A DNA stretch of 64,000 bases from Myxococcaceae bacterium. GTDB taxonomy: Bacteria > Myxococcota_A > Polyangia > Polyangiales > Ga0077539. How positions within the stretch are numbered: the stretch's first letter is position 1; the number at the start of each line of letters is the position of its first letter. Under the pieces are notes generated by a model. That model worked only from the letters and a program-made list of their open reading frames with translations, was not told the origin of the DNA and did no database searches. The stretch spans positions 5,615 to 69,614 of the forward strand of contig SCUS01000160.1 in NCBI GenBank assembly GCA_004297725.1. Reading direction: 5' to 3'. Below, in pieces: positions 1 to 64,000 of this stretch. The translations under genes were made by a program, and so were the position numbers.

Positions 1-400
1 CGCGGAGTTCGGCGGGGCCCTCGCGGCGGCGGGAGACGTGGACGGCGACGGCGACGGCGACGTGCTCGTCGGGGCGCCGAGGCGCGGAGGGTACACGGGC
101 GCGGCGTACCTCTTCCTGGGAGCGAGGGCGGGGCTGCCCGAGGCGCCGGCGCAGACCTTCGAGGGCGCGGCCACGGGGTCGTACTTCGGCGGCTCGCTCG
201 CGGGCGCGAGGGACCTCGACCGCGACGGCTTCTCGGACGTGCTCATCGGCGCCGAGCGCCTCATGGGCTTCCAGGGGCGGGTGATGGTCTATCGCGGCAG
301 CGCCATGGGGCTCATCGCCCCGGTGGCGGTGGACGGGCCCACCGCGGGGGCGCGCTTCGGGTTCTCCGTGGCGATGATCCGTCGGTCGCGCGGGGGGTGA
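1..400 (+). CDS. FG-GAP repeat protein, C-terminal fragment (5' end lies outside the window)
   Basis: Frame is open from the window edge. AEFGGALAAAGDVDGDGDGDVLVGAP and FGGSLAGARDLDRDGFSDVLIGA fit the FG...GD.DGDG..D...GA FG-GAP/integrin-alpha repeat. Stop TGA at 398-400. Confidence 0.75.
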   Translation, partial: AEFGGALAAAGDVDGDGDGDVLVGAPRRGGYTGAAYLFLGARAGLPEAPAQTFEGAATGSYFGGSLAGARDLDRDGFSDVLIGAERLMGFQGRVMVYRGSAMGLIAPVAVDGPTAGARFGFSVAMIRRSRGG

Positions 401-465
401 AGGTCGCCAGAGGGGGCGCTCGTTGCCTCTGGCCATCCCACGGCACCGTCTTAGGCTCCCGGGAC

Positions 466-2229
466 ATGGCCCTCGATCAGCTCGGACTCATCGGCAACTG
501 TCAGTGCTCGGCGCTGGTGAACTCGCACGGCTCGGTGGTGTGGTCGTGCCTCCCCCGCTTCGACTCCGAGCCGATCTTCTCGACGCTGCTCGACGCGGAG
601 GGCGGTGGGCACTTCACCGTCGCGCCGGAGGACGGCACCCTCGGGGTGCAGCGCTACCTCGAGAACACCAACATCCTCGAGACCCGCTTCACCTCGGCCA
701 CGGGGTCGTTTCGGGTGCTCGACTTCTGCCCCCGCTTCACGCTCTTCGAGCGCAGCTTCCGCCCCTCGAAGATCGTGCGCATCGTCGAGCCGCTGTCGGG
801 CACCCCGAGGGTGGTGATCCACTGCGACCCGAGGCACGGCTGGTCGAAGGGGGTGCCGAGGCAGGAGCAGGGCTCCAACCACGTCTCCTACCTGGGCTTC
901 GGCAGCGAGGTGAGGCTCACCACGGACGTGCCCCTCGCGTACATCAACGCCCGGGCCTTCGCGCTCACCGAGCGGCGGCACCTGGTGCTCGCCTGGGGAG
1001 AGCCCATCCAGGAGGCCCTCGCCCCGATCTGCGAGCGCTTCCTGCGGGAGACCACCCACTACTGGCACCAGTGGGTGAAGCACTGCGACGTGCCGCCGAT
1101 GTACCAGGAGAAGGTGATCCGCTCGGCGCTCGCGCTGAAGCTGCACTGCTTCGAGGACACCGGGGCCATCGTCGCCGCGCTCACCACGTCGATTCCCGAG
1201 TCGCCCGGCAGCGGCCGCAACTGGGACTACCGCTACTGCTGGCTGCGCGACTCCTACTACGCCCTCGGCGCCTTCGGGCTGCTCGGGCACTTCGAGGAGC
1301 GGGAGAAGTTCCTGCAGTTTCTGCTCAACGTGGCGAGCGCCTCGCCGGGCCTCGACCTCGCGCCGCTCTACCGCATCGACGGCGGCGTCGACCTGGAGGA
1401 GGCCGTGCTCGCCGAGTGGCCCGGGTACAAGTCCAACGGCCCCGTGCGCGTGGGCAACGCCGCCGCCCTGCACCTCCAGCACGACGTCTTCGGCGAGATG
1501 GTGCTCGCGCTCGCGCCCATCTTCCTCGACAAGCGCTTCAGCGACCAGGCGACGCCCGCCACCCTCGACCTCGTGGAGCGCCTCGCCCGCAAGGCCGCCG
1601 CGGTCGCGGGCCAGCCCGACGCGGGCATCTGGGAGTACCGCTCGGAGTGGCGTCCGCAGACCTTCTCCTCCCTCATGTGCTGGGCCGCGGTCGACCGCAT
1701 GGCGATGATCGCGAAGATCCACAAGCCCGAGGCCGAGGCCGAGTTTCGGGCGCACGCGACGCGCATCCGGGACGAGATCCTGGCGAGGGCGGTCGACCCG
1801 GCGAGGGGCACCCTGGTCGAGAGCTACGGCGGCACGGAGGTCGACGCGGCGCTGCTGCAGGCCATCACCCTGCGGCTGGTCACCGCCGACGACCCGCGCT
1901 CGCACGTCACCATCGACACCGTGCGCCAGCAGCTCGAGCACGGCGGCTGGCTGCGCCGCTACCGCTCCGACGAGTTCGGCCAGGCCGACGTGGCCTTCGT
2001 GATCTGCACCTTCTGGCTCATCGAGGCGCTCGCCAAGGTCGGGCGCCAGGACGAGGCGCGCGCCATGATGGCCCAGCTCGACCAGGTGAAGAGCCCGCTC
2101 GGGCTGCTGGCCGAAGACCTCGACCCCTCCACCGGCGCCATGTGGGGCAACTTCCCGCAGGCGTACTCCCACGTCGGGGTGATCCACGCGGCCTTCGCGG
2201 CCTCGCCGCTCTGGTGGGAGGTGCTCTGA
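466..2229 (+). CDS. Glycoside hydrolase family 15 (glucoamylase/glucodextranase-like)
   Basis: ATG at 466 (MALDQLGLIGNCQ...) inside ORF 397..2229. Typical GH15 blocks: LGLIGNC...ALV...G.VVW.C.PRFDS, NWDYRYCWLRDS, DAGIWEYR, FWLIEAL, GNFPQAYSHVG. Confidence 0.9.
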   Translation: MALDQLGLIGNCQCSALVNSHGSVVWSCLPRFDSEPIFSTLLDAEGGGHFTVAPEDGTLGVQRYLENTNILETRFTSATGSFRVLDFCPRFTLFERSFRPSKIVRIVEPLSGTPRVVIHCDPRHGWSKGVPRQEQGSNHVSYLGFGSEVRLTTDVPLAYINARAFALTERRHLVLAWGEPIQEALAPICERFLRETTHYWHQWVKHCDVPPMYQEKVIRSALALKLHCFEDTGAIVAALTTSIPESPGSGRNWDYRYCWLRDSYYALGAFGLLGHFEEREKFLQFLLNVASASPGLDLAPLYRIDGGVDLEEAVLAEWPGYKSNGPVRVGNAAALHLQHDVFGEMVLALAPIFLDKRFSDQATPATLDLVERLARKAAAVAGQPDAGIWEYRSEWRPQTFSSLMCWAAVDRMAMIAKIHKPEAEAEFRAHATRIRDEILARAVDPARGTLVESYGGTEVDAALLQAITLRLVTADDPRSHVTIDTVRQQLEHGGWLRRYRSDEFGQADVAFVICTFWLIEALAKVGRQDEARAMMAQLDQVKSPLGLLAEDLDPSTGAMWGNFPQAYSHVGVIHAAFAASPLWWEVL

Positions 2230-2250
2230 GCAGACGGCCCGGGCTGCTGT

Positions 2251-2789
2251 CCGGTCGCTGCGCCCTGCGTCCGCGGGTTGGAAACCCTGATCCTTCCCAG
2301 AATCTTCACGGCGTTGCGCAAGGTCGTCATGGAGGGGGCGTCTCGTGGGCTACCGCCGACTCCGCGCCCGCGGACGGCCCGCGAGCGGGCCTGCGGTCGC
2401 TGAAGTCGGAGCCTGGAACTGACCGCCCCGTCTTCACGGGGCTTGCTGCAGGAGCGCCGGTTGCTGGCGCAACCGTCGGAAGGTCACCGACCGCCGCGAT
2501 GGAACTCCATGCGACGATCAGCGGCTTGTCCTGCTGCTGCGCGTGAGCACCTACGTCCTCTTCATCGAGCGCTCCAGCGCTCGGTGCGCCTGCAGAGAGT
2601 CCCGCGAAGGCGGGACGATCAGCGCCAGGATCCGACTTCAGCGGTTGCAGGCCCGAAGGGCCGACCGCAACCGCGGAGTCGGCGGTAGCTCGATGGCGTC
2701 CACACCAGAAACGCGCTTGCGCGCAACGCCGTGAACATTCCGGGAAGGATCAGGGTTTCCAACCCGCGGACGCAGGGCGCAGCGATCGG
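2251..2789. repeat. Nested palindromic, multi-hairpin element, copy A (candidate large structured RNA or MITE)
   Basis: Outer arms 2251-2321 vs 2717-2789 are near-perfect inverted repeats. Inner arms 2350-2417 vs 2625-2688 also pair. The core holds several local hairpins. The core (2350-2688) recurs at 47376-47722 in the same orientation. Confidence 0.8.
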
Positions 2790-2836
2790 CCGACACCGAT
2801 GGCCGCGTGAATGAGGGCGTGTCGGACCCGGAGCCT

Positions 2837-3367
2837 CTACCAGGCCACGCCGGCGCGACGGGCGAACACCTCGTCGAGCAGGGCCTCGAGCCTCGCCGCC
2901 TCGGCCGCGCTGAAGGCCGAGGGGAGGTGCGAGTCGAGGTCGAGCACCGCGCGCACCCGGCCGTCGCCGTCGCGCACCGGGACCACCAGCTCCGATCGGG
3001 TCGCCCCGTCGCAGGCGATGTGCCCGGGGAAGGCCTCCACGTCGGGCACGAGCTGCGTCTCGCCAGAGCGCGCCGCGGCCCCGCACACGCCTCGGGCGAA
3101 GTCGATGCGCAGGCACCCCATGGGGCCCTGGTAGGGGCCGACGGCCAGCGTCGACTCGGCCACGCGACGGTAGAAGCCGCACCAGCTCGCCTGGGAGAAC
3201 ACCTCCCAGAGCAGGCACGCCAGCGTCGACTGCAGCGCCACCGCGTCGCCCTCGCCCTCGAGCGCCGAGAGCACCTGCGGCAGCGCGGCGTCGAAGCGGG
3301 CCAGCCGGACGGCCTCGGGCAGCGACGCCCCACGATCGACGCGCGGCAGGTCGAGGCCCTCGCTCAT
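2837..3367 (-). CDS. GAF domain protein, free methionine-(R)-sulfoxide reductase (YebR/MsrC)-like
   Basis: Start taken at MSEGLDL (ATG 3365-3367) within ORF 2837..3418. GPYQGPMGCLRIDFARGVCGAAA...VPDVEAFPGHIACDGATRSELVVPV matches the fRMsr GAF signature. Confidence 0.85.
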   Translation of the reverse strand: MSEGLDLPRVDRGASLPEAVRLARFDAALPQVLSALEGEGDAVALQSTLACLLWEVFSQASWCGFYRRVAESTLAVGPYQGPMGCLRIDFARGVCGAAARSGETQLVPDVEAFPGHIACDGATRSELVVPVRDGDGRVRAVLDLDSHLPSAFSAAEAARLEALLDEVFARRAGVAW

Positions 3368-3528
3368 GGGCGCTTCGTACAACACCCTCCGGGCGAACTC
3401 CACGGCGCCCGGAGCCACGCGCCCCCGCCGAGCCCTGGACGGGCCGATCTATCGGGTTTCTGGGGCATTTTGCCCCGTGTGGCACCGCTTGACGACCCAC
3501 CGGAGGAGCGCGGATACCGAGGCCTGCG

Positions 3529-4605
3529 ATGAACGCCCTCCCGCCTCTCACGCTGGCCCTCGCCCTCGTCGCCTGCACCGGGCGCCGCCGCCACGAGGTG
3601 AGGCCCCCGGAGCCCACCAACCCCTCGGCCTTCGTGCGCGTGGAGACCGTCGGCCTCGACGCCCACGGCGCGGCCATCGTCGCCCAGGGGAGCGTGACCT
3701 TCGACGAGGAGCACGTCGCCGCCATCATCCCCCCGGTGCAGGGGCGGGTGATCCGGCTGCTGGCCGCGCCGGGCGATCACATCGCCGCCGGGGCCGCGCT
3801 CGCCAGCGTGTACAGCGCCGAGGTCGCGAGCGCCGGCGCCGGGCTCTCCGAGGCGCGCATCAACCGCATCGCCGCCGAGCAGAGCCTCGCCCGCGCCGAG
3901 CGCCTCGCCGCCGAGGGGGCGGGGTCGCAGCGCGACGTCATCGACGCCCGCACCTCCCTGGCCACCGCGCGCGCCGAGGAGTCCCGCGCCGGGGCGGTGC
4001 TCCAGAGCATGGGGGCCCCTCGGGTGGCGGTCGGGACGTACACCCTCCGCGCGCCCATCGGCGGCACGGTCATCCAGCGCTCGCTGCGGGTGGGCTCCGA
4101 GGCGCGGCCCGACGCGGCCGAGCCGGCCTTCCTCATCGCCGACCTCGACCGGGTCTGGGTGCTCGCGCACCTGCACGAGACGCAAGGGTCCGCCGTGCAC
4201 GCGGGCGACCGCGTGGAGATCGACGTGCCCGCGCTCCCGGGCCGGCACTTCACCAGCACCGTCGACCGGGTGGCCGAGGCGGTCGACCCCAACACCCGCA
4301 CCCTGGTGGTGCGCATCGGGCTGCCCAACCTCGACCACGCGCTCAAGCCCGAGATGTTCGCGAGGGTGACCGTGCGCACGCAGTCCGCGGGCATCGCGCT
4401 GGTGCCGGTGAGCGCGCTGGTCACCGAGCCCGGCGGCTACGGGGCCTTCGTGGAGACCGCGCCCGGCCGCTACGAGCGCCGCCACGTGGTGCTGGGCGCG
4501 GAGCTCGAAGGCAGGGCCCAGGTGCGAGAGGGCCTCCGGGTGGGCGAGCGCGTGGTGGTGGAGGGCGCGCTGCTCCTCGACGCCGCCGCCGAGCAGGTGC
4601 TCTGA
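3529..4605 (+). CDS. Efflux RND transporter periplasmic adaptor subunit (CzcB/CusB, HlyD family)
   Basis: 358-aa ORF with lipoprotein-like N-terminus (LALALVACTG). Shows the barrel-sandwich/coiled-coil pattern (ApIgGtV, LIADLDRVWV). Its stop overlaps the start of the RND pump (ATGA at 4603-4607). Confidence 0.85.
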   Translation: MNALPPLTLALALVACTGRRRHEVRPPEPTNPSAFVRVETVGLDAHGAAIVAQGSVTFDEEHVAAIIPPVQGRVIRLLAAPGDHIAAGAALASVYSAEVASAGAGLSEARINRIAAEQSLARAERLAAEGAGSQRDVIDARTSLATARAEESRAGAVLQSMGAPRVAVGTYTLRAPIGGTVIQRSLRVGSEARPDAAEPAFLIADLDRVWVLAHLHETQGSAVHAGDRVEIDVPALPGRHFTSTVDRVAEAVDPNTRTLVVRIGLPNLDHALKPEMFARVTVRTQSAGIALVPVSALVTEPGGYGAFVETAPGRYERRHVVLGAELEGRAQVREGLRVGERVVVEGALLLDAAAEQVL

Positions 4606-7600
4606 TGCTGCTGCAGCGGCTCGTCGCCTTCGCGGTGCAGCGCCCGTGGGCGGTGATCGTCGTGACGATGGTCGCGGCGCTCATCGGCTACGGGCAGATG
4701 CTGGGCGTCCCGATCGAGGCCTTCCCGGACGTGACCAACCTCCAGGTGCAGGTGATCACCCTCTCGCCGGGCAGGGCGGCCGAGGAGGTCGAGCGCCAGG
4801 TCACCATCCCCATCGAGCGAGAGCTCGCGGGCACGCCCGACATGGTCGACCTGCGCTCCATCTCGGTGTTCGGGCTCTCGCAGATCACCTGCACCTTCGA
4901 CGACGGCGCCGACGACTTCGTGGCGCGCACCCGGGTGGGAGAGCGGCTGCGGGAGGTCGACCTGCCGCAGGGGCTCATCGCCCACCTCGGCCCGGAGTCC
5001 ACCCCCGTGGGCGAGGTCTACCGCTACACCGTCGAGGCCCCGGGCATGACCGCCATGGACCGTCGAGGCCTGCAGGACTGGGTGGTCTCGCGCTACCTGC
5101 GCCGCGTCCCGGGCGTGGCGGACGTGGTGTCCTTCGGAGGCTTCCAGCGGCAGTACCAGGTGCGCGTCGACCCCAACCGGCTGTCCGCGCGGGGGCTGAG
5201 CGTGCCGGACGTGGTGTCGGCGCTGCAGCGCTCGTCGGGCGCCGCGGGCGGCAACTACCTCCGCCACGGCGCCGAGGAGTACGTCGTCCGCGGCCTCGGC
5301 TACCTGCAAGACCCGCGGGACCTCGCGCACATCGCCCTCTCCGCGCCGCACGGCGTGCCGGTGCACCTCGACGACGTCGCCCAGGTGGTGCTCGGCCACG
5401 TCCCTCGCCGTGGCGTCGTCGGGCGCGGCGCCGAGAACGAGTCCCCGGAAGGCATCGTGCTGCTGCGCAAGCGCTCGCACCCGGCCATCGTGCTCGACGA
5501 GATCCACCAGGCCGTCGAGCGGCTCAACCGCGAGGTGCTGCCGAGGGGCGCGCGGGTGGTCCCCTACTACGACCGCACCAACCTGATGGAGCGCTCGCTC
5601 CGCACCGTGAGGCACAACCTCGTCGAGGGCGCCGGCTTCGTCATCCTCGTGCTGATGCTCTTCCTCGGCGCGTGGCGAGGGCCGCTCGTGGTCGCCACGG
5701 TCATCCCCCTCGCGCTGCTCACGGCCTTCACCGGCCTGCGCCTCCTGAAGATGCCCGCCAACCTCATCTCCCTGGGCGCCGTGGACTTCGGCATCCTCGT
5801 CGACGGGGCGGTGATCTTCGTCGAGACCGTCTACCACGTCGGCGCCACGCGCCCGGACCTCAACCGCGCCGACGTGGTGCGCGAGGCCGCCGCGCAGGTG
5901 GTGCGCCCGGTGGTGTTCTCGCTCGCGATCATCACCGCCGCGCTGCTCCCGATCTTCACCATGGAGCGCGTCGAGGGCCGCATCTTCGCGCCGATGGCCC
6001 TCACCTACGGCTTCGCCCTGCTGGGCGCGCTCGTCTGGTCGCTCACCGTCGTGCCCGCGCTCTCCCGCCTGGCCATCCGCCTGCCGGGCCCCGGGCACCA
6101 CCCCGAGCCGCGCTGGGTCTCCGCGCTGCGCCGCGGCTACGAGCGGGTCATCGCCTGGGCGCTCTCGCACCGCGCCGCCGTGGGGGCGGTGGCGCTCGCC
6201 GCGCTCGTCACCGCCGGGCTCGCCGGGCGCACGCTGGGCTCGGAGTTTCTCCCGGAGCTCAACGAGGGAGGGATGTTCGTGAGCGCGCTCTTCCCCTCGT
6301 CGCAGTCGCTGGAGGAGGGCGAGCGCATCGTGCCGCAGCTTCGCGCCATCATCCGAAGCTTCCCGGAGGTGCGCGAGGCCGTCTCGCAGCTCGGCCGCCC
6401 GGAGGACGGGACCGACCCCGCCCCGGTCAACATCGCCCAGATCATGGTGAGCCTTCGCCCGGAGGGCGAGTGGACCACCGGGCGCTCCCGCGCTCAGCTC
6501 GTGGAGGCCATGCGCGCCGCGCTCACCCGCGTGCCCGGGGTGCAGTACATCTTCTCCCAGCCCATCGTCGACAACGTGCTGGAGAGCATCTCCGGCATCA
6601 AGGGCAAGGTCGCCATCAAGATCTACGGCGACGACCTGGACGCGATGCAGCGCCTCGCCGAGCAGACCCGCGACGCCATCGCGCCGGTGCGCGGCGTGCG
6701 CGACCTCGGGCTCTACCAGACCGGCGTGGTGCCGCAGCTGCGGCTCGACATCGACCGCGAGGCCATCGCCCGCTACGGGCTGCGCGTGGCCGACGTCGAC
6801 GACGTCATCGAGGCCGCCATCGGCGGCGACGTGGCCACGGAGATCTGGGAGGGAGAGCGCCGCGTCGAGGTGGCCGTGCGCCTCGCGGAGCCCTTCCGCG
6901 TGGGCATCGACCGCATCCGGGAGATTCCCGTGAGCACGCCCTCGGGCGCGAGGGTGCCGCTCGGGGCGCTGGCCACGGTGCACGTCGGCACCGGGCGCGC
7001 GGCCATCCAGCGCAACCAGGGATCGCGCTTCATCGCGCTCAAGTTCAACATCGAGGGCCGCGACCTGGGGAGCGTGGTGACCGAGGCGCGCTCCCGCGTC
7101 CGGAGCGCGGTGCACCTGCCGAGCGGGTACACCATGACCTGGGGCGGGGAGTTCGAGAGCCAGCAGCGCGCGATGCGCCGGCTCGCGTTCATCCTGCCCG
7201 TCGTCCTGCTGCTCATCTGCCTGCTGCTGTACGGGGTGTTCCAGCGGATGCGCAGCGCGCTGGTGGTGCTGGCCGCGGCGCCCATGTGCCTGCCCGGCGC
7301 GGCGCTCACGCTCATGGCCGCGGGGGTGAACGTCTCCGTGTCGGCCATCGTCGGCGCCATCGCGCTGCTGGGGCAGACGGTGCTCGCGGGCGTGGTGGTG
7401 GTGTCGTCCATCAACGAGCTCCGCGACCAGGGGATGACCCTCACCGAGGCCGTCACCGAGGGCACCGCCCGGCGCATGCGCGCGGTGCTCATCACCGCCA
7501 CCCTCGCCGCGCTGGGCCTGCTCCCGGCGGCGATGTCCCACGCCATGGGCAGCGAGACGCAGCGGCCCTTCGCGCTGGTGATCGTAGGGGGCGTGCTGGT

Positions 7601-7697
7601 CGCCACGCCGCTGCTGCTGCTCACGCTGCCGGTGATCTACACGCTCATCGAGCGCGGCGACGGCGTCGATGCGCCCGGCGCCGGAGGGACGGACTGA
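4605..7697 (+). CDS. CusA/CzcA family heavy-metal efflux RND permease
   Basis: ATG 4605 in frame with ORF 3366..7697. MLLQRLVAFAVQRPWAVIVVTMV...IEAFPDVTNLQVQVIT is the canonical CzcA N-terminus. About 1030 aa with a 12-TM architecture. Confidence 0.92.
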   Translation: MLLQRLVAFAVQRPWAVIVVTMVAALIGYGQMLGVPIEAFPDVTNLQVQVITLSPGRAAEEVERQVTIPIERELAGTPDMVDLRSISVFGLSQITCTFDDGADDFVARTRVGERLREVDLPQGLIAHLGPESTPVGEVYRYTVEAPGMTAMDRRGLQDWVVSRYLRRVPGVADVVSFGGFQRQYQVRVDPNRLSARGLSVPDVVSALQRSSGAAGGNYLRHGAEEYVVRGLGYLQDPRDLAHIALSAPHGVPVHLDDVAQVVLGHVPRRGVVGRGAENESPEGIVLLRKRSHPAIVLDEIHQAVERLNREVLPRGARVVPYYDRTNLMERSLRTVRHNLVEGAGFVILVLMLFLGAWRGPLVVATVIPLALLTAFTGLRLLKMPANLISLGAVDFGILVDGAVIFVETVYHVGATRPDLNRADVVREAAAQVVRPVVFSLAIITAALLPIFTMERVEGRIFAPMALTYGFALLGALVWSLTVVPALSRLAIRLPGPGHHPEPRWVSALRRGYERVIAWALSHRAAVGAVALAALVTAGLAGRTLGSEFLPELNEGGMFVSALFPSSQSLEEGERIVPQLRAIIRSFPEVREAVSQLGRPEDGTDPAPVNIAQIMVSLRPEGEWTTGRSRAQLVEAMRAALTRVPGVQYIFSQPIVDNVLESISGIKGKVAIKIYGDDLDAMQRLAEQTRDAIAPVRGVRDLGLYQTGVVPQLRLDIDREAIARYGLRVADVDDVIEAAIGGDVATEIWEGERRVEVAVRLAEPFRVGIDRIREIPVSTPSGARVPLGALATVHVGTGRAAIQRNQGSRFIALKFNIEGRDLGSVVTEARSRVRSAVHLPSGYTMTWGGEFESQQRAMRRLAFILPVVLLLICLLLYGVFQRMRSALVVLAAAPMCLPGAALTLMAAGVNVSVSAIVGAIALLGQTVLAGVVVVSSINELRDQGMTLTEAVTEGTARRMRAVLITATLAALGLLPAAMSHAMGSETQRPFALVIVGGVLVATPLLLLTLPVIYTLIERGDGVDAPGAGGTD

Positions 7698-7704
7698 GCG
7701 GGGG

Positions 7705-8976
7705 CTACGGCACCACCAGGGCCGCCGCGCGATCGAGGTCGGCCTCGGCCTCGGCGAAGGTGCGCTGGAGCTCGAGCTCCTGCGAGCGGGCGTCCCACAT
7801 GGTGCGGTAGGCGTCGAAGAGGTCCTGGATGGTGAAGGACGCGCTGCCGCTCCCGCCGGCCTCGTAGGTCACCTCCGCCCGGCGCAGCAGCTCCGCGGTC
7901 GCGGTCATGCCCTGCGCCCGGAAGCGGGCGATCGCCTCGCGGGCGGCGGCGCGCGCCGTCCACGCCCCGGTGACCTCCCTCGCGATGCGCACCTCCAGCG
8001 CCTCGGAGAGCAGGCGCTGCCCCTCGGCGTCGCTGCGGGCGCGGCCCACGAGCCCCTGGTTGCGGTCGAAGACCGGCAGCGGGAAGGAGAGCCCCGCGGT
8101 CACCGAGAGGCTGTCCGCGTCGTGGGTGCCGTAGGCCCCGACCCACACGCTCGGGGTCCAGCGGTTCTCCCTCGACCAGCGCGTCGCCGAGGCCGTCGCG
8201 ACCAGCACCCCGCGCCGCGCCAGCTCCAGGTCGGGCCGCCGCCGCAGCGCCAGCGCCAGGAGCCCGTGGAGGTCCTCCGGCCCACGGAAGGCCGCGAGCC
8301 CCTCCCGGGTGATGGGCACCGCGCTCATGGTCGGGTCGGCCAGCAGCGCGGCCAGCCTCGCCTCGGCCCGGTCGCGCTCGACCAGCGCGTCGTTGAGCGC
8401 CGCCCCCAGCGTCGAGGCCCCCACCTGCACCCGGAGCGCGTCGTACTGGGAGTTCGCCCCGGCCGCCACGCGCCGCTGGATGATCTCCTGCAGCCGGGTC
8501 ACCTCGCCGAGGTTGCGCTCGGCCATGGTCACGCGCGCGTTGGCGAAGGCCCGCTCCACCATCAGCGCCTCGAGCTGCGAGGCGATGTTCCAGAGCGCGG
8601 TCGCCACGCTCACCTCGGTCATGGAGAGGGCGGCCACGGCGGCCTCGCGGCGCGCCCGCACCTGCCCGAACACCGGCAGGGCCTGCGTCACCTGGAGTCC
8701 GTAGTTGGTGCGCCCGTCGGGGGGCGTTCCCGCCGGGGTGCCCAGGAAGTTCACCTGGAGCGAGGGGTTGGGCCAGAGCGCCGCGGTGATCACGTCGAAG
8801 CGCGCCCCGCGCACCTGGGTGCGCAGCGAGGCCACCTCCCGGCTGTGGCCCAGCCAGCGTTGGAAGATCTCCTCCGCGGTGATCGTCGGCCCCTCGACCC
8901 GCTGCGCGCGCGCAGGCGACGCCACCACCATCGAGGCGAGCGCGATCGAGAGCAGAGACACCGAGCGACGGTTCAT
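7705..8976 (-). CDS. TolC/CzcC-family outer membrane efflux protein
   Basis: Start at MNRRSVSLLSIALASMVVASPARA (signal peptide; ATG complement 8974-8976) inside ORF 7705..9174. Has the two-repeat OEP pattern (WPNPSLQV, LPVFDRNQG). Convergent with czcA across a 7-bp gap. Confidence 0.8.
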   Translation of the reverse strand: MNRRSVSLLSIALASMVVASPARAQRVEGPTITAEEIFQRWLGHSREVASLRTQVRGARFDVITAALWPNPSLQVNFLGTPAGTPPDGRTNYGLQVTQALPVFGQVRARREAAVAALSMTEVSVATALWNIASQLEALMVERAFANARVTMAERNLGEVTRLQEIIQRRVAAGANSQYDALRVQVGASTLGAALNDALVERDRAEARLAALLADPTMSAVPITREGLAAFRGPEDLHGLLALALRRRPDLELARRGVLVATASATRWSRENRWTPSVWVGAYGTHDADSLSVTAGLSFPLPVFDRNQGLVGRARSDAEGQRLLSEALEVRIAREVTGAWTARAAAREAIARFRAQGMTATAELLRRAEVTYEAGGSGSASFTIQDLFDAYRTMWDARSQELELQRTFAEAEADLDRAAALVVP

Positions 8977-9210
8977 CGACGGCTCGTATCTCCGCGATGC
9001 TCGCCGCGCGTCAAGCGCTGCCACGCGCCCCAAATTGCCCCGCGGCAACGATTCACCACCGGGGCCCGCGGAAGGGAGCATGACGACCGTCGGCGGTCTC
9101 TTGGCCCTGCGCCGTGCCGCGTGAGACACAGGTGCGACGGGCGCGCACGCACGGGGTGTGCTGAGCGCCTTCACCCCCGGAAAACCCTTTCCACAAGGAC
9201 TCCCCTATCA

Positions 9211-12200
9211 ATGCTTGAACGAAGAAGATCGAGCGCCCTCCCAGCATGGCTGGCGCTCCTCGCCTGGGCCGCGATCGCGGGCTGTACCGACGGATCGTCC
9301 GTCGTCGGTGGCACCAGCGACGCCTCCGTGGACGGAGGCTCCGACATCGGCCCGCGCTGCGCGGCCAACGAGTCGACCTGCGGCGGGCGCTGCGTGGACC
9401 TCCAGGCCAGCCGGGAGAACTGCGGCACCTGCGGCAACGCGTGCCCGGGCTCGCAGGTCTGCGTCGCCGGGAGCTGCCAGATCGGCTGCCCCCCGAGCCA
9501 GCAGGCCTGCGGCGGCGCGTGCGTCACGCTCTCCACCGACCGCGCCCACTGCGGCGCCTGCGGCAACGCGTGCGGCGCCGGCCAGGTCTGCGCCATGGGC
9601 GTCTGCGGCCTGGAGTGCGGCCCGATGCTGGCCCTCTGCGGCGGCGCCTCGGACGCCGGGGCCTCCGACGCCGGGACCTCCGCGCGCTACTGCGCCGACA
9701 CCCGCACCGACCGCCTGAACTGCGGCGGCTGCGGCGCCATCTGCCCCGCCGGGCAGGTGTGCAACGGCGGCGCCTGCGAGGTGTCGTGCCTCGCCGGGCA
9801 GACCACCTGCTCGGGCATCTGCCGTGACCTGCAGACCGACCGCAACCACTGCGGCGCCTGCGGCACCGTGTGCCCCGGCGGCGAGGTCTGCAACGCGGGC
9901 GTCTGCGAGGTGTCGTGCCTCGCCGGGCAGACCACCTGCTCGGGCGTCTGCCGCGACCTGCAGACCGACCGCGCCCACTGCGGCGCGTGCGGCACCGCCT
10001 GCCCCGCGGGCCAGGTCTGCGCCGGCGGCACCTGCGAGGTCTCCTGCCTCTCGGGCCTCACCACCTGCTCGGGCACCTGCCGTGATCTCCAGACCGACCG
10101 CGCCCACTGCGGCGCCTGCGACAACGCCTGCCCCGCGGGACAGGTCTGCGCCGGCGGCGCCTGCGCCGTGTCGTGCCTCTCGGGGCTCAACAACTGCTCG
10201 GGCACCTGCCGTGATCTCCAGACCGACCGCGCCAACTGCGGCGCCTGCGGCACCACCTGCCCCACCGGGCAGGTGTGCAACGCGGGCGCCTGCGAGGTGT
10301 CGTGCCTCGCGGGCCAGACGGCCTGCTCGGGCACCTGCCGCGACCTGCTCACCGACCGCGCCAACTGCGGCGCCTGCGGCACCACCTGCCCGTCGGGCCA
10401 GGTCTGCGCCGCGGGCTCCTGCCAGGTGTCGTGCGGCACCGAGCTCGACGCCTGCTCGGGCGTCTGCCGTGACCTGCAGACCGACCGCAACCACTGCGGC
10501 GCCTGCGGCAACGTGTGCCCCGGCGGCCAGGCCTGCGTGGCCGGCGCCTGCGTGGTGTCGTGCAGCACCGGGCTCTCCAACTGCTCGGGCGTCTGCCGCG
10601 ACCTCAACAACGACCGCCTCAACTGCGGCGCGTGCGCCAACGTCTGCGCCGCGGGGCGCATCTGCAACGCCGGGGTCTGCGAGCTCTCGTGCGTCGCGGG
10701 CCTCAACAGCTGCAGCGGCACCTGCCGCGATCTGCAGACCGACCGCGGCAACTGCGGCACCTGCGGAAACACCTGCGCCGCGGGCCAGATCTGCAACGCC
10801 GGGGCGTGCGAGCTCTCCTGCGCCGCGGGGCTCACGAGCTGCGGCGCCACCTGCCGCGACACCACCACCGACCGGCTGAACTGCGGCGCCTGCGGGACCA
10901 TCTGCGCGGCCGGCACGGTCTGCGTGGGCAGCGCCTGCGTGGTGTCGTGCAGCGCGGGGCTCACCACCTGCGCGGGCGTCTGCCGCGACACGTCCACCGA
11001 CCGGGCCAACTGCGGCGGCTGCGGCCGCGCGTGCGGCGCGGGCGAGGTCTGCACCGCGGGCGCCTGCGTGCTCTCCTGCGGGCCGGGCCAGACCGCCTGC
11101 ACGGGCGTCTGCCGCGACACGGCCACCGACCGCGCCAACTGCGGCGGCTGCGGCCGCGTCTGCACCGCGGGCCAGGTGTGCACCGCGGGCGTCTGCGCGG
11201 CGGGCTGCTCCCCGACGCAGACCGTGTGCGGGGGTCAGTGCACCACCGTCGCGATCGATCCGGACAACTGCGGGACCTGCGGGCGGGTGTGCGCCGAGCC
11301 GGCCAACTCCTTCGGGGCCTGCGCGGCGGGCGTGTGCTCCTTCGTGTGCGCCCCGGGCTTCGCGGACTGCAACCGCGTCTCCACGGACGGCTGCGAGGTC
11401 AACACCCAGACCACCGTGACGAGCTGCGGCGGCTGCGGGACGGTCTGCGCCCCGGCCAACGCCGTGGCCGCCTGCGTGGCGGGCGCGTGCCGCGTCGGGA
11501 GCTGCAACGCGGGCTTCGCCGACTGCAACAACAACCCGGCCGACGGCTGCGAGGTCAACCTCGCCACCAGCGTCGGCAACTGCGGCGCCTGCGGCAACGC
11601 GTGCGCCACCGGGAGCTGCTCCGGCGGCGTGTGCGGGCTGCGCTGCAACAGCGGCGCGCGCCAGGTGCTGTCCATCGGCGTGGCGGCCTCGACGCTGCTG
11701 CCCAACCTCCCGTCGGGCGTGACCGTCACCACGGTGACCGACGCGCAGTGGCGGGCGATGACGCCGGCGCAGTTCCAGTCGTACCAGCTCATCATCATGG
11801 GGGAGGGCGCGTCGTCGACCAACTACCAGAGCACCGTCGACACGCGCGCCACCTGGGCGCCCGCGGTCAACGGGCGCATCGCCCTCACCGGCCTCCACAT
11901 GATGGGCCACGGCCAGGGTCTGACGGTGCTGCGCGCCACCTGGGCGTGGCTGCTCTCGGGCCCCGGCACCGCGCTCTACGTGGACGGCCAGTTCGGCGGC
12001 ACCTTCCGCGGCTTCAGCCAGCTCGTGCCCATCGGCACCTTCACCGGCACCGGCGGCCTCAGCCTCGACGCGGTGACCGTGACCGTCCCCTCGCACCCGG
12101 TGATGGCGGGCTCCAGCAGCGCCTCGCTCTCCAACTGGGGGCAGTCGGTGCACTCGCAGATCACCTCGGCGCCGACGGGCTTCGACACCCTCGCCACCGC

Positions 12201-12249
12201 CGGGGGACAGAGCGTGATGACCGTCCGCTCCACCGCCTGCGTCCCCTGA
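9211..12249 (+). CDS. Giant lipoprotein with about 15-17 Stig1-like Cys-rich repeats and an uncharacterized C-terminal domain
   Basis: ATG 9211 (MLERRRSSALPAWLALLAWAAIAGC lipobox) in frame with ORF 7669..12249. Repeats fit C.G.C.DLQTDR.NCGACG..C..GQVC..G.C.VSC. The last ~200 aa are non-repetitive. Confidence 0.8.
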   Translation: MLERRRSSALPAWLALLAWAAIAGCTDGSSVVGGTSDASVDGGSDIGPRCAANESTCGGRCVDLQASRENCGTCGNACPGSQVCVAGSCQIGCPPSQQACGGACVTLSTDRAHCGACGNACGAGQVCAMGVCGLECGPMLALCGGASDAGASDAGTSARYCADTRTDRLNCGGCGAICPAGQVCNGGACEVSCLAGQTTCSGICRDLQTDRNHCGACGTVCPGGEVCNAGVCEVSCLAGQTTCSGVCRDLQTDRAHCGACGTACPAGQVCAGGTCEVSCLSGLTTCSGTCRDLQTDRAHCGACDNACPAGQVCAGGACAVSCLSGLNNCSGTCRDLQTDRANCGACGTTCPTGQVCNAGACEVSCLAGQTACSGTCRDLLTDRANCGACGTTCPSGQVCAAGSCQVSCGTELDACSGVCRDLQTDRNHCGACGNVCPGGQACVAGACVVSCSTGLSNCSGVCRDLNNDRLNCGACANVCAAGRICNAGVCELSCVAGLNSCSGTCRDLQTDRGNCGTCGNTCAAGQICNAGACELSCAAGLTSCGATCRDTTTDRLNCGACGTICAAGTVCVGSACVVSCSAGLTTCAGVCRDTSTDRANCGGCGRACGAGEVCTAGACVLSCGPGQTACTGVCRDTATDRANCGGCGRVCTAGQVCTAGVCAAGCSPTQTVCGGQCTTVAIDPDNCGTCGRVCAEPANSFGACAAGVCSFVCAPGFADCNRVSTDGCEVNTQTTVTSCGGCGTVCAPANAVAACVAGACRVGSCNAGFADCNNNPADGCEVNLATSVGNCGACGNACATGSCSGGVCGLRCNSGARQVLSIGVAASTLLPNLPSGVTVTTVTDAQWRAMTPAQFQSYQLIIMGEGASSTNYQSTVDTRATWAPAVNGRIALTGLHMMGHGQGLTVLRATWAWLLSGPGTALYVDGQFGGTFRGFSQLVPIGTFTGTGGLSLDAVTVTVPSHPVMAGSSSASLSNWGQSVHSQITSAPTGFDTLATAGGQSVMTVRSTACVP

Positions 12250-12290
12250 CTCCTCCCGCCTGAGCCTCCCCTCCCCTCCCTGAACCCCCC

Positions 12291-13049
12291 TCAGCCCTTG
12301 GGCTCGCCCTCGACGATCACCGGGTCGTCCTGCTCCGGCAGGCGCTCGGTCTCGTCCAGGTCGATGAAGTGCCCCGACCGGGCGGCCTTGGTCTCCAGGT
12401 AGAAGCGGTTGTGCTCGTTGGGCGCCATCACGTGCGGCAGCCGCCCGCTCACCGTGATGCCGTGCTGCTCCAGCTGCCTGATCTTGTCAGGGTTGTTGGT
12501 CATCAGCTGGATCGACCGCACCCCGAGGCTCTGGAGCATGTGCGCGGCGATGGCGTAGTCGCGCTCGTCGTCTCGGAAGCCCAGCGCCCGGTTGGCGTCG
12601 ACCGTGTCCAGCCCCTGCTCCTGCAGCGCGTAGGCCCTCACCTTGTTCACCAGCCCGATGCCTCGGCCCTCCTGGCGGAGGTAGAGCAGCACGCCCCGCT
12701 CCATCGAGGCCAGCGCCCGGAGCGCGGCCTCGAGCTGGTCGCGGCAGTCGCAGCGCAGGGAGCCCAGCGCGTCGCCGGTGAGGCACTCGGAGTGCAACCG
12801 GGTGGGAACGTCCGACGCGCCGATCACGTCGCCGTGCACCAGGGCGATGTGCTCCTTGTTGTCGCGGTTGTTCCAGAAGGCGACGATCTGGAAGTCGCCG
12901 AAGCGGGTGGGCAGCCGCGCCACCGCGTCGACCTTCACGCAGACGTGGTGCACCCCGAAGCCGCCGCAGTTGTGGTCGCGGTCGCGCTCGACGAGCTGCT
13001 GCAGCCCCGTCGGCTGCGCCTGGGTCTGCCCTTGGGAAGGCTTCTTCAT
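12291..13049 (-). CDS. ribA: GTP cyclohydrolase II with a ~45-aa N-terminal extension
   Basis: RLHSECLTGDALGSLRCDCRDQL (zinc-Cys motif), YLRQEGRGIGLVNK, TNNPDKI. The ATG (13047-13049) abuts the stop of the upstream caspase gene (13050-13052). Confidence 0.9.
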   Translation of the reverse strand: MKKPSQGQTQAQPTGLQQLVERDRDHNCGGFGVHHVCVKVDAVARLPTRFGDFQIVAFWNNRDNKEHIALVHGDVIGASDVPTRLHSECLTGDALGSLRCDCRDQLEAALRALASMERGVLLYLRQEGRGIGLVNKVRAYALQEQGLDTVDANRALGFRDDERDYAIAAHMLQSLGVRSIQLMTNNPDKIRQLEQHGITVSGRLPHVMAPNEHNRFYLETKAARSGHFIDLDETERLPEQDDPVIVEGEPKG

Positions 13050-14264
13050 CTATGACGTTCCTCTGTAACCGCTGCCCGACGCGCGCAGGTAGGCCAGCGC
13101 CCCGGCGTGCCCGGGGTCGATGCGCAGCACCTCCTCGGTCGCCCTCAGCGCCGCCGCCTCGTCGCGCAGCACCGCGCGGTGGATGCTCACCACGTGCTCG
13201 ATGGTGCGCACCTTCTCCGCCGCGCTCGTGACCAGCGCCGCGCGCCGCCAGCACGCCGCCACCGCCTCGGCCCAGCGCCCCGCCTGCTCGTGCGCCGTGA
13301 TCTCCCGCTCCACCGAGGCCAGCTCCGTCGCGCCCTGCGCCGTGGCCGCTGCCCGCCGCGCCCGGCCGCCGAAGACCGTCGCGCCCGAGCGCCCCTCGGG
13401 CACGTGGATCTGCGGCGTCTGCTTGACCCCCAGCCTCGCCATCAGGGCCCTGGTGCGGGCGTGCAGCTCCTCCCAGGTGAGGTCGTCCTTCGTGCGGCGC
13501 AGCACGTCGAGCATCGCGTGGCTGAAGGCCCCCTCGTAGATGCCCCCGAAGCTCGCGTCGGAGGAGGTCTCGTCGTCCGAGCACGCCCCCAGCGACACCG
13601 CGGGGAAGGCGTCGTGGAGCAGCGCCCCCATCGCCCCGTGCTCGGCCCCGGCGGGGGGCTTCTTCTTCTTCCGGGTCGAGGCCTTCGCGGGCCTCTTGCG
13701 CGCGGCCTTCGTGCCCCGCGTCACGTCGTAGCGCTCGGGCAGCGGAACATACCGCGGGCCCAGCAGCTCGACGCCCTCCGCGAGCCCTCGCGGCGCCGAG
13801 CGGGTGCGATAGGCCGCCGAGGCGGTGTCCTGCATGGTTCCAGCGTGGCAGGTGTCCCAGATCGCGGCGAGGCGCACCCCCTGGGGGACCTTCGCCAGCG
13901 CGCGGGCCAGCTCGTCGTCGGAGAGCACCCCGCGCTCCCAGTCGTGGTCGTGGGCGACCAGCACCTCGTCGTAGCCGTCCTCGTCGTCGCCGTCCTGGTC
14001 GGGGACGTGCGAGCCGTGCGTCGACGCGAAGAGCACCAGCTCGTCGCCAGGGCGCGAGCCCTCCAGCAGCGCGCCGATGGACGAGAGCAGCGCCGCCCGG
14101 GTGGCCTGCTCGTCGGCCAGCACCAGCACGTTGCGAGGATCGAAGCCGAAGTCCCGCATCAGCATCAGCGACAGCGTGCGGGCGTCGTTGACCGCCCCCT
14201 TGAGCGGCGGCAGCTCGCGGTCGGTGAAGCGGTTGATGCCCACGCAGAGAGCGCGCTTCGTCAT
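13050..14264 (-). CDS. Caspase-family (peptidase C14) protein with a helical/TPR-like C-terminal region
   Basis: MTKRALCVGINRF...LKGAVNDA. Catalytic His (FASTHGSH) and Cys (IWDTCHAG) motifs are present. The C-terminal ~90 aa look helical-repeat-like. Confidence 0.85.
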   Translation of the reverse strand: MTKRALCVGINRFTDRELPPLKGAVNDARTLSLMLMRDFGFDPRNVLVLADEQATRAALLSSIGALLEGSRPGDELVLFASTHGSHVPDQDGDDEDGYDEVLVAHDHDWERGVLSDDELARALAKVPQGVRLAAIWDTCHAGTMQDTASAAYRTRSAPRGLAEGVELLGPRYVPLPERYDVTRGTKAARKRPAKASTRKKKKPPAGAEHGAMGALLHDAFPAVSLGACSDDETSSDASFGGIYEGAFSHAMLDVLRRTKDDLTWEELHARTRALMARLGVKQTPQIHVPEGRSGATVFGGRARRAAATAQGATELASVEREITAHEQAGRWAEAVAACWRRAALVTSAAEKVRTIEHVVSIHRAVLRDEAAALRATEEVLRIDPGHAGALAYLRASGSGYRGTS

Positions 14265-14271
14265 GGGGGGC

Positions 14272-15354
14272 CTACAGCTCCACCCGAAGGCCCTCGGCCT
14301 CGGAGGAGGGATACAGGGCGGTGTACTCCAGCGCCCTCGCCAGGGCGGGGTCGGCCCAGGCCGCGGTGCGGTCGCAGCGGTAGTTGAAGCAGAGGGTGGC
14401 GCCCGGTCCGCCGTGGGCGATGACCCGGGAGATGCACTCGTCGTCGGGGTGGTCGAACACGCTGCCGTCGGTGCTGAAGAGGTAGCGCCCGCACTCGATG
14501 CGGTAGAGCAGCGGCCACGTGGTGTTGCCCCGGCTGCCGTGGTGCGAGACCTTCATGGCGTCGAGGCGCAGCGGGGCGTGGCCGCGCTCGGCGAAGAGGC
14601 GCTCGAAGGACTCCATCAGCACGCCGGGGTAGGCGTCGCCGGTGAGCAGGCAGCGCCTGCCGTCGTGCTCGGCGAGGAGCGCGATGCTGCTGCCGTTGGC
14701 CTCGGCGCCGTCCTGCGCGAAGGGGACGTCGAGCAGCTTCTCCAGGTCGGGACGGGCGCCGGGGCGGGGGCGCCTGCGGGCCTCCCTCGCGGGGGGATTC
14801 ACCTCGCGGGCGCGCGTGGCGCCGGGGGCGATGCCCGCGTCGCGGCACTCCTTCTCCCAGGCGCTGCGGAGGCGCTCGAGGCCCGCGCGGTGGGGGGAGA
14901 GCAGCGTGAGGGTCATCGCGCCGTCGAGGGTGATCCGGGGGAGCGCGCCCTCCGCCGGGACCATCACGGCGTCGCCCTGGAAGGCGAGGTTCCAGGGGAG
15001 GCGGCGGGCGCGGAGGAGCTCGGAGAGGCGCTCTCCCTGGGCGGCGCCTCGGGTGCCTTCCGGCGTCGGGAGGTGGCGGAAGCCGTTGAACCAGATGTCC
15101 CCGAAGGTGACGCCGAGGGAGGTGTCTTCGAGCAGCTCGATGACCCCGCCGATGTGGTCGGCGTCGATGTGGGAGACGACCAGGAGCTCGAAGCGGCGCT
15201 GCGACGGAGGGAGCGCCGCGATGCGGGGGCGGAGGGCGCGGAAGGTGGCGGGCGTGCCGCCGTCGATCAGGATGCGACGCGGGGCGGAGGCGGGGCCGTA
15301 GTCGATCCAGAGGCAGTCCCCGTGATCGGCGGGCAGCATGTCGATCGCGAACAT
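14272..15354 (-). CDS. MBL-fold metallo-hydrolase (ComEC-C-terminal-like subgroup)
   Basis: MLPADHGDCLWIDY, VVSHIDADHIGG (HxDxDH-type metal motif), LLTGDA, KVSHHGSRGN. Stop lies 7 nt upstream of the caspase ATG. Confidence 0.8.
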   Translation of the reverse strand: MFAIDMLPADHGDCLWIDYGPASAPRRILIDGGTPATFRALRPRIAALPPSQRRFELLVVSHIDADHIGGVIELLEDTSLGVTFGDIWFNGFRHLPTPEGTRGAAQGERLSELLRARRLPWNLAFQGDAVMVPAEGALPRITLDGAMTLTLLSPHRAGLERLRSAWEKECRDAGIAPGATRAREVNPPAREARRRPRPGARPDLEKLLDVPFAQDGAEANGSSIALLAEHDGRRCLLTGDAYPGVLMESFERLFAERGHAPLRLDAMKVSHHGSRGNTTWPLLYRIECGRYLFSTDGSVFDHPDDECISRVIAHGGPGATLCFNYRCDRTAAWADPALARALEYTALYPSSEAEGLRVEL

Positions 15355-15402
15355 CTGGGCGCGACCCTACCACGCAGCGGAGAGGCCGCTCCGACGCCGC
15401 GA

Positions 15403-16389
15403 TCAGTCGCCCGTCGGAACCACCCGGAAGCGCGTCCCGGTGGTGACCGAGGTGCAGTCCGGGGCGCGGGGCGTGGCGTCGATGCGACCGCCGGGGCACA
15501 CCACGAAGGCGAGGCTTCCGTCGGGGTGCTCGAGGCCCACGGCGGCGCGGGTGGGGGCGTTCATCGGCTGGCCGGTGATGGTCTCGTAGATGAAGTCCAT
15601 CGAGGCGTCGGCCTCGTTGTAGATCACCTCGAAGGAGGCGGTGCCGGCGAGGGGCATCGACGTCTCGCCGCTGTAGAAGCGCGCGTTCTTCCACTGGATG
15701 ATCCAGCGGCGGATGGGGGCGCTGCCCACGACGACGGAGCACACCCCGTCGGCCCCGGTGACCAGGTCGACCCAGTAGGGAGCGATCACCCCGTTGGGCG
15801 CGCGCGTGCTGGGGATCGTCCCTCCGATGGCCATCGTCGGGTCGATCGGCATCTGGCTGATGAAGCCGTTGGAGTAGACCTGCAGCCCGAGGCTCTGCGG
15901 CACCGGGATGCCGAAGAAGCGCAGGGAGAAGGGAGCGACCAGCGTGGTCGACTCGTCGTCCGCGTTCACCAGCACGCGCTGTGCGCCGGGCAGCGTGCAC
16001 GCCTCGACCAGCGTCGCGTCGGTGACCGTGCGTCGGTAGCGGGCGACCCCGCCCGCGTCGACAGGGGGTGTTCCCACGTCGACAGGGGGCGTTCCCACGT
16101 CGACAGGGGGTGTCCCCACGTCGACAGGGGGTGTTCCCACGTCGACAGGGGGTGTCCCCACGTCGACAGGGGGCGTTCCCACGTCGACAGGGGGCGTTCC
16201 CACGTCGACAGGGGGCGTTCCCACGTCGACAGGGGGCAGCGTGGCGTCGGTGGGGGCGCCGGTGTCCGACGCGCCGCCGTCGCTCTCGATGGGACCGGTG
16301 TTGCCGCTGCCGCGGGCGTCGCATGCGCCGAGCGCGGCGAGCAGGGAGATCGACCCGAGGACGCGGATCGAAGGGAGGGAGGACTTCAT
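15403..16389 (-). CDS. Secreted lipoprotein with a PPVDVGT x ~9 linker and a beta-sandwich (NIDO-like?) C-terminal domain
   Basis: ATG at 16387-16389 gives MKSSLPSIRVLGSISLLAALGAC (lipobox). The upstream GTG at 16404 is less likely. 48-bp gap to the MBL gene on the same strand. Confidence 0.7.
   Translation of the reverse strand: MKSSLPSIRVLGSISLLAALGACDARGSGNTGPIESDGGASDTGAPTDATLPPVDVGTPPVDVGTPPVDVGTPPVDVGTPPVDVGTPPVDVGTPPVDVGTPPVDVGTPPVDAGGVARYRRTVTDATLVEACTLPGAQRVLVNADDESTTLVAPFSLRFFGIPVPQSLGLQVYSNGFISQMPIDPTMAIGGTIPSTRAPNGVIAPYWVDLVTGADGVCSVVVGSAPIRRWIIQWKNARFYSGETSMPLAGTASFEVIYNEADASMDFIYETITGQPMNAPTRAAVGLEHPDGSLAFVVCPGGRIDATPRAPDCTSVTTGTRFRVVPTGD
16057..16239. repeat. 21-bp tandem repeat (~8.7 units) encoding PPVDVGT
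   Basis: GTCGACAGGGGGYGTYCCCAC units run head to tail and in frame inside CDS 15403..16389. Confidence 0.95.
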
Positions 16390-16460
16390 GCGATGGAGCT
16401 TCACGGGTCCTCCAGCGCTATCCCGGCGCGGCGACGCGCGTCAACGACGGGCGTCCGCGC

Positions 16461-16828
16461 TGGTGTCCGGAGTACGAGCGCGAGGTTGGCGGCGGGGAGT
16501 TCTTCGGTACGACCGCGAGGCGTCGTTACCCGGAGCCAGACCCTGAGCGTTAGCGAGGGGGAGCGCCCTCGACCGCCGTCAGCGCGTACCTCCGACGCTG
16601 CCCTACTCGCGAGAAGCAGCGGAGATTCCGGACGCGTATTGAGGCGTGGGCGGGATCTACCCCTCGCTAACGCTCAGGGTCTGGCTCCGGGTAACGACGC
16701 CTCGCGGTCGTACCGAAGAACTCCCCGCCGTGGGCCTCGCGATCGTACCGGGGACTCCTCGCTGACGGCCACGCGCTCGTACCGGGGACTCCCCGACGAC
16801 AGCCTCGCGCTCGTACTCCGAACTCCAG
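16461..16828. repeat. Composite palindromic intergenic element containing a perfect 71-bp inverted repeat
   Basis: Arms 16490-16560 and 16660-16730 are exact reverse complements with a 99-nt spacer. Extra ~30-nt CCTCGCG.TCGTACCG.GGACTCC-type copies follow on the right (16733-16819). One inverted copy lies on the left (16469-16485). Confidence 0.9.
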
Positions 16829-16834
16829 GTCAGC

Positions 16835-19072
16835 TCACTCCGCCCGCACCGTCGCGCGCAGCCCCTCGGCGGCCGCGTCGGGCGCCACGATGACGTCGTA
16901 CGCGATGGGCTCCAGCACCCACGCCGAGCTCGCGGTGTCCCAGTACGCGAGCTCGTCGGCGCGCACGGTCAGCGTCACCCGGGCGCTCGCCCCGGGCGCG
17001 AGCTCCACCTGCGCGAAGGAGCGCAGGTCGCGCGGGGAGCGCTCCACCCTCGACCCTCGCGCCGTCACATAGAGCTGCGCGGTCTCGATGGCCCTCACGG
17101 CTCCACGGTTGGTCACCGTCACCGAGGCCGTGAAGCTCTGGCCCGCGCGCACCGTCGTCGCCGAGAGCGAGAGCTCGCTGTAGCCGAAGGTCGTGTAGCT
17201 GAGCCCGCTGCCGAAGGCGTGCGCCGCAGGGACGCCCTCCCTCGCGAGGTGCCGGTAGCCGTGGAAATACCCGTAGGTCACCGCGTCGGAGCGGTTGTCG
17301 AAGACCGGCAGGTCGGCCTCCCGCTCGGGGATCGAGAAGGGCAGCCTCCCCGAAGGCGCCGCGTCGCCGAAGAGCACCTCGGCCAGCGCGCTGCCCCCCT
17401 GGACGCCCGGGTAGAACGCCATCACCACCGCCTCGACCTCGTCGCGCCACCCGCTCGTGAGGATCGCCGCGCCGCCCTCCAGCACCACCACCACCCGCTC
17501 GTGGAGCGCCGCCGCCGCGCGGATCAGCCCCACCTCCCCCGCCGGCAGCGCGAGCCCGTCGCGGTCGCCGGCGCCCACCTCCGCCTCGCCCTCGTCGCCC
17601 GCCTGGAGGCCCGTCACGACCACCACGGCGTCGGCCTCCCTCACCGCGCGCTGCCCCGCCTCGTCGAGCGCGTCGCCCGGGAGGTGCGTCACCGTGACCC
17701 CCGCCCCGACGCGCGCCCTCAGGCCCTCGAGGGCGGTCACCACCTGCGCCGAGCGCACGTTGCTGCTGCCGTGGTCGCCGAGGTTCTCGACGTCGGCGTT
17801 GCGCCCCAGCACCACGAGGCGTCGCAGCGAGCCCGCGTCGAGGGGCAGCGCGGGAGCACCGCGCGAGGCCTCGTTGCGAAGGAGCACCATGCCGCGGCGG
17901 GCGACCTCGCGGGCGAGCGAGAGGTGCTCCGGGGTGAGCCTGCGCGTGGGGTCGTCGGCGACCCGTGCGCGGGCGTCGAGGCCGTAGCAGAGCTGGGCGC
18001 GCAGGATGCGACGGAGCGAGACGTCGATCTCGCGCTCGCGGATCTCTCCCTGCTCGATGCGGGAGGTCAGCCGCTCGAAGTGCAGCCCGATGGGCATCTC
18101 GATGTCGAGGCCCGCGCGCACCGACTCGACGTCGCCGTGGGTGCCGAGGATCCAGTCGGACTCGACGAAGCCCGCGAAGCCCCACTCGCCGCGGAGCACG
18201 TCGCGCAGCAGGTGGGCGCTCTGGTCGCTCCAGTCGCCGTTGACCTTGTTGTAGGCGCTCATCACCGAGGCCACGCGGGCGTCGACCACGGCGCGGCGGA
18301 AGTGCGGGAGGTAGACCTCTCTCAGCGTGCGCTCGTCCATGCGCACGTCGACGCGGTGGCGGCTGTCCTCGATGCTGTTGGCGGCGAAGTGCTTGGCGCT
18401 GGCGAGCACCCCTCGCGACTGCACGCCCTCGATGAAGGCGACGGCCATGGCGCCGAGGTGGTGGGTGTCCTCGGAGTAGGTCTCCTGGGCGCGGCCCCAG
18501 CGGGGGTGGCGGAGGATGTTCATGGTGGGCGCGAGCAGCACGTCGACGCCGAGGGAGCGCACCTCCTCGGCGATGGCCTCGCCCACCCGGCGCTCGAGCG
18601 ACGGGTCCCAGGTGGCGCCTCGCATCATGGCCACGGGGAAGGCCGTGGCCTCGACCTGGGTGAAGGCGCTGAGGCCGCGCGGTCCATCGAGCATGTGGAG
18701 CCCTGGGATGCGGTGGGCCTCGTTGCCCGGAACCTCCCACGTATGCTCGACGAGCCCGAGGGTGTGGCCGTGCATGAGCGCGACCTTCTCCGCGGGGGTG
18801 AGCGCCGAGAGCAGGGCGGTGATGCGGGCCTCGATGGCGTCGGCGTCGGCCGAGCCGCAGTAGGCGCGGGTCGCCGCGGTGGGCGTGAAGGCCTCGGCGA
18901 CGTAGGAGCGGGTGCTGTCCATGGGGTTCACCTGGGGCCCGTCGTCACAGGCGGCGAGGGCCGCAGAGAGCGCGAGGGCGGCGACGCGAAGGCGGATGGA
19001 GCGCGAGGGCACGGCGACCGGAGCGTACACGCCCGACGTGCCATGACCGGAGGTGAGGGGCGCTCTACCCAA
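16835..19072 (-). CDS. Glycoside hydrolase family 3 (beta-glucosidase/BglX-like) lipoprotein
   Basis: GH3 blocks: RIPGLHMLDGPRG, KHFAANSIEDSRHRVDV..DERTLREVYLPHF, GFVESDW. A C-terminal FnIII-like domain is present. True start is uncertain: the signal peptide RLRVAALALSAALAAC suggests an internal GTG start. Confidence 0.88.
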   Translation of the reverse strand: MGRAPLTSGHGTSGVYAPVAVPSRSIRLRVAALALSAALAACDDGPQVNPMDSTRSYVAEAFTPTAATRAYCGSADADAIEARITALLSALTPAEKVALMHGHTLGLVEHTWEVPGNEAHRIPGLHMLDGPRGLSAFTQVEATAFPVAMMRGATWDPSLERRVGEAIAEEVRSLGVDVLLAPTMNILRHPRWGRAQETYSEDTHHLGAMAVAFIEGVQSRGVLASAKHFAANSIEDSRHRVDVRMDERTLREVYLPHFRRAVVDARVASVMSAYNKVNGDWSDQSAHLLRDVLRGEWGFAGFVESDWILGTHGDVESVRAGLDIEMPIGLHFERLTSRIEQGEIREREIDVSLRRILRAQLCYGLDARARVADDPTRRLTPEHLSLAREVARRGMVLLRNEASRGAPALPLDAGSLRRLVVLGRNADVENLGDHGSSNVRSAQVVTALEGLRARVGAGVTVTHLPGDALDEAGQRAVREADAVVVVTGLQAGDEGEAEVGAGDRDGLALPAGEVGLIRAAAALHERVVVVLEGGAAILTSGWRDEVEAVVMAFYPGVQGGSALAEVLFGDAAPSGRLPFSIPEREADLPVFDNRSDAVTYGYFHGYRHLAREGVPAAHAFGSGLSYTTFGYSELSLSATTVRAGQSFTASVTVTNRGAVRAIETAQLYVTARGSRVERSPRDLRSFAQVELAPGASARVTLTVRADELAYWDTASSAWVLEPIAYDVIVAPDAAAEGLRATVRAE

Positions 19073-19101
19073 AGGCCGATCCGCGCAGTAACGGATTGCC
19101 C

Positions 19102-21744
19102 ATGATCCGCCGCGCCGCCCTCCCCCTGCTCATCGCCGCTGCCGCTGCCTGCTCGTCGGACCCGGCGCCCGGCGCTCCTCCCTCCGACGCGGAGACCCCC
19201 GCCGACGTCGTCGTCGCCATCGACCTGGGAAGCCCGGTCGATGTGCCCACGGTCGATGTGCCCACGGTCGATGTGCCCACGGTCGATGTGCCCACGGTCG
19301 ATGTGCCCACGGTCGATGTGCCCGCGGTCGATGTGCCCGCGGACCGTGGCGCTCCGGTCGATGTCGGGGTCGATGCCGGGGCGCGCGATGCGGGCTTCGA
19401 CGTGGTGGATGTCCTGGTGGTGGTCGATGTCGCGACGGACGTGGGCCGTGACGCGGGCGCTCCCGACACCGGTCCGGTCGACGCCGGGACCCCCGACGCG
19501 GGCTGCGTCTCTCCCCGTCGCCTCTGCGGCGAGGTGTGCACCGACACCGCGAGCGACAGCGCCCACTGCGGCGGCTGCGGGGTGCGCTGCGCCGGGGTGT
19601 GCAGCCGCGGAGCCTGCACCCAGGTGGCCCAGGTGGCGGCGGGAACGGACTTCACCTGCGCCCGGCTGGTCGACGGCGCGGCGCGCTGCTGGGGCAACAA
19701 CGAGAACGGGCAGCTCGGCGACGGAACCGGCGGGACGCGCACCGGGCGCTGGCGGCCGACGCCGGTGATCGGCCTCGCCAACGCCGTGCAGATCGTGGCG
19801 GGCAACACCCACGCATGCGCCCGCCTGGCCGACGGGACGGCGCAGTGCTGGGGGCGCAACAGCAGCGGGCAGCTCGGCGGCGGGACGGCCGGGGGCCTCG
19901 GGCTGACGCCTCGCGCGGTCGTCGGCCTCGTCGGCGTTGCAGAACTCTCCCTGGGGGAGAACTTCACCTGCGCCCGGCTCAACGACGGGACGGTGCGCTG
20001 CTGGGGCAACAACCTCAGCGGGCAGATGGGCCTCGGGACGCAGACCGGCTCGGTGCTCACTCCGACGATGGTCCCGGGCTTGAGCGGGGTGGTGTCGATC
20101 TCGTCGGGGGTGGCTCACACCTGCGCGGTGCTCTCCGACGGGACGGCGCGCTGCTGGGGGATGAACTTCCAGGGCCAGAGCGGCGCGGGCGCCGGGGTGG
20201 ATCGGGCGCTGTCTCCCGTGATGGTCCAGGGGCTGAGCGGCGCCGTGGGGATCTCCCTCGGCAGCTTCCACTCCTGCGCATGGCGCTCCGACGGGACCGC
20301 TCGCTGCTGGGGGGACAACAGCGGCTACGACCTTGGCGACGGCACCAGCGCCCGCCGCGACGCGGCCGTGGCCGTGCTGGGCCTCGACCGGGTGGCGAAC
20401 CTCACCTCGGGCGCCTCGTTCACGTGCGCGCGGCGAACCGACGGCGCCGTGCTCTGCTGGGGCACCAACGCCCTCGGGCAGATGGGAGACGGAACCCTCG
20501 GCGGCGCCCAGATGACCCCGACGGTGGTTCCAGGGCTCGGGGCGGTGACGGAGGTCACGGCGCGAGGCAACCACGCCTGCGCCCGACGGATGGACGCGAG
20601 CGTCCGCTGCTGGGGAAGCGACGCGGCGGGAGAGCTTGGCGACGACGCGGGCCTCTCGGGCCACCGCACCCCGGAGACGGCGCTGGGCGTGCGGGCCGGC
20701 GCGGTGCAGGTCGCGGCGGGCGGAGAGCACACCTGCGCCCGCTTCGCAGACGGATCGGCGCAGTGCTGGGGCAGCGGCAACACCGGCGAGCTCGGCGACG
20801 GCGTCACGGCGAGGTCGCGGCACGTGCCCGTCGCGGTGAGCGGGCTCACGGGCGCCGCGGCGCTCGCGGCGGGGAGCTTCGGCACCTGCGCGAGGATGAC
20901 CGACGGGACGGTGCGCTGCTGGGGATACAACAGCGACGGACAGATCGGAGACGGCACCGAAGGGGGCACCCGCGCGACGCCGACGGTGGCGCTCGGGCTG
21001 AGCGGGGTGACCGACCTCGGGCTTGGGCAGACCTTCGCGTGCGCCCTCTCGGGAGGGAGCGTGCGGTGCTGGGGGAGCAACAACAACGGGAGGCTGGGGA
21101 TCAACTCCGCGGGGATGTACGGGATCCCCCGGGCGAGCAGCCCGGTGGTGGGGCTGAGCGGCGCGGCGGGGGTGGGCCTTGGGTTGTTTCACGCGTGCGC
21201 GTGGACCAGCGCGGGCGCGGCGCGGTGCTGGGGAGCCAACGACGACGGACAGCTCGGCGACGGCACCACCACGGCGCGCTGGGTGTCCACGGCGGTTCCG
21301 GGGACGGGCACCGTGACCGCCCTGGTCGGCGGCTACAGCCACACCTGCGCCCTGCGCTCCGACGGGACGGTGGCCTGCTGGGGCCGCAACTCCGCCGGGC
21401 AGGTGGGGGACGGCACCACCACGAGCCCACGCCCCGCGGCGATCGCGGTGGCCGGGCTGACGGGCGTGGCGCAGCTTGCGGCCGGGGAGTTTCACACCTG
21501 CGCCCGGAGGACGGACGGCACGGTGCGCTGCTGGGGCAACAACGACTACGGGCAGTGCGGCGACGACTCGCAGGGGGGCTCGCGGCCCTCGCCGGTGACG
21601 GTGCGCGAGCTCACGGGCGTGGCGGAGATCGCCGCGGGCGCCAACCACACCTGCGCTCGGATGATGGACGGGACGCTGCGCTGCTGGGGCAGCGACCGGA
21701 CGGGTCAGCTGGCGCTCGGAGCGCTCCGAACGCCGCGCTGGTGA
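19102..21744 (+). CDS. Secreted lipoprotein with a VDVPT linker, one Stig1-like Cys module and 14 RCC1 repeats
   Basis: ATG 19102 (MIRRAALPLLIAAAAAC). The track start at 19096 is TTG. Fourteen copies of ...H.CA...DG...CWG.N..GQLG.G. fit two 7-bladed RCC1 propellers. Confidence 0.85.
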   Translation: MIRRAALPLLIAAAAACSSDPAPGAPPSDAETPADVVVAIDLGSPVDVPTVDVPTVDVPTVDVPTVDVPTVDVPAVDVPADRGAPVDVGVDAGARDAGFDVVDVLVVVDVATDVGRDAGAPDTGPVDAGTPDAGCVSPRRLCGEVCTDTASDSAHCGGCGVRCAGVCSRGACTQVAQVAAGTDFTCARLVDGAARCWGNNENGQLGDGTGGTRTGRWRPTPVIGLANAVQIVAGNTHACARLADGTAQCWGRNSSGQLGGGTAGGLGLTPRAVVGLVGVAELSLGENFTCARLNDGTVRCWGNNLSGQMGLGTQTGSVLTPTMVPGLSGVVSISSGVAHTCAVLSDGTARCWGMNFQGQSGAGAGVDRALSPVMVQGLSGAVGISLGSFHSCAWRSDGTARCWGDNSGYDLGDGTSARRDAAVAVLGLDRVANLTSGASFTCARRTDGAVLCWGTNALGQMGDGTLGGAQMTPTVVPGLGAVTEVTARGNHACARRMDASVRCWGSDAAGELGDDAGLSGHRTPETALGVRAGAVQVAAGGEHTCARFADGSAQCWGSGNTGELGDGVTARSRHVPVAVSGLTGAAALAAGSFGTCARMTDGTVRCWGYNSDGQIGDGTEGGTRATPTVALGLSGVTDLGLGQTFACALSGGSVRCWGSNNNGRLGINSAGMYGIPRASSPVVGLSGAAGVGLGLFHACAWTSAGAARCWGANDDGQLGDGTTTARWVSTAVPGTGTVTALVGGYSHTCALRSDGTVACWGRNSAGQVGDGTTTSPRPAAIAVAGLTGVAQLAAGEFHTCARRTDGTVRCWGNNDYGQCGDDSQGGSRPSPVTVRELTGVAEIAAGANHTCARMMDGTLRCWGSDRTGQLALGALRTPRW
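19237..19341. repeat. 15-bp tandem repeat (7 units) encoding VDVPT
   Basis: GTCGATGTGCCCRCG x7, in frame in the RCC1 lipoprotein gene. Confidence 0.95.
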
Positions 21745-21757
21745 GCGGGGGGAGCGA

Positions 21758-23005
21758 TCAGAAGCAGATGCTGCCCGAGCAGCGCAGCCCGAGGTTGCAG
21801 GTGTTGCCCGCGCAGCAGGGCTGGAGGCGGCTGCCGCAGCGCACGCTGGTGCCGCAGCGGTTGGTGGACGAGCAGGAGAGGCCGACGTTGCAGGTGCTTC
21901 CGCCGCAGCAGACCTCGCCCGACGCCCCGCACGACGAGCAGGTGCCGCTGGCGCAGGCGAGGCCGACGTTGCAGGTGCTTCCGGCGCAGCAGGGCTGACC
22001 GCTGGTGCCGCAGGCGACGCACGACCCGCCGCTGCAGGTGAGCGTCGCGCCGTTGCAGGTGCTCCCGCCGCAGCAGGTCTGACCCGCGTCTCCGCAGGTG
22101 GACACCTGGCAGGTGTTGCTGCGGCAGGCGAGGCCCGAGGAGCAGGTCGACCCGGCGCAGCAGGTCTGGCCGGGGCCGCCGCAGGCCTGGCAGGCGTTGG
22201 TGAGCAGGGAGCACTGGAAGCCGGCGCCGCAGAGGCGCCCGGGGCAGCAGGTCTGGCCGGGGCCGCCGCAGGCCGTGCAGGTGGAGCCGTTGCAGGTGGA
22301 GCCCGCCGCGCAGGTGCTTCCGCAGCAGGGCTGGCCGGGAGCGCCGCAGGCCTGGCAGAAGCCGTCACGGCCGCAGAGCAGCGAAGCGCCGCAGGCGGGG
22401 GTCGTGCGCTGGCAGCAGCGCTGGCCCGCGCCGCCGCAGGCCTGGCAGGTGTTCACGCCCCCGAAGAGGCCCGAGCACTCGGCGCCGGCCTCGCAGGTGC
22501 GAAGGCCGCAGCAGGGCTGGCCGGGGGCGCCGCAGGTGGTCCCGGTGTCGCGGCGGCCGGTGTCGACCGGGACGTCCATCGCCGCGCCCGTGTCGACGCG
22601 GGGAAGGTCCATCGGCGAGACCACGTCGAGGCTGGGAGCGTCCACCGGGGTCACCGGGACATCGATGGGCGACGGGGCATCCATGGGCGCGCCGGTGTCG
22701 GGCGTCGCGGGGACGTCGGGGGTAACCCCGAGGTCGACGGGAGCGCCGACATCGACCGGGACATCGCTCCCCACGGGGACGTCCGCCGGGCTGACCGGGA
22801 CATCGACCGCAGGCACGTCCGTCGGGCTGACCGGAACATCCGTCGCCGGGGCATCCTCCTCCCCGGAGCCGGTGTCCTCGACGGACCCGACGTCGTCCTC
22901 GAAGAAGCCCGCGTCGGGGTCGACCACGGGAGCATCACCGTCGCTACAGCCCACCGACAGCACGGCCGCGAGAGCGACCCACTTCACCCAACGATTGCTG
23001 ACCAT
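21758..23005 (-). CDS. Lipoprotein with a D/P/V-rich linker and about 9 CG..GQ.CC Cys-rich repeats
   Basis: ATG complement 23003-23005 (MVSNRWVKWVALAAVLSVGC) in frame with ORF 21758..23956. Repeats fit ACG.PGQ.CC.GS.C..G..C....C. Confidence 0.75.
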   Translation of the reverse strand: MVSNRWVKWVALAAVLSVGCSDGDAPVVDPDAGFFEDDVGSVEDTGSGEEDAPATDVPVSPTDVPAVDVPVSPADVPVGSDVPVDVGAPVDLGVTPDVPATPDTGAPMDAPSPIDVPVTPVDAPSLDVVSPMDLPRVDTGAAMDVPVDTGRRDTGTTCGAPGQPCCGLRTCEAGAECSGLFGGVNTCQACGGAGQRCCQRTTPACGASLLCGRDGFCQACGAPGQPCCGSTCAAGSTCNGSTCTACGGPGQTCCPGRLCGAGFQCSLLTNACQACGGPGQTCCAGSTCSSGLACRSNTCQVSTCGDAGQTCCGGSTCNGATLTCSGGSCVACGTSGQPCCAGSTCNVGLACASGTCSSCGASGEVCCGGSTCNVGLSCSSTNRCGTSVRCGSRLQPCCAGNTCNLGLRCSGSICF

Positions 23006-23025
23006 GGGCGCACCATACACGCACT

Positions 23026-23535
23026 TCACCGACGGGGTCGGGCGAGCCCGGCGAGGCGCTGCTCGATGACGGCGCGGTCGGGCGATCCCCCGACCTGGCG
23101 CCACACCTCGTTGCCCTGGCCGTCGACCAGCACATAGGTCGGCGTCGCCCTCAGCCCGTAGCGGCGCACCACCATCTGCGCGGCGGGCGACTCGATGTCC
23201 ACCCTCACCACCGCCATCCGTCCATGAAGCGCTCGTTCGAGACCGTCGACCGACGGTCGTGCCACCAGGCAGGGGCCTCACCAGTTGCTGTAGACGTCGA
23301 TGAGCGCGGGGGTGCCATTGCCGATGGCCGCGGCAAAGACCGCGGGCGCGTCGTGGGTGCCCCGACCGGGGCGCAGCACCAGCACCGCGAGCGCGACCGC
23401 GGCGGCCTGCGCGACGAGGGTGTAGCGGCGCCAGCCCGCGAGGCGGTGACCGTCGGGGCGACCGTCGACCCACCACGCCGCGAGGAAGGCCACGACCGCC
23501 AGGGAGACCAGGGCGTAGGTGAGGGCTGGGTGCAT
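23026..23535 (-). CDS. Membrane-anchored thioredoxin-fold protein with an in-frame TGA at the active site (candidate selenoprotein, W-U-G-P-C)
   Basis: ORFs 23278..23535 and 23026..23265 share one frame, separated only by TGA (complement 23278-23280). Read-through gives ...ALIDVYSNW-U-GPCLVARPSVDGLERALHGRMAVVRVDIE...GLRATPTYVLVDGQGNEV, a continuous thioredoxin domain after two TM helices. Confidence 0.65.
23236..23262 (-). promoter_or_regulatory. Candidate bacterial SECIS hairpin
   Basis: On the mRNA strand, 19 nt after the UGA: GACCGUC-GGUC-GACGGUC (7-bp stem, GGUC apical loop; plus-strand 23241-23258). E. coli fdhF SECIS also has a GGUC-type apical loop. Confidence 0.5.
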
Positions 23536-23581
23536 GGCGGAGGGAGTAGCGCAGGCCTCGGATACACGCCATGTAGCAGCG

Positions 23582-24178
23582 ATGTCCGCCCGAGAGACCG
23601 TCGACCGCTACCGCGCGCTGGCCCAGCGCGACCCGGACGCCTGGCTGCCCGATCTGGCGAGGAGCCTCAACGACGAGGCCATCGCGCTGCTCGGCGCGGG
23701 CCGCAAGACCGAGGCGCTGGCCGCCTCGCGCGAGGCGGTCGACGCTCACCGGGCGCTGGCGCAGCGCAGCCCGGAGGCCTTCCTCCCGGGCCTCGCCATG
23801 AGCCTCCACAACATGGGCAACGCGCTCCGGAGCCTCGGGCGCAGGAGGGAGGCCGGGAGCGCCGCCCGCGAGGCCGTGGGGCTCTATGGATCGCTGGTGC
23901 GAGAGAGGCCCGAGGCCTTCGGGCTGCACCTCGCCAGCAGCCTCACCGCGCTCCACGCGACGCTCGACGAGGGGCCTGGGCGGGCCGAGGCCCTGGGGCT
24001 TGTCGAGGAGGGCATCGGGCTGATCTGGCCGTGCTTCGAGCGAGCGCCGCAGGAGTCGAGCGCCGCCATGACCATGCTGTTCGAGCTGGCGCTGGACCTC
24101 TCCGAGGCGCTGCGGCGAGCGCCCTCGGCGTCGCTGCTGGCGAGGGGGAAGGCGTTCAGGCGGTTGATGGGGCGGTGA
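23582..24178 (+). CDS. Tetratricopeptide-repeat protein
   Basis: Start at MSARETVDRYRAL (ATG 23582) in ORF 23519..24178. Repeated ...LA.SLN/HN.G..L...GR..EAL....EAV...R.LA.. units resemble TPR_10/12. Confidence 0.65.
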   Translation: MSARETVDRYRALAQRDPDAWLPDLARSLNDEAIALLGAGRKTEALAASREAVDAHRALAQRSPEAFLPGLAMSLHNMGNALRSLGRRREAGSAAREAVGLYGSLVRERPEAFGLHLASSLTALHATLDEGPGRAEALGLVEEGIGLIWPCFERAPQESSAAMTMLFELALDLSEALRRAPSASLLARGKAFRRLMGR

Positions 24179-24187
24179 GGCCGGCGC

Positions 24188-25831
24188 TCACTTGAGCGGC
24201 AGGCCGAAGGCGAGGTGGAAGGGGATGCCCGCGAGGTCGGCCCGGGCGCTCACGGAGAGCACCACGCTGCGCTGCTCGCCCTGGGTCACCACCTGGGCCT
24301 CCAGCCGCGCCGCCTCCTGCGCCGTCGGGAAGAGGAACACCGCCGCCGCCTGCTCGAAGAGAAGCTTCACCTCGGGCTCCTCGGCGCCCGGAGGGAGCTG
24401 CGCCAGCACCCAGCGGGCGAAGCGCACCACGCGCCCGGTGAGCACCTGCGCCGAGAGCGGCACCACGTCGTCGCCCTTCCTCGCCGTCGGCATCGACGAC
24501 AGGATGATCGCGTCGCTGTTGCGGCCGCTGCCGAGGCCGATGATCCCGAGCTCGGCCAGCCGGCTCTGGGCCCTGATGGAGTAGAAGGTCTCCGTCGGCA
24601 CCAGGTTGCCCGCGTCGCGACCGCTGGGCAGCTCGTACGAGCCGGCGGCCTTGAGGGCCCCCTGCGGCCCGACGATGCGCGCGAAGGCGCCGCTCTTGTG
24701 GTAGCTCGCCGAGAGCATCGCCCCCAGCGCCGCCACGGGGGATCCGAACACCACGCGACGCGCCGCGCCCGTGCCCTCGGTGCGAAGCACCGGGCGGTTG
24801 CTCACCACCGCGAGCCAGCGAGAGGCCTCGTCGGCGCGGAGCTCCTTCCATGCCGAGGGGAGCGAGCCGTCGTCGTCCTCGATGCGGGCCGAGACCGCGT
24901 GCGGGTCCTTCTGGCCGAAGAGGGCGGAGGTCACGCCCGCCACCACGGGGATGTCGTTGTCCGCGCCGAGGTTGGCCAGCTCCTGCAAGCGAGCGGGGTC
25001 ATCGACCGCGTCGAACACGAAGATCGCGTCCGGCGCCTCGTCCTCGGGCACCTCCGGGAGCGCCGCCCGGATCGCGTCGAGCGTCCCGGCGGCGTCCACG
25101 TCCAGCACCTCGACGCCGATGCCCGCGTTCTCGGGGCACTGGTCTACCAGCAGCTTGAGTCCTCGCCACGCCGACTCCAGCGCCGACACCTCGGGCGAGC
25201 GCAGGATGTCCACCGCGGTGCCGAACACCTCGGCCTCGATCACGTCCCTCGCGCCCCGCCCCGCGGCGGGCTGCGTCGCCGTCGTCGAGGGCCCTCGCAT
25301 CGCCTTGAGGAAGCTGCTCACCGCGGTGCCCGCGGAAGGCGGCGCCACCGGGGTGCTGTCCGCCGAGAGCAGCGAGTCGAGCGTGGTCGACGCGGGCGCC
25401 GCCGCCGGGGCGGGCGCCGCCGCCGGGGCGGGCGGGGTCACGTTGAGCTTCGTCTTGAGCGCCGCGGCCAGCTTGCCGTCGCCCACCAGCTCGATGACCC
25501 TCGCCACCGCCGTCACCGGGTCGGGGCGCTTCGTCGCGTCGGTCTGCGCCAGCGAGGCGCCCAGCGCGGAGAGCCCCGCCAGGGCGGGGACCGAGGCGAT
25601 CACGTCGCTGGCCTGGAAGGCCTTGAGCGAGCCGAAGGCCACCGGGTAGGAGCGCTTCGCCCCGTCGCCGAGGCGGTCGGGCACCGTCGCGTCGACCTTC
25701 AGCGCGGTCGCCTCGAGGGTGGGCGCGAAGCTGTTGGGGGACACCGTGAAGCGCCGCCCGGAGGGCTTCGCGGTGAACGCGCCCGCCACGAGCCAACGCA
25801 CCCGCACGCCCGTCTTGTCGTCTGTGCTCAT
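24188..25831 (-). CDS. TssB-TssC (VipA-VipB)-like contractile sheath fusion protein
   Basis: ATG 25829-25831 with GGAG 8 nt upstream. The N-terminal ~120 aa fit the TssB pattern (VAGAFTA..RRF.V.PNSF...L......V.DRL......V.F.SLKAF.ASDV...VPAL..L). A P/A-rich linker follows. Then TssC-like blocks appear (ALESAWRGLKLLVDQ, AIFVFDAV, IPVVAGV..ALFG). Confidence 0.65.
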   Translation of the reverse strand: MSTDDKTGVRVRWLVAGAFTAKPSGRRFTVSPNSFAPTLEATALKVDATVPDRLGDGAKRSYPVAFGSLKAFQASDVIASVPALAGLSALGASLAQTDATKRPDPVTAVARVIELVGDGKLAAALKTKLNVTPPAPAAAPAPAAAPASTTLDSLLSADSTPVAPPSAGTAVSSFLKAMRGPSTTATQPAAGRGARDVIEAEVFGTAVDILRSPEVSALESAWRGLKLLVDQCPENAGIGVEVLDVDAAGTLDAIRAALPEVPEDEAPDAIFVFDAVDDPARLQELANLGADNDIPVVAGVTSALFGQKDPHAVSARIEDDDGSLPSAWKELRADEASRWLAVVSNRPVLRTEGTGAARRVVFGSPVAALGAMLSASYHKSGAFARIVGPQGALKAAGSYELPSGRDAGNLVPTETFYSIRAQSRLAELGIIGLGSGRNSDAIILSSMPTARKGDDVVPLSAQVLTGRVVRFARWVLAQLPPGAEEPEVKLLFEQAAAVFLFPTAQEAARLEAQVVTQGEQRSVVLSVSARADLAGIPFHLAFGLPLK

Positions 25832-25898
25832 CACCGTCACTCCAAACCTATGAGAGGGGGATCAGGAAGAGGTCTGCGAAGGGGGGATAGAGAGAGTC

Positions 25899-26966
25899 TC
25901 AGAGGCCCGCGCCGATGAGGTCCATGTCCGCCTCGTCGTCGGCGTCGGGGGCGTCGTTGCTCGCGTCGCCGAGGCCGCCGTCGCGTACGATGCCGGTGCG
26001 CGCGTCGACGCGGAGCACGCGGTTCCAGAGGGAGGGGTCGCTCGCCACGAAGGCGTTGTTGATCACGTAGATCGCCCGGTCGGCCGCCGCGCGGCGGAAG
26101 ATGCGCGCCGGCACCTGCGGCCTCGCGCGGTCGCGGTCGGAGACGATCACCTGCTCGCTCACCTGCACCCCCTCGGCGCGGTACTGGAGCGAGGTCTGCA
26201 GCTCGAAGGTGCGCTCCCAGCCCGTCTCCGCGACGACCACGGAGTACTCCTTCTTGTATTCGAAGCGCGCCGGCCCGAGGCAGCGACCGCTCGCGGTGCG
26301 CAGCGGCTCGGCCACGAAGCGGTCACCCTGGAGCATCATCAGCCGCGCCTGGCGGCGGCAGGTGAGCGGGTTGTTCTCGTCGGCGCAGACCTCTCCCTCG
26401 CCGATGAGCACCCGGCGCGCGCCGATGGACTCGAGCCTGAGCCTGGGGCGCCGGGGGAAGGTGCGGAGCGTGCCGATGGCGCGCACCCCGACGCGGTCGC
26501 CGGTGAACTCTGCGAGGGCCACCGGGCCGACGGCCTCGCCGTTGTCGAAGCGGTCGACGATGACCCACACCAGCCGGAGGCTGGGGGAGAGGCGCTGGAC
26601 GACCACGTCGTCTTCGGTGAGCGGGCGCTGCGGCACCGGGGCGCTCGGCTCGGCGGACTCGCGGCAGCGGATGGTGGGCTCGCGCCACGCGACCGGCTGG
26701 TCGGTGCAGTCGCGCACGTTGCCCTGCGCCATGCCGGGGGTGTAGCCGCGGATGAGCAGCCGGGCCCAGGCGTCGGCGCGCAGCGTGGGCACGGCGCCGG
26801 CGACCGAGGGGGGCGCCGCCACGGCGCACACCATCGGCACGGGCAGCGGAGCGGCGGGCGGCGGGCGGTTGCTCGAACACGCGGACGCGACGACCGCGCC
26901 GGCGAGGCCCAGCGCGGCGCAGAGCCCGAACCAACGAACAACCCCGTGGGTGGAGAGCACTCTCAT
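25899..26966 (-). CDS. Hypothetical lipoprotein
   Basis: MRVLSTHGVVRWFGLCAALGLAGAVVASAC signal/lipobox. GC3-rich 355-aa ORF between the sheath-like and FHA genes. No recognisable family. Confidence 0.6.
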   Translation of the reverse strand: MRVLSTHGVVRWFGLCAALGLAGAVVASACSSNRPPPAAPLPVPMVCAVAAPPSVAGAVPTLRADAWARLLIRGYTPGMAQGNVRDCTDQPVAWREPTIRCRESAEPSAPVPQRPLTEDDVVVQRLSPSLRLVWVIVDRFDNGEAVGPVALAEFTGDRVGVRAIGTLRTFPRRPRLRLESIGARRVLIGEGEVCADENNPLTCRRQARLMMLQGDRFVAEPLRTASGRCLGPARFEYKKEYSVVVAETGWERTFELQTSLQYRAEGVQVSEQVIVSDRDRARPQVPARIFRRAAADRAIYVINNAFVASDPSLWNRVLRVDARTGIVRDGGLGDASNDAPDADDEADMDLIGAGL

Positions 26967-27016
26967 GGGAACGACAACCCCTGCGCGCCAGAAGACAGAA
27001 GAGCTTCAGGGCCGGA

Positions 27017-28390
27017 TCAATGACCCCGGCCGGATGGTACACGCCTCGGATCGTTGTCAGCGAAGTTTTCTCCGAGCGCGGCGGAGTACGCCCGGGCGAA
27101 GTCGCGGCCGAAGATGGCGGAGGTGATCTCCTTGTCCTCGGTGAGCTCGTCGTGGAGGGCCAGGTAGCGCTTCCACGCCGCGGCGGCCTTGAAGGGGCCG
27201 AAGCTGAAGGCCCCGGCCTCGCCGTCGACGTGGCGCATGATCCCAGCGGGAGAGAGCCGCACCTGGAGCAGCTTGCGGACGCCCTCCATCACGGCGCCCA
27301 GGAGGGCGACCTGGTGGGTCATGATCTCGGCGTACTGACCGCGGAGCTGCTGCATCCGGGCGTCGCCGTCGCCGGTCCAGTCGAGGAGGTACTCGAGCAC
27401 GGGGCGAGGGTCCTGCGCGTCTTCGATGGGCGTCGGGTCGGCGCTGCGGCGCTGCGAGCCGACCATCTCGGTGCCGAACTCCTCCTGGCTGCGACGCAGG
27501 CTCACGTACGCGGTGCCGAAGGTCTCCAGCGCCGCGAGCGCCCTCACCAGGAAGCCCTCCATCTCCTGCGGCGACTGCGGCGCGGGCCGAGACGGGACGA
27601 GGTACTGCGCGAGCTGCTGCACCAGCTGACCGGCGGCCCCGCCGGAGCCGTCCTGATCGCCCGGGAGGGGCACGTTCTGCGACTGGGCGAGGGCCTTGAA
27701 CTGCGGCTCGGAGGCGACCTCGGGGAAGCTCTCGGCGAAGAGGGTGATCGCCGCCGGCACCTGCGCCGCGGGGACCTGCGAGAGGGCGTTGACGAGGCCC
27801 TGCTGGAGTTCTTGCCAGGCGCGGCGGTGCGCGGCGTAGAGGGGGCGCAGCGCGAGGATCTGGTTGCGCGCCGGGCCCATCATCGTGGGCCGGGCGGTCT
27901 GCGCCGCGGCGTGGCTGGCCATGATCGACGCGGTGTCGATCATCATGGTCGAGGAGACGTCGTTCTCGATGGAGGGGTGGCCCGAGGCGACCCTGGACTG
28001 GGTGCTCTTGAGGAGCCCCGCGGAGACCACGGTGGAGTCGGCGTTGGTCGAGGCCGACTGGGTGATCATCTGCTCGGGCACGTTGGCGAGCTGGAAGGTC
28101 AGCCTCAACGCCCCGATGCGGAACTCGTACTCGGGCCCCGGGATGCCCACCGGCTGGTTGGGCGCGAGGCGCTGCCCCCCGACGGTGGTGCCGTTGGTGG
28201 AGCCGAGGTCGTAGTAGGCCGCGTTGCTCTGGTCGAAGGCCACCACCGCGTGCCACTGCGACACGAAGGGGAAGGGCAGCGGCAGGTCGTTGAGGGCGTT
28301 GCGACCGATGCGCACCGGCGTCTTGGCGAACGCGAACGAGCGGGATGAGTTGTCCTGGAAATTATCGACGCGGACGAGCAGGGCCAACAT
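27017..28390 (-). CDS. FHA domain protein with a TagH-type (T6SS-associated) C-terminal domain
   Basis: ATG complement 28388-28390 (MLALLVRVDN...) in frame with ORF 27017..28831. FHA core: RIGRN..NDL.L....VSQWHA.V......YYDLGSTNGT.V. C-terminus: HQVALLGAVMEG...KAAAAWKRYLALHDEL...IFGRDFARAYSAAL, like the TagH/Fha C-domain. Confidence 0.75.
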   Translation of the reverse strand: MLALLVRVDNFQDNSSRSFAFAKTPVRIGRNALNDLPLPFPFVSQWHAVVAFDQSNAAYYDLGSTNGTTVGGQRLAPNQPVGIPGPEYEFRIGALRLTFQLANVPEQMITQSASTNADSTVVSAGLLKSTQSRVASGHPSIENDVSSTMMIDTASIMASHAAAQTARPTMMGPARNQILALRPLYAAHRRAWQELQQGLVNALSQVPAAQVPAAITLFAESFPEVASEPQFKALAQSQNVPLPGDQDGSGGAAGQLVQQLAQYLVPSRPAPQSPQEMEGFLVRALAALETFGTAYVSLRRSQEEFGTEMVGSQRRSADPTPIEDAQDPRPVLEYLLDWTGDGDARMQQLRGQYAEIMTHQVALLGAVMEGVRKLLQVRLSPAGIMRHVDGEAGAFSFGPFKAAAAWKRYLALHDELTEDKEITSAIFGRDFARAYSAALGENFADNDPRRVPSGRGH

Positions 28391-28571
28391 CAGAAAGGCG
28401 CCTTCGTGGTCTTCGTTCGGAGGGTTCGCGGCCGACGGCGGCGCGACAGTATCACAGCGACCCGGACAAAAATCGCGGAGGCGATTTGACGCTCGGCGCG
28501 CGGTGTTTCTGCTGGGGATGTCGCCGAAGCACAGGACCAAGAACGCTTCGGCTGGAAAGGCAGAAACCACC

Positions 28572-29015
28572 ATGATGACCCTCTGGCGTCCCTTCGGCAT
28601 CGACTCCTCCCTCCGTGGCCTCGACCGTGAGGTGGAGCGGATCTTCCAGGACAAGTCCTTCGCCCATCGCCCTCGCCCCGAGGCGCCCGCGGAGGTCTTC
28701 GAGAACGAGGAGAACATCACCCTCCGCGTCGACCTCCCCGGGGTGAACCAGTCCGACGTGCAGGTCGGCGTAGAGAACAACGTGCTGACCATCAAGGCCA
28801 CCCGCACCGCCCCCGCGGACGACGGCCGCACCGTCTACCACCTCGCCGAGCGAGGCTACGGCGAGGTCACCCGCACCTTCCGTCTGCCGGGCCGCGTGGC
28901 GAGCGAGAGCGCCGAGGCCAGCTACGCCGACGGCGTGCTCACCATCCGCTTCCCCAAGCGCGCGGAGGCGAAGGCCCGCACCATCGAGGTGAAGACCCGC
29001 GGCAACGCCTCGTGA
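28572..29015 (+). CDS. Hsp20/alpha-crystallin family small heat-shock protein
   Basis: MMTLWRPF...PAEVFENEENITLRVDLPGVNQSDVQVGVENNVLTIKA...ERGYGEVTRTFRLP...ASYADGVLTIRFPK. Confidence 0.92.
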   Translation: MMTLWRPFGIDSSLRGLDREVERIFQDKSFAHRPRPEAPAEVFENEENITLRVDLPGVNQSDVQVGVENNVLTIKATRTAPADDGRTVYHLAERGYGEVTRTFRLPGRVASESAEASYADGVLTIRFPKRAEAKARTIEVKTRGNAS

Positions 29016-29048
29016 CCCCGGCGCGCGACCTGTGCCACGGTCGCGGGC

Positions 29049-29321
29049 GTGCCTCGATCACCCCTCCTCGCCTTCCTCCTCTTGAGCGCGTGCCCGTCGC
29101 GGGCGCATCGACCACCTCCCGATGCGTCCGCGGCGACGGCCGCCCTCCCGGATGTCCCCTCGGCCATGCACGTCTGCTACGGCCCCAACGGCTCGGCCGT
29201 CGAGGTCGATCGCGCCACCGCGTGCGCCTCCCTCGGCGGGAGCGAGACGCCGCCGATGGAGGTTCCGAGAGGGCCCGAGGTGCGTCGCGACGGTGGCACC
29301 GCGCAGCCTCCGCCGCGCTGA
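29049..29321 (+). CDS. Possible small lipoprotein (hypothetical)
   Basis: GTG start, SPLLAFLLLSAC lipobox, mostly G/C third positions. No family recognised. Confidence 0.35.
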   Translation: MPRSPLLAFLLLSACPSRAHRPPPDASAATAALPDVPSAMHVCYGPNGSAVEVDRATACASLGGSETPPMEVPRGPEVRRDGGTAQPPPR

Positions 29322-29386
29322 AGGACAGGGGCTCCAATGTTGTCAGCCGGTCGTCGGATCGAGAGCACCTGCGCTATGGTCGACCC

Positions 29387-30043
29387 ATGAAGCGGCGGGC
29401 ATCTGCTCTCTCCACCGTGCTCTTCCTCGGGCTCTCATCCGGCTGTGGCGGTGACGAGGCGACGACCTTCCCTCCGGGGCTGCAGCCCTTCGAGGCCGTG
29501 ACCGTGCCGCTCCCTCCGGCGACGGCCAGCGAGCCCCACCCGGAGGTCTTCGTCACCCGCGTGGGCGAAGGGGCGGACTACGAGTGGGCCCAGGGGCGCG
29601 GCTACGTGCACGCCCCGCTGGCGCGCGTCTACGAGGCCCTCCGCGACCCCGACGTCACCACCGACCGGCGGCGCGTCTCGGAGTACACCGTCACCCACAA
29701 CAGCGAGCCGGAGTATCCCTTCAGCTACCGGGTGCACAACGTCGTGCACGACCTCGTGACCATCGAGTTCGACATGTCGTGGCGCCTCGGCCCCAACGAC
29801 GGCTCCGAGGCGGCGCCCACCGCGGTGAGCGCGGTCTACCAGAAGACCTTCGGCAGCACCTTCATCGACGTGCTCCGCGGCGACATCGTCGCCCGCCAGG
29901 TCGACGCCAGCACCACCGACATCGAGATGGTGCGGCACATCCGCTCGAGCGGCGCCGGGGGCCCGGAGGCCGCGATCTACCTCCAGGACGTCTACAACAA
30001 CGTGCTCGCCCGGGTGCGCGGCCAGCCGCTCCCGCGCTTCTAG
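29387..30043 (+). CDS. Hypothetical lipoprotein (possibly SRPBCC/START-like fold)
   Basis: ATG 29387 (MKRRASALSTVLFLGLSSGC) in frame with ORF 29012..30043. The fold guess is by eye only. Confidence 0.6.
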   Translation: MKRRASALSTVLFLGLSSGCGGDEATTFPPGLQPFEAVTVPLPPATASEPHPEVFVTRVGEGADYEWAQGRGYVHAPLARVYEALRDPDVTTDRRRVSEYTVTHNSEPEYPFSYRVHNVVHDLVTIEFDMSWRLGPNDGSEAAPTAVSAVYQKTFGSTFIDVLRGDIVARQVDASTTDIEMVRHIRSSGAGGPEAAIYLQDVYNNVLARVRGQPLPRF

Positions 30044-30057
30044 GAGTCGAAGCTCCG

Positions 30058-30780
30058 ATGGCGATCCGCTGGCTGGGCCCCTCGCTGCGCTTCCCCTCCC
30101 CCCACAGCGCCGACGCCGACGGCATCGTGGCCGTGGGCGGCGACTGCTCCCCCGCGCGGCTGCTGCTCGCCTACCGCAGCGGCATCTTCCCGTGGCCGCT
30201 CTCGGACACGCTGCCGCTGTTCTGGTTCTCCCCCGACCCCCGCTGGGTGGTGCTGCCCTCCGAGGCGCACCTGCCGAAGAGCCTCCGCAAGCAGATGCGC
30301 CGCGGGGTCTACGAGGTGCGCTGCGACACGGCCTTCGAGGCGGTGATCGACGCCTGCTCCGCGGTGCCGCGCCCCGGCCAGCAGGGCACCTGGATCATCC
30401 CGGAGCTGCGCGAGGGCTTCGTCGAGCTGCATCGCATGGGATACACCCACTCCATCGAAGCGTGGCAGGACGGCACGCTGGTGGGCGGGCTCTACGGCCT
30501 CGCGCTGGGCAGAGCCTTCTTCGGGGAGTCGATGTTCGCCCTCGCCCCCGACGCCTCGAAGGTGGCCTTCGCCACGCTGCTGGCCAACCTGCACCGATGG
30601 GGCTTCGACTTCGTCGACTGCCAGACGCGCACCGACCACCTGGTGCGCTTCGGGGCCATCTCGTGGAGCCGGCAGCAGTACCTCGACGCCCTCGCCCTCG
30701 CCCTGGAGGGAGAAGACCGCCTGGGCAGGTGGCAGCTCGAGCTGGACCCGGCGGCTGCTGCGCTAGCCATGCGAGAGTGA
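30058..30780 (+). CDS. aat: Leucyl/phenylalanyl-tRNA--protein transferase
   Basis: GIVAVGGD.SP..LL.AYR.GIFPW, WFSPDPR.V, GTWI..EL..GF..LH..G..HSIE.W....LVGGLYG...G..FFGESMF. Confidence 0.92.
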   Translation: MAIRWLGPSLRFPSPHSADADGIVAVGGDCSPARLLLAYRSGIFPWPLSDTLPLFWFSPDPRWVVLPSEAHLPKSLRKQMRRGVYEVRCDTAFEAVIDACSAVPRPGQQGTWIIPELREGFVELHRMGYTHSIEAWQDGTLVGGLYGLALGRAFFGESMFALAPDASKVAFATLLANLHRWGFDFVDCQTRTDHLVRFGAISWSRQQYLDALALALEGEDRLGRWQLELDPAAAALAMRE

Positions 30781-30863
30781 GCCGGGGAGGGGCGTTTCTG
30801 CCCTCGGCGCGGCTCCACGACAGCTGGCACCATGTTCGCTAAGGTCGCCGGGCGGAGGACACG

Positions 30864-31487
30864 ATGACGCACATGCGATGGATCGTTGGCACACTGCTGC
30901 TCCCCATCGGGGCGCTGGTGATGGGCGGCTGCTACTACGACTTCGGCGACGACGGCGACCGCGCCGACACACCCCCGTCGACCCGGGGCGACTACGGGGG
31001 CACGCCCTCGACGAACGCCGTGCGCTGGAGCGGGAGGGCGGACACCTTCCGCGGTGACCTCGGCCAGGTCGAGGGCTTCGACGGCGCCCAGGCCACGATC
31101 TCCGGGAGCGACTACGGCACCTCGTCGAGCTCGGTGCGCATCGACGCCGAGAACACCGCCGACCGATGGTGGGCCATGACGCAGCTGAGCGTCACCGGGT
31201 CGCTGCACCACCCGTCACTCGTGCCGGGCGCGCACATGGTGTTCAACAGCCGCAGCCGCACGTCGACCCGGACGACCACCGGGGCGCCGGCGCTGCATGT
31301 GTCCGCGCTGGGCTGTTCGGGCCCGCGGCTCAACCAGTTCAGCTACGACCGCAGCGCCGACGAGGTCGTCGTCGACGTGTCCGCCGGCCCCACGGAGGAC
31401 ACCCGACGGCTCACCTTCGACGCGACCTTCGCCGGGCCGAGCGGCCAGCAGCACGTCACCGGGTCGTTCGTGTTCGACACGCAGTAG
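30864..31487 (+). CDS. Hypothetical lipoprotein
   Basis: GGAGG 5 nt upstream of ATG 30864. LLLPIGALVMGGC lipobox. 207 aa. Confidence 0.6.
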   Translation: MTHMRWIVGTLLLPIGALVMGGCYYDFGDDGDRADTPPSTRGDYGGTPSTNAVRWSGRADTFRGDLGQVEGFDGAQATISGSDYGTSSSSVRIDAENTADRWWAMTQLSVTGSLHHPSLVPGAHMVFNSRSRTSTRTTTGAPALHVSALGCSGPRLNQFSYDRSADEVVVDVSAGPTEDTRRLTFDATFAGPSGQQHVTGSFVFDTQ

Positions 31488-31597
31488 CCCTCCGACGCGC
31501 CCCCAGCGCCGGGGCATTGTTTGATAGACCAACCGACGGCGGCACCCAAGGACCACGCGCCCTCGCGGGTGTCTCCGCCCATCGGAGGTCAGTCGTC

Positions 31598-33541
31598 ATG
31601 TCCATCGCCCGCTCAGCCCCTTCGCGCCGCTCGCACGCGGCCGCCATCCTCTCCCTCTCGCTCTTCGGCGCCTTCGGGTGCGCCCGGCGACCCGCCGTGG
31701 AGACGGGCCCCACGCTCCCGCTCCGACGCGTGGTGGTCTACCGGAACGGCGTCGGCTACTTCGAGCGCCAGGGCCGCGTCGAGGGCGATGCGGTGAACTT
31801 CCGGGTCTCGCAGTCCGAGGTAGGGGACTTCCTCGCCACGCTCGCGGTCATGGAGCAGGGCGGCAGCAGCGTGCGCTCCGCGGCCTTCCCGATGCCCGAG
31901 GAGCAGGCCGCCGACGCGCCCCCGGCCCCGGAGCGACGGCGCAACGTGAGGCTCGCCCTCGACGGCCGGGAGCACGACCTCGTGGTGGGCTACACCGTCG
32001 AGACCCCCATCTGGCGACCCACCTATCGGCTGGTCTTCCAGGGGGCGCAGCCGCAGGTGCAGGCCTGGGGCATCGTGCAGAACCTCTCGGGGGAGGACTG
32101 GTCCAACGTGAACCTCTCGCTGGTGTCGGGCTCGCCGGTGTCGTTCCGCTCGGAGCTGGCGACGCCGGTGATCCCGGTGCGGCCGACGGTGACCGACCGG
32201 GGCGCGGTGATCGACGCCGTACCGCAGAGCGACACCACCCTCGCCCAGGAGGAGCAGCGGCAGATCGTTGCTCCCGTCGCCGCCCCGACGCCCGCGACCG
32301 GAACGCCGGCCGCGGAGATGGATGACGCAGGCGGCAGCGGGTACGGCCGCGGAGGAGGCGTCGCGACCCGCTCTCGCGCCCCGAGGCGCCCGTCGGCCAC
32401 CGCGGCGCCGGCAGCCCCGATGGCGGGAGGCTACTACCGCCAGCCCGTGCCCTCGATGCAGGCCCCGCCGCCGCCGCCGAGCTCCACGCCGCGCAACCTC
32501 GCCGCGCTCGCCGCGCTCGCGGTGCAGGGCGGCGCGACCCGCTACGACCTCCCGCAGACGGTCACCATCCCCGACCGGAGCGCCACCATGGTGATGCTCG
32601 TCGCGAGGGACGTCCCTGGCGAGCAGATGTACCTCTTCGCCCCCGACCCCGGCGTCGGCGACTCCGGCGCCCACCCCTTCCACGTCGCCCGCTTCGAGAA
32701 CCGCACCGGAGGCACCCTCGAGCGCGGCCCCATCGCCATCTTCGAGCACAACGCCTTCCTCGGCCAGGGGATGATGGAGTCGCTGCCCGACGGGGCGACC
32801 ACCACGGTGCCCTTCTCCCTGGAGCGCGGCGTCGCCGTCGAGTCGTCGCAGACCTCCGCCGTCGAGGGCTCGCGCCTCGTGCGCATGGTGCGCGAGACCC
32901 TCACCATCGAGCGCTACAGCGTCACCCGCACCACCTACCGCGCCCGCAACGGGCTCGACCACTCCGTGCGCCTGCTCTACCGCCACGCCCTCGACGGCGC
33001 GCAGCTCTTCGAGCCCCCGACCGGCACCGAGACCAGCAACGGCAACGCGCTCGTGCCGACCGCCATCGACTCGCACGGGCGCAGCGAGGTGGTGGTCACC
33101 GCGCGGAGGCCCTTCACCGTCAACGCCGACCTCTCCAACGACCAGGCCGCCGACGCGCTCACCGCGTACCTGCGCGACGGCCATCCGCCCGACGCCATCG
33201 CCGCCACGCTGCGCTCCGCCCTCGACCTGCGGCGCCAGATCGCCGAGCTCACCCAGCAGCGGGACAACCAGGTCACCCGGCGCGATGACCTCCAGCGCAA
33301 CGCCGAGGAGACCCGGGGCAACCTCCTGGCGATCCAGCGCAACCCGGCCGCGGCGGACCTCCGCGCCCAGCTCACCGCGCGCCTCGCCCGCACCGCCACG
33401 GAGATCGACCAGACCATCCGGCGCATCGTCGAGCTCGACACCCAGGTCGGCGAGCGCCGGGTGCGGCTGGTCGAGGCGATCCGAGGGGTGGAGCTCGACG
33501 TGAACGCTCCGACGACGCCCGCCAACACGCCCGCCCGCTGA
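31598..33541 (+). CDS. DUF4139 domain protein (MuiA-like), lipoprotein
   Basis: GGAGG upstream of ATG 31598. LSLFGAFGC lipobox. V.VYRNGVGYFER.G, PIWRPTYRLV, and a C-terminal coiled coil are typical of the DUF4139/TIGR02231 family. Confidence 0.75.
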   Translation: MSIARSAPSRRSHAAAILSLSLFGAFGCARRPAVETGPTLPLRRVVVYRNGVGYFERQGRVEGDAVNFRVSQSEVGDFLATLAVMEQGGSSVRSAAFPMPEEQAADAPPAPERRRNVRLALDGREHDLVVGYTVETPIWRPTYRLVFQGAQPQVQAWGIVQNLSGEDWSNVNLSLVSGSPVSFRSELATPVIPVRPTVTDRGAVIDAVPQSDTTLAQEEQRQIVAPVAAPTPATGTPAAEMDDAGGSGYGRGGGVATRSRAPRRPSATAAPAAPMAGGYYRQPVPSMQAPPPPPSSTPRNLAALAALAVQGGATRYDLPQTVTIPDRSATMVMLVARDVPGEQMYLFAPDPGVGDSGAHPFHVARFENRTGGTLERGPIAIFEHNAFLGQGMMESLPDGATTTVPFSLERGVAVESSQTSAVEGSRLVRMVRETLTIERYSVTRTTYRARNGLDHSVRLLYRHALDGAQLFEPPTGTETSNGNALVPTAIDSHGRSEVVVTARRPFTVNADLSNDQAADALTAYLRDGHPPDAIAATLRSALDLRRQIAELTQQRDNQVTRRDDLQRNAEETRGNLLAIQRNPAAADLRAQLTARLARTATEIDQTIRRIVELDTQVGERRVRLVEAIRGVELDVNAPTTPANTPAR

Positions 33542-33547
33542 ACCGCG

Positions 33548-35401
33548 CTACGGCGTCGCCTCCACCGGGGCGTCGCTCCCGAAGGCGCACGCCCGAGCGC
33601 TCGACCCCGCCCACGGCATCTCCTCCAGAAGCTCCGCCCGCCGTAGCCGCTGCGCCGCCTGTCGCAGCGCCGTACGCAGCCGACACCGCGCCGCCCGGTC
33701 GCTCGCCTCGGGCGGCAGGAAGACCGGCGCGGCGCGCAGCCACGCGTCGGCCAGCTCCCGCTCGCTGGTGAGCCGGTAGGCCACCAGCGCGAGGGCCTCC
33801 ACGGAGTCCACCGTCGGGTCGCCGAGGGCCTCGATCACCGCCCCCAGGCGGCGACCGCTCGCGGCCGCGACGGCTCGGAGCACCAACGCCGAGCGCTCCC
33901 TGGCGGGGGCATCCCTCGCGGGGGCGTACTCGCCGAGGCGCCACCACTCGACCAGCGCCGCCAGGCGGGCGTTGGACGAGGGCGCTCGCAGCTCGGGCGA
34001 GCTCCATGGGTTGGAGAGCTCGGAGAGCTCGACCCCGACGCCGGGGAAGTGGGCCACGATGGGGCGGTAGCCGCGCGACGTGCTCGGAGCGGCGCGCATC
34101 ACCTCCGCCACCGAGGCCCACGTGAAGCCCTGGGGCCAGTCCTGGCCTCGGGCGAAGCGGGCGTCGAGGGTGTCGACGGCCAGCGAGGTCGCCACCGAGG
34201 CCAGGGCTCGGAGGGTCGCGCGAAGCAGCGAGGGGCGACGCCACCAGGCGGGGCGGATCGTCGCTCCGTGCGTCGTGGCGCGAAGGGCGATGCGGTGCTC
34301 GATCACCAGTCGGGCGAGGTCGACCGTGACGGCGTCGGGGCAGCCCGTCGAGGCGCACACCGCCGCCGCGTCTCGCACGCAGCTCGCCGCCTCGCGGAGC
34401 AGCATCGGGAAGGTCGGGTCCGCCAGCGAGGAGCGCAGCGTGGCGGCGTGGCGATCCATGCACGCGAGCCTGCCCTCGGGCACCGTGGCCGTGCGCCCGC
34501 TCTCCTCCCGGATGGCCCTGACCGAGGGGTGGGCGTCGATGCGAGCGCGCAGCCCGCAGCGGTCGTCGATCGGAGGCTCCTGGGCGGTGCGACGGAGAAA
34601 GTCCGCCTCGAGCGAGCAGCCGCCCCGGGCGTGGATCGCCCCGCGCACCCGGTGCATCTCGCGCACGTCGAGCCAGGGGATGGGGCGCTCGTGGGGGCGA
34701 CCGGCGACGATCCGTCGCTGCGCGGCCCGGTGGTGCAGCGGGCTCAGCCGGGCCAGCAGCAGCAGGGTGCGCTGCCGCGCCGTCCAACGTGACTCCCAGC
34801 GAAGGCCGTGAGGGGTCATCGCGATGGGCTGCGGCGAGGCATCGACGTGCGCCAGGGCGTAGCGCCCGCCCAGCGCCACGGCGACGAGCAGCAGGGCGGA
34901 GAGCCCGAGGGTGGCCAGCGCCCAGGGCCCGCTGGGGGCGTCGCGCACCTGCGAAGGGTCGAGCGCCGCGAGGGAGATCGCGTCCCCGTCGGGCGAGAGG
35001 GTCCATGCGTCGTCGACGCGGCGGAGCAGCCCGCGGGCTCGCACCCTGGCGCCGCGGGCGAGCGATCGTCGGCCGGCGGGGTGCCAGGGCTCGACGGTCG
35101 CCACGAGCAGCCTGCGCGCGCCTTCGAGCAGCACCCGCTGGTCGCCCATGGAGAGCCAGGCGCGCCCCTCGGCGCCGGGGTCGCGGGCCCAGGTCGCGTC
35201 GAGGGTGACCACCCGGTCGGGCTCGGCGAAGGGCTCTGGCCTGGGCTCGCCCAGGGAGCGAAGCGCAGAGCCCAGTCGACCTCGGAGGCGCGCTCGCTTC
35301 GAGGCCCGGAGCGAGGCCGCCGAGAGGGCGAGCAGGGAGGCGAGCAGCGGGACGAGCAGCGCGGGCCCCGCGCGCAACCCGAGCTCTACCAGCCAACGCA
35401 T
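33548..35401 (-). CDS. Hypothetical membrane protein
   Basis: ATG complement 35399-35401 (MRWLVELGLRAGPALLVPLLASLLAL) in frame with ORF 33548..36094. A second TM lies near residue 190. No family recognised. Confidence 0.55.
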   Translation of the reverse strand: MRWLVELGLRAGPALLVPLLASLLALSAASLRASKRARLRGRLGSALRSLGEPRPEPFAEPDRVVTLDATWARDPGAEGRAWLSMGDQRVLLEGARRLLVATVEPWHPAGRRSLARGARVRARGLLRRVDDAWTLSPDGDAISLAALDPSQVRDAPSGPWALATLGLSALLLVAVALGGRYALAHVDASPQPIAMTPHGLRWESRWTARQRTLLLLARLSPLHHRAAQRRIVAGRPHERPIPWLDVREMHRVRGAIHARGGCSLEADFLRRTAQEPPIDDRCGLRARIDAHPSVRAIREESGRTATVPEGRLACMDRHAATLRSSLADPTFPMLLREAASCVRDAAAVCASTGCPDAVTVDLARLVIEHRIALRATTHGATIRPAWWRRPSLLRATLRALASVATSLAVDTLDARFARGQDWPQGFTWASVAEVMRAAPSTSRGYRPIVAHFPGVGVELSELSNPWSSPELRAPSSNARLAALVEWWRLGEYAPARDAPARERSALVLRAVAAASGRRLGAVIEALGDPTVDSVEALALVAYRLTSERELADAWLRAAPVFLPPEASDRAARCRLRTALRQAAQRLRRAELLEEMPWAGSSARACAFGSDAPVEATP

Positions 35402-35464
35402 CGGCGCGAAGCTACTGCAACGCGCGACCGACGCGCAGCGCCAATACGGCGATACTCTCGGCCG

Positions 35465-36244
35465 GTGCCACTCCTCTACGCCCACCGGGGGGCCGCCTCC
35501 GAGCAGCCCGAGAACACCCTGCCCTCCTTCGCTCGCGCCCTGGAGCTGGGGGCCGACGCGCTGGAGACCGACCTGCACCTCACCGCCGACGGACACGTCG
35601 TGGCCTCGCACGACGCGACGCTCTCCCGCATGGCGGGCGTGCCCGTGGTGATACGCCGGGCGACGCTGGAGGAGCTGCGGCGCTGCGACGTGGGCTGGGG
35701 CTTCGTCGACCGCGACGGGCGCCGTCCCTTCGAGGGTCGAGGGCTGCGGGTGCCGACCCTGGAGGAGCTGCTCGACGCCTTCCCGGGGGTGAGCTGGAAC
35801 GTCGACGTGAAGCAGCGGGCGCCCTCGATGGTGGGGCCGGTGCTCGAGCTGCTGCGTCGCAAGCGCGCGGAGTCGCGGGTGCTGGTGGCGAGCTTCGACG
35901 CCGCGACGCTGAGGGCGGTGCGCGCGGCGGGCTACTCCGGCCGCACGGGCCTCGGGCTCACGGAGGTGCTGAGGCTCTACGCGGCGCCGCTCGCGGCGCT
36001 GAAGGCGGTGCGGCTCGGGGGAGGCGCGGTGCAGATTCCGCCGAGCGCCCAGGGGCTTCGGCTGGATACGCCGGGCTTCGTGGCGAAGTGCCACGCGCTG
36101 GGGCTGAGGGTGGACTACTGGACCATCGATGACCCGGCGGAGGCCGAGCGGCTGCTGACGCTGGGCGCGGACGGGATCATGACCGACGACCCGGCGGCGA
36201 TCGCTCCGGTGTTCAGCCGGTGGCGCGAGGCCTCGAGGGGCTGA
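35465..36244 (+). CDS. Glycerophosphodiester phosphodiesterase family protein
   Basis: GTG 35465. LLYAHRGA....PENTL.SF..AL.LGAD.LETDLHLT.DG..V..HD, and a C-terminal VDYWTIDDP.....L..GADGIMTD. Confidence 0.85.
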   Translation: MPLLYAHRGAASEQPENTLPSFARALELGADALETDLHLTADGHVVASHDATLSRMAGVPVVIRRATLEELRRCDVGWGFVDRDGRRPFEGRGLRVPTLEELLDAFPGVSWNVDVKQRAPSMVGPVLELLRRKRAESRVLVASFDAATLRAVRAAGYSGRTGLGLTEVLRLYAAPLAALKAVRLGGGAVQIPPSAQGLRLDTPGFVAKCHALGLRVDYWTIDDPAEAERLLTLGADGIMTDDPAAIAPVFSRWREASRG

Positions 36245-36256
36245 GAGCCCGGGCCC

Positions 36257-36574
36257 TCAGTTGCTGCGCACGTTGACGGTGGTCGCGCGGGCGTCGCCGA
36301 GGGTGATGGTGCTGCAGAGGATGATGCCGTTGGAGCCCGACATCAGGCAGCTGTTGCAGGGGTTGCCGACGCATCCCGCGGGGATCGACCTGCACGCGGC
36401 GCCCGTCGCGACGGAGCCGTTGGTCGCCTGCTCGCAGTACTGGGTGCTGGCGATGCAGCGCAGCGTCACGCTCCCGCCGGTACAGCTGAACGAGTCGTCC
36501 GTGGTGTCACCCCCACAGCCGCCCAGCAGCAACATCGCCAACAACGCCCCGACCAGCATCACCATGCTCTTCAT
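36257..36574 (-). CDS. Small Cys-rich lipoprotein (hypothetical)
   Basis: MKSMVMLVGALLAMLLLGGC lipobox. 105 aa with 9 further Cys. Confidence 0.6.
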   Translation of the reverse strand: MKSMVMLVGALLAMLLLGGCGGDTTDDSFSCTGGSVTLRCIASTQYCEQATNGSVATGAACRSIPAGCVGNPCNSCLMSGSNGIILCSTITLGDARATTVNVRSN

Positions 36575-36670
36575 CGCATCCCATCCTTCGTCGACGGCGC
36601 GTCGCCGTGGCGACCGCTCGTGCGCGCCCGAGGGTGTAACGCACGTCCTCGCTTCGCGACACCCCCCCGC

Positions 36671-37747
36671 TCAGCCCTCCTCGACGACCCAGGCGGCGCC
36701 CTCGTCGATCGCCGCGAACACCGCGTCGCCTTCCCCGAGGCCCAGCGCTCGAAACACCCTCCTGGGCATCCTCGCCAGCAGGGGGTAGCCGCAGTCGAGG
36801 GCCACCACCGTGAAGGCCCCCTCGTCCTCGACGCGCAGCACCCGCCCCGGTGCGCCGTTGCGCCCGCCGCCGGGGTCGCGGGCCAGCAGCGCCACGTCCT
36901 CGGCCCTCACGCACACCCTCACCGCACCGGTGACTCCGACCGGCGCCGAGGCCGCCAGCTCTCGCCCTCCGGCGAGCAGCACCGCGCCGCCCTCCGTCGC
37001 GCGCAGCACCGTCGCGCGCACCAGGGTGTCCACCCCGAGGATGCGCGCCGTCGCCGCGTCGCGAGGGCGCTCGAAGACCTCGCCCACGGGACCGGACTGG
37101 CGCACCCGCCCCGCGTCGAGCACCGCCAGCGAGTCTCCGATGGCCATGGCCTCCGAGGGGTCGTGCGTCACCAGCAGCGTCGGCAGGGAGAGTTCTCGCA
37201 CCCAGCGGCGGAGGTCGGCGCGCAGGGCCGAGCGCGTGGGGTGGTCGAGCGCCGAGAAGGGCTCGTCGAGCAGCAGCAGCGAGGGCCGGCGGGCGATGGC
37301 CCGGGCGAGCGCCACGCGCTGACGCTCACCCCCGGAGAGGGTCGAGGGCGCCCGGTGTCGCAGGGCGCCGAGCTCGAAGCGGGCCACGCACTCGTCGACC
37401 CGGCGGGATCGCTCCGAGGGGCTGAGCGCGTCGAGGCCGAAGGCCACGTTGGCGGCGACGTCGAGGTGGGGGAAGAGGGCGCCGTGCTGCGCGACGAAGC
37501 CCACGTCCCGGCGCTGCGGAGGCACCCAGGTGGTCGCGTCGAACCAGGGGCGGCCGCGCCAGGAGACGATCCCCGCGGAGGGGCGGTCGAGGCCCGCGAG
37601 GCAGCGCAGGAGGGTGCTCTTGCCCGCGCCCGACGGGCCGAAGAGCACCGCGATGGGGAAGGCCCCGGCGTCGAGGGAGAGCTCGGCCGAGCGGCGCGTA
37701 CCGCGGGCTGCGCGCAGCTCGACGCGGGCGATCAGGTCGTCGGCCAC
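36671..37747 (-). CDS. modC: Molybdate ABC transporter ATP-binding protein
   Basis: GTG complement 37745-37747. Walker A GPSGAGKST, LSGGERQRVALARA, LLLDEPFSALD, and a C-terminal TOBE-like domain. Overlaps the modB stop. Confidence 0.88.
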   Translation of the reverse strand: MADDLIARVELRAARGTRRSAELSLDAGAFPIAVLFGPSGAGKSTLLRCLAGLDRPSAGIVSWRGRPWFDATTWVPPQRRDVGFVAQHGALFPHLDVAANVAFGLDALSPSERSRRVDECVARFELGALRHRAPSTLSGGERQRVALARAIARRPSLLLLDEPFSALDHPTRSALRADLRRWVRELSLPTLLVTHDPSEAMAIGDSLAVLDAGRVRQSGPVGEVFERPRDAATARILGVDTLVRATVLRATEGGAVLLAGGRELAASAPVGVTGAVRVCVRAEDVALLARDPGGGRNGAPGRVLRVEDEGAFTVVALDCGYPLLARMPRRVFRALGLGEGDAVFAAIDEGAAWVVEEG

Positions 37748-38406
37748 CGGAAGGCCCCCTCGCGCTGAGCGCGGTAGGTGAGCGCGAGCAGCGCGAAGGA
37801 GAGCGCCACCAGCACCCCGGCGGTGCGGTTGGCGGCCGCGTAGTCGAGCGACTGCACCTGGTCGTAGATGGCCACGGAGACGGTGCGGGTGCGCCCCGGG
37901 AGGTTGCCTCCCAGCATCAGCACCACGCCGAACTCGCCGAGGGTGTGCACGAAGGTGAGCACCGCCGCGGCGACGACCCCAGCGCGGGAGAGGGGCAGCA
38001 CCACGCGGACGAAGGTGCGCGCCCGGTCGGCCCCGAGGCACCACGCGGCCTCGAGCAGCTCGCGGTCGACGCGGGCGAAGGAGGCGCGCATGGGCTGCAC
38101 CGCGAAGGGGAGGCTGTAGAGCACCGAGCCCACGACGAGCCCTGGGAAGGTGAAGGGGAGCGACTCTCCCGTGAGTCGGAGGAGCAGCGCGCCGACGGGG
38201 GAGCGGGGGCCGAGGGCGATGAGGAGGTAGTACCCGAGCACCGTCGGAGGGAGGAGCATCGGCATCGCCACCAGGGCGTCGACCACGTGGCGCCACCGCC
38301 AGCGCGTGGTCGCGAGCCACCACGCGAGGGGCAGCGAGAGCGCGAGCAGGATCACCGTGGTCACGGCGGCGAGGCGCAGGCTCAGCGCGAGGGCGGTCCA
38401 GTCCAT
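37732..38406 (-). CDS. modB: Molybdate ABC transporter permease
   Basis: MDWTALALSLRLA... with the EAA loop (LLEAAWCLGA.R..F..V.LP) and GEFG motif. Confidence 0.88.
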   Translation of the reverse strand: MDWTALALSLRLAAVTTVILLALSLPLAWWLATTRWRWRHVVDALVAMPMLLPPTVLGYYLLIALGPRSPVGALLLRLTGESLPFTFPGLVVGSVLYSLPFAVQPMRASFARVDRELLEAAWCLGADRARTFVRVVLPLSRAGVVAAAVLTFVHTLGEFGVVLMLGGNLPGRTRTVSVAIYDQVQSLDYAAANRTAGVLVALSFALLALTYRAQREGAFRWPTT

Positions 38407-38413
38407 CGGTGGG

Positions 38414-39193
38414 TCAGGGAGAGGGTGGGTCGAAGCCGTGGCGCGCGAAGATCCCACGAGCGGAGGCGGAGCGGAGATACTCTGCGAAGGCCTCGGCGGA
38501 GGGCCGGTGGGCCGCGCGGCGGAGGATGACCCCGCCCTGCTCGATGGGGGGATGGAGCGCGGCGGGGACGACGTAGCGCTGACCGCTGGAGGCGACGCCC
38601 GGGGCATGGGTGAGCGAGAGCGAGACGAGCGCGGCGTCGGCGGCGCCGGACTGGGCCATCTGCATGGCCTGGGCGACGTTTTCTCCGGTGACGAGCTTGG
38701 GGGCGACGGCGGCGGTGAGGCCGGAGGCCGAGAGCGCGGCGACGGCGGCGCGGCCGTAGGGAGCGTGCCGGGGGTTGGCGAGGGCCACTCGGCGGATGGA
38801 GGGGTCGAGCAGGGCGCGCAGCCCGAGCGAGGGGAGGTCGAGGTGGGGAGCGCGAGGCACCCAGAGCGCGAGGTGGCCCCGGGCGTAGCGGAAGAGCGAG
38901 CGGGGTTGGGCGAGGCCGAGGGTGACGAGCTCGCGGGCGAGGGACTCGTCGGCGGAGAGGAAGACGTCGAAGGGAGCGCCCTGGGAGATCTGCGCCACGA
39001 GGCTCCCGGAGGCGCCGAAGGAGAGCTCGACGAGGAGCTCGGGGTGGGAGGAGCGAAGGTCGGCGAGGAGCTCGGCGAGGACGTAGCGGAGGTCGGAGGC
39101 GGCGGCGACGGCGACCCGGTGTGGGGACGCCGTGCGGCGACGGCAGGCGAGCGCGGAGAGCGAGAGCAGCAGGAGCGAGCGGCGCGGGAGCAT
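38414..39193 (-). CDS. modA: Molybdate ABC transporter substrate-binding protein
   Basis: V.VAAASDL......L...........V..SFGASGSL..QI.QGAPFDVF.SAD. Sits upstream of modB and modC. Confidence 0.85.
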   Translation of the reverse strand: MLPRRSLLLLSLSALACRRRTASPHRVAVAAASDLRYVLAELLADLRSSHPELLVELSFGASGSLVAQISQGAPFDVFLSADESLARELVTLGLAQPRSLFRYARGHLALWVPRAPHLDLPSLGLRALLDPSIRRVALANPRHAPYGRAAVAALSASGLTAAVAPKLVTGENVAQAMQMAQSGAADAALVSLSLTHAPGVASSGQRYVVPAALHPPIEQGGVILRRAAHRPSAEAFAEYLRSASARGIFARHGFDPPSP

Positions 39194-39449
39194 CGGAGGG
39201 CCGGACGCTAGCGCACACGAGGCGAGAGAGGCGTGGCGCAGGTGATGAACCGAAGGGCATCGGTGCCCAGCTTCGGCACGCGTGCCGTTCGTGGGATGCC
39301 GACGATGGTTGATCCTCGCCGATCACGGGTGCGACCCTCCTACGCAACCCATGCCGAAACAGAGACCCTCGCCCGGGGCCGCGAAGCACTCGTCCGCCGC
39401 GACGGCGATCACCGGGCAGGATCGGCTCGGGATGGCCGGCGGGGTCTGA

Positions 39450-40178
39450 GTGGAGACCGCTGGGACGAAGGAGAAGGTCACTCGGTACGGCATCGCCTTC
39501 GTGACGGTGCTCCTGGGCCTCTACGCGGCGAGCCTCGTCGCAGGAGACTACTCGCGCGGCCCGAACAGCGAATTCGACTTGTCGGGCTTGCGCTCGCTCG
39601 TCGTGATCGGCCTGGCGGCCACCCATTTCGTGCTCCTGGCGGTCGCGGGGCTCGCCCTGCGGCTCTCTGGAAGGAAGAGCTGGGGACGCGCCGTTCACAT
39701 GGCGTGCGCGCTCTCGCTGCCCCTCGTCGTGCTCTCGATCGGAGGCGGCGGGCTCCTCTCACAGGCGCGCAGCGCGCGTGAGTCTGAGCGGCGCGACCGC
39801 GAGACCGAGGCGCGCAACGTCGCTGCGCGAGCCGCCGAAGCGGCGCAGGCAGCGAGCATCGAGCGCGCGCTCCGAGCCAATCCGAGTGACACGAGCGCTC
39901 TCTCTCGACGGGCCGAGCAGAGCGCGCGCCGAAACGACTTCGGCAACGCGATCGTGGACCTGAGGAGAGTCATCGCGCTCGAGCCCGACAACGTGCAGGC
40001 GCACGTCGAGCTCGCGCGGGCGCTCACTGCCACGCAGAAGTACGACGAGGCCATCGCAGCCTACGAAGCAGCCATGCGGCTGAACCCTTCGCTGACAGCC
40101 ACTCTCGCCCCAGCCGTCCGACAGTGTCGGGAGCTCGGGCAGAGGCAGTCACCTCGAAGCGACTCCAGCACTCGATGA
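39450..40178 (+). CDS. Membrane protein with a C-terminal TPR region
   Basis: GTG start and three to four predicted TM helices. The tail reads ...FGNAIVDLRRVIALEPDNVQAHVELARAL..TQKYDEAIAAYEAAMRLNP. Confidence 0.6.
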   Translation: METAGTKEKVTRYGIAFVTVLLGLYAASLVAGDYSRGPNSEFDLSGLRSLVVIGLAATHFVLLAVAGLALRLSGRKSWGRAVHMACALSLPLVVLSIGGGGLLSQARSARESERRDRETEARNVAARAAEAAQAASIERALRANPSDTSALSRRAEQSARRNDFGNAIVDLRRVIALEPDNVQAHVELARALTATQKYDEAIAAYEAAMRLNPSLTATLAPAVRQCRELGQRQSPRSDSSTR

Positions 40179-40193
40179 TGGAGGAGAGCGTCC

Positions 40194-41891
40194 TCAGCGG
40201 GCCGAGCGCCAGTACTCGACCGTCTCGGCGATGACCGACGCGAGGTGGTCGCCGCCGTCGACGCCCCAGAAGCCGTCCGCGGGCTGGTTGTTGCGCACCC
40301 TCGCGCGGCCGTTGTCGGGGAAGCGCGCGTGGTCGGTCTGCACGTCGGCGGGCAGCACCCCGCTCATGGCGTGCTGGTGGCAGCCCACGCAGTTCGAGCG
40401 CACCATGCCGGGGCCCGCGTCGATGTACGGGTTGGAGCACCACGAGGGGCCGCCGCGGCCCTCGTGCACGGTGCGCAGCGCGGCGGCCAGCGAGGGGGCG
40501 TCCTGCGCGAAGCCTCCGGCGGGATCAGGGTCCTGCTCGTCGAAGTCGGTCGCGACGCACATCTTGTAGGACGACCAGGGCCCGCCCAGCGAGCGGACCG
40601 CGGCGGGGCGATCGGCGCCGAAGTCCGTGTCCGGCGTCGGCGACCACCAGAGCGTGATGTTGAGCCAGTGGTCGAGCTCGCGCGTGCGGATGTGCATCCC
40701 GGCCAGGCGGAAGCCGCTGCCCGCGGCGAGGCGCATCGTGTACGCCTCGCGGTCGGCGGGCTCCGCCGTGCCGTCGCCCGTCCCCCAGGTGGCGTCGGCG
40801 CCTGGGGCGAGGCGCCTCGCGAGGGCCGGGGCCGAGGTGTCGAAGGTGGGCAGCGGCATCCCGAGGTCGGTGCGCCGCCACTCGAGGGCCACCGTCGCCG
40901 CCGCCGGGGGAAAGACCCCATGGAGGCACGCGGCCATGTTGGTCGTCGGCGGGGTGTACCGCACGTCGAGCACGCCGCTCGCGCTGGGGGAGCGCGTGGT
41001 GACCTTCACCATGAAGAGCCCGGGGCCCTGCACGGTGCACCCGGTCGCGGCGGAGGCCGAGCAACGGGTCGTGGCCGTCGGGGTGACCCCCTCGAGCACG
41101 CGCAGGTCGGTGCCCTCGGCGAGGTCGGCGATGCGCGCGGTGAGCGATCCGCCGGTGGCCACGAAGAAGGGCCCCACCACCCGGGCGCCGCAGCGGGCGA
41201 GGGCGATGGGCTCGCGCGCCACCTGCTGGCTGGCCGCGGGCCCGTCGGCGAAGGCGGGCGGCGCTCCGTTGGCGATGCAGCGGAGCACCTCGGGGTAGCT
41301 CGAGACGAAGTGGCGCACGGCGTCGGGGCTGAGCGCGATGCGCTGCACCCCGGAGACGCCCGACACGGCCGCGGCGGTGCCGAGCGAGGCGGTGTAGGCC
41401 TCGAGCCTCGACGCGGGCCACTCGGGCAGCGTGGTGACGAAGCCGACGTTGAAGCCGAAGGCCTCGTCGAGGGCGGCGTCGGTGAAGCGCTCCTGCGCGG
41501 CGCGACCCGAGGGGCCGAGGTTCTCGTAGAGGCGCTGGAAGGTTCGGGCGACGTCCGCGCGGTCGTACCAGGTCTGGAAGCGCGGCACCGTCGCCCCCGC
41601 CGTGGCGGTCGGGTGCGCGAGGGGCACCGGGCTCAGGGTGCGGGCGACCGCCGCCCAGGCCGCCTCGCGGCGGGCCCGCTGCGAGCGGCGCAGCTCGTCG
41701 CCGCGCGCGCCGAGCGCCGTGTCCGCGGGGTAGCGCGACGCGAGCCCGAGGAGCCAGCGGCCCTCCGCGCTCGCGGACATGGCCTGGGTCTCGATGCCCT
41801 CGCAGGTGGTCGGGGTGGGAGCCGGAGCCGGGCCGCACGCGGGCGCGAGCAGCGCGAGGGCCACGGCGCTCCGCGTGAGGGCCCTGGTCAT
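40194..41891 (-). CDS. Lipoprotein with a single C-terminal CxxCH haem-binding motif (hypothetical cytochrome-like)
   Basis: MTRALTRSAVALALLAPAC lipobox. C-terminus contains SNCVGCHQHA. The ATGA overlap with the upstream gene (41888-41891) suggests an operon. Confidence 0.65.
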   Translation of the reverse strand: MTRALTRSAVALALLAPACGPAPAPTPTTCEGIETQAMSASAEGRWLLGLASRYPADTALGARGDELRRSQRARREAAWAAVARTLSPVPLAHPTATAGATVPRFQTWYDRADVARTFQRLYENLGPSGRAAQERFTDAALDEAFGFNVGFVTTLPEWPASRLEAYTASLGTAAAVSGVSGVQRIALSPDAVRHFVSSYPEVLRCIANGAPPAFADGPAASQQVAREPIALARCGARVVGPFFVATGGSLTARIADLAEGTDLRVLEGVTPTATTRCSASAATGCTVQGPGLFMVKVTTRSPSASGVLDVRYTPPTTNMAACLHGVFPPAAATVALEWRRTDLGMPLPTFDTSAPALARRLAPGADATWGTGDGTAEPADREAYTMRLAAGSGFRLAGMHIRTRELDHWLNITLWWSPTPDTDFGADRPAAVRSLGGPWSSYKMCVATDFDEQDPDPAGGFAQDAPSLAAALRTVHEGRGGPSWCSNPYIDAGPGMVRSNCVGCHQHAMSGVLPADVQTDHARFPDNGRARVRNNQPADGFWGVDGGDHLASVIAETVEYWRSAR

Positions 41892-43285
41892 TGCAGGAGG
41901 GCGGCGTCGCTCGCGATCACGTGCTCGCGGGTGGTGCCGAGGGTTCGGACGAGGAAGTACATCCAGCCGTCGGAGCGGAAGTGGGGGTAGAGCGCGTACT
42001 GGCCCGGGCCCATGGTGGTCACGCGGGTCTGGCGGCCGGTCTGCAGGTCGAGGATGTACACGTTCGACGAGCCCTGGGTGGTGTAGGGCTCGAAGCCGGG
42101 GTCGGCGGCGCCGGTGAAGCCGAGCTCCCTGGCGTCGGCCTCCACGGTGTCGCCGCCGCCGATGTAGTGATGGAACGCGATGAAGCGCTCATCGAAGGAG
42201 AAGGCGGGCTTGGCGCCCTGCACGCAGTAGCGGGCGATCTCGTTGACGGAGGCCATGATGGCGGAGCCCGTGTGGCTCGCCTGGAGGCGGTGCAGGATGT
42301 AGCCCTGGTAGTCGCCGGCGGCGTCGACGAAGCGGGTGATCAGCAGCCGCGAGGAGGGCGAGATGACGCCGTCGCCCTGGAGGGGCGTCGGGACGCTGCG
42401 CGACCCGACGTTGCTGAACCCGGCGCCGGTGTTGGCCATCAGGGTGATGGAGGTCGTGGCGGTGGCGGTCCAGCGCTCGTTGCGCGGGGTCTCGGTGAGC
42501 GTCGGGGCGTGGCCGCCGTCGTCCCAGGCGGCGGTGCCCGCGGAGGAGGCCCAGTAGTCGCCGCCGTCGAGGGAGGCGGCCAGGTGCTGGTAGAGGCTCG
42601 CCGAGCTGCCCGTGCAGGGGGAGCCCGCGCCGGTGATGGCCACGGAGGTGGGGGTGCCGGTGGTGAGCGCGCTCATCGGGCAGTTGCGGCCGCCCGGCTG
42701 GTACATGAAGCCGCTGTTGTCGGGATAGAACGCCGGGTCGTACATGGCGCCGGCGGCGGTGATGTCGGCCTCGCGGGCGAGGTCGCGCAGCCGGGTGCTG
42801 CGACCCACGAAGCGGCCGTCGGCGGAGCTGCGGGTCCAGAAGCCGGAGCGGTTGGAGGAGGTGAAGAGCAGGCGGAGGTGGGCGGCGGCGATGGCCGAGC
42901 GGTTGGCCCCGATGTCGTCGGCGCCGACCAGCGGAACCGTCGCGAGGCAGTCCTGCGGGCGGGCGGCGCCGGCGCAGCCGTGCATCATCATCCCGCGGCT
43001 GCGGTTGAGCGCGCTCCAGCCCATGGTGGACATGGCGGTCACGTGGGCCGCGACCTCGGGCGAGATGCTGCCGCACTCACCCGCCGGGACGTCCGACGCC
43101 ACCGGCATGTCGGTCACCACCGGCGTGTCGGTCGCGGGAGCGTCGATCGCAGGCGTGTCGGCCGGCGTGACGACATCGACGCCAGCGTCCACAGGCGACG
43201 GGCTCGGGTCGTCGGAGCAGCCGGCGAGCGATGCGAGCAGGGTGACAGAGACAAACCGGATCCCATGGGCGAGGGCAGATCGCAT
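41888..43285 (-). CDS. Hypothetical lipoprotein (beta-propeller-like C-terminus)
   Basis: VTLLASLAGC lipobox, D/P/T/V-rich linker, and a C-terminal ...NVYILDLQTGRQTRVTTMG.GQYALYPHFRSDGWMYFLV motif resembling a TolB/DPP-IV-type blade. Confidence 0.6.
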   Translation of the reverse strand: MRSALAHGIRFVSVTLLASLAGCSDDPSPSPVDAGVDVVTPADTPAIDAPATDTPVVTDMPVASDVPAGECGSISPEVAAHVTAMSTMGWSALNRSRGMMMHGCAGAARPQDCLATVPLVGADDIGANRSAIAAAHLRLLFTSSNRSGFWTRSSADGRFVGRSTRLRDLAREADITAAGAMYDPAFYPDNSGFMYQPGGRNCPMSALTTGTPTSVAITGAGSPCTGSSASLYQHLAASLDGGDYWASSAGTAAWDDGGHAPTLTETPRNERWTATATTSITLMANTGAGFSNVGSRSVPTPLQGDGVISPSSRLLITRFVDAAGDYQGYILHRLQASHTGSAIMASVNEIARYCVQGAKPAFSFDERFIAFHHYIGGGDTVEADARELGFTGAADPGFEPYTTQGSSNVYILDLQTGRQTRVTTMGPGQYALYPHFRSDGWMYFLVRTLGTTREHVIASDAALLQ

Positions 43286-43399
43286 AGGGGGCGCATACTA
43301 GGGGCGTTGTTTGTGATGGGGAAGAGCCCACCGCGACGATCCACGCGCTGCGACATCTCGCCGCGGGAATGGGGTTCAGCGTGGCCCGGCGGTTGCGAT

Positions 43400-45226
43400 A
43401 TGGTCCGCGCCCAAACGATGACCCCCCGATTCCGTCGACCCCGGTTTCGTGCGCCTGCGTTGATCGCGGGCGCGCTGCTCATGTCTGGCGTCGCCCAGGC
43501 TCAACAGTACATCAACCTCCCGGGCACGCAGCCTGGCGGGCTCGACGAGGGCGCGCCGCTGGACAGCTCCAGCTCGTGCGGCGTCACCTGCCATTACTCG
43601 CGCGACATCACCGAGGCGAGCGCGATGCCCTACGACACCTGGGCGGGCTCGATGATGGCCAACGCCATGCGCGACCCGCTCTTCCTCGCGGCGCTCACCG
43701 TCGCCGAGCAGGACGCCCCCGGCGCGGGCGACTACTGCCTCCGCTGCCACACCCCGCCGGGCTTCGTGGGGGGTCGCACCCGCTCCACGCCGACGGCCTC
43801 GCGCGGCACGGCCCTCGAGTCCGCCGACCTCGACGGGGTGACCTGCGACAGCTGTCACCGCATGACCGCCACGACCAACCTCGGCAACGCGCAGTACGTG
43901 CTCTCCCCGACGGAGACCCGCTTCGGGCCGTACCCGGTCATCGAGAGCATCCGCCACCCGGGCGAGGCCTCGGCCTGGCTCGCCGATCCTCGGATGTGCG
44001 GCACCTGCCACGAGATCACCAACCCCACGCAGCCGCTGCGCCGCGCGGACGGCACCGACACCGGGCAGCGCTTCCCGCTCGACACCACCTACAGCGAGTG
44101 GTCGCGCTCGGCCTTCGCGGTCGCCGGCTCGCCGGGCGCGGCCACCTGCCAGGACTGCCACATGCCCCGCCTCGGCGCGCAGGGCCGCGTGTCGACCAAC
44201 GGCACCGCCATGCTGCGGGAGAACCCGCGACGGCACGACTTCGCGGGCGTCAACGCGTGGGCGCTTCGGGTGCTCGCGTCGATGCGCAACGACGTGTCCA
44301 CGGGGGAGTTCTACAACCCCGAGGCGGTGCCCTTCTACGAGGCGGGCGCGCAGCGGGCCGAGGCGATGCTCCGCACCGCCGTCTCCGTGGAGGTGCGCTC
44401 GGCGCCCACGCAGGCCATGCCGGGCGAGTCCATCGAGGTCGTCGCCCGCATCACCAACCGCATCGGCCACCGCGTGCCGACGGGCTACGCCGACGGCCGG
44501 CGCATGTGGCTCGAGGTGGCGCTCGTCGACGCCGAGGGCGCCGCGACGGTGGTCTCCGGCGCCTACGACACCGCGCAGGCGCACCTCGACGTGGCCGACC
44601 CGCAGCTCAAGCTCTACGAGGCCCAGCACGGGCGCGCGGGCATGGGCCGCGGGGAGCACATCGCCCTGCACAACACGATCGTCCGCGACACGCGACTGCC
44701 GCCGCGGGGCTACCAGCCGCTGCCGGGCCACGAGCCCGTCGGGGTCGACTACTCGGGCGGCGAGGGCGGAGCGCTGCGGCACTGGGACGACGCGCGGTAC
44801 ACCTTCCGGCTCCCCACGACGGCGCGGGGGCGCATGACGCTGCGGGTGCGGGCGCGCTTCCAGGTGACCACCCGGGAGTACGTGGAGTTTCTCGCGAGCG
44901 AGAACCGCACCGACGACCGCGGGCGCGAGCTGCTGCGGCGCTACGAGGCCTCCGGGCGCGCGGCGCCCTTCGACATGGCCGAGGCGACCTCGGTCATCAT
45001 GCTCCCGAGCGGCAACACCGACGCGGGCGTCGACGGCGGCGTCGACGGCGGCGCGGGCTCCATGGACGGCTCGATCGCCCCCGCGGAGGCCGGCGGCGGA
45101 TGCAGCTGCCACACGGCGGGCGACGGGCGCTCCACCCGCGGCGGCGCCTCGGCGCTGCTCCTCGGGCTCGCGGCGGCGCTCTCCTCGCGTCGCCGCCGTC
45201 GCTCCCGCGACGCGCAGAACGGCTGA
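43400..45226 (+). CDS. Multihaem c-type cytochrome family protein with a MYXO-CTERM-like sorting tail
   Basis: Four CxxCH motifs (CLRCH, CDSCH, CGTCH, CQDCH) plus one CGVTCH. C-terminus GGGCSCHTAG...ASALLLGLAAALSSRRRRRS fits GC(S/G)C + hydrophobic helix + Arg cluster. Start is 43400 or 43418. Confidence 0.8.
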   Translation: MVRAQTMTPRFRRPRFRAPALIAGALLMSGVAQAQQYINLPGTQPGGLDEGAPLDSSSSCGVTCHYSRDITEASAMPYDTWAGSMMANAMRDPLFLAALTVAEQDAPGAGDYCLRCHTPPGFVGGRTRSTPTASRGTALESADLDGVTCDSCHRMTATTNLGNAQYVLSPTETRFGPYPVIESIRHPGEASAWLADPRMCGTCHEITNPTQPLRRADGTDTGQRFPLDTTYSEWSRSAFAVAGSPGAATCQDCHMPRLGAQGRVSTNGTAMLRENPRRHDFAGVNAWALRVLASMRNDVSTGEFYNPEAVPFYEAGAQRAEAMLRTAVSVEVRSAPTQAMPGESIEVVARITNRIGHRVPTGYADGRRMWLEVALVDAEGAATVVSGAYDTAQAHLDVADPQLKLYEAQHGRAGMGRGEHIALHNTIVRDTRLPPRGYQPLPGHEPVGVDYSGGEGGALRHWDDARYTFRLPTTARGRMTLRVRARFQVTTREYVEFLASENRTDDRGRELLRRYEASGRAAPFDMAEATSVIMLPSGNTDAGVDGGVDGGAGSMDGSIAPAEAGGGCSCHTAGDGRSTRGGASALLLGLAAALSSRRRRRSRDAQNG

Positions 45227-45229
45227 TCC

Positions 45230-45268
45230 CGTTCACAGACTCTGTGAACGCGTTCACAGAGTCTGTGA
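45230..45268. terminator. Two tandem palindromic hairpins (putative bidirectional terminator / REP-like)
   Basis: CGTTCACAGACTCTGTGAACG followed by CGTTCACAGAGTCTGTGA. They fill the gap between the convergent stops at 45226 and 45270. Confidence 0.5.
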
Positions 45269-45269
45269 C

Positions 45270-46319
45270 TCAGCCCACCCGCTCGGGCTCGATCTCCAGC
45301 GTCACCCCGAAGGCCTCCCTCACCCTCGACCGCACCCGCTCCGCCATCGCGAGGAGCGAGCGCGTCGTGCCGCCCCGGTTCACCAGCGCCAGCGCGTGGC
45401 GGCGCGAGACCCCTGCGCCGTCGACGGTCCACCCCTTGTCCACGCCCGCGCGCTCGATGAGCCAGCCCGCGGCCAGCTTCACCCGGCCGTCGGCGGTCGG
45501 CCACTGCGGCATCGACTCGCCCTCGCCGAGCGCCCCCTTCGCCCTCGCGGCCGCCGTCACCGCCCCGGCGGTCTCCGGGGCCACCAGGGGGTTGGTGAAG
45601 AACGACCCCGCCGTGCGCCCCTCCGGGTCGTCGGGGTCGTAGACCATCCCCTTGGCGCGGCGCAGCGAGAGCACCGTCTCCCGCACCTTCGCCAGCGTCG
45701 GCGCCCCCTCGCCCAGCGCCTTCTGAAGCTCTCCGTAGCGCAGCGCCGGGGCCCCGCCGCGGCGCAGCGCGAAGGCCACCGAGAGCACCGCGTAGCGCCC
45801 GCGCGCCTCCCGCTTGAACACGCTGTCGCGGTATCCGAACGCGCACTCCCTCGGGTGCAGCGTGCGCTGCGAGCGCTCTCGCCGGTCCCACACCCGCACC
45901 CCGGTGATGACCTCGGAGACCTCCTGTCCGTAGGCGCCCACGTTCTGCATCGGCGTGGCGCCCACGCAGCCGGGGATGCCCGACAGGCACTCCACCCCCG
46001 CGAGGCCCTGCGCCACCGACCAGGCCACGAAGTCGTCCCAGGGCTCTCCGGCGCAGAGCAGCACCCGCGCGGTGTCGCCCGCCTCCACCACCTGACGGCC
46101 GCGGGTGGCGACGCGGATCACCGTGCCGTCGAAGCCCTCGTCGGCGATCACCAGGTTGCTGCCGCCGCCCAGCAGCAGCACTGGCATCTTCGCCTCGTCG
46201 GCGGCGCTCACGGCCTCGATGAGCCCCTGCGTGGTGCGCGCCTCGCGGAAGGCCCTCGCCGGGCCGCCGAGGCCGAGCGTGGTGTAGGGCGCGAGGGGGA
46301 CGTCGTGGCGGGTGTTCAC
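45270..46319 (-). CDS. murB: UDP-N-acetylmuramate dehydrogenase
   Basis: GTG complement 46317-46319. PLAPYTTLGLGGPA, LLLGGGSNL, GIPG.VGATPMQNVGAYG, SFFTNP, KL.AGWLIE.AG..KG. Confidence 0.9.
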   Translation of the reverse strand: MNTRHDVPLAPYTTLGLGGPARAFREARTTQGLIEAVSAADEAKMPVLLLGGGSNLVIADEGFDGTVIRVATRGRQVVEAGDTARVLLCAGEPWDDFVAWSVAQGLAGVECLSGIPGCVGATPMQNVGAYGQEVSEVITGVRVWDRRERSQRTLHPRECAFGYRDSVFKREARGRYAVLSVAFALRRGGAPALRYGELQKALGEGAPTLAKVRETVLSLRRAKGMVYDPDDPEGRTAGSFFTNPLVAPETAGAVTAAARAKGALGEGESMPQWPTADGRVKLAAGWLIERAGVDKGWTVDGAGVSRRHALALVNRGGTTRSLLAMAERVRSRVREAFGVTLEIEPERVG

Positions 46320-47257
46320 GCGGTGATCGCCCGGAGCCGCTCCTCGAGGAAGGCCTGCGCGGTGATGGGCTCGTAGCGCGCGGGCCGCTCGGGGGTGACC
46401 GTGGTCGCCACCGGGGCGAGCACCACCTCGGGCCGGGGGTGCGTGAAGAAGGGCAGCGAGTAGCGGGTGACGTTGGGACCCGACGGGTTGACCACCCGGT
46501 GCGTCGTCGCGGGGATCACCCCGTTGGTCGCGCGCTGCAGCATGTCGCCCGCGTCGAGCACGATCTGCCCGGAGAGCGAGTGCACGGGCAGCCAGGAGCC
46601 GTCGCGGGTCTGCAGCTCGAGGCCGCCGGTGGTGCTCTCGACCAGCAGCGTGAGGAGGTTGATGTCCTCGTGGGCCGCGGCGCGCACCGCCCCCTCGGGC
46701 ACCCCAGCGGGCACCGGCGGATAGTGGATGAGCCGCAGGATGCTGTTGCCGTCGACGGCCATGTCCGAGAAGTGGGCGTCGGGCAGCCGGAGGTAGCGGG
46801 CGACGGCGCGCAGCGAGGTGAGCGCCACGGACTCCAGCGCGCGGTAGAGGGAGAGGGAGACCTCGCGGAAGTCGGCGACGCTCGGGTCGTCGGGCCACAC
46901 GTTGGGGTCATAGAAGGCCGAGTGCTCGGGGCGGATGGCGTCCTGGCCGACGTGCCAGAACTCCTTGAGGTCGGCGAGGCGGGCGCCCACCGCGCGCTCC
47001 CTGCCGAAGGGGACGTAGCCGCGGTTGCCCTTCGAGGCGGGCACCACGCAGCGCTGCTTGGCCTCGTCGGGCAGCGCGAAGAGCCGCGCGGTGACCTCGA
47101 AGGCGCGGCGGATGAGCTCCTGCGGGACGCCGTGGCGGTCGAGGGTGACGAAGCCGAACTCGGTGAGCCCGTCGCCGAAGCGACGGACGAAATCCTCTTG
47201 GGAAGCCGCGTCACCGTGGGTGAACGCGTGAAGGTCCACGACCGGAATCGAGCGCAT
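46316..47257 (-). CDS. 2OG-Fe(II) oxygenase (isopenicillin N synthase-like family)
   Basis: MRSIPVVDL..F, GFV.L..HGV, facial triad AHEDINLLTLL ... TTHRVVNP, RYSLPFF. Its stop overlaps the murB start (GTGA). Confidence 0.85.
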   Translation of the reverse strand: MRSIPVVDLHAFTHGDAASQEDFVRRFGDGLTEFGFVTLDRHGVPQELIRRAFEVTARLFALPDEAKQRCVVPASKGNRGYVPFGRERAVGARLADLKEFWHVGQDAIRPEHSAFYDPNVWPDDPSVADFREVSLSLYRALESVALTSLRAVARYLRLPDAHFSDMAVDGNSILRLIHYPPVPAGVPEGAVRAAAHEDINLLTLLVESTTGGLELQTRDGSWLPVHSLSGQIVLDAGDMLQRATNGVIPATTHRVVNPSGPNVTRYSLPFFTHPRPEVVLAPVATTVTPERPARYEPITAQAFLEERLRAITA

Positions 47258-47325
47258 GGCGCGATGGGTATCACAACTGCGAGGGGCGCCGCACAGGGCG
47301 CCCTGCGCGGGCCCGGTCTCGTCGT

Positions 47326-47736
47326 TGCTCTCATCTTCGCGGAGACGCAGCCCGACGCACGTTGTCCATCGCCGCGGAGACGCCGCCCACTCCGCGGTTG
47401 CGGACGGCCCTTCGGGCCTGCAACCGCTGAAGTGGGAGCCTGGAACTGGGCGCCCCGCCGTCGCGGGGCTTCCTGTAGGAGCGCCGGTTGCTGGCGCAAC
47501 CGTCGGGAGGTCATCGACCGCCGCGATGGAACTCCCTGCGACGATCAGCGCCTTGTCCTGCTGCTGCGCGTGAGCACCTACGTCCTCTTCATCGAGCGCT
47601 TCAGCGCTCGATGCGCCTGCAGAGAGTCCCGCGCAGGCGGGACGTTCATCTCCAGGACCCCACTTCAGCGGTTGCAGGCCCGCTCGCGGGCCGCCCGCAA
47701 CCGCGGAGTGGGCGGCGTTTTCACGAAGTGAGAGCA
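47326..47736. repeat. Multi-hairpin element, copy B (same family and orientation as 2251-2789)
   Basis: Core 47376-47722 aligns colinearly with 2350-2688. An outer stem pairs 47326-47339 with 47724-47736. It lies in the divergent intergenic region between the oxygenase and PLD genes. Confidence 0.8.
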
Positions 47737-47797
47737 GTGATGAGGCCCCCCCGGTGCGGTAGACCGCCGTCGCGCGGCGGCCGTACTCTCGCGGGCG

Positions 47798-49054
47798 ATG
47801 AGCTGCTCCCCCCGATGGATCGCGGGCCTCGCCGCGGCGCTCGCCCTGGGCGTCGGCTGCCGCGACGCCGCGGCGCCGATCGCCCCCGACGACGTGGTCT
47901 TCGTCACCGACGCCCCCGCCGCCGTGGACGCCCGGGCGACGACGGACGCCGCCGTCGAGGGGGACGCCCCCGTCGACCTCGATGCGGCCTCCCCCTCCGA
48001 CGACGCCGCCGTCGCCGACGATGTCGCCGCCACCGACGCGGCGCGGCCCGTCGACGCCCGCTCCGACGCGGGGCGCTCCTGCGTGTGCCCGACGCTGCCG
48101 GCGACGTGCTCGCCGCCCGCGCTCGACGTGCCCTCGTTCACCACCGGAGGGGCGCTGCTGGGGCAGCTCATGGGGCTGATCTCCTGCGCCGACACGAGCC
48201 TCCACGCCGCCCTCTACGAGACGCTCTGGACCTGCCTGCCCGACGCCATCCTCGCCCGCCTCGCGGCCGCCCCGGCGCTCACCGTGCAGCTCGTCTACGA
48301 CGACGAGACCTGCCCCCGCGTGGGGGGGACGCTGATGTGCCCGCTGGCCCGCCTCGACGGCCACCCCCGGGTGAGCCTGCTGCCCGACGCGCGCAGCGCG
48401 CTGATGCACCACAAGTTCTTCGTCGTCGACGGCGAGCGCGTCTGGGTCGGGTCGGCCAACGGCAGCGAGCAGTCGTACTGCCGCGACGCCAACGACGCCG
48501 TCGTGCTCGGCGAGCCGGCGATCGTCGGGGCCTTCGAGGGGGAGTTCCAGCGGATGTTTCGCGACCACGCCTTCGGGCCGATCGTGGCGTCGTCGCCGGT
48601 GAGCGCGGGGCGCTACGCGGCGTACTTCAGCCCCCGCTCGCCCACGTCGAGCCCGGCGCGGTGGTTCACGGACATGGTCGGGGCCATCGCCGAGGCGCGC
48701 ACCTCGGTGGACTTCGTGATCTCCGCCTGGACGCGCACCGAGCTCTCCGACGCGATGATCGCCGCGAGGATGCGGGGCGTGGCGGTGCGGGGCATCGTCG
48801 CGCACGAGTACCTCAACGACGCGCCCGCGATGGCGCTGCTCGCCGCGGGGGTGCCGGTGCGCGCGGGCAACGTGCACAGCAAGCTGCTCATCCTCGACGG
48901 GCAGACGGTGATCACCGGCTCGGCCAACTGGTCGGCCGCGGCGTGGGCCAACAACGAGAACAGCCTGTGGATCCGCGACGCCTCGGCGGCGGCGGCCTAC
49001 GGGGAGTACTTCACCCGGCAGTACGGGGCGGCGACGGCCCCGGCGGGGATGTGA
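47798..49054 (+). CDS. Phospholipase D-family (two HKD motifs) lipoprotein
   Basis: LAAALALGVGC lipobox and a D/A/P-rich linker. HKD motifs are HHKFFVVDGERVWVGSANGS and HSKLLILDGQTVITGSANWS. Confidence 0.85.
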   Translation: MSCSPRWIAGLAAALALGVGCRDAAAPIAPDDVVFVTDAPAAVDARATTDAAVEGDAPVDLDAASPSDDAAVADDVAATDAARPVDARSDAGRSCVCPTLPATCSPPALDVPSFTTGGALLGQLMGLISCADTSLHAALYETLWTCLPDAILARLAAAPALTVQLVYDDETCPRVGGTLMCPLARLDGHPRVSLLPDARSALMHHKFFVVDGERVWVGSANGSEQSYCRDANDAVVLGEPAIVGAFEGEFQRMFRDHAFGPIVASSPVSAGRYAAYFSPRSPTSSPARWFTDMVGAIAEARTSVDFVISAWTRTELSDAMIAARMRGVAVRGIVAHEYLNDAPAMALLAAGVPVRAGNVHSKLLILDGQTVITGSANWSAAAWANNENSLWIRDASAAAAYGEYFTRQYGAATAPAGM

Positions 49055-49061
49055 CGCCCGC

Positions 49062-49961
49062 TCAGCGCAGCGGCGCCTCGAGCAGCATCGCCGCCAGCGC
49101 CTCGTAGTTGGAGCGCCGCGGGTCGTCTCCCCGAAACACCAGCCGGAAGTGGTCGAAGCCCGGCTTCACCCTCGGGAGCACCACCTTCAGCGCCCCGGAC
49201 TCCACCCGCTTCTGCACCAGGTACTCGGGCAGCACCGCCACCCCTTCGCCGCGCAGCACCAGGTGCTCCATGGCCGCGATGGTCCCCATGCGCAGCACGC
49301 GGGCGAAGCGCATCGACGCGCCCATCGCCCCGGCCTCCTCGCGCCAGTAGCGGAAGAGCGGCAGCTCCGGCGAGATGTCCACCAGCGTGTGCGCCGCGGC
49401 GTGCTCGGGCCTCGACAGCGGGCTCCGCTCGAGCAGCGCCTTCGAGGCCACGAAGACGTAGTCCTCCCGGTGCAGCGCGATCGCGTCGAGCGCCGGGTCG
49501 CTGAAGCGCGCCGAGAGCACCGCGCAGTCGACCTCGCGCGTCCGCACCCGCAGCAGCAGGTCCGCCGAGTAGCTCACGTAGAGGTGCAGCGTCAGGTCGG
49601 GCCGCTGCTTCGCGAGGCGAGGGAGCTGCGGCAGCAGCCAGCTCATCCCGAGCTCGTGCCTCGTCCCGAGCACCAGCTCCGAGGGCGTCGGGCCCAGCTC
49701 GCCCCGCGCCGCGCGCAGGCAGGTGTCCGCCGCCGAGAGCGTGCGCCGCGCCTCCGGGAGCATCGCCAGCCCCGCGGCGGTGAGCGCCACCGAGCGCGTG
49801 GTGCGGGCGAAGAGGGGGTGGCCCACCTCGTCTTCGAGCTGCCGGATGCGCTGCCCCAGCGCCGCCGGGGTGAGCGCCACGGACCGCGCCGCGGCGCGGA
49901 AGTTCAGGGTCTCCGCGGCGGCCACGAAGCACCGGAGGTTGTCCATCGAAGGGAGCGGCAT
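49062..49961 (-). CDS. LysR family transcriptional regulator
   Basis: N-terminal wHTH: LRCFVAAAETLNFRAAARSVALTPAALGQRIRQLE. 299 aa. Confidence 0.88.
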   Translation of the reverse strand: MPLPSMDNLRCFVAAAETLNFRAAARSVALTPAALGQRIRQLEDEVGHPLFARTTRSVALTAAGLAMLPEARRTLSAADTCLRAARGELGPTPSELVLGTRHELGMSWLLPQLPRLAKQRPDLTLHLYVSYSADLLLRVRTREVDCAVLSARFSDPALDAIALHREDYVFVASKALLERSPLSRPEHAAAHTLVDISPELPLFRYWREEAGAMGASMRFARVLRMGTIAAMEHLVLRGEGVAVLPEYLVQKRVESGALKVVLPRVKPGFDHFRLVFRGDDPRRSNYEALAAMLLEAPLR

Positions 49962-50054
49962 CGGGCGATGGTATCCCCGCCGAGGGCCTGACAGAGGTCA
50001 CCCCGCGCAAGGCTTGTTCAGTGGAGTGTACCGTCACTGCACAGTGTAGCGGCA

Positions 50055-51449
<1,395 letters not shown>

Positions 51450-51468
51450 AAGGGCCCGGGCCCCCCTC

Positions 51469-52194
51469 ATGGTGCGCCGCCTTCGTGAAAGCCTCATCGG
51501 CCTCGCCGCGATCGCCTCGGTCGGGTGCTCCATCGCGCTCGATTTCAGCAGGTCCAACCTGCCGGCCTCGCGCGACGGCGGCGCCCCGCTGGACGTGCCC
51601 CCGCTCACCGATCTCCCCTCGGACACCTCCGAGGTGATCGACGCGCCGACGCCGCCCGACGCGAGCGACGTCCCCGTCGGCATGGACGGCCCCGATGCCT
51701 CGGACGCCCCCGACGCCTCGGACGCCCCCGACGCCTCGGACGCCCCCGATGCCTCGGATGCGACGGATGCGACCGACGCCCCCGAAGCGATGGACGTGGA
51801 GGACGTCGTCGATGCGCCCGATGCGACCGACGCCCCCGAGGGGATGGACGCCTTCGACGCCCCCGACGTCTTCGACGCCCCCGACGCCTTCGACGCGCCC
51901 GACGTCTTCGACGCGCCCGACGTCTTCGACGCGCCCGACGTCCGCGACGCGGGGCCCTCGTGCGACGCCGACCTCACGCGCGACCCGCTGAACTGCGGCG
52001 CCTGCGGCCGGCGCTGCGCCACGACGCCGTGCATGGCGGGCGTCTGCACCTGGTGCCGCGCGCCTCTTTCGCTCTGCAGCGGCAACTGCTACGACCTCCT
52101 CACGTCTGCGCAGCACTGCGGCACGTGCACGACGCGCTGCAGCGGATCGACCCCCAACTGCTGCCAGGGCGCCTGCCGCGCCCGGTGTAACTGA
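51469..52194 (+). CDS. Lipoprotein with DAPDAS/DAPDVF repeats and a C-terminal Stig1-like Cys-rich module
   Basis: LAAIASVGC lipobox and a long acidic tandem repeat. The C-terminus reads DPLNCGACGRRC....C..GVC. Confidence 0.7.
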   Translation: MVRRLRESLIGLAAIASVGCSIALDFSRSNLPASRDGGAPLDVPPLTDLPSDTSEVIDAPTPPDASDVPVGMDGPDASDAPDASDAPDASDAPDASDATDATDAPEAMDVEDVVDAPDATDAPEGMDAFDAPDVFDAPDAFDAPDVFDAPDVFDAPDVRDAGPSCDADLTRDPLNCGACGRRCATTPCMAGVCTWCRAPLSLCSGNCYDLLTSAQHCGTCTTRCSGSTPNCCQGACRARCN

Positions 52195-52206
52195 GGAGGC
52201 GCCGGA

Positions 52207-53592
52207 GTGATCGACCCAGGCACGGAGATCGACGCGCGCTACCGGGTGATACGCCTCCTCGGGGAGGGCGGCATGGGCGCCGTCTACGAGGTCGAGCACC
52301 TCGGCGTCGGCAAGCGCCTCGCGATCAAGATGCTGCACGCCCACTACGCGCGGCAGCCCGAGGCGGTGAAGCGCTTCGCCCGAGAGGCGAGGGCCGCGGC
52401 GGCCATCGGGCACCCGAACATCGTCGAGGTGATCGACACCGGGGTGCACCGCTCCGAGCCGTACATGGTGATGGAGCTGCTGCGCGGGGAGACGCTCGCC
52501 GAGCGCCTCGCGAGGGCGACGGCGATCACCACGAGGGAGGTCTGCGGGGTGATCGGGAGCATCCTCTCGGCGCTCGCGTCGGCGCACGCCAAGGGCATCG
52601 TGCACCGCGACCTGAAGCCGGAGAACGTCTTCCTCGCGGAGTACGGCGGCACGACCACGGTGAAGCTGCTGGACTTCGGGGTGTCGAAGTTTCGCCACGA
52701 GGCCGGCACGCTCTTCGAGACCACGCAGGAGGGCCTGCCCGTGGGGACCCCGGCGTACATGGCCCCGGAGCAGTGGATGGGCCGGCGGGACATCGACCAC
52801 CGGGCCGACCTGTTCGCCGTGGGGGTGATGCTCTTCGAGATGCTCACCGGGGGCTTCCCCTACGAGGGGGCGAGCCAGGGGGAGCTGTTCCTGGAGATCG
52901 TGCGGGGGTCGGAGGCGCCGCCGCTGCCGAGCAGCATCGCCCCGGGGGTGCCGCGCGCCATCGACGTCGTGGTGCTGCGGGCCCTGCGCAGAGAGCGCGA
53001 GGAGCGCTTCCAGTCGGCGAGGGAATTCCTCGACGCGCTGCGGCCCTTCGGCGCCGAGCGCATCGCCGTCTGCGACGACCTCCCGGTGCAGGAGTCGCTC
53101 GACGCCAGCTCCACCTCGCCGCGGCGCGCGCTGCGCCGCACCGCCGCCACCCTCGATGGCGCCCGGGTCTCCGGCCGGCAGATCACGGTGCTGTCGCTGC
53201 TGCTCTCCTTCGTGGTGCTCGGGCTGGTGGTGGTCGCCGGCACCCGCGTCGGCTCGTCGTCCCGGGCGCCGCGCCCGGAGCCCGTCGTCGCCGCGGCCAT
53301 GACGGCCACCCTGCCCGCCGCACCCGCGCCGCCCGAGCCCGCGCCCCCTGCGCCCGCGCCCGCGCCCGCTGTTCTTGCGCCTGCGCCCGCGCCCGCGCCC
53401 GCCGCGGAGCAGGAGACCGCGCTCGCCGCGCTCCACCCCCGGCGCCACGGCCGCCGTCACCACCGATCGCACGCCCCATCGACCCGGGCGCCCTCCTTCG
53501 ACGCGGCCTCCTTCGGCGCCCCATCGCCTCGCGCGCCCTCGCCCCGCGCTCCGGCCGGCCGGGGGGCGCTCCACATCTCGCGAGAATTCTAG
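52207..53592 (+). CDS. Serine/threonine protein kinase (Hanks type), single-pass membrane
   Basis: GEGGMGAVYEV, AIKML, HRDLKPENVFL, DFGVSK, GTPAYMAPE. A TM helix follows the kinase domain, then a P/A-rich tail. GTG start. Confidence 0.92.
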   Translation: MIDPGTEIDARYRVIRLLGEGGMGAVYEVEHLGVGKRLAIKMLHAHYARQPEAVKRFAREARAAAAIGHPNIVEVIDTGVHRSEPYMVMELLRGETLAERLARATAITTREVCGVIGSILSALASAHAKGIVHRDLKPENVFLAEYGGTTTVKLLDFGVSKFRHEAGTLFETTQEGLPVGTPAYMAPEQWMGRRDIDHRADLFAVGVMLFEMLTGGFPYEGASQGELFLEIVRGSEAPPLPSSIAPGVPRAIDVVVLRALRREREERFQSAREFLDALRPFGAERIAVCDDLPVQESLDASSTSPRRALRRTAATLDGARVSGRQITVLSLLLSFVVLGLVVVAGTRVGSSSRAPRPEPVVAAAMTATLPAAPAPPEPAPPAPAPAPAVLAPAPAPAPAAEQETALAALHPRRHGRRHHRSHAPSTRAPSFDAASFGAPSPRAPSPRAPAGRGALHISREF

Positions 53593-53595
53593 CGG

Positions 53596-54579
53596 ATGCG
53601 CTGCGGGCTTCGAGGGTGGGCGATCGTCGCGCTGGCCGTGGGGCTGCACGGCGTGGCGCGCAGCGCGGAGGCGCAGACCGACCCGATGGAGGAGGCGCGG
53701 GTGCACTTCGAGCGGGCCGTCGGGCTCTTCGAGGCGGGGGACCTCCGGGCGGCGCTGGTGGAGTTCGAGCGGGCCTACGCGCTCTCCTCGCGGCCGTCGC
53801 TGCTCTTCAACCTCGGCGCGACGCACCAGGCGCTGCACGAGTACCCCGAGGCGATCGATGCGCTGAGGAGGTTCCTGACGGCGACGGAGGGGCAGCGGTC
53901 GCGGCAGAGGACCGAGGCGGAGCGCGCGCTGCGGGAGCTGCTGCCGCTGATGGCGAGGGTGCGCGTGGAGTGCGATCCCCCGACGGCGGCGGTGACCCTC
54001 GACGGGCGCATCGCGAGCGGCGACGTGCTGAGCGTGGGGCCCGGGAGGCACGTGATCGAGGCGAGCTCGCCGGGTCGGGTGACGCAGCGGGTGGAGGTGA
54101 CCGTGGCGTCGGGCGACTCGCCCTCGCTGCGGCTGGTGCTGCCCGAGCTGCCCTCGGCGGCGGCGGCGGCCGCGCCGGCGGTGACCGCGGCGGCGGTGCT
54201 CCCGGCGACGGCGACCACGGTGGCGCCGAGGGCGATGAGGGCGACGCCGCAGCCGTGGTTCACCAGGGCCTGGGTGTGGGGCGTCACGGGCGGGGCGCTG
54301 GCGCTCGGGGCGACGATCACCGGGGTGCTGGCGGTCGAGGCGCACGACGAGTTCCGTACGAGGACGCAGACGGACGGGGACGTCGACCGCATCGCCACGC
54401 GAGGGCGCTCGCTGGCGGTGGCGACGGACGTGATGGCCCTGGGCGCGCTGGGCGCCGGCGTGACCGCGCTGGTGATGATGGCCCGAGGGGAGGGCGCGCC
54501 GTCGAGGGCGGCGGTGACGAGCCTGCGGGTGGAGCCGTGGCCCGGCGGGGGCGGCATCGTGGGGGCGGGGCGGTTCTAG
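53596..54579 (+). CDS. TPR + PEGA-like domain protein with a C-terminal TM anchor
   Basis: Signal peptide and TPR-like HFERAVGLFEAGDLRAALVEFERAY. A PEGA-like segment (VRVECDPPTAAVTLDGR...GPGRHVIEASSPG) and a TM helix lie near the C-terminus. Starts 4 nt after the kinase stop. Confidence 0.7.
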   Translation: MRCGLRGWAIVALAVGLHGVARSAEAQTDPMEEARVHFERAVGLFEAGDLRAALVEFERAYALSSRPSLLFNLGATHQALHEYPEAIDALRRFLTATEGQRSRQRTEAERALRELLPLMARVRVECDPPTAAVTLDGRIASGDVLSVGPGRHVIEASSPGRVTQRVEVTVASGDSPSLRLVLPELPSAAAAAAPAVTAAAVLPATATTVAPRAMRATPQPWFTRAWVWGVTGGALALGATITGVLAVEAHDEFRTRTQTDGDVDRIATRGRSLAVATDVMALGALGAGVTALVMMARGEGAPSRAAVTSLRVEPWPGGGGIVGAGRF

Positions 54580-54650
54580 CGCCGACGGGTCGTGGTGCTG
54601 CGAGGTCGTAGTGCCCGTCGCGCAGGCGTCGCTACACTCCGTCGGCGCCC

Positions 54651-55406
54651 ATGACCCACGAGTGGACCGACTTCGCCCGCCGCGTGCTGCTCCCCGGGCG
54701 GCCCCGGCTGCCCGAGGCGCGCACCGTGGTCATCGGCATGACGGACGTTGGCGAGGCCTGGGAGGCCCTCATCGCGAGGGGGCTCGTCCCGGGCCCGGAG
54801 CGAGAGGCCCGAGGCGCCTTCCGGGAGCTCGCCGCCCCCGTCGACGAGCCTCGCTGGCAACCCCTCCGCGAGGAGAGCACCGGGGGCCACGAGCCCGCGC
54901 TGCCGGAGTCCGTCGACGCCGCGGTGGTGCTCGCGTGCGACCCTCGGGGCATCGCCCAGGCGGGATCGCTGGCGCTCACCTTCGCGGCGCAGAGCGCGGC
55001 GTGGGAGGCGCCCTCGGAGGCGCGCGTCGCGGCCACCCGGGTGGCGTGGAAGGTCGTCGCCGCCGAGCGGTGGTTCCAGCATTACCTCGATCGGTATCGC
55101 ATGACGAAGATCCTCCAGGAGCTGATGCGCGTGCTCGACGCGCGCTCGACGGACTTCCTCAGCGTGCGCGAGGTGCGGGCGGTGCTCGACGTCACCGGGA
55201 AGGCCTACGCCCTGCGGGTGGCCGACGACGTCGCCGCGTGCGTGCTCTGGAGGGAGGCCGCCGCGCGAGACCTCCAGCGCCCCGACGGCACGCCGTACCG
55301 CGAGCTGCCCGACCCCACCGCCACGATGATCGAGCTCTGGTCCACGGGCTACGCGCTCGACCACATCCGAGGCGACACCGCGGTGCTCGTCGCCCCCGCG
55401 CTCTGA
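54651..55406 (+). CDS. Hypothetical protein
   Basis: 251-aa GC3-rich ORF with no recognisable motif. Confidence 0.5.
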   Translation: MTHEWTDFARRVLLPGRPRLPEARTVVIGMTDVGEAWEALIARGLVPGPEREARGAFRELAAPVDEPRWQPLREESTGGHEPALPESVDAAVVLACDPRGIAQAGSLALTFAAQSAAWEAPSEARVAATRVAWKVVAAERWFQHYLDRYRMTKILQELMRVLDARSTDFLSVREVRAVLDVTGKAYALRVADDVAACVLWREAAARDLQRPDGTPYRELPDPTATMIELWSTGYALDHIRGDTAVLVAPAL

Positions 55407-56363
55407 TCACACCCGCTGGAGCAGCAGCATCACCGCCCACGCCCCCGCGAGGTCGGCGATCCAGCGGCGCGCCCTCGAGGTGTCTGCCCCCGCGCGACGC
55501 AGCGCCCACGCCGCCCCGAGCGAGAGCGCCACGAAGGCCACCTGCCCCAGCTCCACGCCCGCGTTGAAGGACACCAGCGCCGCCGCCGTCGCCCCACCCG
55601 GCAGGCCGATGTCCCGCAGCGCGCTCGCGAAGCCGAGCCCGTGCAAGAGGCCGAAGCCCGCGGCCATCCACCAGGCTCCCTTCGGCGCAGGGCGACCGCG
55701 CGCCACCTCCAGCGCCAGCAGCAGCACGCTCAGCGCCACGCAGGCCTCCACCGGCCTCGACGGGACGCGCACCGCCTCCGTCGCCGCCAGCGCCAGCGTC
55801 ACGCTGTGCCCCACGGTGAAGCCCGTCACGGCCAGGAGGATGCCTCGGAGGGAGGAGATCCAGAGCGCGAGGCAGGCCACGAAGGCCAGGTGGTCGAGGC
55901 CCTCGGCGATGTGCGCCGCGCCCATTCGAAGGTACGACCACGCCACCGCCGAGGTCCTCGCCCTCGGCGCGACCACGAAGCGCCGCTGGTGGTCGTCGAG
56001 CCTGGCCTCGGCGAGCGTCCCGTCCGAGAGGCGCGCCCTCACGAGGAGCTGCACCTCCGAGCCCTCCAGGCCGCGCGCCGTCATCGCCGCGCCGCGCAGC
56101 CCGCGAGGGCAGCGCCACTCCCCGGCGGCCTCCGAGGCGTCGCTCCCCAGGCGCTCGACCATCGGCGCGGAGAGGGCGCACCCGGAGGGCGGAGCAAGCG
56201 TGACGGAGTGTCCCTGCTGCTCGGTCCCGGAGACGCGGAGGGAGACCGAGACGCGGCCGTCGCCCCGCTCGGTGAGCTCGATGAGCCCGAGCGCCAGCGG
56301 GTGCCCCAGCGCCATCGAAGGCAGCAGCGTGAGCAGGAGGAAGAGGAGGGCGGCCCGCCTCAC
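55407..56363 (-). CDS. HupE/UreJ family metal-transport membrane protein
   Basis: GTG complement 56361-56363. Signal peptide, then GAAHIAEGLDHLAFVACL, FTVGHSVTLALA, GLLHGLGFA. Confidence 0.8.
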   Translation of the reverse strand: MRRAALLFLLLTLLPSMALGHPLALGLIELTERGDGRVSVSLRVSGTEQQGHSVTLAPPSGCALSAPMVERLGSDASEAAGEWRCPRGLRGAAMTARGLEGSEVQLLVRARLSDGTLAEARLDDHQRRFVVAPRARTSAVAWSYLRMGAAHIAEGLDHLAFVACLALWISSLRGILLAVTGFTVGHSVTLALAATEAVRVPSRPVEACVALSVLLLALEVARGRPAPKGAWWMAAGFGLLHGLGFASALRDIGLPGGATAAALVSFNAGVELGQVAFVALSLGAAWALRRAGADTSRARRWIADLAGAWAVMLLLQRV

Positions 56364-57190
56364 TCCCGCACCACCCTGTACCCGCCCAGCAGCGCCCTCG
56401 TCGCGGCCTCCACCCGGCGCGTCCGCTCGGCCTCGCGCCACGCTCTCGCCACCGACTCTCGCGCCTCCTCGAAGGGCGCCACGGCCCCCTCGCGCCTCGA
56501 CGTCACCCGCACCAGGTGCTGCCCCAGCGCGCTCTCGATCGGACCGCTCCACGGCCCCACGGGCAGCGCCTCCACCGCCGCCGCGAAGGCCTCGCCGAAG
56601 ACCCCCGCGAGCTCTGCGGTCGTCGCGTCCTCGAAGCGCTCTCCCCGCAGGAAGGGGTCCCCCGGAGCGCCGCTCGACAGCGACCGCGAGGCGTCGGCGG
56701 AGGCCCGGGCTCCCCTTCGGTCGACCGAGAAGAAGCGGTGCTCCAGGTCGACGCGCGCGCTGGTGCGGTAGCGCTCACGGTGGGCCTCGTACCAGGACCG
56801 CAGCGCCGCCTCGGAGGGCGCCCCCGGCTCGGCCTCCGCTTCGAGCAGGTAGGTCTCCTTCTGCACCAGCCGGCGGCGGATGATCCCGTCGCCGCGGTCG
56901 AGCCCTCGCGCCAGGGCGCTGCGGTAGAGCACCTCGTCGCGCACGTGCTCCGCCAGCCTGGCCTCGAACTCCGCGTCCCCGGGCTCCCTGCCCCGCTCCC
57001 TCCACAGGCCCGCGCGCAGCCCGGCGACGAAGTCCCTCGACAGGACGATGTCCCGGCCGCTCGCGGCGGGCGCGCGGGTCGCGGTGCGCCATCGGTCGAG
57101 CGCGAAGAGCGCCGCGCCAAGCACCGCGAAGCGCACCAGCGGGTGAGCCCTCCACACCCGGATCGCCGCGGTTTCCCTTCGCTCCAGCAC
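56360..57190 (-). CDS. Peptidyl-prolyl cis-trans isomerase (PpiC/parvulin-type domain), membrane-anchored
   Basis: TM helix LVRFAVLGAALFAL. C-terminal GEAFAAAVEALPVGPWSGPIESALGQHLVRV resembles a parvulin domain. Start is uncertain (GTG 57190 or 57157). Stop overlaps the hupE start. Confidence 0.6.
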   Translation of the reverse strand: MLERRETAAIRVWRAHPLVRFAVLGAALFALDRWRTATRAPAASGRDIVLSRDFVAGLRAGLWRERGREPGDAEFEARLAEHVRDEVLYRSALARGLDRGDGIIRRRLVQKETYLLEAEAEPGAPSEAALRSWYEAHRERYRTSARVDLEHRFFSVDRRGARASADASRSLSSGAPGDPFLRGERFEDATTAELAGVFGEAFAAAVEALPVGPWSGPIESALGQHLVRVTSRREGAVAPFEEARESVARAWREAERTRRVEAATRALLGGYRVVRE

Positions 57191-57217
57191 CGGCGCGCAC
57201 GCTATGGTGGCCCGGCC

Positions 57218-59233
57218 GTGTCCGACAAGTGGATCGCGCTCTCCGTGTCGGTCGCGCTCGCCGCGTGCGAGTCGAGCACCGCCGCCCCCACCGCCGACGC
57301 GGGCGCGGCCGATGCCGCGAGCGGGGATGTCCCGAGGGTGGTGGTGCGCCCCGACACCCACGTCGCGTGCAGGCGTCGCAACCCGCTGCGGGAGCCCTTC
57401 TTCGGCGACCTGCACGTGCACACCGGGCTCTCCTTCGACGCCGCGAGCTGGGGCACCCGCGCCCGCCCCTCGGACGCCTACCGCTTCGCCCGCGGAGAGA
57501 GCGTGGGCCTCGCTCCCTACGACGCCGAGGGCCGCGCCACCCGCACCGCGCGCCTCACCCGCCCGCTCGACTTCACCGCGGTCACCGACCACTCGGAGTT
57601 TCTCGCGGAGACCGACCTCTGCACCACCCCCGGCTCGGCCCTCTACGACACCCGCACCTGCCGCGAGCAGCGAGAGACCCGCCTCGTGGCCGCCACCGAC
57701 TACGCGCTGCCCCTCTCGTCCCGCATGCCCGCGCGCCCCGCCATCTGCCGCAACGAGAACGCCGAGCTCTGCGCCGCGAGGCTGCGCACCGTCTGGGAGG
57801 AGACCCAGCAGGCCGCCGAGCAGGCCTACGACCGCAGCGACGAGTGCCGCTTCACCAGCTTCGTCGGCTACGAGTGGACCGGCTCACCCGGCGCCAACAA
57901 CCTCCACCGCAACATCATCTTCCGCAACGCCAGCGTCCCCCGGTCGCCCACCAGCTACATCGAGGCCCCGACGCCCGACCAGCTCTGGCGCGCCCTCGAC
58001 CGCGACTGCCTCGCCACCGGGACGCCCTGCGACGCGCTCGCGATCCCGCACAACAGCAACCAGTCCGCGGGGCTGATGTTCGCGCTGACCACCGAAGACG
58101 GCCGCCCCTACGACGCCGCCTTCGCGGCCCGGCGCGCCCGGCTCGAACCCCTGGTCGAGATCTATCAGCACAAGGGCTCGTCGGAGTGCATCCCCGGCGC
58201 CGCGAGCCTGCTCGCCAGCGAGGACGAGGCCTGCCGCTTCGAGCAGCTCACGGGCGTCCCCTGCGTGGCCCCCGGCGACCCGGTGGGGTGCACCCCGCTC
58301 TGCTCCGTGGCGGGAGGCCTCGGGCTCGCCGGAGCCTGCATCGAACCCGCGGACTTCGTTCGCCCCGCCCTGCGCCGAGGGCTCGCGGAGTACCTGCGCA
58401 TCGGGGCCGATCCCTTCCACCTCGGGTTCATCGCCAGCACCGACACCCACAACGCCACGCCGGGCCTGGTGGAGGAGGCCTCGTGGCCCGGCCACGCCGC
58501 GCGAGGCGACGACACCGCCGAGGGAAGGCTTACCCCGGAGGGTATGGGGCGGCCCATCACCATCCGGCTCAACAGCCCCGGAGGGCTCGCGGTGCTCTGG
58601 GCCGAGGAGAACACCCGGGACTCCCTCTTCGGGGCGATGCGCCGACGAGAGGCCTACGCCACCAGCGGCACGCGCGTGGTGGTGCGCTTCTTCGGCGGGT
58701 GGTCGCTGCCGGAGGGCCTCTGCGACGCGAGAGACCTGGCGGAGCAGGGCTATGCGCTGGGGGTTCCGATGGGCTCCGACCTGCCGGCGAGGACAGCGGG
58801 AGCAGGGGCGCCTGCCTTCGTGGTGAGCGCCCTGCGAGACGCCCTGGGGTCGCCGCTGCAGCGCATCGAGATCGTGAAGGGATGGGCCGACGCGAGCGGC
58901 ACCCACGAGCGGGTCTACCGCGTGGACGGCGAGGCCACCGGGGCCACCGTCGACCCGGCGACCTGCGCCACGAGAGGGACCCCGGGCGCGGCGGCGCGCT
59001 GCGGCGTGTGGAGGGATCCGGACTTCGATCCGGCGGCGGCGGCCTTCTGGTACGCGAGGGTGCTGGAAGACCCGACGTGCCGATGGAGCCGACGGCTCTG
59101 CAACGAGCTGCGCGTCGACTGCCCCAGGGTGCCCCAGGGGTCACCGCTGGTGGCCTGCTGCGACGGCTCGCTGCCCGACACGGTGCAGGAGCGCGCGTGG
59201 ACCTCGCCGATCTGGTACCTGCCGCCCCGGTGA
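57218..59233 (+). CDS. DUF3604 domain protein (PHP-like metal-dependent hydrolase fold), lipoprotein
   Basis: GTG 57218 in frame with ORF 56516..59233. LSVSVALAAC lipobox. FFGDLHVHTGLSFDA, DFTAVTDHSE, YEWTG...NNLHRN, AIPHNSN, TDTHN are DUF3604 hallmarks. Confidence 0.8.
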   Translation: MSDKWIALSVSVALAACESSTAAPTADAGAADAASGDVPRVVVRPDTHVACRRRNPLREPFFGDLHVHTGLSFDAASWGTRARPSDAYRFARGESVGLAPYDAEGRATRTARLTRPLDFTAVTDHSEFLAETDLCTTPGSALYDTRTCREQRETRLVAATDYALPLSSRMPARPAICRNENAELCAARLRTVWEETQQAAEQAYDRSDECRFTSFVGYEWTGSPGANNLHRNIIFRNASVPRSPTSYIEAPTPDQLWRALDRDCLATGTPCDALAIPHNSNQSAGLMFALTTEDGRPYDAAFAARRARLEPLVEIYQHKGSSECIPGAASLLASEDEACRFEQLTGVPCVAPGDPVGCTPLCSVAGGLGLAGACIEPADFVRPALRRGLAEYLRIGADPFHLGFIASTDTHNATPGLVEEASWPGHAARGDDTAEGRLTPEGMGRPITIRLNSPGGLAVLWAEENTRDSLFGAMRRREAYATSGTRVVVRFFGGWSLPEGLCDARDLAEQGYALGVPMGSDLPARTAGAGAPAFVVSALRDALGSPLQRIEIVKGWADASGTHERVYRVDGEATGATVDPATCATRGTPGAAARCGVWRDPDFDPAAAAFWYARVLEDPTCRWSRRLCNELRVDCPRVPQGSPLVACCDGSLPDTVQERAWTSPIWYLPPR

Positions 59234-59240
59234 GGCGCTG

Positions 59241-59591
59241 CTACGGCCTCACGAGGGCCCCGGGCCGCTGCGCGTCCTTGCGCTCGTGCGCCAGGCGCCG
59301 GGTCGACAGCCGCTGCGCCGCGCGACCCACCTTCCGGGTGGCCTCGTCGATGGCGGTGTAGAGGTCGTCCGTGGTCGCTTCGGCCACCGCCGAGCGGTGA
59401 TGCCCCAGCGTCGCCACCACGCGGCAGCGCTTGTCGATGCCGCCCCGATCGCCGTTCACGTCGCTCAGCCAGACCTGCACCCGGGTGACGCTGCCGGCCA
59501 CCGGCGCCAGCGCCATCTCCACATGATCACCCACCCGCTGCTCGAGCGCCTCCGTCAGCGCGAAACCGATCGTCCTCGTATCCAGGTTCAT
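59241..59591 (-). CDS. HPF/RaiA family ribosome-associated (hibernation) protein
   Basis: Start at MNLDTRTIGF. V.VWLSDVNGDRGGIDKRCRVV is the S30EA/sigma-54 modulation protein signature. Confidence 0.75.
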   Translation of the reverse strand: MNLDTRTIGFALTEALEQRVGDHVEMALAPVAGSVTRVQVWLSDVNGDRGGIDKRCRVVATLGHHRSAVAEATTDDLYTAIDEATRKVGRAAQRLSTRRLAHERKDAQRPGALVRP

Positions 59592-59694
59592 GGTCCGTGG
59601 CCTCCGTTTCAAAGGCAATCATGGGCACCCCAGGCACTTAGACCATGACAAAGTTTCTACGACACCCATAGGTTTTCCCTATGGCACGCCCCCG

Positions 59695-60582
59695 ATGAAC
59701 CTCAACTACCACCACCTCCATTACTTCTGGGTCGTGGCCCGCAAGGGCAGCATCGTGGCCGCCGCCGCCGAGCTGCGCGTCTCGCAGCCCACGATCAGCC
59801 TCCAGCTCAAGGAGCTCGAGCGCTCTCTCGACCGCAAGCTCCTCGAGCGCTCCGGCCGCAGCCTCACCCTCACCGCCGCCGGGCACGTCGTCTACAGCTA
59901 CGCCAAGGAGATCTTCTCCCTCGGCCAGGCGCTCGTCGACGCCGTCGAGCACCAGCCCGCCGAGCGGGCGCTGCGGCTCTCCGTGGGCATCGTCGACGCG
60001 CTCCCCAAGTCGGTGGTCTACCGGCTGCTCGCCCCGGCGCTGCGCCTCCCTCAGCCGGTGAGGCTGATCTGCCGTGAGGACAAGGGAGAGCGGCTGCTCG
60101 AAGACCTCGCGGCGCGGCGCTTCGACGTGGTGCTCAGCGACAGCCCCATGGGCACGGCGATGCAGCTCCGCGGCTACCACCACCTGCTCGGCGAGTCGGG
60201 CGTCACCTTCTTCGCCACCGAGGCGCTGGCCGAGCGCTACCGCCGGGGCTTCCCCCGCTCGCTCGACGGCGCGCCGATGCTGCTCCCCACCGAGCACACC
60301 GCGATGCGCCGCTCGCTCAACCTCTGGTTCGAGTCGCTGCGCATCCACCCCGTGGTGGTGGCCGAGTTCGACGACGGCGCCACCATGGCCTCCTTCGGAC
60401 GCGCCGGCGTGGGGGTCTTCCCCGCCCCCTCGGTCGTCGCCGAGGAGGTCTGCCACGAGCACGCCGTGGCCGTCGTCGGCCGCTCCGACAAGCTGCGAGA
60501 GCGCTTCTACGCCATCACCACGGAGGCCCAGCTCCAGCACCCCGGCGTCGCGGCCATCCAGCAGGCCGAGCTCTTCTCGTGA
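59695..60582 (+). CDS. LysR family transcriptional regulator (NhaR-like)
   Basis: MNLNYHHLHYFWVVARKGSIVAAAAELRVSQPTISLQLKELE. Confidence 0.88.
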   Translation: MNLNYHHLHYFWVVARKGSIVAAAAELRVSQPTISLQLKELERSLDRKLLERSGRSLTLTAAGHVVYSYAKEIFSLGQALVDAVEHQPAERALRLSVGIVDALPKSVVYRLLAPALRLPQPVRLICREDKGERLLEDLAARRFDVVLSDSPMGTAMQLRGYHHLLGESGVTFFATEALAERYRRGFPRSLDGAPMLLPTEHTAMRRSLNLWFESLRIHPVVVAEFDDGATMASFGRAGVGVFPAPSVVAEEVCHEHAVAVVGRSDKLRERFYAITTEAQLQHPGVAAIQQAELFS

Positions 60583-60641
60583 GCCCCAGTGGGGTGGTCC
60601 TTCTTCACCCACCGTGGGCTGTTACGCTTTCGCACGCTGCC

Positions 60642-61880
60642 ATGCGCGCCACACTCCTCGCCCTCGGGTTGATCCCGCTCGCCTGCTCCCGCTCCCCCCG
60701 CGCGGCGCCGAGGGCGTCGCTGGTCGACCACCCCGCCGTACGCGCCCCTGCCACCGCCGGGGAGGTGACGCTGCCGCCGCCCTTCCACACGCCCTCCGCG
60801 CGCAACCCCGCCGAGGAGGTCGAGCGCCCCCCAGGGACCGCCCCCCGCGTCGCCGGAGGGCTGCGCGTCACCCGCTGGGCGGAGGGCTTCCAGAACGGGC
60901 GCTCGATGGCCCTCGGCCCCGACGGATCGGTCTTCGTCAGCGAGGCGGGCGCGGGGAGGGTGACGGTGCTGCGCGACGACGACCACGACGGCGCCGCCGA
61001 TGGGCGTCGGGAGGTCTTCGCGAGAGGGCTGGAGCTGCCCTTCGGGATCGCGTTTCACCCCGACGGGTGGCTCTACGTGGGGTGCACCGACCGCCTGGTG
61101 CGCTTCCGCGTCGCGGCGGGGCAGCACCTGCCCACGGGCGGTCCGGTGGAGCTCATCGCCCTCCCCGGTCGGGGCTATCGCCAGCACTGGACCCGCAGCG
61201 TGGCCCTGAGCGCCGACGGGTCTCGGGTCTTCGTGGGCGTCGGCAGCGAGACCAACGTGGAGGTCGAGCCCGACCCGCGGCGCGCGGCCGTCCTCGTCGC
61301 CGCCGCCGACGGATCAGGCGCCCGCCCCATGGCCGGCGGGCTGCGCAACCCCGTGGGGCTCGCGGTGCACCCCGACACCGGGGCGCTCTTCACGGTGGTC
61401 AACGAGCGCGACGAGCTCGGCGACGACCTCGTCCCCGACTTCCTCACCGAGGTGCGCGACGGGGCCTTCTACGGCTGGCCCTTCGCGTACTGGGGGCGTC
61501 ATGAAGACCCGCGGAGAGCGGGAGAGCGGCCCGACCTCGTGGCGCGCGCGGTGGTGCCCGACCTGTCGCTGGGCGCGCACGTGGCGCCGGTGGCGATGAT
61601 GTTCCCGGTGCGCGGGGCGGTGGGCGTCCCCCGGGGCGACGCGCTGGTGAGCCTGCACGGCTCGTGGAACCGCTCGGTGCGAGTGGGCTACACCGTCGTC
61701 CGGGTGCGCTTTCGCGAGGGCCGCCCCACGGGGGAGGTCAGCGAGTGGATGAGCGGGTTCCTCTCGCCAGGGGGGCAGGCGTGGGGACGACCCTCGGGGC
61801 TGCTGGAGCTCGGCGACGGCTCGGTGCTGGTGATGGACGACAGCGCCCAGGTGATCTGGCGCGTGGCGCCTGCGACGTAG
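60642..61880 (+). CDS. PQQ-dependent sugar (sorbosone/aldose) dehydrogenase family beta-propeller lipoprotein
   Basis: MRATLLALGLIPLAC. GLELPFGIAFHPDGWLYV, GLRNPVGLAVHPDTGALFTVVNERD.LGDDLVPDFL, GAFYGWPF. Confidence 0.8.
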   Translation: MRATLLALGLIPLACSRSPRAAPRASLVDHPAVRAPATAGEVTLPPPFHTPSARNPAEEVERPPGTAPRVAGGLRVTRWAEGFQNGRSMALGPDGSVFVSEAGAGRVTVLRDDDHDGAADGRREVFARGLELPFGIAFHPDGWLYVGCTDRLVRFRVAAGQHLPTGGPVELIALPGRGYRQHWTRSVALSADGSRVFVGVGSETNVEVEPDPRRAAVLVAAADGSGARPMAGGLRNPVGLAVHPDTGALFTVVNERDELGDDLVPDFLTEVRDGAFYGWPFAYWGRHEDPRRAGERPDLVARAVVPDLSLGAHVAPVAMMFPVRGAVGVPRGDALVSLHGSWNRSVRVGYTVVRVRFREGRPTGEVSEWMSGFLSPGGQAWGRPSGLLELGDGSVLVMDDSAQVIWRVAPAT

Positions 61881-61930
61881 GCGGAGCTACAGACGTCTGT
61901 AGGCGGGGCTACAGACGTCTGTAGGCGGGG
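61877..61930. terminator. Tandem 22-nt units, each containing the 16-bp perfect palindrome CTACAGACGTCTGTAG (putative bidirectional terminator / REP-like)
   Basis: CTACAGACGTCTGTAGGCGGGG occurs twice (61887-61908, 61909-61930), preceded by a partial GTAGGCGGAG. The repeats sit between the convergent stops at 61880 and 61932. Confidence 0.5.
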
Positions 61931-61931
61931 C

Positions 61932-62801
61932 TCAGCTCGCGCCCTGGAGGTGCCGCGCGAAGAACGCCGTCACCCGACGCCACGCGTCCTCCGCCGCCTC
62001 GGGCCGGTAGCTCTGCCCGCTCGGGTTCGCGAAGGCGTGGCCCGCGCCCGGGTACACCTGCACGGTGACGTCCTTGCCCAGCTCGCGCAGGGCGGACTCC
62101 ATCTCGCGCACGCCCGCCATGGGGATGCCCGTGTCGTCCTCGCCGAAGAGCCCGAGCAGCGGCGCGTCGAGCGCCCCGAGCTGCGCCCGGTCGGTCACCA
62201 CCCGCCCGTAGAACATCACCGCCGCGTCGATGCGCGCGGGCATCCGCAGCGCCGTCTGGAGCGACCAGCCGCCGCCGAAGCACCAGCCCACCACGCCCAG
62301 CCGCGGCGCCCCGTGGGAGTCCTGGAGGAAGGCCGTCGCCGCCTCGAGGTTGGTCACCCCGCGGTCGGGCGCCGCCATCACCTCGCCCATCAGCGCGCGG
62401 GCCTGCTCGGGCGTGGTCGCGACGCTCCCGTAGAGGTCGACCGCGAGGGCCTGGTACCCTTCCCCCGCGAGGCGCCGGGTCATCATCCGCACGTTGTCGT
62501 TGAGGCCCCACCACTCGTGGATCACCACCACGCCGGGCAGTCGCTCGCCCGCAGCGGCGTGCGCCGGGCGGGCGTAGTAACCGTGCAGGGGCCGACCGTC
62601 GACGGTGCCGTAGGTGACCTCCTCGGCGCGGACCTCCTGCCGGGGCGGCCGCTCGGCGCCGTTGGCCGTCGGGGTCTCGTGGGCGTGGGCGCGGGACATC
62701 GCGTCGAGGTGGCCCCGGTCCGCGGCGGTGGGAGCTGGGGCGCGGCTGGCGCACGCGGCGAGGGCGAGCGCGGCGACGAGGGCGAGGCGCCGGGTGGTCA
62801 T
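61932..62801 (-). CDS. Dienelactone hydrolase family protein, lipoprotein
   Basis: ATG complement 62799-62801 (MTTRRLALVAALALAAC). VVVIHEWWGLN, GVVGWCFGG (nucleophile Cys), YPGAGHAF. Confidence 0.85.
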   Translation of the reverse strand: MTTRRLALVAALALAACASRAPAPTAADRGHLDAMSRAHAHETPTANGAERPPRQEVRAEEVTYGTVDGRPLHGYYARPAHAAAGERLPGVVVIHEWWGLNDNVRMMTRRLAGEGYQALAVDLYGSVATTPEQARALMGEVMAAPDRGVTNLEAATAFLQDSHGAPRLGVVGWCFGGGWSLQTALRMPARIDAAVMFYGRVVTDRAQLGALDAPLLGLFGEDDTGIPMAGVREMESALRELGKDVTVQVYPGAGHAFANPSGQSYRPEAAEDAWRRVTAFFARHLQGAS

Positions 62802-63138
62802 CGCGGGCTGTGTCGGGGACCACGCCCGAAGCGTCAAGGGACGCGGCGGCGCCGTGAGCCCCCCGTCTCCGCCGCGCCGCGTGCGACGCCGCAACGTGCG
62901 GTGCACCGCCGTCGTAGGCACGCTTGCGCCACACCGGGCGCTCCCTCGCGCGAAGGGTGTGGCGCTCTGCCCTATGAGACCCTCGAGCGCACTCCGCGCT
63001 CCCTGCAATCCAGCGCTGGCATGAAGTGAGTAAGGGGCGGAGGAGAGAGGACCCAGCGCGACCATCGCCCACGAGGGGCATCTTCGCTTCCGAGAGCCTG
63101 CGAGCGCGCCTGACACGAGTCCTCGGGGGAGGCGTCCC

Positions 63139-64000
63139 ATGGAGTCTTCACGGTGGTGGCATCGGTGCTGCGCGGCCCTGCTCGCGCTCCGGCTCACGGC
63201 CTGCGTCGGCTCTGAAGCGCCGCCCCGCGAGGAGGTCCCGCTCCTACCGAGCGAGGATCCCTCCCCGACGCCCTTCGACGTGAGCGCGGTGGTGGCCCAG
63301 GTCCACTTCGCGTTTCGCTCCGTCGGCGACCGCTGGGAGGGCGGCCACTCGACCTACGCGGTCGTGGCCACGCCCGGCGAGGTGGCCGTGACGCCCATCC
63401 ACCGCGCACGCCGCGGGCCCTCGGTGACCTTCGCCGCCGAGCGCCGCGGCCAGGGATCGCTCGGCGACGACGGGCGCCTCTCGCTCACCCGCGGCGAAGG
63501 CCAGGAGCAGCTCCGCAACGCGCCCGCGGGCGTCGAGCAGCAGTGGACCTTCGCGGCCCGACCGGCCGGTCACGGCGACCTCGTCGTGCGGCTGCGGGTG
63601 ACCGGCGCGGCCTACGCGGGCGCGACGGCCACCGGGCTGCACTTCGCCGATCCCCTCACGGGCCTCGGGGTGCGCTACGGCCACGCGACCTGGGTCGACG
63701 CCACCGGCCAGGGCACCCCCGTCCCGGCCCGCTGGGAGCACGGCGCCGTGGTGCTGACCGTCCCCGGCGCGGCGCTCGACGCGGCGTCGTACCCCGCGGT
63801 GCTCGACCCGCTGATCTCCCCGGAGTTCGGCGTCGATGAGCCCGTGCTCGCGCCCGACGTGGTGCTCACCGAGACCGCGGTCGCCTCCAACGGCGACGGC
63901 TACCTCGCGGTCTGGATCGACGGCGGACGGGTGCTCGGCGCCCTCCTCGACGCCCGTGGCGTCCTGCAGGAGCCTGCGGGCTTCCTCCTCGGTCCCGACC
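63139..64000 (+). CDS. Hypothetical lipoprotein, N-terminal part (runs off the window end)
   Basis: ATG 63139 gives MESSRWWHRCCAALLALRLTAC. The frame stays open and GC3-rich to 64000. It is absent from the ORF track because no stop is reached. Confidence 0.6.
   Translation, partial: MESSRWWHRCCAALLALRLTACVGSEAPPREEVPLLPSEDPSPTPFDVSAVVAQVHFAFRSVGDRWEGGHSTYAVVATPGEVAVTPIHRARRGPSVTFAAERRGQGSLGDDGRLSLTRGEGQEQLRNAPAGVEQQWTFAARPAGHGDLVVRLRVTGAAYAGATATGLHFADPLTGLGVRYGHATWVDATGQGTPVPARWEHGAVVLTVPGAALDAASYPAVLDPLISPEFGVDEPVLAPDVVLTETAVASNGDGYLAVWIDGGRVLGALLDARGVLQEPAGFLLGPD

Follow-up and report, generated by a model that had tools for sequence, protein, structure and literature searches.

A conserved in-frame UGA at the active site of a two-helix, membrane-anchored thioredoxin of Polyangia-type myxobacteria is probably read as selenocysteine

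We analyzed a 64,000-nucleotide stretch of DNA from a Myxococcaceae bacterium (the window) and found, on its minus strand, a thioredoxin gene in which an in-frame UGA occupies the position of the first active-site cysteine. With high confidence, we interpret this locus as one intact gene, whose UGA would be recoded as selenocysteine (Sec) in a W-U-G-P-C thioredoxin anchored by two transmembrane (TM) helices. The identity of the inserted residue, the dependence on SelB, the topology, and the substrate are inferred. The initial annotation had proposed a selenocysteine membrane thioredoxin, and this reading is supported by the occurrence of both TGA and Cys among the orthologues, by purifying selection downstream of the TGA, and by a hairpin restricted to the TGA forms. 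The positions of the features discussed below are collected in Table 1.

Table 1 Features of the recoded thioredoxin locus in window coordinates
Feature	Position	Strand	Basis or remark
Recoded thioredoxin (trx) gene	23026..23535	minus	169 sense codons, the putative Sec being codon 86, then stop
Terminal stop TGA of the gene	23026-23028	minus	translation
In-frame UGA, codon 86	23278..23280	minus	aligned to the first Cys of WCGPC; putative Sec
Resolving Cys, codon 89 (TGC), U-x-x-C motif	23269..23271	minus	invariant in all Sec and Cys forms
Thioredoxin domain, residues 65-154, spanning the UGA	23074..23343	minus	Pfam PF00085
Predicted TM helix 1, residues ~3-25	23461..23529	minus	hydropathy; AlphaFold helix 3-24, pLDDT ~70-80
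Predicted TM helix 2, residues ~37-57	23365..23427	minus	hydropathy, Lys/Arg counts; AlphaFold helix 29-54
SECIS-like hairpin within the ORF, codons 93-99 (R-P-S-V-D-G-L)	23241..23258	minus	comparative data and bSECIS consensus
Hairpin 5' arm, GACCGUC	23252-23258	minus	sequence
Hairpin loop, GGUC	23248-23251	minus	sequence
Hairpin 3' arm, GACGGUC	23241-23247	minus	sequence
Lipoprotein-type protein with ~10 Cys-rich repeats	21758..23005	minus	starts 20 nt past the trx stop

The minus-strand translation of the region 23026-23535 is a single frame of 170 codons, MHPALTY…ALIDVYSNW-TGA-GPCLVARPSVDGLER…ATPTYVLVDGQG…RPRR-TGA, which appears in the mechanical list of open reading frames as two minus-strand ORFs (23278..23535 and 23026..23265). 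Coordinates and translation both agree with the original description of these ORFs, namely that they share one frame and are parted only by the TGA at 23278-23280, with the upstream half ending in ALIDVYSNW and GPCLVARP following directly after the TGA. The frame-specific GC3 runs on across codon 86, and the full-length Cys orthologues, of 166–168 aa, can be aligned with the recoded gene from end to end. TGA is also the stop codon of 39 of the 53 predicted genes of the window, the trx gene among them, and the genetic code is thus standard.

When Cys is put at codon 86, the protein matches the thioredoxin family PF00085 with an E-value of 1.2e-10 (41.7 bits versus a gathering cutoff of 23.5), and it also matches PF13098 (28.6 bits versus a cutoff of 27). 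The PF00085 match runs across the TGA, in keeping with the earlier statement that the downstream half completes a thioredoxin fold. The best relative in the PDB is the thioredoxin 1v98 (E=3.4e-13), whose WCGPC motif and cis-Pro 'PT' align with W-x-GPC and 'TPT' of the protein; the active site and the xPT loop were recovered in the alignments with both 1v98 and 6zom, which match wCGPC and r(a/s)(t/v)PT. The assignment of the TGA to the nucleophilic Cys of a thioredoxin active site is borne out by the Cys orthologues and by the 1v98 alignment, all of which show WCGPC at this place.

Ahead of the thioredoxin domain lie two hydrophobic stretches, as expected for the two-TM anchor described initially, and the loop between the two predicted helices (residues 24–38) is Arg-rich. 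An AlphaFold model was computed for the closest Cys orthologue from a 10-sequence alignment; its mean pLDDT of 57 is poor and makes it unfit for a fold search, and in this low-confidence model the active-site helix begins at residue 87. In all 20 orthologues the Lys/Arg counts are 4–5 in the inter-helix loop, 1–2 after the second TM helix, and 0 in the N-terminal tail. By the positive-inside rule, these counts weakly suggest that the inter-helix loop is cytoplasmic and that the thioredoxin domain faces the periplasm. A weak local match (31.3 bits) connects residues 7–144 with positions 402–550 of the seleno_TsoB model (NCBIfam NF045694); since the DsbD-like end of that model, composed of TM helices followed by a thioredoxin domain, places the latter in the periplasm, this match agrees with the charge-based topology.

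Among relatives, both TGA and TGC are found at the codon in question. The same-codon TGA is shared by the window and 17 other distinct sequences, all from Myxococcota/Polyangiales metagenome-assembled genomes (MAGs) and metagenomes, with amino acid identities of ~50–99%, while in 16 close full-length orthologues its place is taken by the Cys of WCGPC. The codon is TGC in the 6–7 Cys-form loci read as DNA (L002, L006, L007, L009, L011, L014, and L015), and 10 further Cys orthologues are known as protein sequences. A protein search returned 10 full-length orthologues with 64–86% identity, all carrying WCGPC, together with one protein of 97 aa, 96% identical, that ends at …NW. The contig encoding this short protein (locus L001), obtained in an independent run, shows synteny to the window and displays the same TGA and the same frame after it. 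A scan of species-representative genomes gave nine Myxococcota/Polyangiales MAG loci, with TGA in five and TGC in four, and seven other distinct TGA forms came from a scan of metagenomes. MAGs with the TGA form include JADJAE01, JAXLYI01, CBIHPK01, CANJUR01, and CAYUSB01 (contigs JADJAE010000034, JAXLYI010000004, CBIHPK010000106, CANJUR010000083, and CAYUSB010000062), and the Cys form is present in the genomes JAUSAZ01, CAIOSS01, JAWKRB01, and JBILLI01. An exhaustive profile search then brought up more diverged 'half proteins' that stop exactly before the CxxC position; in the DNA of three loci (L026, L027, and L028), TGA is again present, in the motifs W-U-G-P-C, W-U-S-A-C, and T-U-G-P-C. The residue preceding Sec is W, Y, F, A, or T in the Sec forms and always W in the close Cys forms. 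In total, different studies contributed more than 15 independent assemblies with the TGA, and an error of sequencing or assembly is thereby excluded.

The two halves of the gene are under similar constraint. Compared with L001, its closest independent relative, the window sequence differs in 23 codons: 6 synonymous and 3 nonsynonymous changes lie upstream of the TGA, and 13 synonymous and 1 nonsynonymous downstream of it. Over all pairs, out to a pS of ~0.5, dN/dS ranges from 0.02 to 0.48 downstream and from 0.18 to 0.51 upstream, and there are no frameshifts or second premature stops in the TGA forms. The intact frames and a downstream dN/dS resembling the upstream one exclude both a sequencing error and a recent pseudogene. 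Conservation beyond the TGA had been named at the outset as a point to verify; the downstream sequence is indeed kept by purifying selection and has not decayed. In codons 87–102, synonymous-site diversity is 0.14 in the TGA forms, versus 0.28 elsewhere in the gene; the corresponding values for the Cys forms are 0.30 and 0.30.

This zone contains the hairpin GACCGUC-GGUC-GACGGUC, reported initially as a 7-bp stem 19 nt past the UGA and read here at the same place. It lies 19–20 nt past the UGA and its GGUC loop starts 26 nt past it. GGUC-type loops with an exposed G-U are the SelB contacts in the SECIS hairpins of E. coli fdhF and Moorella. With a loop of 4 nt (GGUC), a stem of 7 bp, a spacing of 26 nt, and a folding energy of -12.2 kcal/mol, the hairpin falls within every limit of the published bacterial SECIS (bSECIS) consensus, namely a loop of 3–9 nt with G in its first two positions, a stem of 4–16 bp, a UGA-to-loop distance of 16–37 nt, and a minimum free energy of -7.5 kcal/mol or below (PMC13188914, Fig. 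2). The initial claim of agreement with the bacterial SECIS requirement thus stands, except that the distance was described as fixed, which is too strict for a rule that allows 16–37 nt (PMC13188914).

Every TGA form carries the element, in the shared form G(A/G)CCGUC-GGUC-GACGG(U/C)C, at a constant distance from the UGA and with energies of -11.6 to -14.3 kcal/mol. The hairpin was also looked for in the Cys forms, none of which has one; the close Cys forms encode Ala (GCG/GCC) where the Sec forms have Gly98 (GGU/GGC), and the 3' arm is thereby lost. As stem and loop overlie codons 93–99, five synonymous third positions fall inside the element. Two of them pair together and covary, and the other three show no variation among the Sec forms (CCG, TCG, GTC) and vary in the Cys forms. 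Over 15 distinct sequences, 100% of the stem cells are standard pairs, with no mismatch: pair 24-39 is G-C in seven sequences, A-U in four, and G·U in four, and never A·C, and pair 23-40 is G-C in 14 and A-U in one. In L028, both sides of the closing pair are altered, from G-C to A-U, with Arg replaced by Lys in one codon and CUC by UUG in a Leu codon. The pairing and covariation scores of the alignment were not attained in any of 500 column shuffles, and sliding the register by 1–3 nt reduces pairing to 0–53%. With only two of the seven stem pairs varying, the covariation support is narrow.

The significance of the hairpin comes only from these comparative data, and the lone sequence is unremarkable in 74% GC: the 27-nt fold of the window sequence (-12.2 kcal/mol) has a z-score of -1.8, with 7 of 200 shuffles as stable, and the 71-nt fold has a z-score of +0.1. 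A check with SECIS models, suggested at the outset, gave a divided answer. The published bSECIS criteria describe the hairpin well, as shown above, and the Rfam covariance models yielded no SECIS match, either at the gathering threshold over the whole window or at E<=10 over 23150–23330, with a chance DnaX match only; the silence of Rfam says little, given the diversity of bacterial SECIS elements. A covariance model trained on the Sec forms gives them 72–94 bits, partly by construction, and the Cys orthologues 29–47 bits, and over 250 kb it found nothing besides these loci. Two other candidate structures were discarded: a longer stem pairing the UGA region with GCUUCAU, proposed by the single-sequence fold, whose pairs break in L013 and L016, and a small UGCC-N4-GGCA hairpin, which is devoid of covariation and broken in three sequences.

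The Sec machinery and other Sec sites were sought in the surrounding DNA. Neither the 64-kb window nor ~190 kb of retrieved flanking DNA contains a selA, selB, selD, or tRNA-Sec gene; SelA, SelB, and SelD were sought in the window by Pfam annotation of ~50 genes, and tRNA-Sec with ARAGORN, which covered 10 loci besides the window. A generic GC3-based scan for in-frame TGA codons was swamped by antisense-frame noise and was replaced by a motif-restricted scan for coding-like in-frame TGA beside Cys, which, over ~220 kb in six frames, gave the present site in seven genomes and one other. This second candidate (L014:18808) has no Pfam match, no homologues, and no copy in the other loci, and is thus uncorroborated. 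Sec use is documented in the phylum: the myxobacterium Anaeromyxobacter dehalogenans was reported to have 11 selenoproteins, two thioredoxins among them, and this 2006 entry was the only one retrieved by a literature search for Sec use in Myxococcota or Polyangia (PMC1794560).

Taken as a selenoprotein gene, the locus would function as follows. The UGA at codon 86 would be read as selenocysteine during translation, the hairpin within the ORF acting as a bacterial SECIS that would bring SelB·GTP·Sec-tRNA(Sec) to ribosomes pausing on this codon. The product would be 169 residues long, its two N-terminal TM helices followed by a thioredoxin domain with W-U-G-P-C as the active site, in which Sec86 would be the attacking nucleophile and Cys89 would resolve the mixed selenenylsulfide, as in CxxC thioredoxins. 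A thioredoxin domain located in the periplasm could reduce or isomerize disulfides, perhaps in the Cys-rich lipoprotein whose gene follows immediately downstream. The adjacency of the two genes is kept in eight genomes, in Sec and Cys forms alike, and lost in more distant ones. Gene adjacency makes the lipoprotein a possible substrate, or else a possible partner or co-transcribed gene.

The main surviving alternative is a read-through of the UGA without selenium, in which the hairpin or the context would help a standard amino acid in, such as Cys or Trp via a near-cognate tRNA or a suppressor tRNA, and a full-length ordinary thioredoxin would be made in low yield. It survives because no sel genes occur in the sequences searched, window and fetched flanks alike, and because the Sec trait of the phylum is known from publication only; the conserved TGA, the intact and selected downstream half, and the conserved mRNA structure fit it equally well. 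We nevertheless give it little probability, as the size, spacing, and loop sequence of the hairpin are those of the SelB-type SECIS consensus, the UGA falls exactly on the catalytic Cys with Cys-bearing orthologues alongside, which is the signature of a Sec/Cys pair, and Sec-thioredoxins as well as Sec decoding are both known in Myxococcota. No system is known in which active-site codons are read through in a comparable way independently of a SECIS.

A split gene, giving an 85-aa two-TM peptide and a ~79-aa C-terminal thioredoxin fragment started at an internal GTG (23265), appears highly improbable. Gene callers do annotate the locus in this way (P0011, P0017, P0018, P0021, P0055, and P0079), and an independent downstream ORF would also be under purifying selection. 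However, the internal GTG is not kept, being CTG in L016, L019, and L026 and ATG in L027 and L028, and the codons lying between the TGA and any start (G/T/S-P/A-C-L-…) are conserved, the invariant Cys89 included. Moreover, a fragment devoid of β1 and of the active-site nucleophile would be no functional thioredoxin fold, and the full-length Cys orthologues are single polypeptides. The initial expectation that standard annotation would break the gene proved right, as all public gene calls seen for TGA forms split it into an N-terminal part of ~85 aa and a C-terminal part of ~76 aa, and MAG annotations and protein databases misrepresent it as a result.

A pseudogene, in which a nonsense mutation of TGC to TGA killed a Cys-thioredoxin gene, would require a single C→A change, and the gene would be called disrupted by standard annotation, yet this reading, still less probable than a split gene, is effectively refuted by the persistence of the TGA across lineages up to a pS of ~0.5 with neither indels nor extra stops, by a downstream dN/dS well below 1, and by the TGA-specific hairpin, which a dead gene would not keep. 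Least probable of all is a sequencing or assembly artefact or a non-standard code with UGA read as Trp or Gly, for which nothing speaks beyond the bare in-frame TGA, and which is refuted by the number of independent assemblies that share it and by the use of TGA as the stop of most genes of the window and of this very gene.

Sec-containing thioredoxins (PF00085, UxxC) are an experimentally verified selenoprotein family (PMC9312934, PMC13188914): one was verified in Treponema denticola, according to the citation of Kim et al. 2015 in PMC9312934, and others were predicted in Geobacter, Carboxydothermus, and Anaeromyxobacter dehalogenans (PMC1794560). The protein described here resembles them in scoring above the PF00085 threshold, in the putative Sec in place of the nucleophilic Cys of W-C-G-P-C with the resolving Cys kept, in a SECIS-like element within the ORF just past the UGA, and in the existence of Sec/Cys orthologue pairs; the comparison with the T. 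denticola and Anaeromyxobacter proteins was made by description rather than by sequence. It differs from them by its N-terminal two-TM anchor and its probably extracytoplasmic location. The protein stays below the cutoffs of the TrxA and TrxC equivalog models, with 50.3 versus 96.8 bits for TIGR01068, 33.5 versus 138 for NF006898, and 32.7 versus 125 for NF008229; it is thioredoxin-like and no orthologue of soluble TrxA or TrxC.

Other predicted UxxC selenoprotein families include a thiol:disulfide interchange protein (PF13098) and DsbA-like, DsbG-like, and TlpA-family UGC proteins (PMC9312934, PMC13188914). These are likewise of the thioredoxin-fold UxxC type and thought to act on extracytoplasmic disulfides, but their active-site contexts differ, and they use either one anchor or a signal peptide. 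Membership of the TlpA/ResA/DsbE (CcmG) group is contradicted by the scores (21.8 versus 123 for TIGR00385, 21.9 versus 230 for TlpA, and 12.8 versus 170 for ResA) and by the anchor, which has two hydrophobic helices instead of one. Among the selenoprotein-specific NCBIfam models (such as TsoB, SaoT, HUIPC-motif, and VPGUxxT), only seleno_TsoB gave a match, at 31.3 versus 805 bits. The arrangement of TM helices followed by a thioredoxin domain and the weak local similarity recall the gamma domain of DsbD and the rhodanese/DsbD-fusion selenoprotein TsoB (NF045694), from which the protein is set apart by the lack of a DsbD beta-domain core and of a rhodanese domain; the Sec residues of TsoB are, in addition, found in a UxxxxU motif.

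The architecture of two TM helices plus thioredoxin domain is a widespread one, shared by Cys proteins of ~160–180 aa, and the libraries searched hold no recorded function for this two-TM thioredoxin family. Its distant Cys forms (P0015, P0019, P0025, P0031, P0032, P0058, P0088, and P0093) share with the present protein the length, the R-P-G after the second TM helix, and the (V)DxLE…(T)P(T)F/Y…GG motifs, and differ from it in their active sites, which are all CxxC (CGAC, CPPC, CIAC, CLGC, CVGC, CAGC, and CVAC). Within the family, Sec is seen in the Polyangiales-type clade only. In an outgroup-rooted neighbor-joining tree, computed without bootstrap, the distant two-TM thioredoxins are all CxxC, the earliest Polyangiales-type branches are Sec forms, and two Cys clades are nested within the Sec forms. 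This topology suggests one gain of Sec from Cys followed by two reversions from Sec to Cys, each accompanied by the loss of the hairpin. Such gain and loss dynamics between Sec and Cys have been reported generally for bacterial selenoproteins (PMC1794560).

A broader reading is offered more tentatively, with somewhat less than even confidence: the locus may represent an uncatalogued subfamily of two-TM, periplasm-facing Sec-thioredoxins confined to Polyangia-type myxobacteria, with a single gain, two reversions to Cys with decay of the SECIS, and, in one clade, co-transcription with a disulfide-rich lipoprotein that would be serviced by the thioredoxin. Since Sec-thioredoxins are already known, Anaeromyxobacter included, the gene adds to a known kind of protein; no new mechanism is involved, and the understanding of Sec decoding itself is unchanged. 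What it contributes beyond the known Sec-thioredoxins is the two-helix membrane anchor and a probable history of one gain and two reversions.

A membrane-anchored architecture would thus be added to the Sec-thioredoxins, and Sec use would come to include Polyangia-type myxobacteria, known here from metagenomes of wastewater, soil, and freshwater. The peptide and RNA signature of these genes (…N-x-U-x-P-C…ARPSVDGLE and the GGUC hairpin) could serve for a curated model. The SECIS-like element within the ORF also clearly constrains the protein: in the Sec forms, neither Gly98 nor the codons used for P94, S95, V96, D97, and L99 vary, and in the close Cys forms this constraint is relaxed. The family would offer a compact case of Sec gain and loss and a natural system for comparing Sec with Cys: if the proposed reading is true, Sec and Cys isoforms that are ~85% identical and share the same gene context would provide a clean test of the benefit that selenium brings, in aerobic bacteria of high GC content, to a thiol-disulfide oxidoreductase working outside the cytoplasm.

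Sequence conservation in the two-TM thioredoxin gene extends beyond the 7-bp stem of the SECIS-like hairpin that lies downstream of the in-frame UGA at codon 86, the inferred selenocysteine (Sec) codon. In the Sec forms, that is, the orthologues carrying TGA at this codon, the rare codons GAA-CGA (E100, R101) are also kept, as is a small UGCC-N4-GGCA hairpin located between the UGA and the SECIS-like element. One pair of this small hairpin is broken in three sequences, and no covariation was found for it among the Sec forms. The residue just ahead of Sec is Trp, Tyr, Phe, Ala, or Thr across the Sec forms; in the close orthologues with Cys at codon 86, it is Trp in all 16 of 16. The constraint on the Trp of the WCGPC motif may be relaxed or altered when Sec is present.

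The translation start was examined by comparison with L001, the syntenic TGA-form locus. Owing to a 1-nt indel 5' of the thioredoxin ATG, the L001 reading frame already contains an ATG farther upstream, through which P0011, the 97-aa database protein from this locus that ends just before the TGA, acquires an N terminus 12 residues longer. This extension is missing from the window, and the true start is likely the conserved MHPALTY start.

The gene is flanked on one side by type VI secretion-like genes, whose synteny is shared with L001 and three other orthologous loci (L008, L010, and L012). On the other side, a lipoprotein-type gene starts 20 nt past the thioredoxin stop codon, an adjacency kept in eight genomes. 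Its 415-aa product, which matches no Pfam family, contains an acidic/Pro-rich linker and about 10 Cys-rich repeats (C..G..CC…C…C), and the gene is convergent with that of a secreted RCC1-repeat protein. Elsewhere in the window are found a molybdate-type ABC transporter operon and an RND efflux system; no molybdo- or seleno-enzyme, such as a formate dehydrogenase, was seen within the window.

Features of the window and of the orthologous loci L001 and L014
Feature	Position	Strand	Remarks
Further kept features outside the 7-bp SECIS stem	23232-23237 and 23260-23271	-	Sec forms
Residue before Sec	codon 85, 23281-23283		compared with orthologues L013, L021-L024, L028
Region upstream of thioredoxin ATG	23536-23580 vs L001:8534-8569		sequence comparison
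Type VI secretion-like genes adjoining thioredoxin gene	24188-28831	-	
VipB/TssC-like sheath protein	24188-25840	-	
Conserved hypothetical protein	25899-26960	-	
FHA + T6SS_FHA_C protein	27017-28831	-	
Lipoprotein-type protein, 415 aa	21758-23005	-	lipobox LSVGC
Secreted RCC1-repeat (RLD β-propeller) protein, 882 aa	19096-21744	+	N-terminal VDVPT tandem repeats
Molybdate-type ABC transporter operon	36671-39193	-	periplasmic SBP_bac_11 protein, permease, ATPase with TOBE domain
RND efflux system	3529-8976	both	
HlyD-type adaptor	3529-4605	+	
AcrB-type pump	4605-7697	+	
Outer-membrane factor	7705-8976	-	strand opposite to adaptor and pump
Possible second selenoprotein ORF	L014:18508-19143	+	in-frame TGA at 18808-18810

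A further in-frame TGA was detected in L014, a Polyangiales MAG locus whose own two-TM thioredoxin is a Cys form. The ORF, which has no Pfam match, no homologues, and no copies elsewhere among the loci, encodes a lipoprotein-like product, the residues around the TGA reading YYFSNAI-U-GFCG. Starting 17 nt 3' of the UGA is a 7-bp hairpin that is bulged and whose loop reads GGU. The ORF is a possible candidate for a second selenoprotein.

What the first reader, a model, noticed from the sequence alone, without database searches (positions are those of the whole stretch)
24188..28390. Orphan T6SS-derived trio: TssB-TssC fusion, lipoprotein and TagH-like FHA protein, with no other T6SS components in view
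Three co-directional minus-strand genes form the trio.
- 27017..28390 encodes an N-terminal FHA domain plus a C-terminal region resembling the TagH/Fha1 C-domain (HQVALLGAV...W.RY..L...L....IFGRDFARAY).
- 25899..26966 encodes an uncharacterised lipoprotein.
- 24188..25831 encodes a single polypeptide. Its first ~120 aa look like TssB/VipA. After a P/A-rich linker, the remainder carries TssC/VipB blocks, including the LE..WRGL..LV motif.
- TssB and TssC are normally separate proteins, and this TssC-like part is shorter than the canonical ~490 aa.
- No Hcp, VgrG, TssE/F/G/K, TssJ/L/M or ClpV gene lies within 20 kb on either side in this window.
The trio may be a displaced accessory of a canonical T6SS, or a repurposed minimal sheath module under FHA (phospho-Thr) control. 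A Hanks-type kinase lies 24 kb away.
Basis: partly seen in the sequence, partly recalled or inferred. Interest (0 to 1): 0.65.

Follow-up and report, generated by a model that had tools for sequence, protein, structure and literature searches.

The report
Displaced T6SS accessory trio, single-chain sheath paralogue
Three neighbouring genes in a myxobacterial genome (a phospho-threonine-binding regulator, a lipoprotein and a one-piece copy of the two-part sheath of the type VI secretion "spring gun") are a detached piece of that organism's scattered secretion-system gene set, and the one-piece sheath copy belongs to an undescribed family found across the Myxococcota alongside the normal sheath.

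Summary
Window 24188-28390 (minus strand) encodes three proteins:
- a TagH-like protein (FHA + T6SS_FHA_C);
- a Cys-rich lipoprotein with no known family or fold;
- a 547-aa single chain with a TssB-like N-terminus, a P/A linker and a TssC-like body. The AlphaFold model (pLDDT 90.7) matches VipB/TssC sheath chains at E about 1e-13.

No T6SS core gene lies in the 64 kb. The trio is still not an orphan system.
- In 12 related loci it forms the last three genes of tssE-F-G-clpV-tagH-lipoprotein-fusion. Some of these loci also show hcp in front.
- In Nannocystaceae the fusion sits between tssA and hcp, next to canonical tssB and tssC.
- The window's own species (about 96% nucleotide identity to assembly GCA_016704445.1) carries tssF-tssG-clpV on another contig.
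- Close relatives, and very probably that assembly too, carry tssJ-K-L-M-tagF-tssA plus a separate 165-aa tssB.

So the trio is a displaced accessory module of a fragmented canonical T6SS, and it is under purifying selection (dN/dS 0.13-0.36). The fusion is an extra sheath paralogue, not the main sheath. Its M. xanthus orthologue, MXAN_0113, appears in no searched paper. It lacks the N-terminal strand of TssB, which suggests a polymer-end subunit or a sheath mimic. That mechanism is inferred.

The parts
27017..28390 (-). TagH-like protein, 457 aa: N-terminal FHA domain, a low-complexity middle region, and the C-terminal domain typical of T6SS FHA proteins. First gene of the trio.
   Evidence: Pfam FHA 6e-11 and T6SS_FHA_C 7.2e-12. 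TIGR03354 TagH scores 83 bits, below its cut-off of 120. Orthologues follow clpV in T6SS operons.
28091..28351 (-). FHA domain (residues ~14-100) with the phospho-threonine-binding residues conserved (GR, SxxH, NG).
   Evidence: Pfam match at residues 26-81. Alignment to solved FHA domains.
27080..27433 (-). T6SS_FHA_C domain (residues 320-437).
   Evidence: PF20232, 45.9 bits against a cut-off of 23.7.
25899..26966 (-). Conserved lipoprotein, 355 aa, all-beta, with six conserved cysteines after the lipid-anchor Cys. Family and fold uncharacterised. Always paired with tagH.
   Evidence: No Pfam or NCBIfam hit. 333 cluster representatives at E<=1e-3. AF2 pLDDT 81.5, no PDB fold match at E<=1e-3. 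C30 invariant; C47, C87, C101, C194, C203 and C229 conserved.
26877..26966 (-). Signal peptide and lipobox (…VVASA-C30-SS).
   Evidence: Predicted helix 9-28 followed by invariant Cys30. Read directly from the sequence.
24188..25831 (-). Single-chain TssB-TssC sheath paralogue, 547 aa. Orthologue of M. xanthus MXAN_0113. Last gene of the trio.
25448..25831 (-). TssB-like part (residues 1-128). It corresponds to TssB residues ~33-125 and lacks the N-terminal ~30-residue strand ('arm') of TssB.
   Evidence: PDB profile search: fusion 13-97 aligns to TssB 33-125. The canonical TssB N-terminus from the same clade shows the extra 28 residues. Every family member starts ~10 residues before RVRWLVAG.
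25334..25447 (-). Pro/Ala-rich flexible linker (residues 129-166). It contains a short helix, LDSLLS (family consensus LVDELL), homologous to the N-terminal helix of TssC.
   Evidence: pLDDT 50-59. Alignment to TssC residues 10-30, 'SLLDEIL'. The motif is kept in 13 of 16 aligned family members.
24188..25333 (-). TssC-like body (residues 167-547), including the LESAWRGLKLLVDQ motif. The C-terminal alpha/beta domain ends in a conserved beta-strand (…PFHLAFGLPLK).
   Evidence: PF05943. hhalign to TssC 14-361. Foldseek aligns 420-470 columns of VipB/TssC. Secondary structure.

Best explanation
The trio is a detached segment of the organism's single canonical type VI secretion system (T6SS-i) gene set. 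It is not a stand-alone system.

**Ancestral arrangement.** Judging from sister lineages, the order was (hcp-)tssE-tssF-tssG-clpV-tagH-lipoprotein-fusion. In the window's clade a rearrangement separated the last three genes. They remain one co-directional unit under purifying selection.

**TagH-like protein.** It is the cytoplasmic phospho-threonine-binding scaffold or regulator known from T6SS threonine-phosphorylation pathways.

**Lipoprotein.** It is an envelope partner that always travels with tagH. It probably works on the periplasmic side of the same regulatory or anchoring step.

**Fusion.** It is an additional sheath-like subunit made as one chain, and it coexists with the normal TssB and TssC.
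- It keeps the conserved sheath core fold and a C-terminal strand.
- It lacks the N-terminal strand of TssB, one of the strands that stitch neighbouring sheath subunits together.
- It displays a copy of the TssC N-terminal helix in a flexible linker. In other T6SSs that helix is the ClpV docking site.

**Most likely mechanism (inferred, not shown).** The fusion joins or docks onto the TssBC sheath but cannot propagate the lattice in one direction. It would therefore act at a polymer end, as an initiating or terminating ring, or as a non-polymerising sheath mimic that modulates assembly or ClpV-driven recycling.
For: **Shown: identity of the parts.**

**Shown: linkage to T6SS clusters.**
- Among 60 judgeable loci from species-representative genomes: 12 have clpV..tagH-lipoprotein-fusion, and 8 have tssA-fusion(-hcp).
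- In the tssA-fusion loci whose upstream flank reaches far enough, canonical tssB and tssC lie just upstream of tssA.
- Pfam confirms hcp-tssE-tssF-tssG-clpV-tagH-lipoprotein-fusion in L057.
- L082 and L095 add a divergent tssJ-K-L-M(-tagF) arm.
- The tagH-lipoprotein pair also follows clpV without the fusion (L081).

**Shown or strongly supported: T6SS core genes in the same species.**
- The window is ~96% identical and collinear over 21.6 kb with JADJAE010000034 of GCA_016704445.1.
- That assembly has tssF-tssG-clpV on JADJAE010000003.
- A TssE protein (MBK6533638) lies in the same accession block as that assembly's fusion (MBK6531854) and TssF (MBK6528539).
- Every contig read that carries this exact TssE and extends far enough also shows tssJ-K-L-M-tagF-tssA and a separate 165-aa PF05591 tssB.
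- Those contigs match the window in tetranucleotide composition as closely as known same-species contigs do (r = 0.992-0.993).
- One comes from the same metagenome sample (3300047676) as a contig carrying a 95%-identical trio.

**Shown: the genes are functional.** dN/dS is 0.13-0.36 for all three within the displaced-trio clade.

**Shown: coexistence with the canonical sheath elsewhere.** M. xanthus has TssB/TssC as MXAN_4807/4808 (PMC4239648) plus the orthologue MXAN_0113.

**Shown: the missing TssB N-terminal arm.**
Against: - No experiment exists for any family member. No searched paper mentions MXAN_0113.
- In Myxococcaceae and Archangiaceae the fusion is solitary and far from the T6SS cluster (29 of 60 loci). 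This fits a T6SS-independent role equally well.
- tssC, hcp and vgrG of the window's species were not seen directly, because the flank limit stopped at tssB.
- Assigning the tssE/tssB locus to assembly GCA_016704445.1 rests on accession-number proximity and sequence composition, not on a fetched record.
- The end-subunit or mimic mechanism rests only on the missing arm and on a monomer model. No multimer modelling could be run.
- The ClpV-helix resemblance is a sequence alignment within a low-confidence region of the model.
Confidence: 0.62

Rival explanations
1. The trio, or at least the fusion, is a repurposed stand-alone module. In this reading the single-chain sheath protein forms its own polymer or scaffold under TagH/phospho-threonine control, independently of the canonical T6SS.
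For: - The fusion is solitary in 29 of 60 loci, including M. xanthus, where it lies between an aldehyde dehydrogenase and a GNAT gene.
- It is kept under purifying selection after separation from T6SS genes.
- A second, shorter paralogue in Archangiaceae sits in a different conserved neighbourhood with a histidine kinase, coiled-coil proteins and an IcmF-like protein.
Against: - The fusion is embedded in core T6SS operons in Sandaracinaceae, many Polyangiales-like MAGs and Nannocystaceae.
- No private tube, baseplate or spike gene accompanies the trio anywhere.
- The window's species retains T6SS core genes.
- tagH and the lipoprotein stay with clpV even where the fusion has moved.
Confidence: 0.15
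2. The fusion is simply the organism's main sheath, meaning relocated and fused tssB-tssC that replace the two-gene version.
For: - It has the sheath fold.
- Some clusters that carry the trio show no tssB or tssC within 10 kb (L082 and L095).
Against: - A separate 165-aa PF05591 tssB lies next to tssA in contigs of the window's clade.
- Nannocystaceae encode tssB, tssC and the fusion in one cluster.
- M. xanthus has MXAN_4807/4808 as well.
- The fusion scores 58.9 bits against the TssC equivalog cut-off of 271.5.
- It lacks the TssB N-terminal strand.
Confidence: 0.04
3. The genes are decaying remnants of a broken T6SS cluster and have no function.
For: The T6SS gene set of this species is fragmented over at least three loci. 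In the JADJAE01 assembly, clpV is called in three pieces.
Against: - The reading frames are intact.
- dN/dS is 0.13-0.36.
- The family is conserved across the phylum down to 35% identity, with invariant residues.
- The AF2 models are confident.
- clpV is intact in two other assemblies of the species, so the split is probably an assembly error.
Confidence: 0.03

Closest known systems
T6SS-i contractile sheath TssB/TssC (VipA/VipB; e.g. PDB 3J9G, 5URW M. xanthus)
   Same: - Same core fold. It is the best structural match, at E ~1e-13 over 420-470 columns.
- It carries the LE..WRGL motif, a TssB-like N-terminal beta region and a TssC-like body.
- It is encoded in or next to T6SS clusters in several myxobacterial families.
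   Different: - It is one polypeptide instead of two.
- TssB residues 1-~30 are missing, and a P/A linker joins the two parts.
- There are internal deletions relative to TssC (around residues 128-165 and 245-265).
- The C-terminal domain is not recognisable by sequence.
- It scores far below the TssC equivalog threshold.
- It is present in addition to canonical TssB and TssC.
Multiple sheath paralogues of extracellular contractile injection systems (Afp2/3/4, Pvc2/3/4; e.g. PDB 6RAO, 6RBN)
   Same: They appear as weaker structural matches, at E 1e-5 to 1e-4.
   Different: They belong to different systems and are not TssB/TssC-derived. No such paralogue has been described for T6SS-i, to my knowledge and in the literature searched. 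The positional role proposed here is conjecture.
TagH/Fha1 of the T6SS threonine-phosphorylation pathway (TIGR03354, PF20232)
   Same: It has an FHA domain with intact pThr-binding residues plus the T6SS_FHA_C domain. In relatives it is encoded in T6SS operons. A conserved Ser/Thr kinase lies beside the trio in Sandaracinaceae.
   Different: It scores below the TagH equivalog cut-off (83 against 120 bits). No kinase or phosphatase is adjacent in the window. Its phosphorylated partner is unknown.
TssA-associated sheath stabilisers TagA, TagB, TagJ (PMC7896307)
   Same: These are lineage-specific accessory proteins encoded next to tssA that tune sheath extension and stability. In Nannocystaceae the fusion occupies the slot directly after tssA.
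   Different: There is no sequence or fold relationship, since the fusion is itself sheath-like. The analogy is functional only and untested.
T6SS lipoproteins TssJ and TagQ
   Same: All are envelope lipoproteins encoded with T6SS genes.
   Different: The lipoprotein does not match PF12790 (TssJ), and the species has its own TssJ. At 355 aa it is twice the size of TssJ. It is all-beta with three putative disulfides, and its fold matches no PDB entry. Its relationship to TagQ could not be tested.

Membership tests
TssC / VipB sheath large subunit | Match to Pfam PF05943 (VipB N-terminal domain) above the gathering score | tested here: met
   64.9 bits against a cut-off of 27, covering residues 277-450. 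hhalign extends the match to TssC 14-361.
TssC / VipB sheath large subunit | NCBIfam equivalog TIGR03355 above its cut-off, i.e. the same function as canonical TssC | tested here: not met
   58.9 bits against a cut-off of 271.5.
TssC / VipB sheath large subunit | C-terminal gpW/gp25-like domain (PF18945 VipB_2) | tested here: inconclusive
   There is no sequence match. However, the AF2 model has a C-terminal two-helix plus beta-hairpin plus terminal-strand module, and Foldseek aligns nearly the full VipB length.
TssB / VipA sheath small subunit | Match to Pfam PF05591 above the gathering score | tested here: inconclusive
   The window protein scores 20.6 bits against a cut-off of 24. An orthologue, L057, scores 26.8 bits. 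The family profile hits solved TssB chains at E 9e-10. Foldseek TM to TssB chain 5urw_1A is 0.59.
TssB / VipA sheath small subunit | N-terminal beta-strand arm that links neighbouring protomers | tested here: not met
   The fusion starts at the equivalent of TssB residue ~33. Canonical TssB of the same clade has 28 extra N-terminal residues, SVAPKERVNIVYKP….
TssB / VipA sheath small subunit | Separate polypeptide of ~165 aa encoded immediately upstream of tssC | tested here: not met
   The reading frame is a single 547-aa ORF, and this holds in all ~90 full-length family members.
Contractile sheath, functional sense | Polymerises around an Hcp tube and contracts | not testable with these tools
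   Only monomer modelling was available. The test would need multimer prediction, cryo-ET or biochemistry.
TagH (T6SS-associated FHA protein) | FHA domain plus T6SS_FHA_C domain | tested here: met
   PF00498 at 43 bits and PF20232 at 45.9 bits, both above their cut-offs.
TagH (T6SS-associated FHA protein) | NCBIfam TIGR03354 above its cut-off | tested here: not met
   83 bits against a cut-off of 120.25, although the alignment spans the full length, 8-438.
TagH (T6SS-associated FHA protein) | Encoded within a T6SS cluster | tested here: met
   This is not so in the window. Orthologues, however, directly follow clpV in 12 loci, plus L081, L083, L095 and L100.
TssJ outer-membrane lipoprotein | Match to PF12790 (T6SS-SciN) | tested here: not met
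   Neither the window protein nor any of 41 diverse relatives matches. The species has a separate PF12790 TssJ.
Complete T6SS-i in the same organism | Core genes tssA-M, hcp, vgrG and clpV present in the genome | tested here: inconclusive
   - tssF, tssG and clpV are confirmed in the same assembly.
- tssE, J, K, L, M, A, B and tagF occur in contigs of the same clade. They are linked to the assembly by an identical TssE protein whose accession falls in the same block.
- tssC, hcp and vgrG were not seen.

The most novel reading that the evidence does not exclude
The single-chain TssB-TssC paralogue would be a dedicated polymer-end subunit of the myxobacterial T6SS sheath. It would form a ring that either nucleates the sheath on the baseplate or caps its distal end, and it would present a permanently exposed ClpV-docking helix. 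TagH and the paired lipoprotein would couple its recruitment to an envelope signal. This would be the first specialised second sheath subunit in a T6SS-i, analogous to the position-specific sheath paralogues of extracellular contractile injection systems.
Probability: 0.25. Interest if true: 0.75.

Novelty: new variant of a known kind. Interest (0 to 1): 0.55.

Why it matters
T6SS sheaths are thought to be built from one TssB-TssC heterodimer. How their ends are initiated, capped and handed to ClpV is still debated, and lineage-specific helpers (TssA forms, TagA, TagB, TagJ) are part of that debate.

This finding adds a conserved, phylum-wide second sheath-like protein. It is made as a single chain, lacks one lattice-forming strand, and is genetically linked to baseplate, clpV, tagH or tssA genes. 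That gives a concrete candidate for an end-specific or regulatory sheath component.

It can be tested directly in Myxococcus xanthus (MXAN_0113). That organism is genetically tractable, and its T6SS has already been imaged in situ by cryo-tomography.

The work also shows that isolated T6SS-like genes in fragmented or rearranged genomes should be checked against the rest of the genome before they are called orphan systems.

Tried and rejected
- **Promoter and terminator scans.** Sigma-70 and terminator scans around the trio gave nothing above the shuffle expectation. A sigma-54 promoter pattern gave 4 matches against 2.9 expected, none upstream of the trio.
- **Literature.** Searches for a TssB-TssC fusion, for sheath paralogues in Myxococcota and for MXAN_0113 found nothing relevant.
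- **Linking T6SS contigs to the window's organism.**
  - Shared metagenome samples failed for TssF contigs L084 and L085. It later succeeded for the tssE locus (sample 3300047676).
  - Tetranucleotide similarity alone was suggestive for L084 and L085 (0.975-0.979) but not decisive.
It was replaced by a cluster look-up.
- **Anchor for the metagenome scan.** Hcp was considered but is too divergent, so TssE was used instead.
- **Rejected: the PLD gene at 47798-49054 as a linked T6SS effector.** A PLD gene also lies near MXAN_0113's orthologue. But the window's PLD is 22 kb away, and no conserved linkage was seen.
- **Rejected: the kinase at 52207-53592 as the trio's PpkA.** The distance is large and there is no synteny with the kinase that flanks the trio in Sandaracinaceae.


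Full report
**1. What is in the window**

The window is about 73.7% G+C, typical of Myxococcota. Three co-directional minus-strand ORFs with coding-type GC3 (0.92-0.96) occupy 27017-28390, 25899-26966 and 24188-25831. The gaps between them are 50 and 67 nt. A convergent TPR gene ends 10 nt from the last stop codon. A divergent Hsp20 gene lies upstream.

Nothing else in the 64 kb is T6SS-related.
- Pfam scans of the neighbours give GH3, RCC1-repeat, TPR, Hsp20, Leu/Phe-tRNA-protein transferase, RND efflux, caspase-like, PLD, an FHA-sigma54 activator and DUF3604.
- tblastn with TssA/B/C/E/F/G/J/K/L/M, TagF, Hcp and ClpV found nothing. The queries included proteins from the same species.
- The only Ser/Thr kinase hit is at 52219-52836.

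**2. The fusion protein**

Sequence evidence:
- Pfam VipB (PF05943) matches at 8.4e-18, above its threshold. VipA (PF05591) matches at 4e-4, just below its threshold. The TssC equivalog TIGR03355 scores 58.9 bits against a cut-off of 271.5.
- A profile built from 94 family members hits solved TssC chains (E 1e-23) and TssB chains (E 9e-10). Fusion residues 13-97 align to TssB 33-125, and residues 141-261 and 277-451 align to TssC.
- Profile-profile comparison with canonical myxobacterial TssC gives probability 99.3%. Fusion 146-449 aligns to TssC 14-361, with internal deletions.

Structural evidence:
- The AlphaFold model is confident (pLDDT 90.7, pTM 0.87). The only low-confidence stretch is the P/A linker, residues ~130-180.
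- Its best PDB matches are all T6SS sheath large subunits (E 3.5e-13 to 7e-10, 380-470 columns, TM up to 0.65). These are followed by AFP, PVC, pyocin and phage sheaths. TssB chains match the N-terminal part.

- **Missing TssB arm.** The protein begins at the equivalent of TssB residue ~33. It therefore lacks the N-terminal strand that canonical TssB has in the same clade, MSREGSVAPKERVNIVYKPATGNAQEEV…. By established structural work on VipA/VipB, that strand is one of the strands stitching protomers into the sheath mesh. This last point comes from my knowledge of Kudryashev et al. 2015 and Wang et al. 2017 and was not re-tested here.
- **TssC-like helix in the linker.** The linker carries a conserved short helix (LDSLLS; family consensus LVDELL). 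It aligns with the N-terminal SLLDEIL helix of TssC. That helix is the ClpV N-domain docking site in V. cholerae. This is a lead, not a test.

**3. The other two proteins**

*TagH-like protein.* It has FHA and T6SS_FHA_C domains above Pfam thresholds. It also has a full-length but sub-threshold TagH match (83 against 120 bits). Its pThr-binding residues are intact.

*Lipoprotein.*
- It has no family assignment.
- It has an N-terminal helix followed by an invariant Cys30. Six further conserved cysteines suggest three disulfides and an extracytoplasmic location.
- Its family is sizeable: 333 representatives at 50% clustering.
- Its AF2 model is all-beta (pLDDT 81.5) and matches no PDB fold.

**4. 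Distribution and context**

The fusion family is widespread in Myxococcota and was seen essentially nowhere else. Exceptions are records labelled Comamonas or Nocardioides that look misassigned. The M. xanthus DK1622 orthologue is MXAN_0113, annotated as hypothetical or as a 'sheath domain-containing protein'. No paper in the searched library mentions it.

Contexts among 60 judgeable loci:

| Context | Loci |
|---|---|
| clpV..tagH-lipoprotein-fusion | 12 |
| trio, no clpV within 9 kb (includes all of the window's close relatives) | 8 |
| trio, upstream flank too short to judge | 3 |
| tssA-fusion(-hcp), Nannocystaceae-type | 8 |
| solitary | 29 |

Further details:
- Canonical tssB and tssC lie just upstream of tssA in those tssA-fusion loci whose upstream flank reaches far enough.
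- The solitary set covers Myxococcaceae and Archangiaceae and includes a second, shorter paralogue.
- Pfam confirms hcp-tssE-tssF-tssG-clpV-tagH-lipoprotein-fusion in L057, with a convergent Ser/Thr kinase after it.
- L082 and L095 add a divergent tssJ-K-L-M(-tagF) arm.
- The tagH-lipoprotein pair also follows clpV, or tssG, without the fusion (L081, L127, L136).

The three genes are therefore T6SS-cluster accessories. tagH and the lipoprotein form a fixed pair, and the fusion moves more freely.

**5. Is the window's organism T6SS-less?**

No.
- The window is ~96% identical and collinear with JADJAE010000034 of assembly GCA_016704445.1.
- A TssF cluster contains proteins whose accessions sit in the same blocks as the fusion proteins of three MAGs of this species. 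The pairs are MBK6528539/MBK6531854, MBP6829623/MBP6830034 and MBK7066484/MBK7066907.
- A look-up places that TssF in GCA_016704445.1 on contig JADJAE010000003. It sits in a tssF-tssG-clpV block with unrelated genes on both sides.
- A TssE-anchored metagenome scan found contigs whose composition matches the window as well as known same-species contigs do (r = 0.992-0.993, against 0.994 for L091).
- Their TssE is identical to MBK6533638 and MBP6830117.
- Every sufficiently long contig carrying that TssE shows tssJ-K-L-M-tagF-tssA and a separate 165-aa PF05591 tssB running off the fetched flank.
- One of these contigs comes from the same sample (3300047676) as a contig with a 95%-identical trio.

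The species therefore has a canonical T6SS gene set broken into at least three loci, and the trio is one fragment. tssC, hcp and vgrG were not reached.

**6. Selection**

Within the displaced-trio clade, dN/dS is 0.13-0.36 for all three genes. dS is probably underestimated because of extreme GC3 bias. The genes are maintained, not decaying.

**7. Mechanism**

*Shown:*
- The genes are T6SS-linked accessories.
- The fusion is a sheath-fold protein that coexists with canonical TssB/TssC.
- It lacks the TssB N-terminal arm.

*Inferred:*
- A subunit with the acceptor core but without one donor strand can join a TssBC lattice only as a terminal element, or can mimic a protomer without polymerising.
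- Its operon neighbours are baseplate genes, clpV and tagH, or else tssA and hcp. This fits a role in initiating, capping or recycling the sheath.
- Extracellular contractile injection systems give a precedent for position-specific sheath paralogues.
- TagH presumably links this role to Ser/Thr phosphorylation, and a conserved kinase flanks the trio in Sandaracinaceae.
- The disulfide-rich lipoprotein presumably supplies the envelope side of that link.

I put about 0.85 on 'displaced T6SS accessory module' and about 0.25-0.3 on the specific end-subunit model.

**8. Verdict**

The 'orphan' label reflects the limited 64-kb view.

The single-chain TssB-TssC paralogue family, together with the tagH-lipoprotein pairing, appears undescribed and is experimentally accessible. 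I class it as a new variant of a known kind, of moderate interest.

Noticed in passing
L067, L068, L071, L074, L075, L080 (e.g. L075:9968-11401): Archangium and Hyalangium carry a second, shorter paralogue of the sheath-like fusion (~470-480 aa, no P/A linker, ~35% identity). It sits in a different conserved neighbourhood: a beta-propeller protein, a HAMP histidine kinase, the paralogue, a 642-aa protein of unknown function, two apolipoprotein-like coiled-coil proteins, and a 1284-aa IcmF/TssM-like protein on the opposite strand.
   Followed up: partly
L091 (JADJAE010000003), L151-L158, window 24188-28390: The T6SS gene set of the window's species is split over at least three loci: tssB-tssA-tagF-tssM-L-K-J with a divergent tssE, then tssF-tssG-clpV, then tagH-lipoprotein-fusion. 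Each locus is flanked by unrelated genes. In assembly JADJAE01, clpV is called in three pieces, but it is intact in two other assemblies.
   Followed up: partly
L053, L054, L057, L058, L060, L063, L077 (e.g. L057:11796-13820, minus strand): In Sandaracinaceae-type loci a conserved Ser/Thr protein kinase (59-68% identity among loci) lies convergently just downstream of the fusion gene. It is a candidate PpkA-like partner for the TagH protein.
   Followed up: no
L127:5588-7707, L136:13153-15349: The TagH-like and lipoprotein-like pair (27-32% identity) directly follows tssE-tssF-tssG in more distant metagenomic T6SS clusters. These clusters have no clpV in between and no detectable fusion, so the pair is more widely distributed than the fusion.
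   Followed up: no
window 50055-53592: A small regulatory cluster on the plus strand: an FHA-domain sigma-54 enhancer-binding protein (50055-51449), a 241-aa ORF, and a Hanks-type Ser/Thr kinase (52207-53592). It lies about 24 kb from the trio, with no demonstrated link.
   Followed up: no
window 21758-22900 (minus strand): A predicted secreted or lipoprotein-like protein with an acidic, Pro/Val/Asp-rich N-terminal region. This is followed by about ten tandem Cys-rich repeats of the type C-G-x-x-G-Q-x-C-C-x-G-x-x-C. It has no Pfam match.
   Followed up: no
window 13050-14264 and 19096-21744: A caspase-family (Peptidase_C14) protein and an 882-aa protein with 11 RCC1 repeats lie upstream of the trio region. 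These are eukaryote-like domain families typical of myxobacteria.
   Followed up: no
L086:1026-4718: Two tssF genes lie in tandem (584 and 603 aa) between tssE and tssG in an activated-sludge metagenome contig.
   Followed up: no
L056 (BNCN01000009, 'Comamonas sp. KCTC 72670'), L073 (JBAOHF010000011, 'Nocardioides sp.' MAG): Records labelled as non-myxobacterial carry clearly myxobacterial-type fusion genes (43-46% identity, ~70% G+C). The likely causes are misassigned strain names or binning contamination.
   Followed up: no
L091:18457-18849, L092:11879-12271: A DUF4280 (PAAR-like) gene lies about 3-5 kb downstream of the tssF-tssG-clpV block in the window's species. A ~1000-aa ORF with no Pfam match lies further on and may be an effector.
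   Followed up: no

Follow-up and report, generated by a model that had tools for sequence, protein, structure and literature searches.

The element that occurs twice in the 64-kb window (the whole stretch of myxobacterial DNA analysed here) is probably a MITE-like, non-autonomous palindromic mobile element of ~410 bp, with long variants of ~580 bp, and belongs to a dispersed non-coding family. This family is undescribed and was found in a few uncultured myxobacteria from a narrow lineage of the Myxococcales. Like MITEs, it combines terminal inverted repeats (arms of at least 100 nt complementary, outer segments included) with a non-coding sequence, dispersed copies and presence/absence polymorphism, and it carries the hallmarks of mobile DNA in its assembly-breaking copies, an empty orthologous site, defined ends and one 8/9-bp duplication. 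The compensatory changes that distinguish its copies are genuine and far beyond chance, but they are strong in short local hairpins only and thus do not show an RNA gene; those between the two window copies are not a product of selection for a dedicated long-range RNA fold.

Architecture and distribution of the element

The two window copies, A and B, lie in the same orientation and are 88.4% identical over 336 nt (2353-2685 versus 47383-47715, blastn E = 6e-122), bearing out the sequence-only reading that they are colinear (core 2352-2686 versus 47382-47716); its outer limits for copy B, 47326-47736, are also close to the real inverted-repeat ends at 47318-47744. Neither blastn nor an nhmmer profile built on 28 copies detected a third copy in the window. 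The neighbours of the two copies are GH15, a GAF protein, 2OG oxygenase, PLD, LysR and MurB. GH15 and GAF are convergent genes, and copy A fills the space between them; copy B, as had been claimed, is flanked by the divergent starts of the 2OG-Fe(II) oxygenase and PLD lipoprotein genes; contexts differ among the other copies as well, in line with the view that the element is not tied to one neighbouring gene.

The family core of ~335 bp has the sub-palindromes H1 and H1′ (50-60 nt each, in inverted orientation) at its ends and the GC-rich 7-bp hairpins H2 and H2′ inside (Table 1). Its asymmetric centre of ~150 nt, ~90% conserved, includes H3 and H5, both of them conserved hairpins. The search pattern of the genome scan overlaps H3, so that ascertainment accounts for part of the conservation of this hairpin in the MAG copies. 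Further inverted-repeat segments follow outside the core, which in the standard form end in CTSAKCGTTG. In copy B the two outer segments form an inverted-repeat pair with homology to their counterparts in L020, L025, L092 and L014. An extra 35 nt in its left outer arm, flanked by a 10-nt direct repeat CGCGGAGACG (47338-47347 and 47373-47382), are absent from the right arm and from other copies.

Table 1. Positions of the two copies, their hairpins and the genes flanking copy B (window coordinates)
Feature	Position	Strand	Basis or remark
Copy A, long 'X' form, 579 nt, termini CAGACGG ... (C)CGCGTG	2231..2809	+	Inverted repeat I4
Copy A core	2352..2686	+	Alignment; orthologous copy in MAG contig L010
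2OG-Fe(II) oxygenase gene flanking copy B	46316..47257	-	Pfam DIOX_N, 2OG-FeII_Oxy
Copy B, whole element, 427 nt (CTCGTCGTTGC ... GCAGTGATGAG)	47318..47744	+	To inverted-repeat ends
35-nt extra segment, left outer arm of copy B	47338..47382	+	Sequence; comparison with L092 and L020
Copy B core, common to all family members (GCCGCCCACTCC ... GGAGTGGGCGGC)	47382..47716	+	blastn and alignment with copy A and 26 others
H1, left terminal sub-palindrome (CCCACTCCGCGGTTGCGGACGGCCC-loop-GGGCCTGCAACCGCTGAAGTGGG)	47386..47436	.	Column variability and pairing
H2, local hairpin GCCCCGC-CGTC-GCGGGGC	47452..47469	.	Hypervariable stems, 99.4% of cells paired
H3, conserved hairpin GCGCCGGTTGCTGGCGC, asymmetric centre	47481..47497	+	Almost invariant
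H5, perfect 10-bp hairpin CATCGAGCGC-TTCA-GCGCTCGATG, centre	47590..47613	+	99.4% of cells paired
H2′, right-arm local hairpin GTCCCGC-GCAG-GCGGGAC	47626..47643	.	7 pairs, 100% of cells paired
H1′, right terminal sub-palindrome, mirror image of H1	47659..47712	.	Pairing, arm-to-arm profile
PLD-like lipoprotein gene flanking copy B	47798..49054	+	Pfam PLDc_2, PLDc

In copy A the core is nested in extra inverted-repeat layers (I4, 2235-2319 with 2721-2805, 88%), and its X arms are seen again at L007, L010, L003, L024 and L028. The outermost termini depend on the subtype (CTSAKCGTTG, CCCACGTGATG or CAGACGG), and the layers beyond the core are always inverted repeats with junctions free of direct repeats, a pattern not expected from simple nested transposition with duplication. 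Near-perfect arms of ~100-140 nt are present in L035 and L101, and the long-range arm complementarity of the window copies has decayed; the arm-to-arm identity gradient, taken as a test for outward growth, gave nothing consistent.

Several other explanations of the outer sequences were tried and rejected. The outer segments could have been small repeats in their own right that the core targets, but ~200 kb of related DNA, a sample biased to element-bearing loci, contained neither an outer segment nor an X motif standing alone, and outer segments were seen only beside cores. The outer X motif (...GGGTTGGAAAC) was considered for its likeness to a CRISPR repeat, which received no support from the Rfam CRISPR-DR models, and the outward ribosome-binding site and ATG at the element ends (...GAGAGCAACGATGAG) lead into frames that are short or off the real gene frames. 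A second palindrome family in the window (16543/16677) has the same 11-mer terminus; this 11-mer was rejected as evidence of insertion, lying there inside a continuous palindrome without direct repeats.

Outside the window, an exact 20-mer from the element centre has 20 matches in the related Myxococcaceae MAG CBIHPK01, all but one at contig ends. The 19 contig-end matches comprise 13 left and 6 right halves with non-matching flanks, indicating 14-20 copies, and rejoining the contig ends into whole copies by shared 9-nt flanks gave zero pairs. The same 20-mer occurs at two places in MAG JAUSAZ01 and at one in CAIOSS01 (both Myxococcales), and further copies were found in metagenome contigs (four) and in L154 (one). 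The comparative set consists of 28 copies, namely A, B and 26 others. Plasmid and phage collections contained no match, and the two scan matches in viral contigs do not resemble the element by blastn.

All 28 copies are intergenic, amid ordinary chromosomal genes; 16 of their flanks face gene 3′ ends and 16 face 5′ ends, and many copies lie directly past stop codons, often within 1-40 nt. The earlier argument that the element is non-coding is confirmed by the lack of 3-periodicity and by 1-nt indels among the copies, and the open frames that cross it have lengths within chance for sequence of 74% GC. No RT, TnpB, IS110 or other recombinase or transposase adjoins copies A and B or is present among the 39 window ORFs, although TnpB, IS110 and RT had been suggested as possible partners in the sequence-only reading, and no transposase was found near the other copies among the 25 Pfam families listed of 90 (matching 78 ORFs). 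Likewise, no RAYT/Y1 HUH transposase was seen among the ORFs screened in the window and the fetched DNA, and a search of the window, the fetched loci and the plasmid and phage collections revealed no autonomous element with matching ends.

Insertion polymorphism and likeness to known mobile elements

Orthologous copy B loci were fetched by using homologues of the flanking 2OG-Fe(II) oxygenase as the anchor. In a relative with 87% nucleotide identity (L160), window position 47284 is joined straight to 47757, leaving an empty site that differs from copy B by an indel covering window 47285-47756. In the closest relative (L156) the place of the element is taken by a GT2 gene, and another relative (L159) carries a different subtype of the element in the same spot; in all, the interval from LysR to the oxygenase gene exists in five different states. 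At locus A, copy A is shared at the orthologous site with MAG contig L010 and is thus older than the split of the two genomes, and in the relatives L161, L164 and L166 homology ends exactly at the GH15 stop codon (2229-2231), forming a synteny break. A clean target duplication was found in one of the four testable complete copies, L092, where the 8/9-bp direct repeat ACGAAGGG(A/G) is located immediately outside CTCATCG...CGATGAG. In copy B there is only a 6-nt repeat, CCCGGT, which is displaced, L035 has a repeat of 4 nt (CAGG), and no duplication was detected at L101 or copy A.

From these observations, the copies were probably mobilised in trans by a transposase whose gene lies elsewhere and which would read the repeated end structures, with insertions landing in intergenic DNA, often 1-40 nt from a stop codon. 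Bacterial MITEs such as Correia/NEMIS, ERIC, RUP, Nezha and Bcr1 are similarly non-coding, dispersed, intergenic, bounded by inverted repeats, capable of forming a strong hairpin and polymorphic between relatives, and the target duplication in one copy of the present family is a further point of likeness. However, the size of MITEs is given as 70-300 bp in PMC3733652, whereas the present element has 410-580 bp, and its arms exceed 100 nt as compared with TIRs of 15-30 bp. In addition, each arm is a palindrome in its own right, and no parent IS is known. Conservation is lower at the outermost termini than in the subterminal H1, the opposite of what a textbook MITE shows. The MITE-like reading also has to accommodate the missing transposase partner, the single clean duplication among four copies, the subtype-dependent termini and the inverted-only layers.

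Among possible transposase sources, the IS10 and IS50 subgroups of the IS4 family resemble the element in two features only, the 5′-CT ends of its standard form and the 8/9-bp duplication of one copy. Table 1 of PMC2266710 lists CT ends and 9-bp repeats for IS10, and CW ends and repeats of 8-9 bp for IS50. Other IS families also give 8-9-bp duplications, the other subtypes of the present element have CA or CC ends and repeats of 0-4 bp, and a DDE/YREK transposase was not found in the window and the fetched loci.

An unlikely alternative is a giant REPIN-like element, in which H1 and H1′ would serve as REP-like inverted hairpins and the whole would be moved in single-stranded form by a tyrosine transposase of the HUH class (RAYT or TIRYT type). 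Such an enzyme recognises hairpins by their structure, makes no target duplication and tends to land in or beside other palindromes. Conservation in the family is indeed highest in an inverted pair of imperfect palindromes, one at each end of the core, H2 and H2′ conserve structure and not sequence, three of the four complete copies are without a clean target duplication, and copies are centred in larger palindromes, as with the X arms of copy A, L003 and L024. The REPIN/REP-RAYT systems and the TIR-TIRYT families of Di Nocera et al. 2013 (PMC3733652) also consist of two inverted hairpin units that form a larger hairpin, keep their hairpins through compensatory changes, often lie 3′ of genes, as many of the present copies lie just past stop codons, and cluster with other palindromes; long self-complementary TIR families around RAYT-like genes are on record there as well. 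Nevertheless, the direct repeat of L092 does not fit such an enzyme, the 50-60 nt of H1 exceed the 20-40 nt of REPs, and the two units are separated by a conserved spacer of ~215 nt. There is no GTAG tag, CGTC follows H1′ in some copies only, the CGTC-REP architecture (stems of 8-9 bp, A-T at the first and second positions, CCA tail) is not found, and neither RAYT nor another Y1 transposase was seen among the ORFs screened in the fetched DNA.

Layered palindromes are also known from other sources. BIMEs are palindromic units in mosaic or layered combination, built from 35-nt REPs, and eukaryotic foldback transposons have very long inverted arms of tandem subrepeats around a short unique centre. 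The present element appears to share with them the layered palindromic units, the very long inverted arms and the short unique centre.

Paired changes in the local hairpins

Both window copies are predicted to fold into long imperfect palindromes of great stability (-266.7 kcal/mol for A and -250.5 kcal/mol for B, z = -14.9 and -15.3 versus dinucleotide shuffles). All the differences between them that the sequence-only reading had listed are present in the alignment. TCTTCA versus CCGTCG belongs to H2 and in fact combines a single loop change with one compensatory replacement of T-A by C-G, GAAG versus GCAG is the loop of H2′, CC versus TC is the loop of H5, and ACC versus ATC sits in a central helix that has no support. 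The listed changes are real, but the broader statement that loops change and stems stay intact is too strong, for 39 core columns differ and these are not in loops only; single changes in one copy that break a pair account for 8 of the 39 in the local-hairpin model and 13 in the long-range model. Also as described are the G/C swaps CCGCCGAC/GTCGGCGG versus CCGCCCAC/GTGGGCGG and GAAGTCGG/CCGACTTC versus GAAGTGGG/CCCACTTC, which had been taken for two long-range swaps. They constitute, however, a single four-fold event carried by all four AGTGGG/CCCACT motifs of copy A (alignment columns 13, 62, 291 and 340), whose columns can pair just as well locally (13-62, 291-340) as long-range (13-340, 62-291).

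Across the 28 copies the distinction between the two kinds of pairing is clear. With H2 and H2′ paired locally, 268 of 269 cells are paired (99.6%) and 7 of the 14 pairs are compensatory, four of seven in H2 (99.4% of cells in 24 copies) and three of seven in H2′ (100%). The local covariation is 0.186 versus 0.069 in shuffles, and not one of 500 shuffles attained the observed covariation score or percentage of paired cells; despite this near-complete pairing, no part of the element varies more than the columns of the H2 stems. When the H2 columns are paired arm to arm, both the pairing (87.1% versus 86.3%) and the covariation (0.021 versus 0.022) are no better than in the shuffles and lend no support to a long-range rod-like structure, and H2 and H2′ do not covary with each other. 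The predicted helices of the asymmetric centre show zero compensation and a pairing of 76-88%. The family varies least in H1 and H1′ (column variability 1-4%), the local helices of H1 having ~98% of cells paired and three compensatory pairs, and the two helices of H1′ having 100% and 97% of cells paired and two compensatory pairs; in H5, eight of ten pairs are invariant and one is compensatory (L101). The enlarged comparison thus upholds covariation in the local hairpins and denies it to the long-range and central helices, and of the suggested selection on secondary structure the compensatory changes stand, but there is no support for one overall RNA fold.

These results make it very improbable that the element is a multi-copy gene for a structured non-coding RNA, or a multi-copy cis-regulatory RNA, with its fold under selection, perhaps the guide or bridge RNA of a recombinase. 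The stable predicted folds, the genuine compensation in local hairpins, the conserved centre with H3 and H5 and the common orientation of the window copies are what such an RNA would provide. However, Rfam 15 gave nothing in the whole window at the gathering score and only chance-level matches at both loci even at E<=5, and consensus scans, which are weak for a high-GC organism, found no promoter-like or terminator-like sites inside the element. The arm hairpins are mirror images of each other, so that both strands form them alike and no strand-specific G-U signal is possible. Equally at odds with an RNA are the varied contexts (convergent genes at A, divergent genes at B, flanks divided evenly between gene 3′ and 5′ ends), the lack of covariation outside the local hairpins, the polymorphism between relatives and the assemblies broken at the copies. 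A retron, an IS110 bridge RNA and a TnpB omega RNA were each rejected, because the partner gene is absent beside both window copies and because of the multi-copy dispersed pattern.

The compensatory differences between A and B are better viewed as the upkeep of local hairpin complementarity in a DNA palindrome. This upkeep could arise from selection for hairpins in single-stranded DNA or in read-through RNA, or else from hairpin-templated repair or template switching together with arm-to-arm and copy-to-copy conversion; conversion between palindrome arms with no transcript involved is a live explanation of the paired changes. A hairpin loop in L003 that is inverted between its two X arms (TTGAAA versus TTTCAA) points to template switching.

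Were such templated repair and gene conversion alone to keep the hairpins paired, the element might be an inert relic, a decaying palindromic repeat that is immobile and functionless. The orthologous position of copy A in L010, predating the genome split, the decayed long-range complementarity of the window copies, the inverted loop of L003 and the rarity of clean target duplications are all in keeping with a relic, which we nonetheless consider highly doubtful. The near-perfect arms of L035 and L101 are expected of young copies, and a truncated variant common to L006 and L014 occurs at two different loci and must have spread after truncation (the gene ends upstream of these two truncated copies have no peptide in common). 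Moreover, the content of locus B differs between close relatives, and the conservation of H1 far exceeds that of neutral intergenic DNA compared in the same way.

More improbable still is that the core is a hairpin-propagated mobile element of a kind undescribed in bacteria, one that moves or copies itself as a folded single strand and enters palindrome centres or extends its arms by fold-back, self-primed copying of flanking DNA, even though this would explain the inverted-only layers, the subtype-specific layers of differing arm perfection and the junctions without direct repeats. If it were true, the hypervariable yet paired H2 stems would be by-products of self-templating or determinants of specificity.

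Implications for myxobacterial genomes

Taken together, what appeared to be a structured RNA with covariation is recast as the annotation of a repeat family, and a false RNA-gene call is avoided. The trap is a general one, since compensation seen when two palindromic repeat copies are compared is by itself no indication of selection at the RNA level. In the uncultured Myxococcota that carry it, the repeat fragments assemblies and marks spots at which gene content differs between close relatives. The family may also be a natural data set for a question common to REPs and MITEs, namely whether hairpin complementarity is kept through selection or through hairpin-templated repair.

Two colinear copies of a dispersed palindrome

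The two copies in the window, A and B, align by blastn over 336 nt with 88.4% identity (2353-2685 against 47383-47715, E = 6e-122), colinearly and on one strand. The co-oriented second copy claimed in the sequence-only reading is thus confirmed; every A/B difference listed there was found in our alignment, and copy B indeed has the oxygenase and PLD genes as neighbours. No third copy was detected within the 64 kb by blastn or by an nhmmer profile of 28 copies. Each of the two is a long imperfect palindrome, in which the inverted-repeat search found 77-78% complementarity across arms of about 81-85 nt and 89% across terminal arms of 38 nt; the folds predicted for the two copies have energies of -266.7 and -250.5 kcal/mol, with z about -15 in both cases.

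Element copies, neighbouring genes and other repeats in the window
Feature	Position	Strand	Remarks
Copy A, core	2352-2686
Copy A, X form	2231-2809
GH15 hydrolase	stop at 2229		3′ end faces copy A, convergent with GAF-domain gene
GAF-domain gene	2837-3448	minus	3′ end faces copy A
Copy B, core	47382-47716
Copy B, whole element	47318-47744
Segment in left outer arm of copy B	47338-47382		extra 35 nt between 10-nt direct repeats CGCGGAGACG
2OG-Fe(II) oxygenase	46316-47257	minus	flanks copy B
PLD lipoprotein	47798-49054	plus	flanks copy B
Second palindrome family	16449-16829		arms ~116 nt, 86% complementary
Centre of second palindrome	16543-16677		bounded by 11-mer CTGAGCGTTAG
Tandem 129-nt units	9377-11395		~14 units coding cysteine-rich CxxCG-type repeats
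Further CxxCG-type motifs	11400-11611, 19534-19597, 51969-52007
Repeats of ~153 nt	19630-21729		~12 repeats, conserved ...CWG.N..GQLG motif, look RCC1-like; similar ones in L024, 3356-3845
In-frame tandem repeat	16010-16261		21-nt CCCACGTCGACAGGGGGYGTT, ~12x
In-frame tandem repeat	19205-19384		15-nt CGGTCGATGTGCCCA, ~9x
In-frame tandem repeat	51655-51951		18-nt CCCGACGCCTCGGACGCC-type

A search of one genome per species for the element's central 20-mer returned 29 loci. True copies number 23: 20 in the Myxococcaceae MAG CBIHPK01, two in the Myxococcales MAG JAUSAZ01 and one, partial, in the MAG CAIOSS01. CBIHPK01 is a close relative of the window organism, since window 1-2296 matches its contig L010 at 91% (L-numbers denote contigs or loci of relatives or metagenomes). 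All but one of its 20 copies lie at contig ends, as 13 left and 6 right halves, and no two of their unique flanks match, meaning that this genome carries 14-20 copies; the repeat breaks its assembly. Metagenome contigs scanned with the end sequence gave four further copies (L035, on a 1.13-Mb contig, L092, L101 and L131), L154 holds one more, and the plasmid and phage collections contained nothing resembling the element.

In the alignment of 28 copies (352 columns), the common core opens with GCCGCCCACTCCGCGG... and closes with ...CCGCGGAGTGGGCGGC. Both core ends are imperfect palindromes in their own right, CCCACTCCGCGGTTGCGGACGGCCC-loop-GGGCCTGCAACCGCTGAAGTGGG (H1 on the left, H1′ on the right), and further in each arm has a GC hairpin of 7 bp closed by a 4-nt loop (H2 and H2′). 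Two more hairpins, H3 and H5, are conserved in the asymmetric centre, which spans about 150 nt. Column variability is lowest in H1 and H1′ (1-4%) and highest in the H2 stems and mid-centre (12-17%).

Outside the core, all complete copies again form an inverted repeat, which is divided into subtypes. In the standard form the ends are CTSAKCGTTG (copy B, L092, L020, L025 and L014, with L006, L017, L131, L011 and L018 as divergent members), in another subtype CCCACGTGATGWGCATC (L035, L012, L016 and L029); a long type has about 50 nt more (L001, L008, L018 and L159), and the X form with CAGACGG termini is that of copy A, L010, L007, L003, L024 and L028. Outer segments were never found without a core in the related DNA examined. 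The arms of copy A are about 97% complementary in the outer X arms, about 60% in the next layer inward and about 85% in the core; no direct repeats occur where the inverted-repeat layers beyond the core adjoin, and the orthologous copies A and L010 have X and core in common, with the intervening 60-100 nt unalignable. Such features may stem from nested insertion that left no duplication or from recombination between palindromes; that the layers grew outward by fold-back copying is a further candidate, but a very improbable one.

The distinct copies L006 (1-53) and L014 (1-56) are cut at an identical column inside H2, where an identical 15 nt (GTGATCATTGATGAG) precede and then unrelated DNA, a pattern suggestive of one truncated form having spread, or of a recurrent junction. 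The 35-nt segment in the left arm of copy B is missing from the right arm and from other copies, and could be a small duplication or insertion. In L092, a 21-nt tandem repeat (GGGGCATGCGCACGAGCGGAT, four copies, ~380-463) abuts the left end of the element. The second palindrome family of the window is unrelated to the main one (DNA fold z = -19) and has contig-end copies in L014 (5525-5666) and L101 (1-83); its bounding 11-mer is the same as the end of the main family's standard form.

Local hairpins and covariation

Under a local model, with short hairpins within each arm, 18 pairs of the 28-copy family carry two-sided changes against 11.7 in shuffles, a number reached by none of 500 shuffles, and covariation scores 0.047 against 0.032. 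The signal is concentrated in H2 and H2′, where 99.6% of 269 cells are paired, compensatory changes occur in 7 of the 14 pairs (30 cells), and covariation is 0.186 against 0.069 shuffled (0/500 shuffles). When the H2 columns are instead paired arm-to-arm, as in a long-range rod, pairing is 87.1% against 86.3% shuffled (reached by 159/500) and covariation 0.021 against 0.022. The six H2 alleles, TCCCGC, CCCCGC, CCCCTC, CCCTGC, CCCGGC and CCCCGT, each have the exact complement, five differ from CCCCGC by one base pair, and identical alleles appear in left and right arms in various combinations. The predicted central helices have 76-88% of cells paired, with single outlier cells only and no convincing compensation; central conservation is one of sequence, without supported structure.

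Copies A and B differ in 39 core columns. These include five clean compensatory pairs under the local model (13-62, 23-51, 24-50, 86-91 and 291-340), with eight single changes that break a pair, and only two clean pairs under the long-range model, with 13 such breaks. The two long-range paired swaps described previously are real, but they belong to a single four-fold change, in which each of the four AGTGGG/CCCACT motifs in copy A shows C<->G; the 25 other copies, the orthologue L010 included, lack it. The proposed selection on secondary structure is borne out in part only: there is genuine covariation, but the signal is local and not RNA-specific, and in the H2 columns paired arm-to-arm it equals that of shuffles. 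The four-fold change fits a concerted change of the palindrome at least as well as RNA-level selection; it might have come about via templating, both local and between the arms, or an unseen subfamily may have been the source of a conversion. In L003, a small hairpin (~6135-6155 and 6520-6540) has its 6-nt loop inverted between the outer X arms, TTGAAA against TTTCAA, and an inverted hairpin loop is the kind of change that intrastrand template switching gives (quasipalindrome mutagenesis).

Occupied and empty sites

Orthologues of locus B were fetched via homologues of the 2OG oxygenase. In L160 (87% nt identity, PLD-like gene only), window positions 47284 and 47757 adjoin, giving an empty site for copy B. 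The closest relative, L156 (89%), has a PLD-like gene and, in place of copy B, a 771-nt GT2 gene; L152 lacks both PLD gene and element, having nothing there, and L159 carries another subtype, a long-type copy cut off by the contig end. Each close relative compared thus has its own gene content in the interval from LysR to the oxygenase (window 47258-49061, with PLD and element), which is an indel hotspot.

Copy A is also present at the orthologous site in L010, and so predates the split of the two genomes. In the more distant relatives L161, L164 and L166, homology stops exactly at the GH15 stop codon (window 2229-2231), where the long form begins; differing genes follow (histidine kinase, MarR regulator or another), and neither X nor core was found in these three.

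An 8/9-bp direct repeat, ACGAAGGG(A/G), directly flanks the CTCATCG...CGATGAG ends of L092. The picture is less clear for the other complete copies: around copy B the 6-nt CCCGGT is repeated but stands off by 5 nt on one side, at L035 only CAGG is repeated, and L101 and A have no flanking direct repeats. Every copy is intergenic. Nine flanks have a stop codon 1-40 nt away, and overall a crude GC3-based gene call places a gene 3′ end beside 16 flanks and a 5′ end beside 16. We found no transposase families among the 39 window ORFs, nor, beside other copies, among the 25 Pfam families listed of 90 matched (78 ORFs).

Probable mobilisation and possible roles

The palindrome is probably a mobile element that is non-autonomous and depends on mobilisation in trans. 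One candidate for the acting enzyme is a DDE transposase: CT ends, as in the standard form, and an 8/9-bp duplication, as in L092, agree with the entries for the IS10 and IS50 subgroups of IS4 in Table 1 of PMC2266710, a likeness in two features rather than a test of membership. The other candidate, an HUH tyrosine transposase that acts on the hairpins of a REPIN-like element, appears unlikely: in its favour, structure rather than sequence is conserved, the ends carry inverted hairpin units, duplications are frequently absent and copies sit at palindrome centres, but L092 does have a duplication, the element's size argues against it and the GTAG/CGTC tag rules fail.

A dedicated RNA gene seems less likely still. 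No Rfam family matches the element, consensus scans (weak for a 74% GC organism) revealed no sigma-70-like promoter or intrinsic terminator in it, and it has no coding signal, in agreement with the earlier argument against coding. The arm hairpins are mirror images of each other, so that both strands form hairpins and a strand-specific wobble signal is unreadable. With these results, and no supported central structure, the data are therefore compatible with an RNA but do not require one. An inert relic is similarly improbable.

We conclude that the copies make up a new family of palindromic miniature mobile repeats (MITE/REPIN-like) in an uncultured myxobacterial lineage. Copies near genes probably receive read-through transcription, and could then act as stabilisers or terminators, a role that a passage in PMC3733652 proposes for REPs and MITEs.
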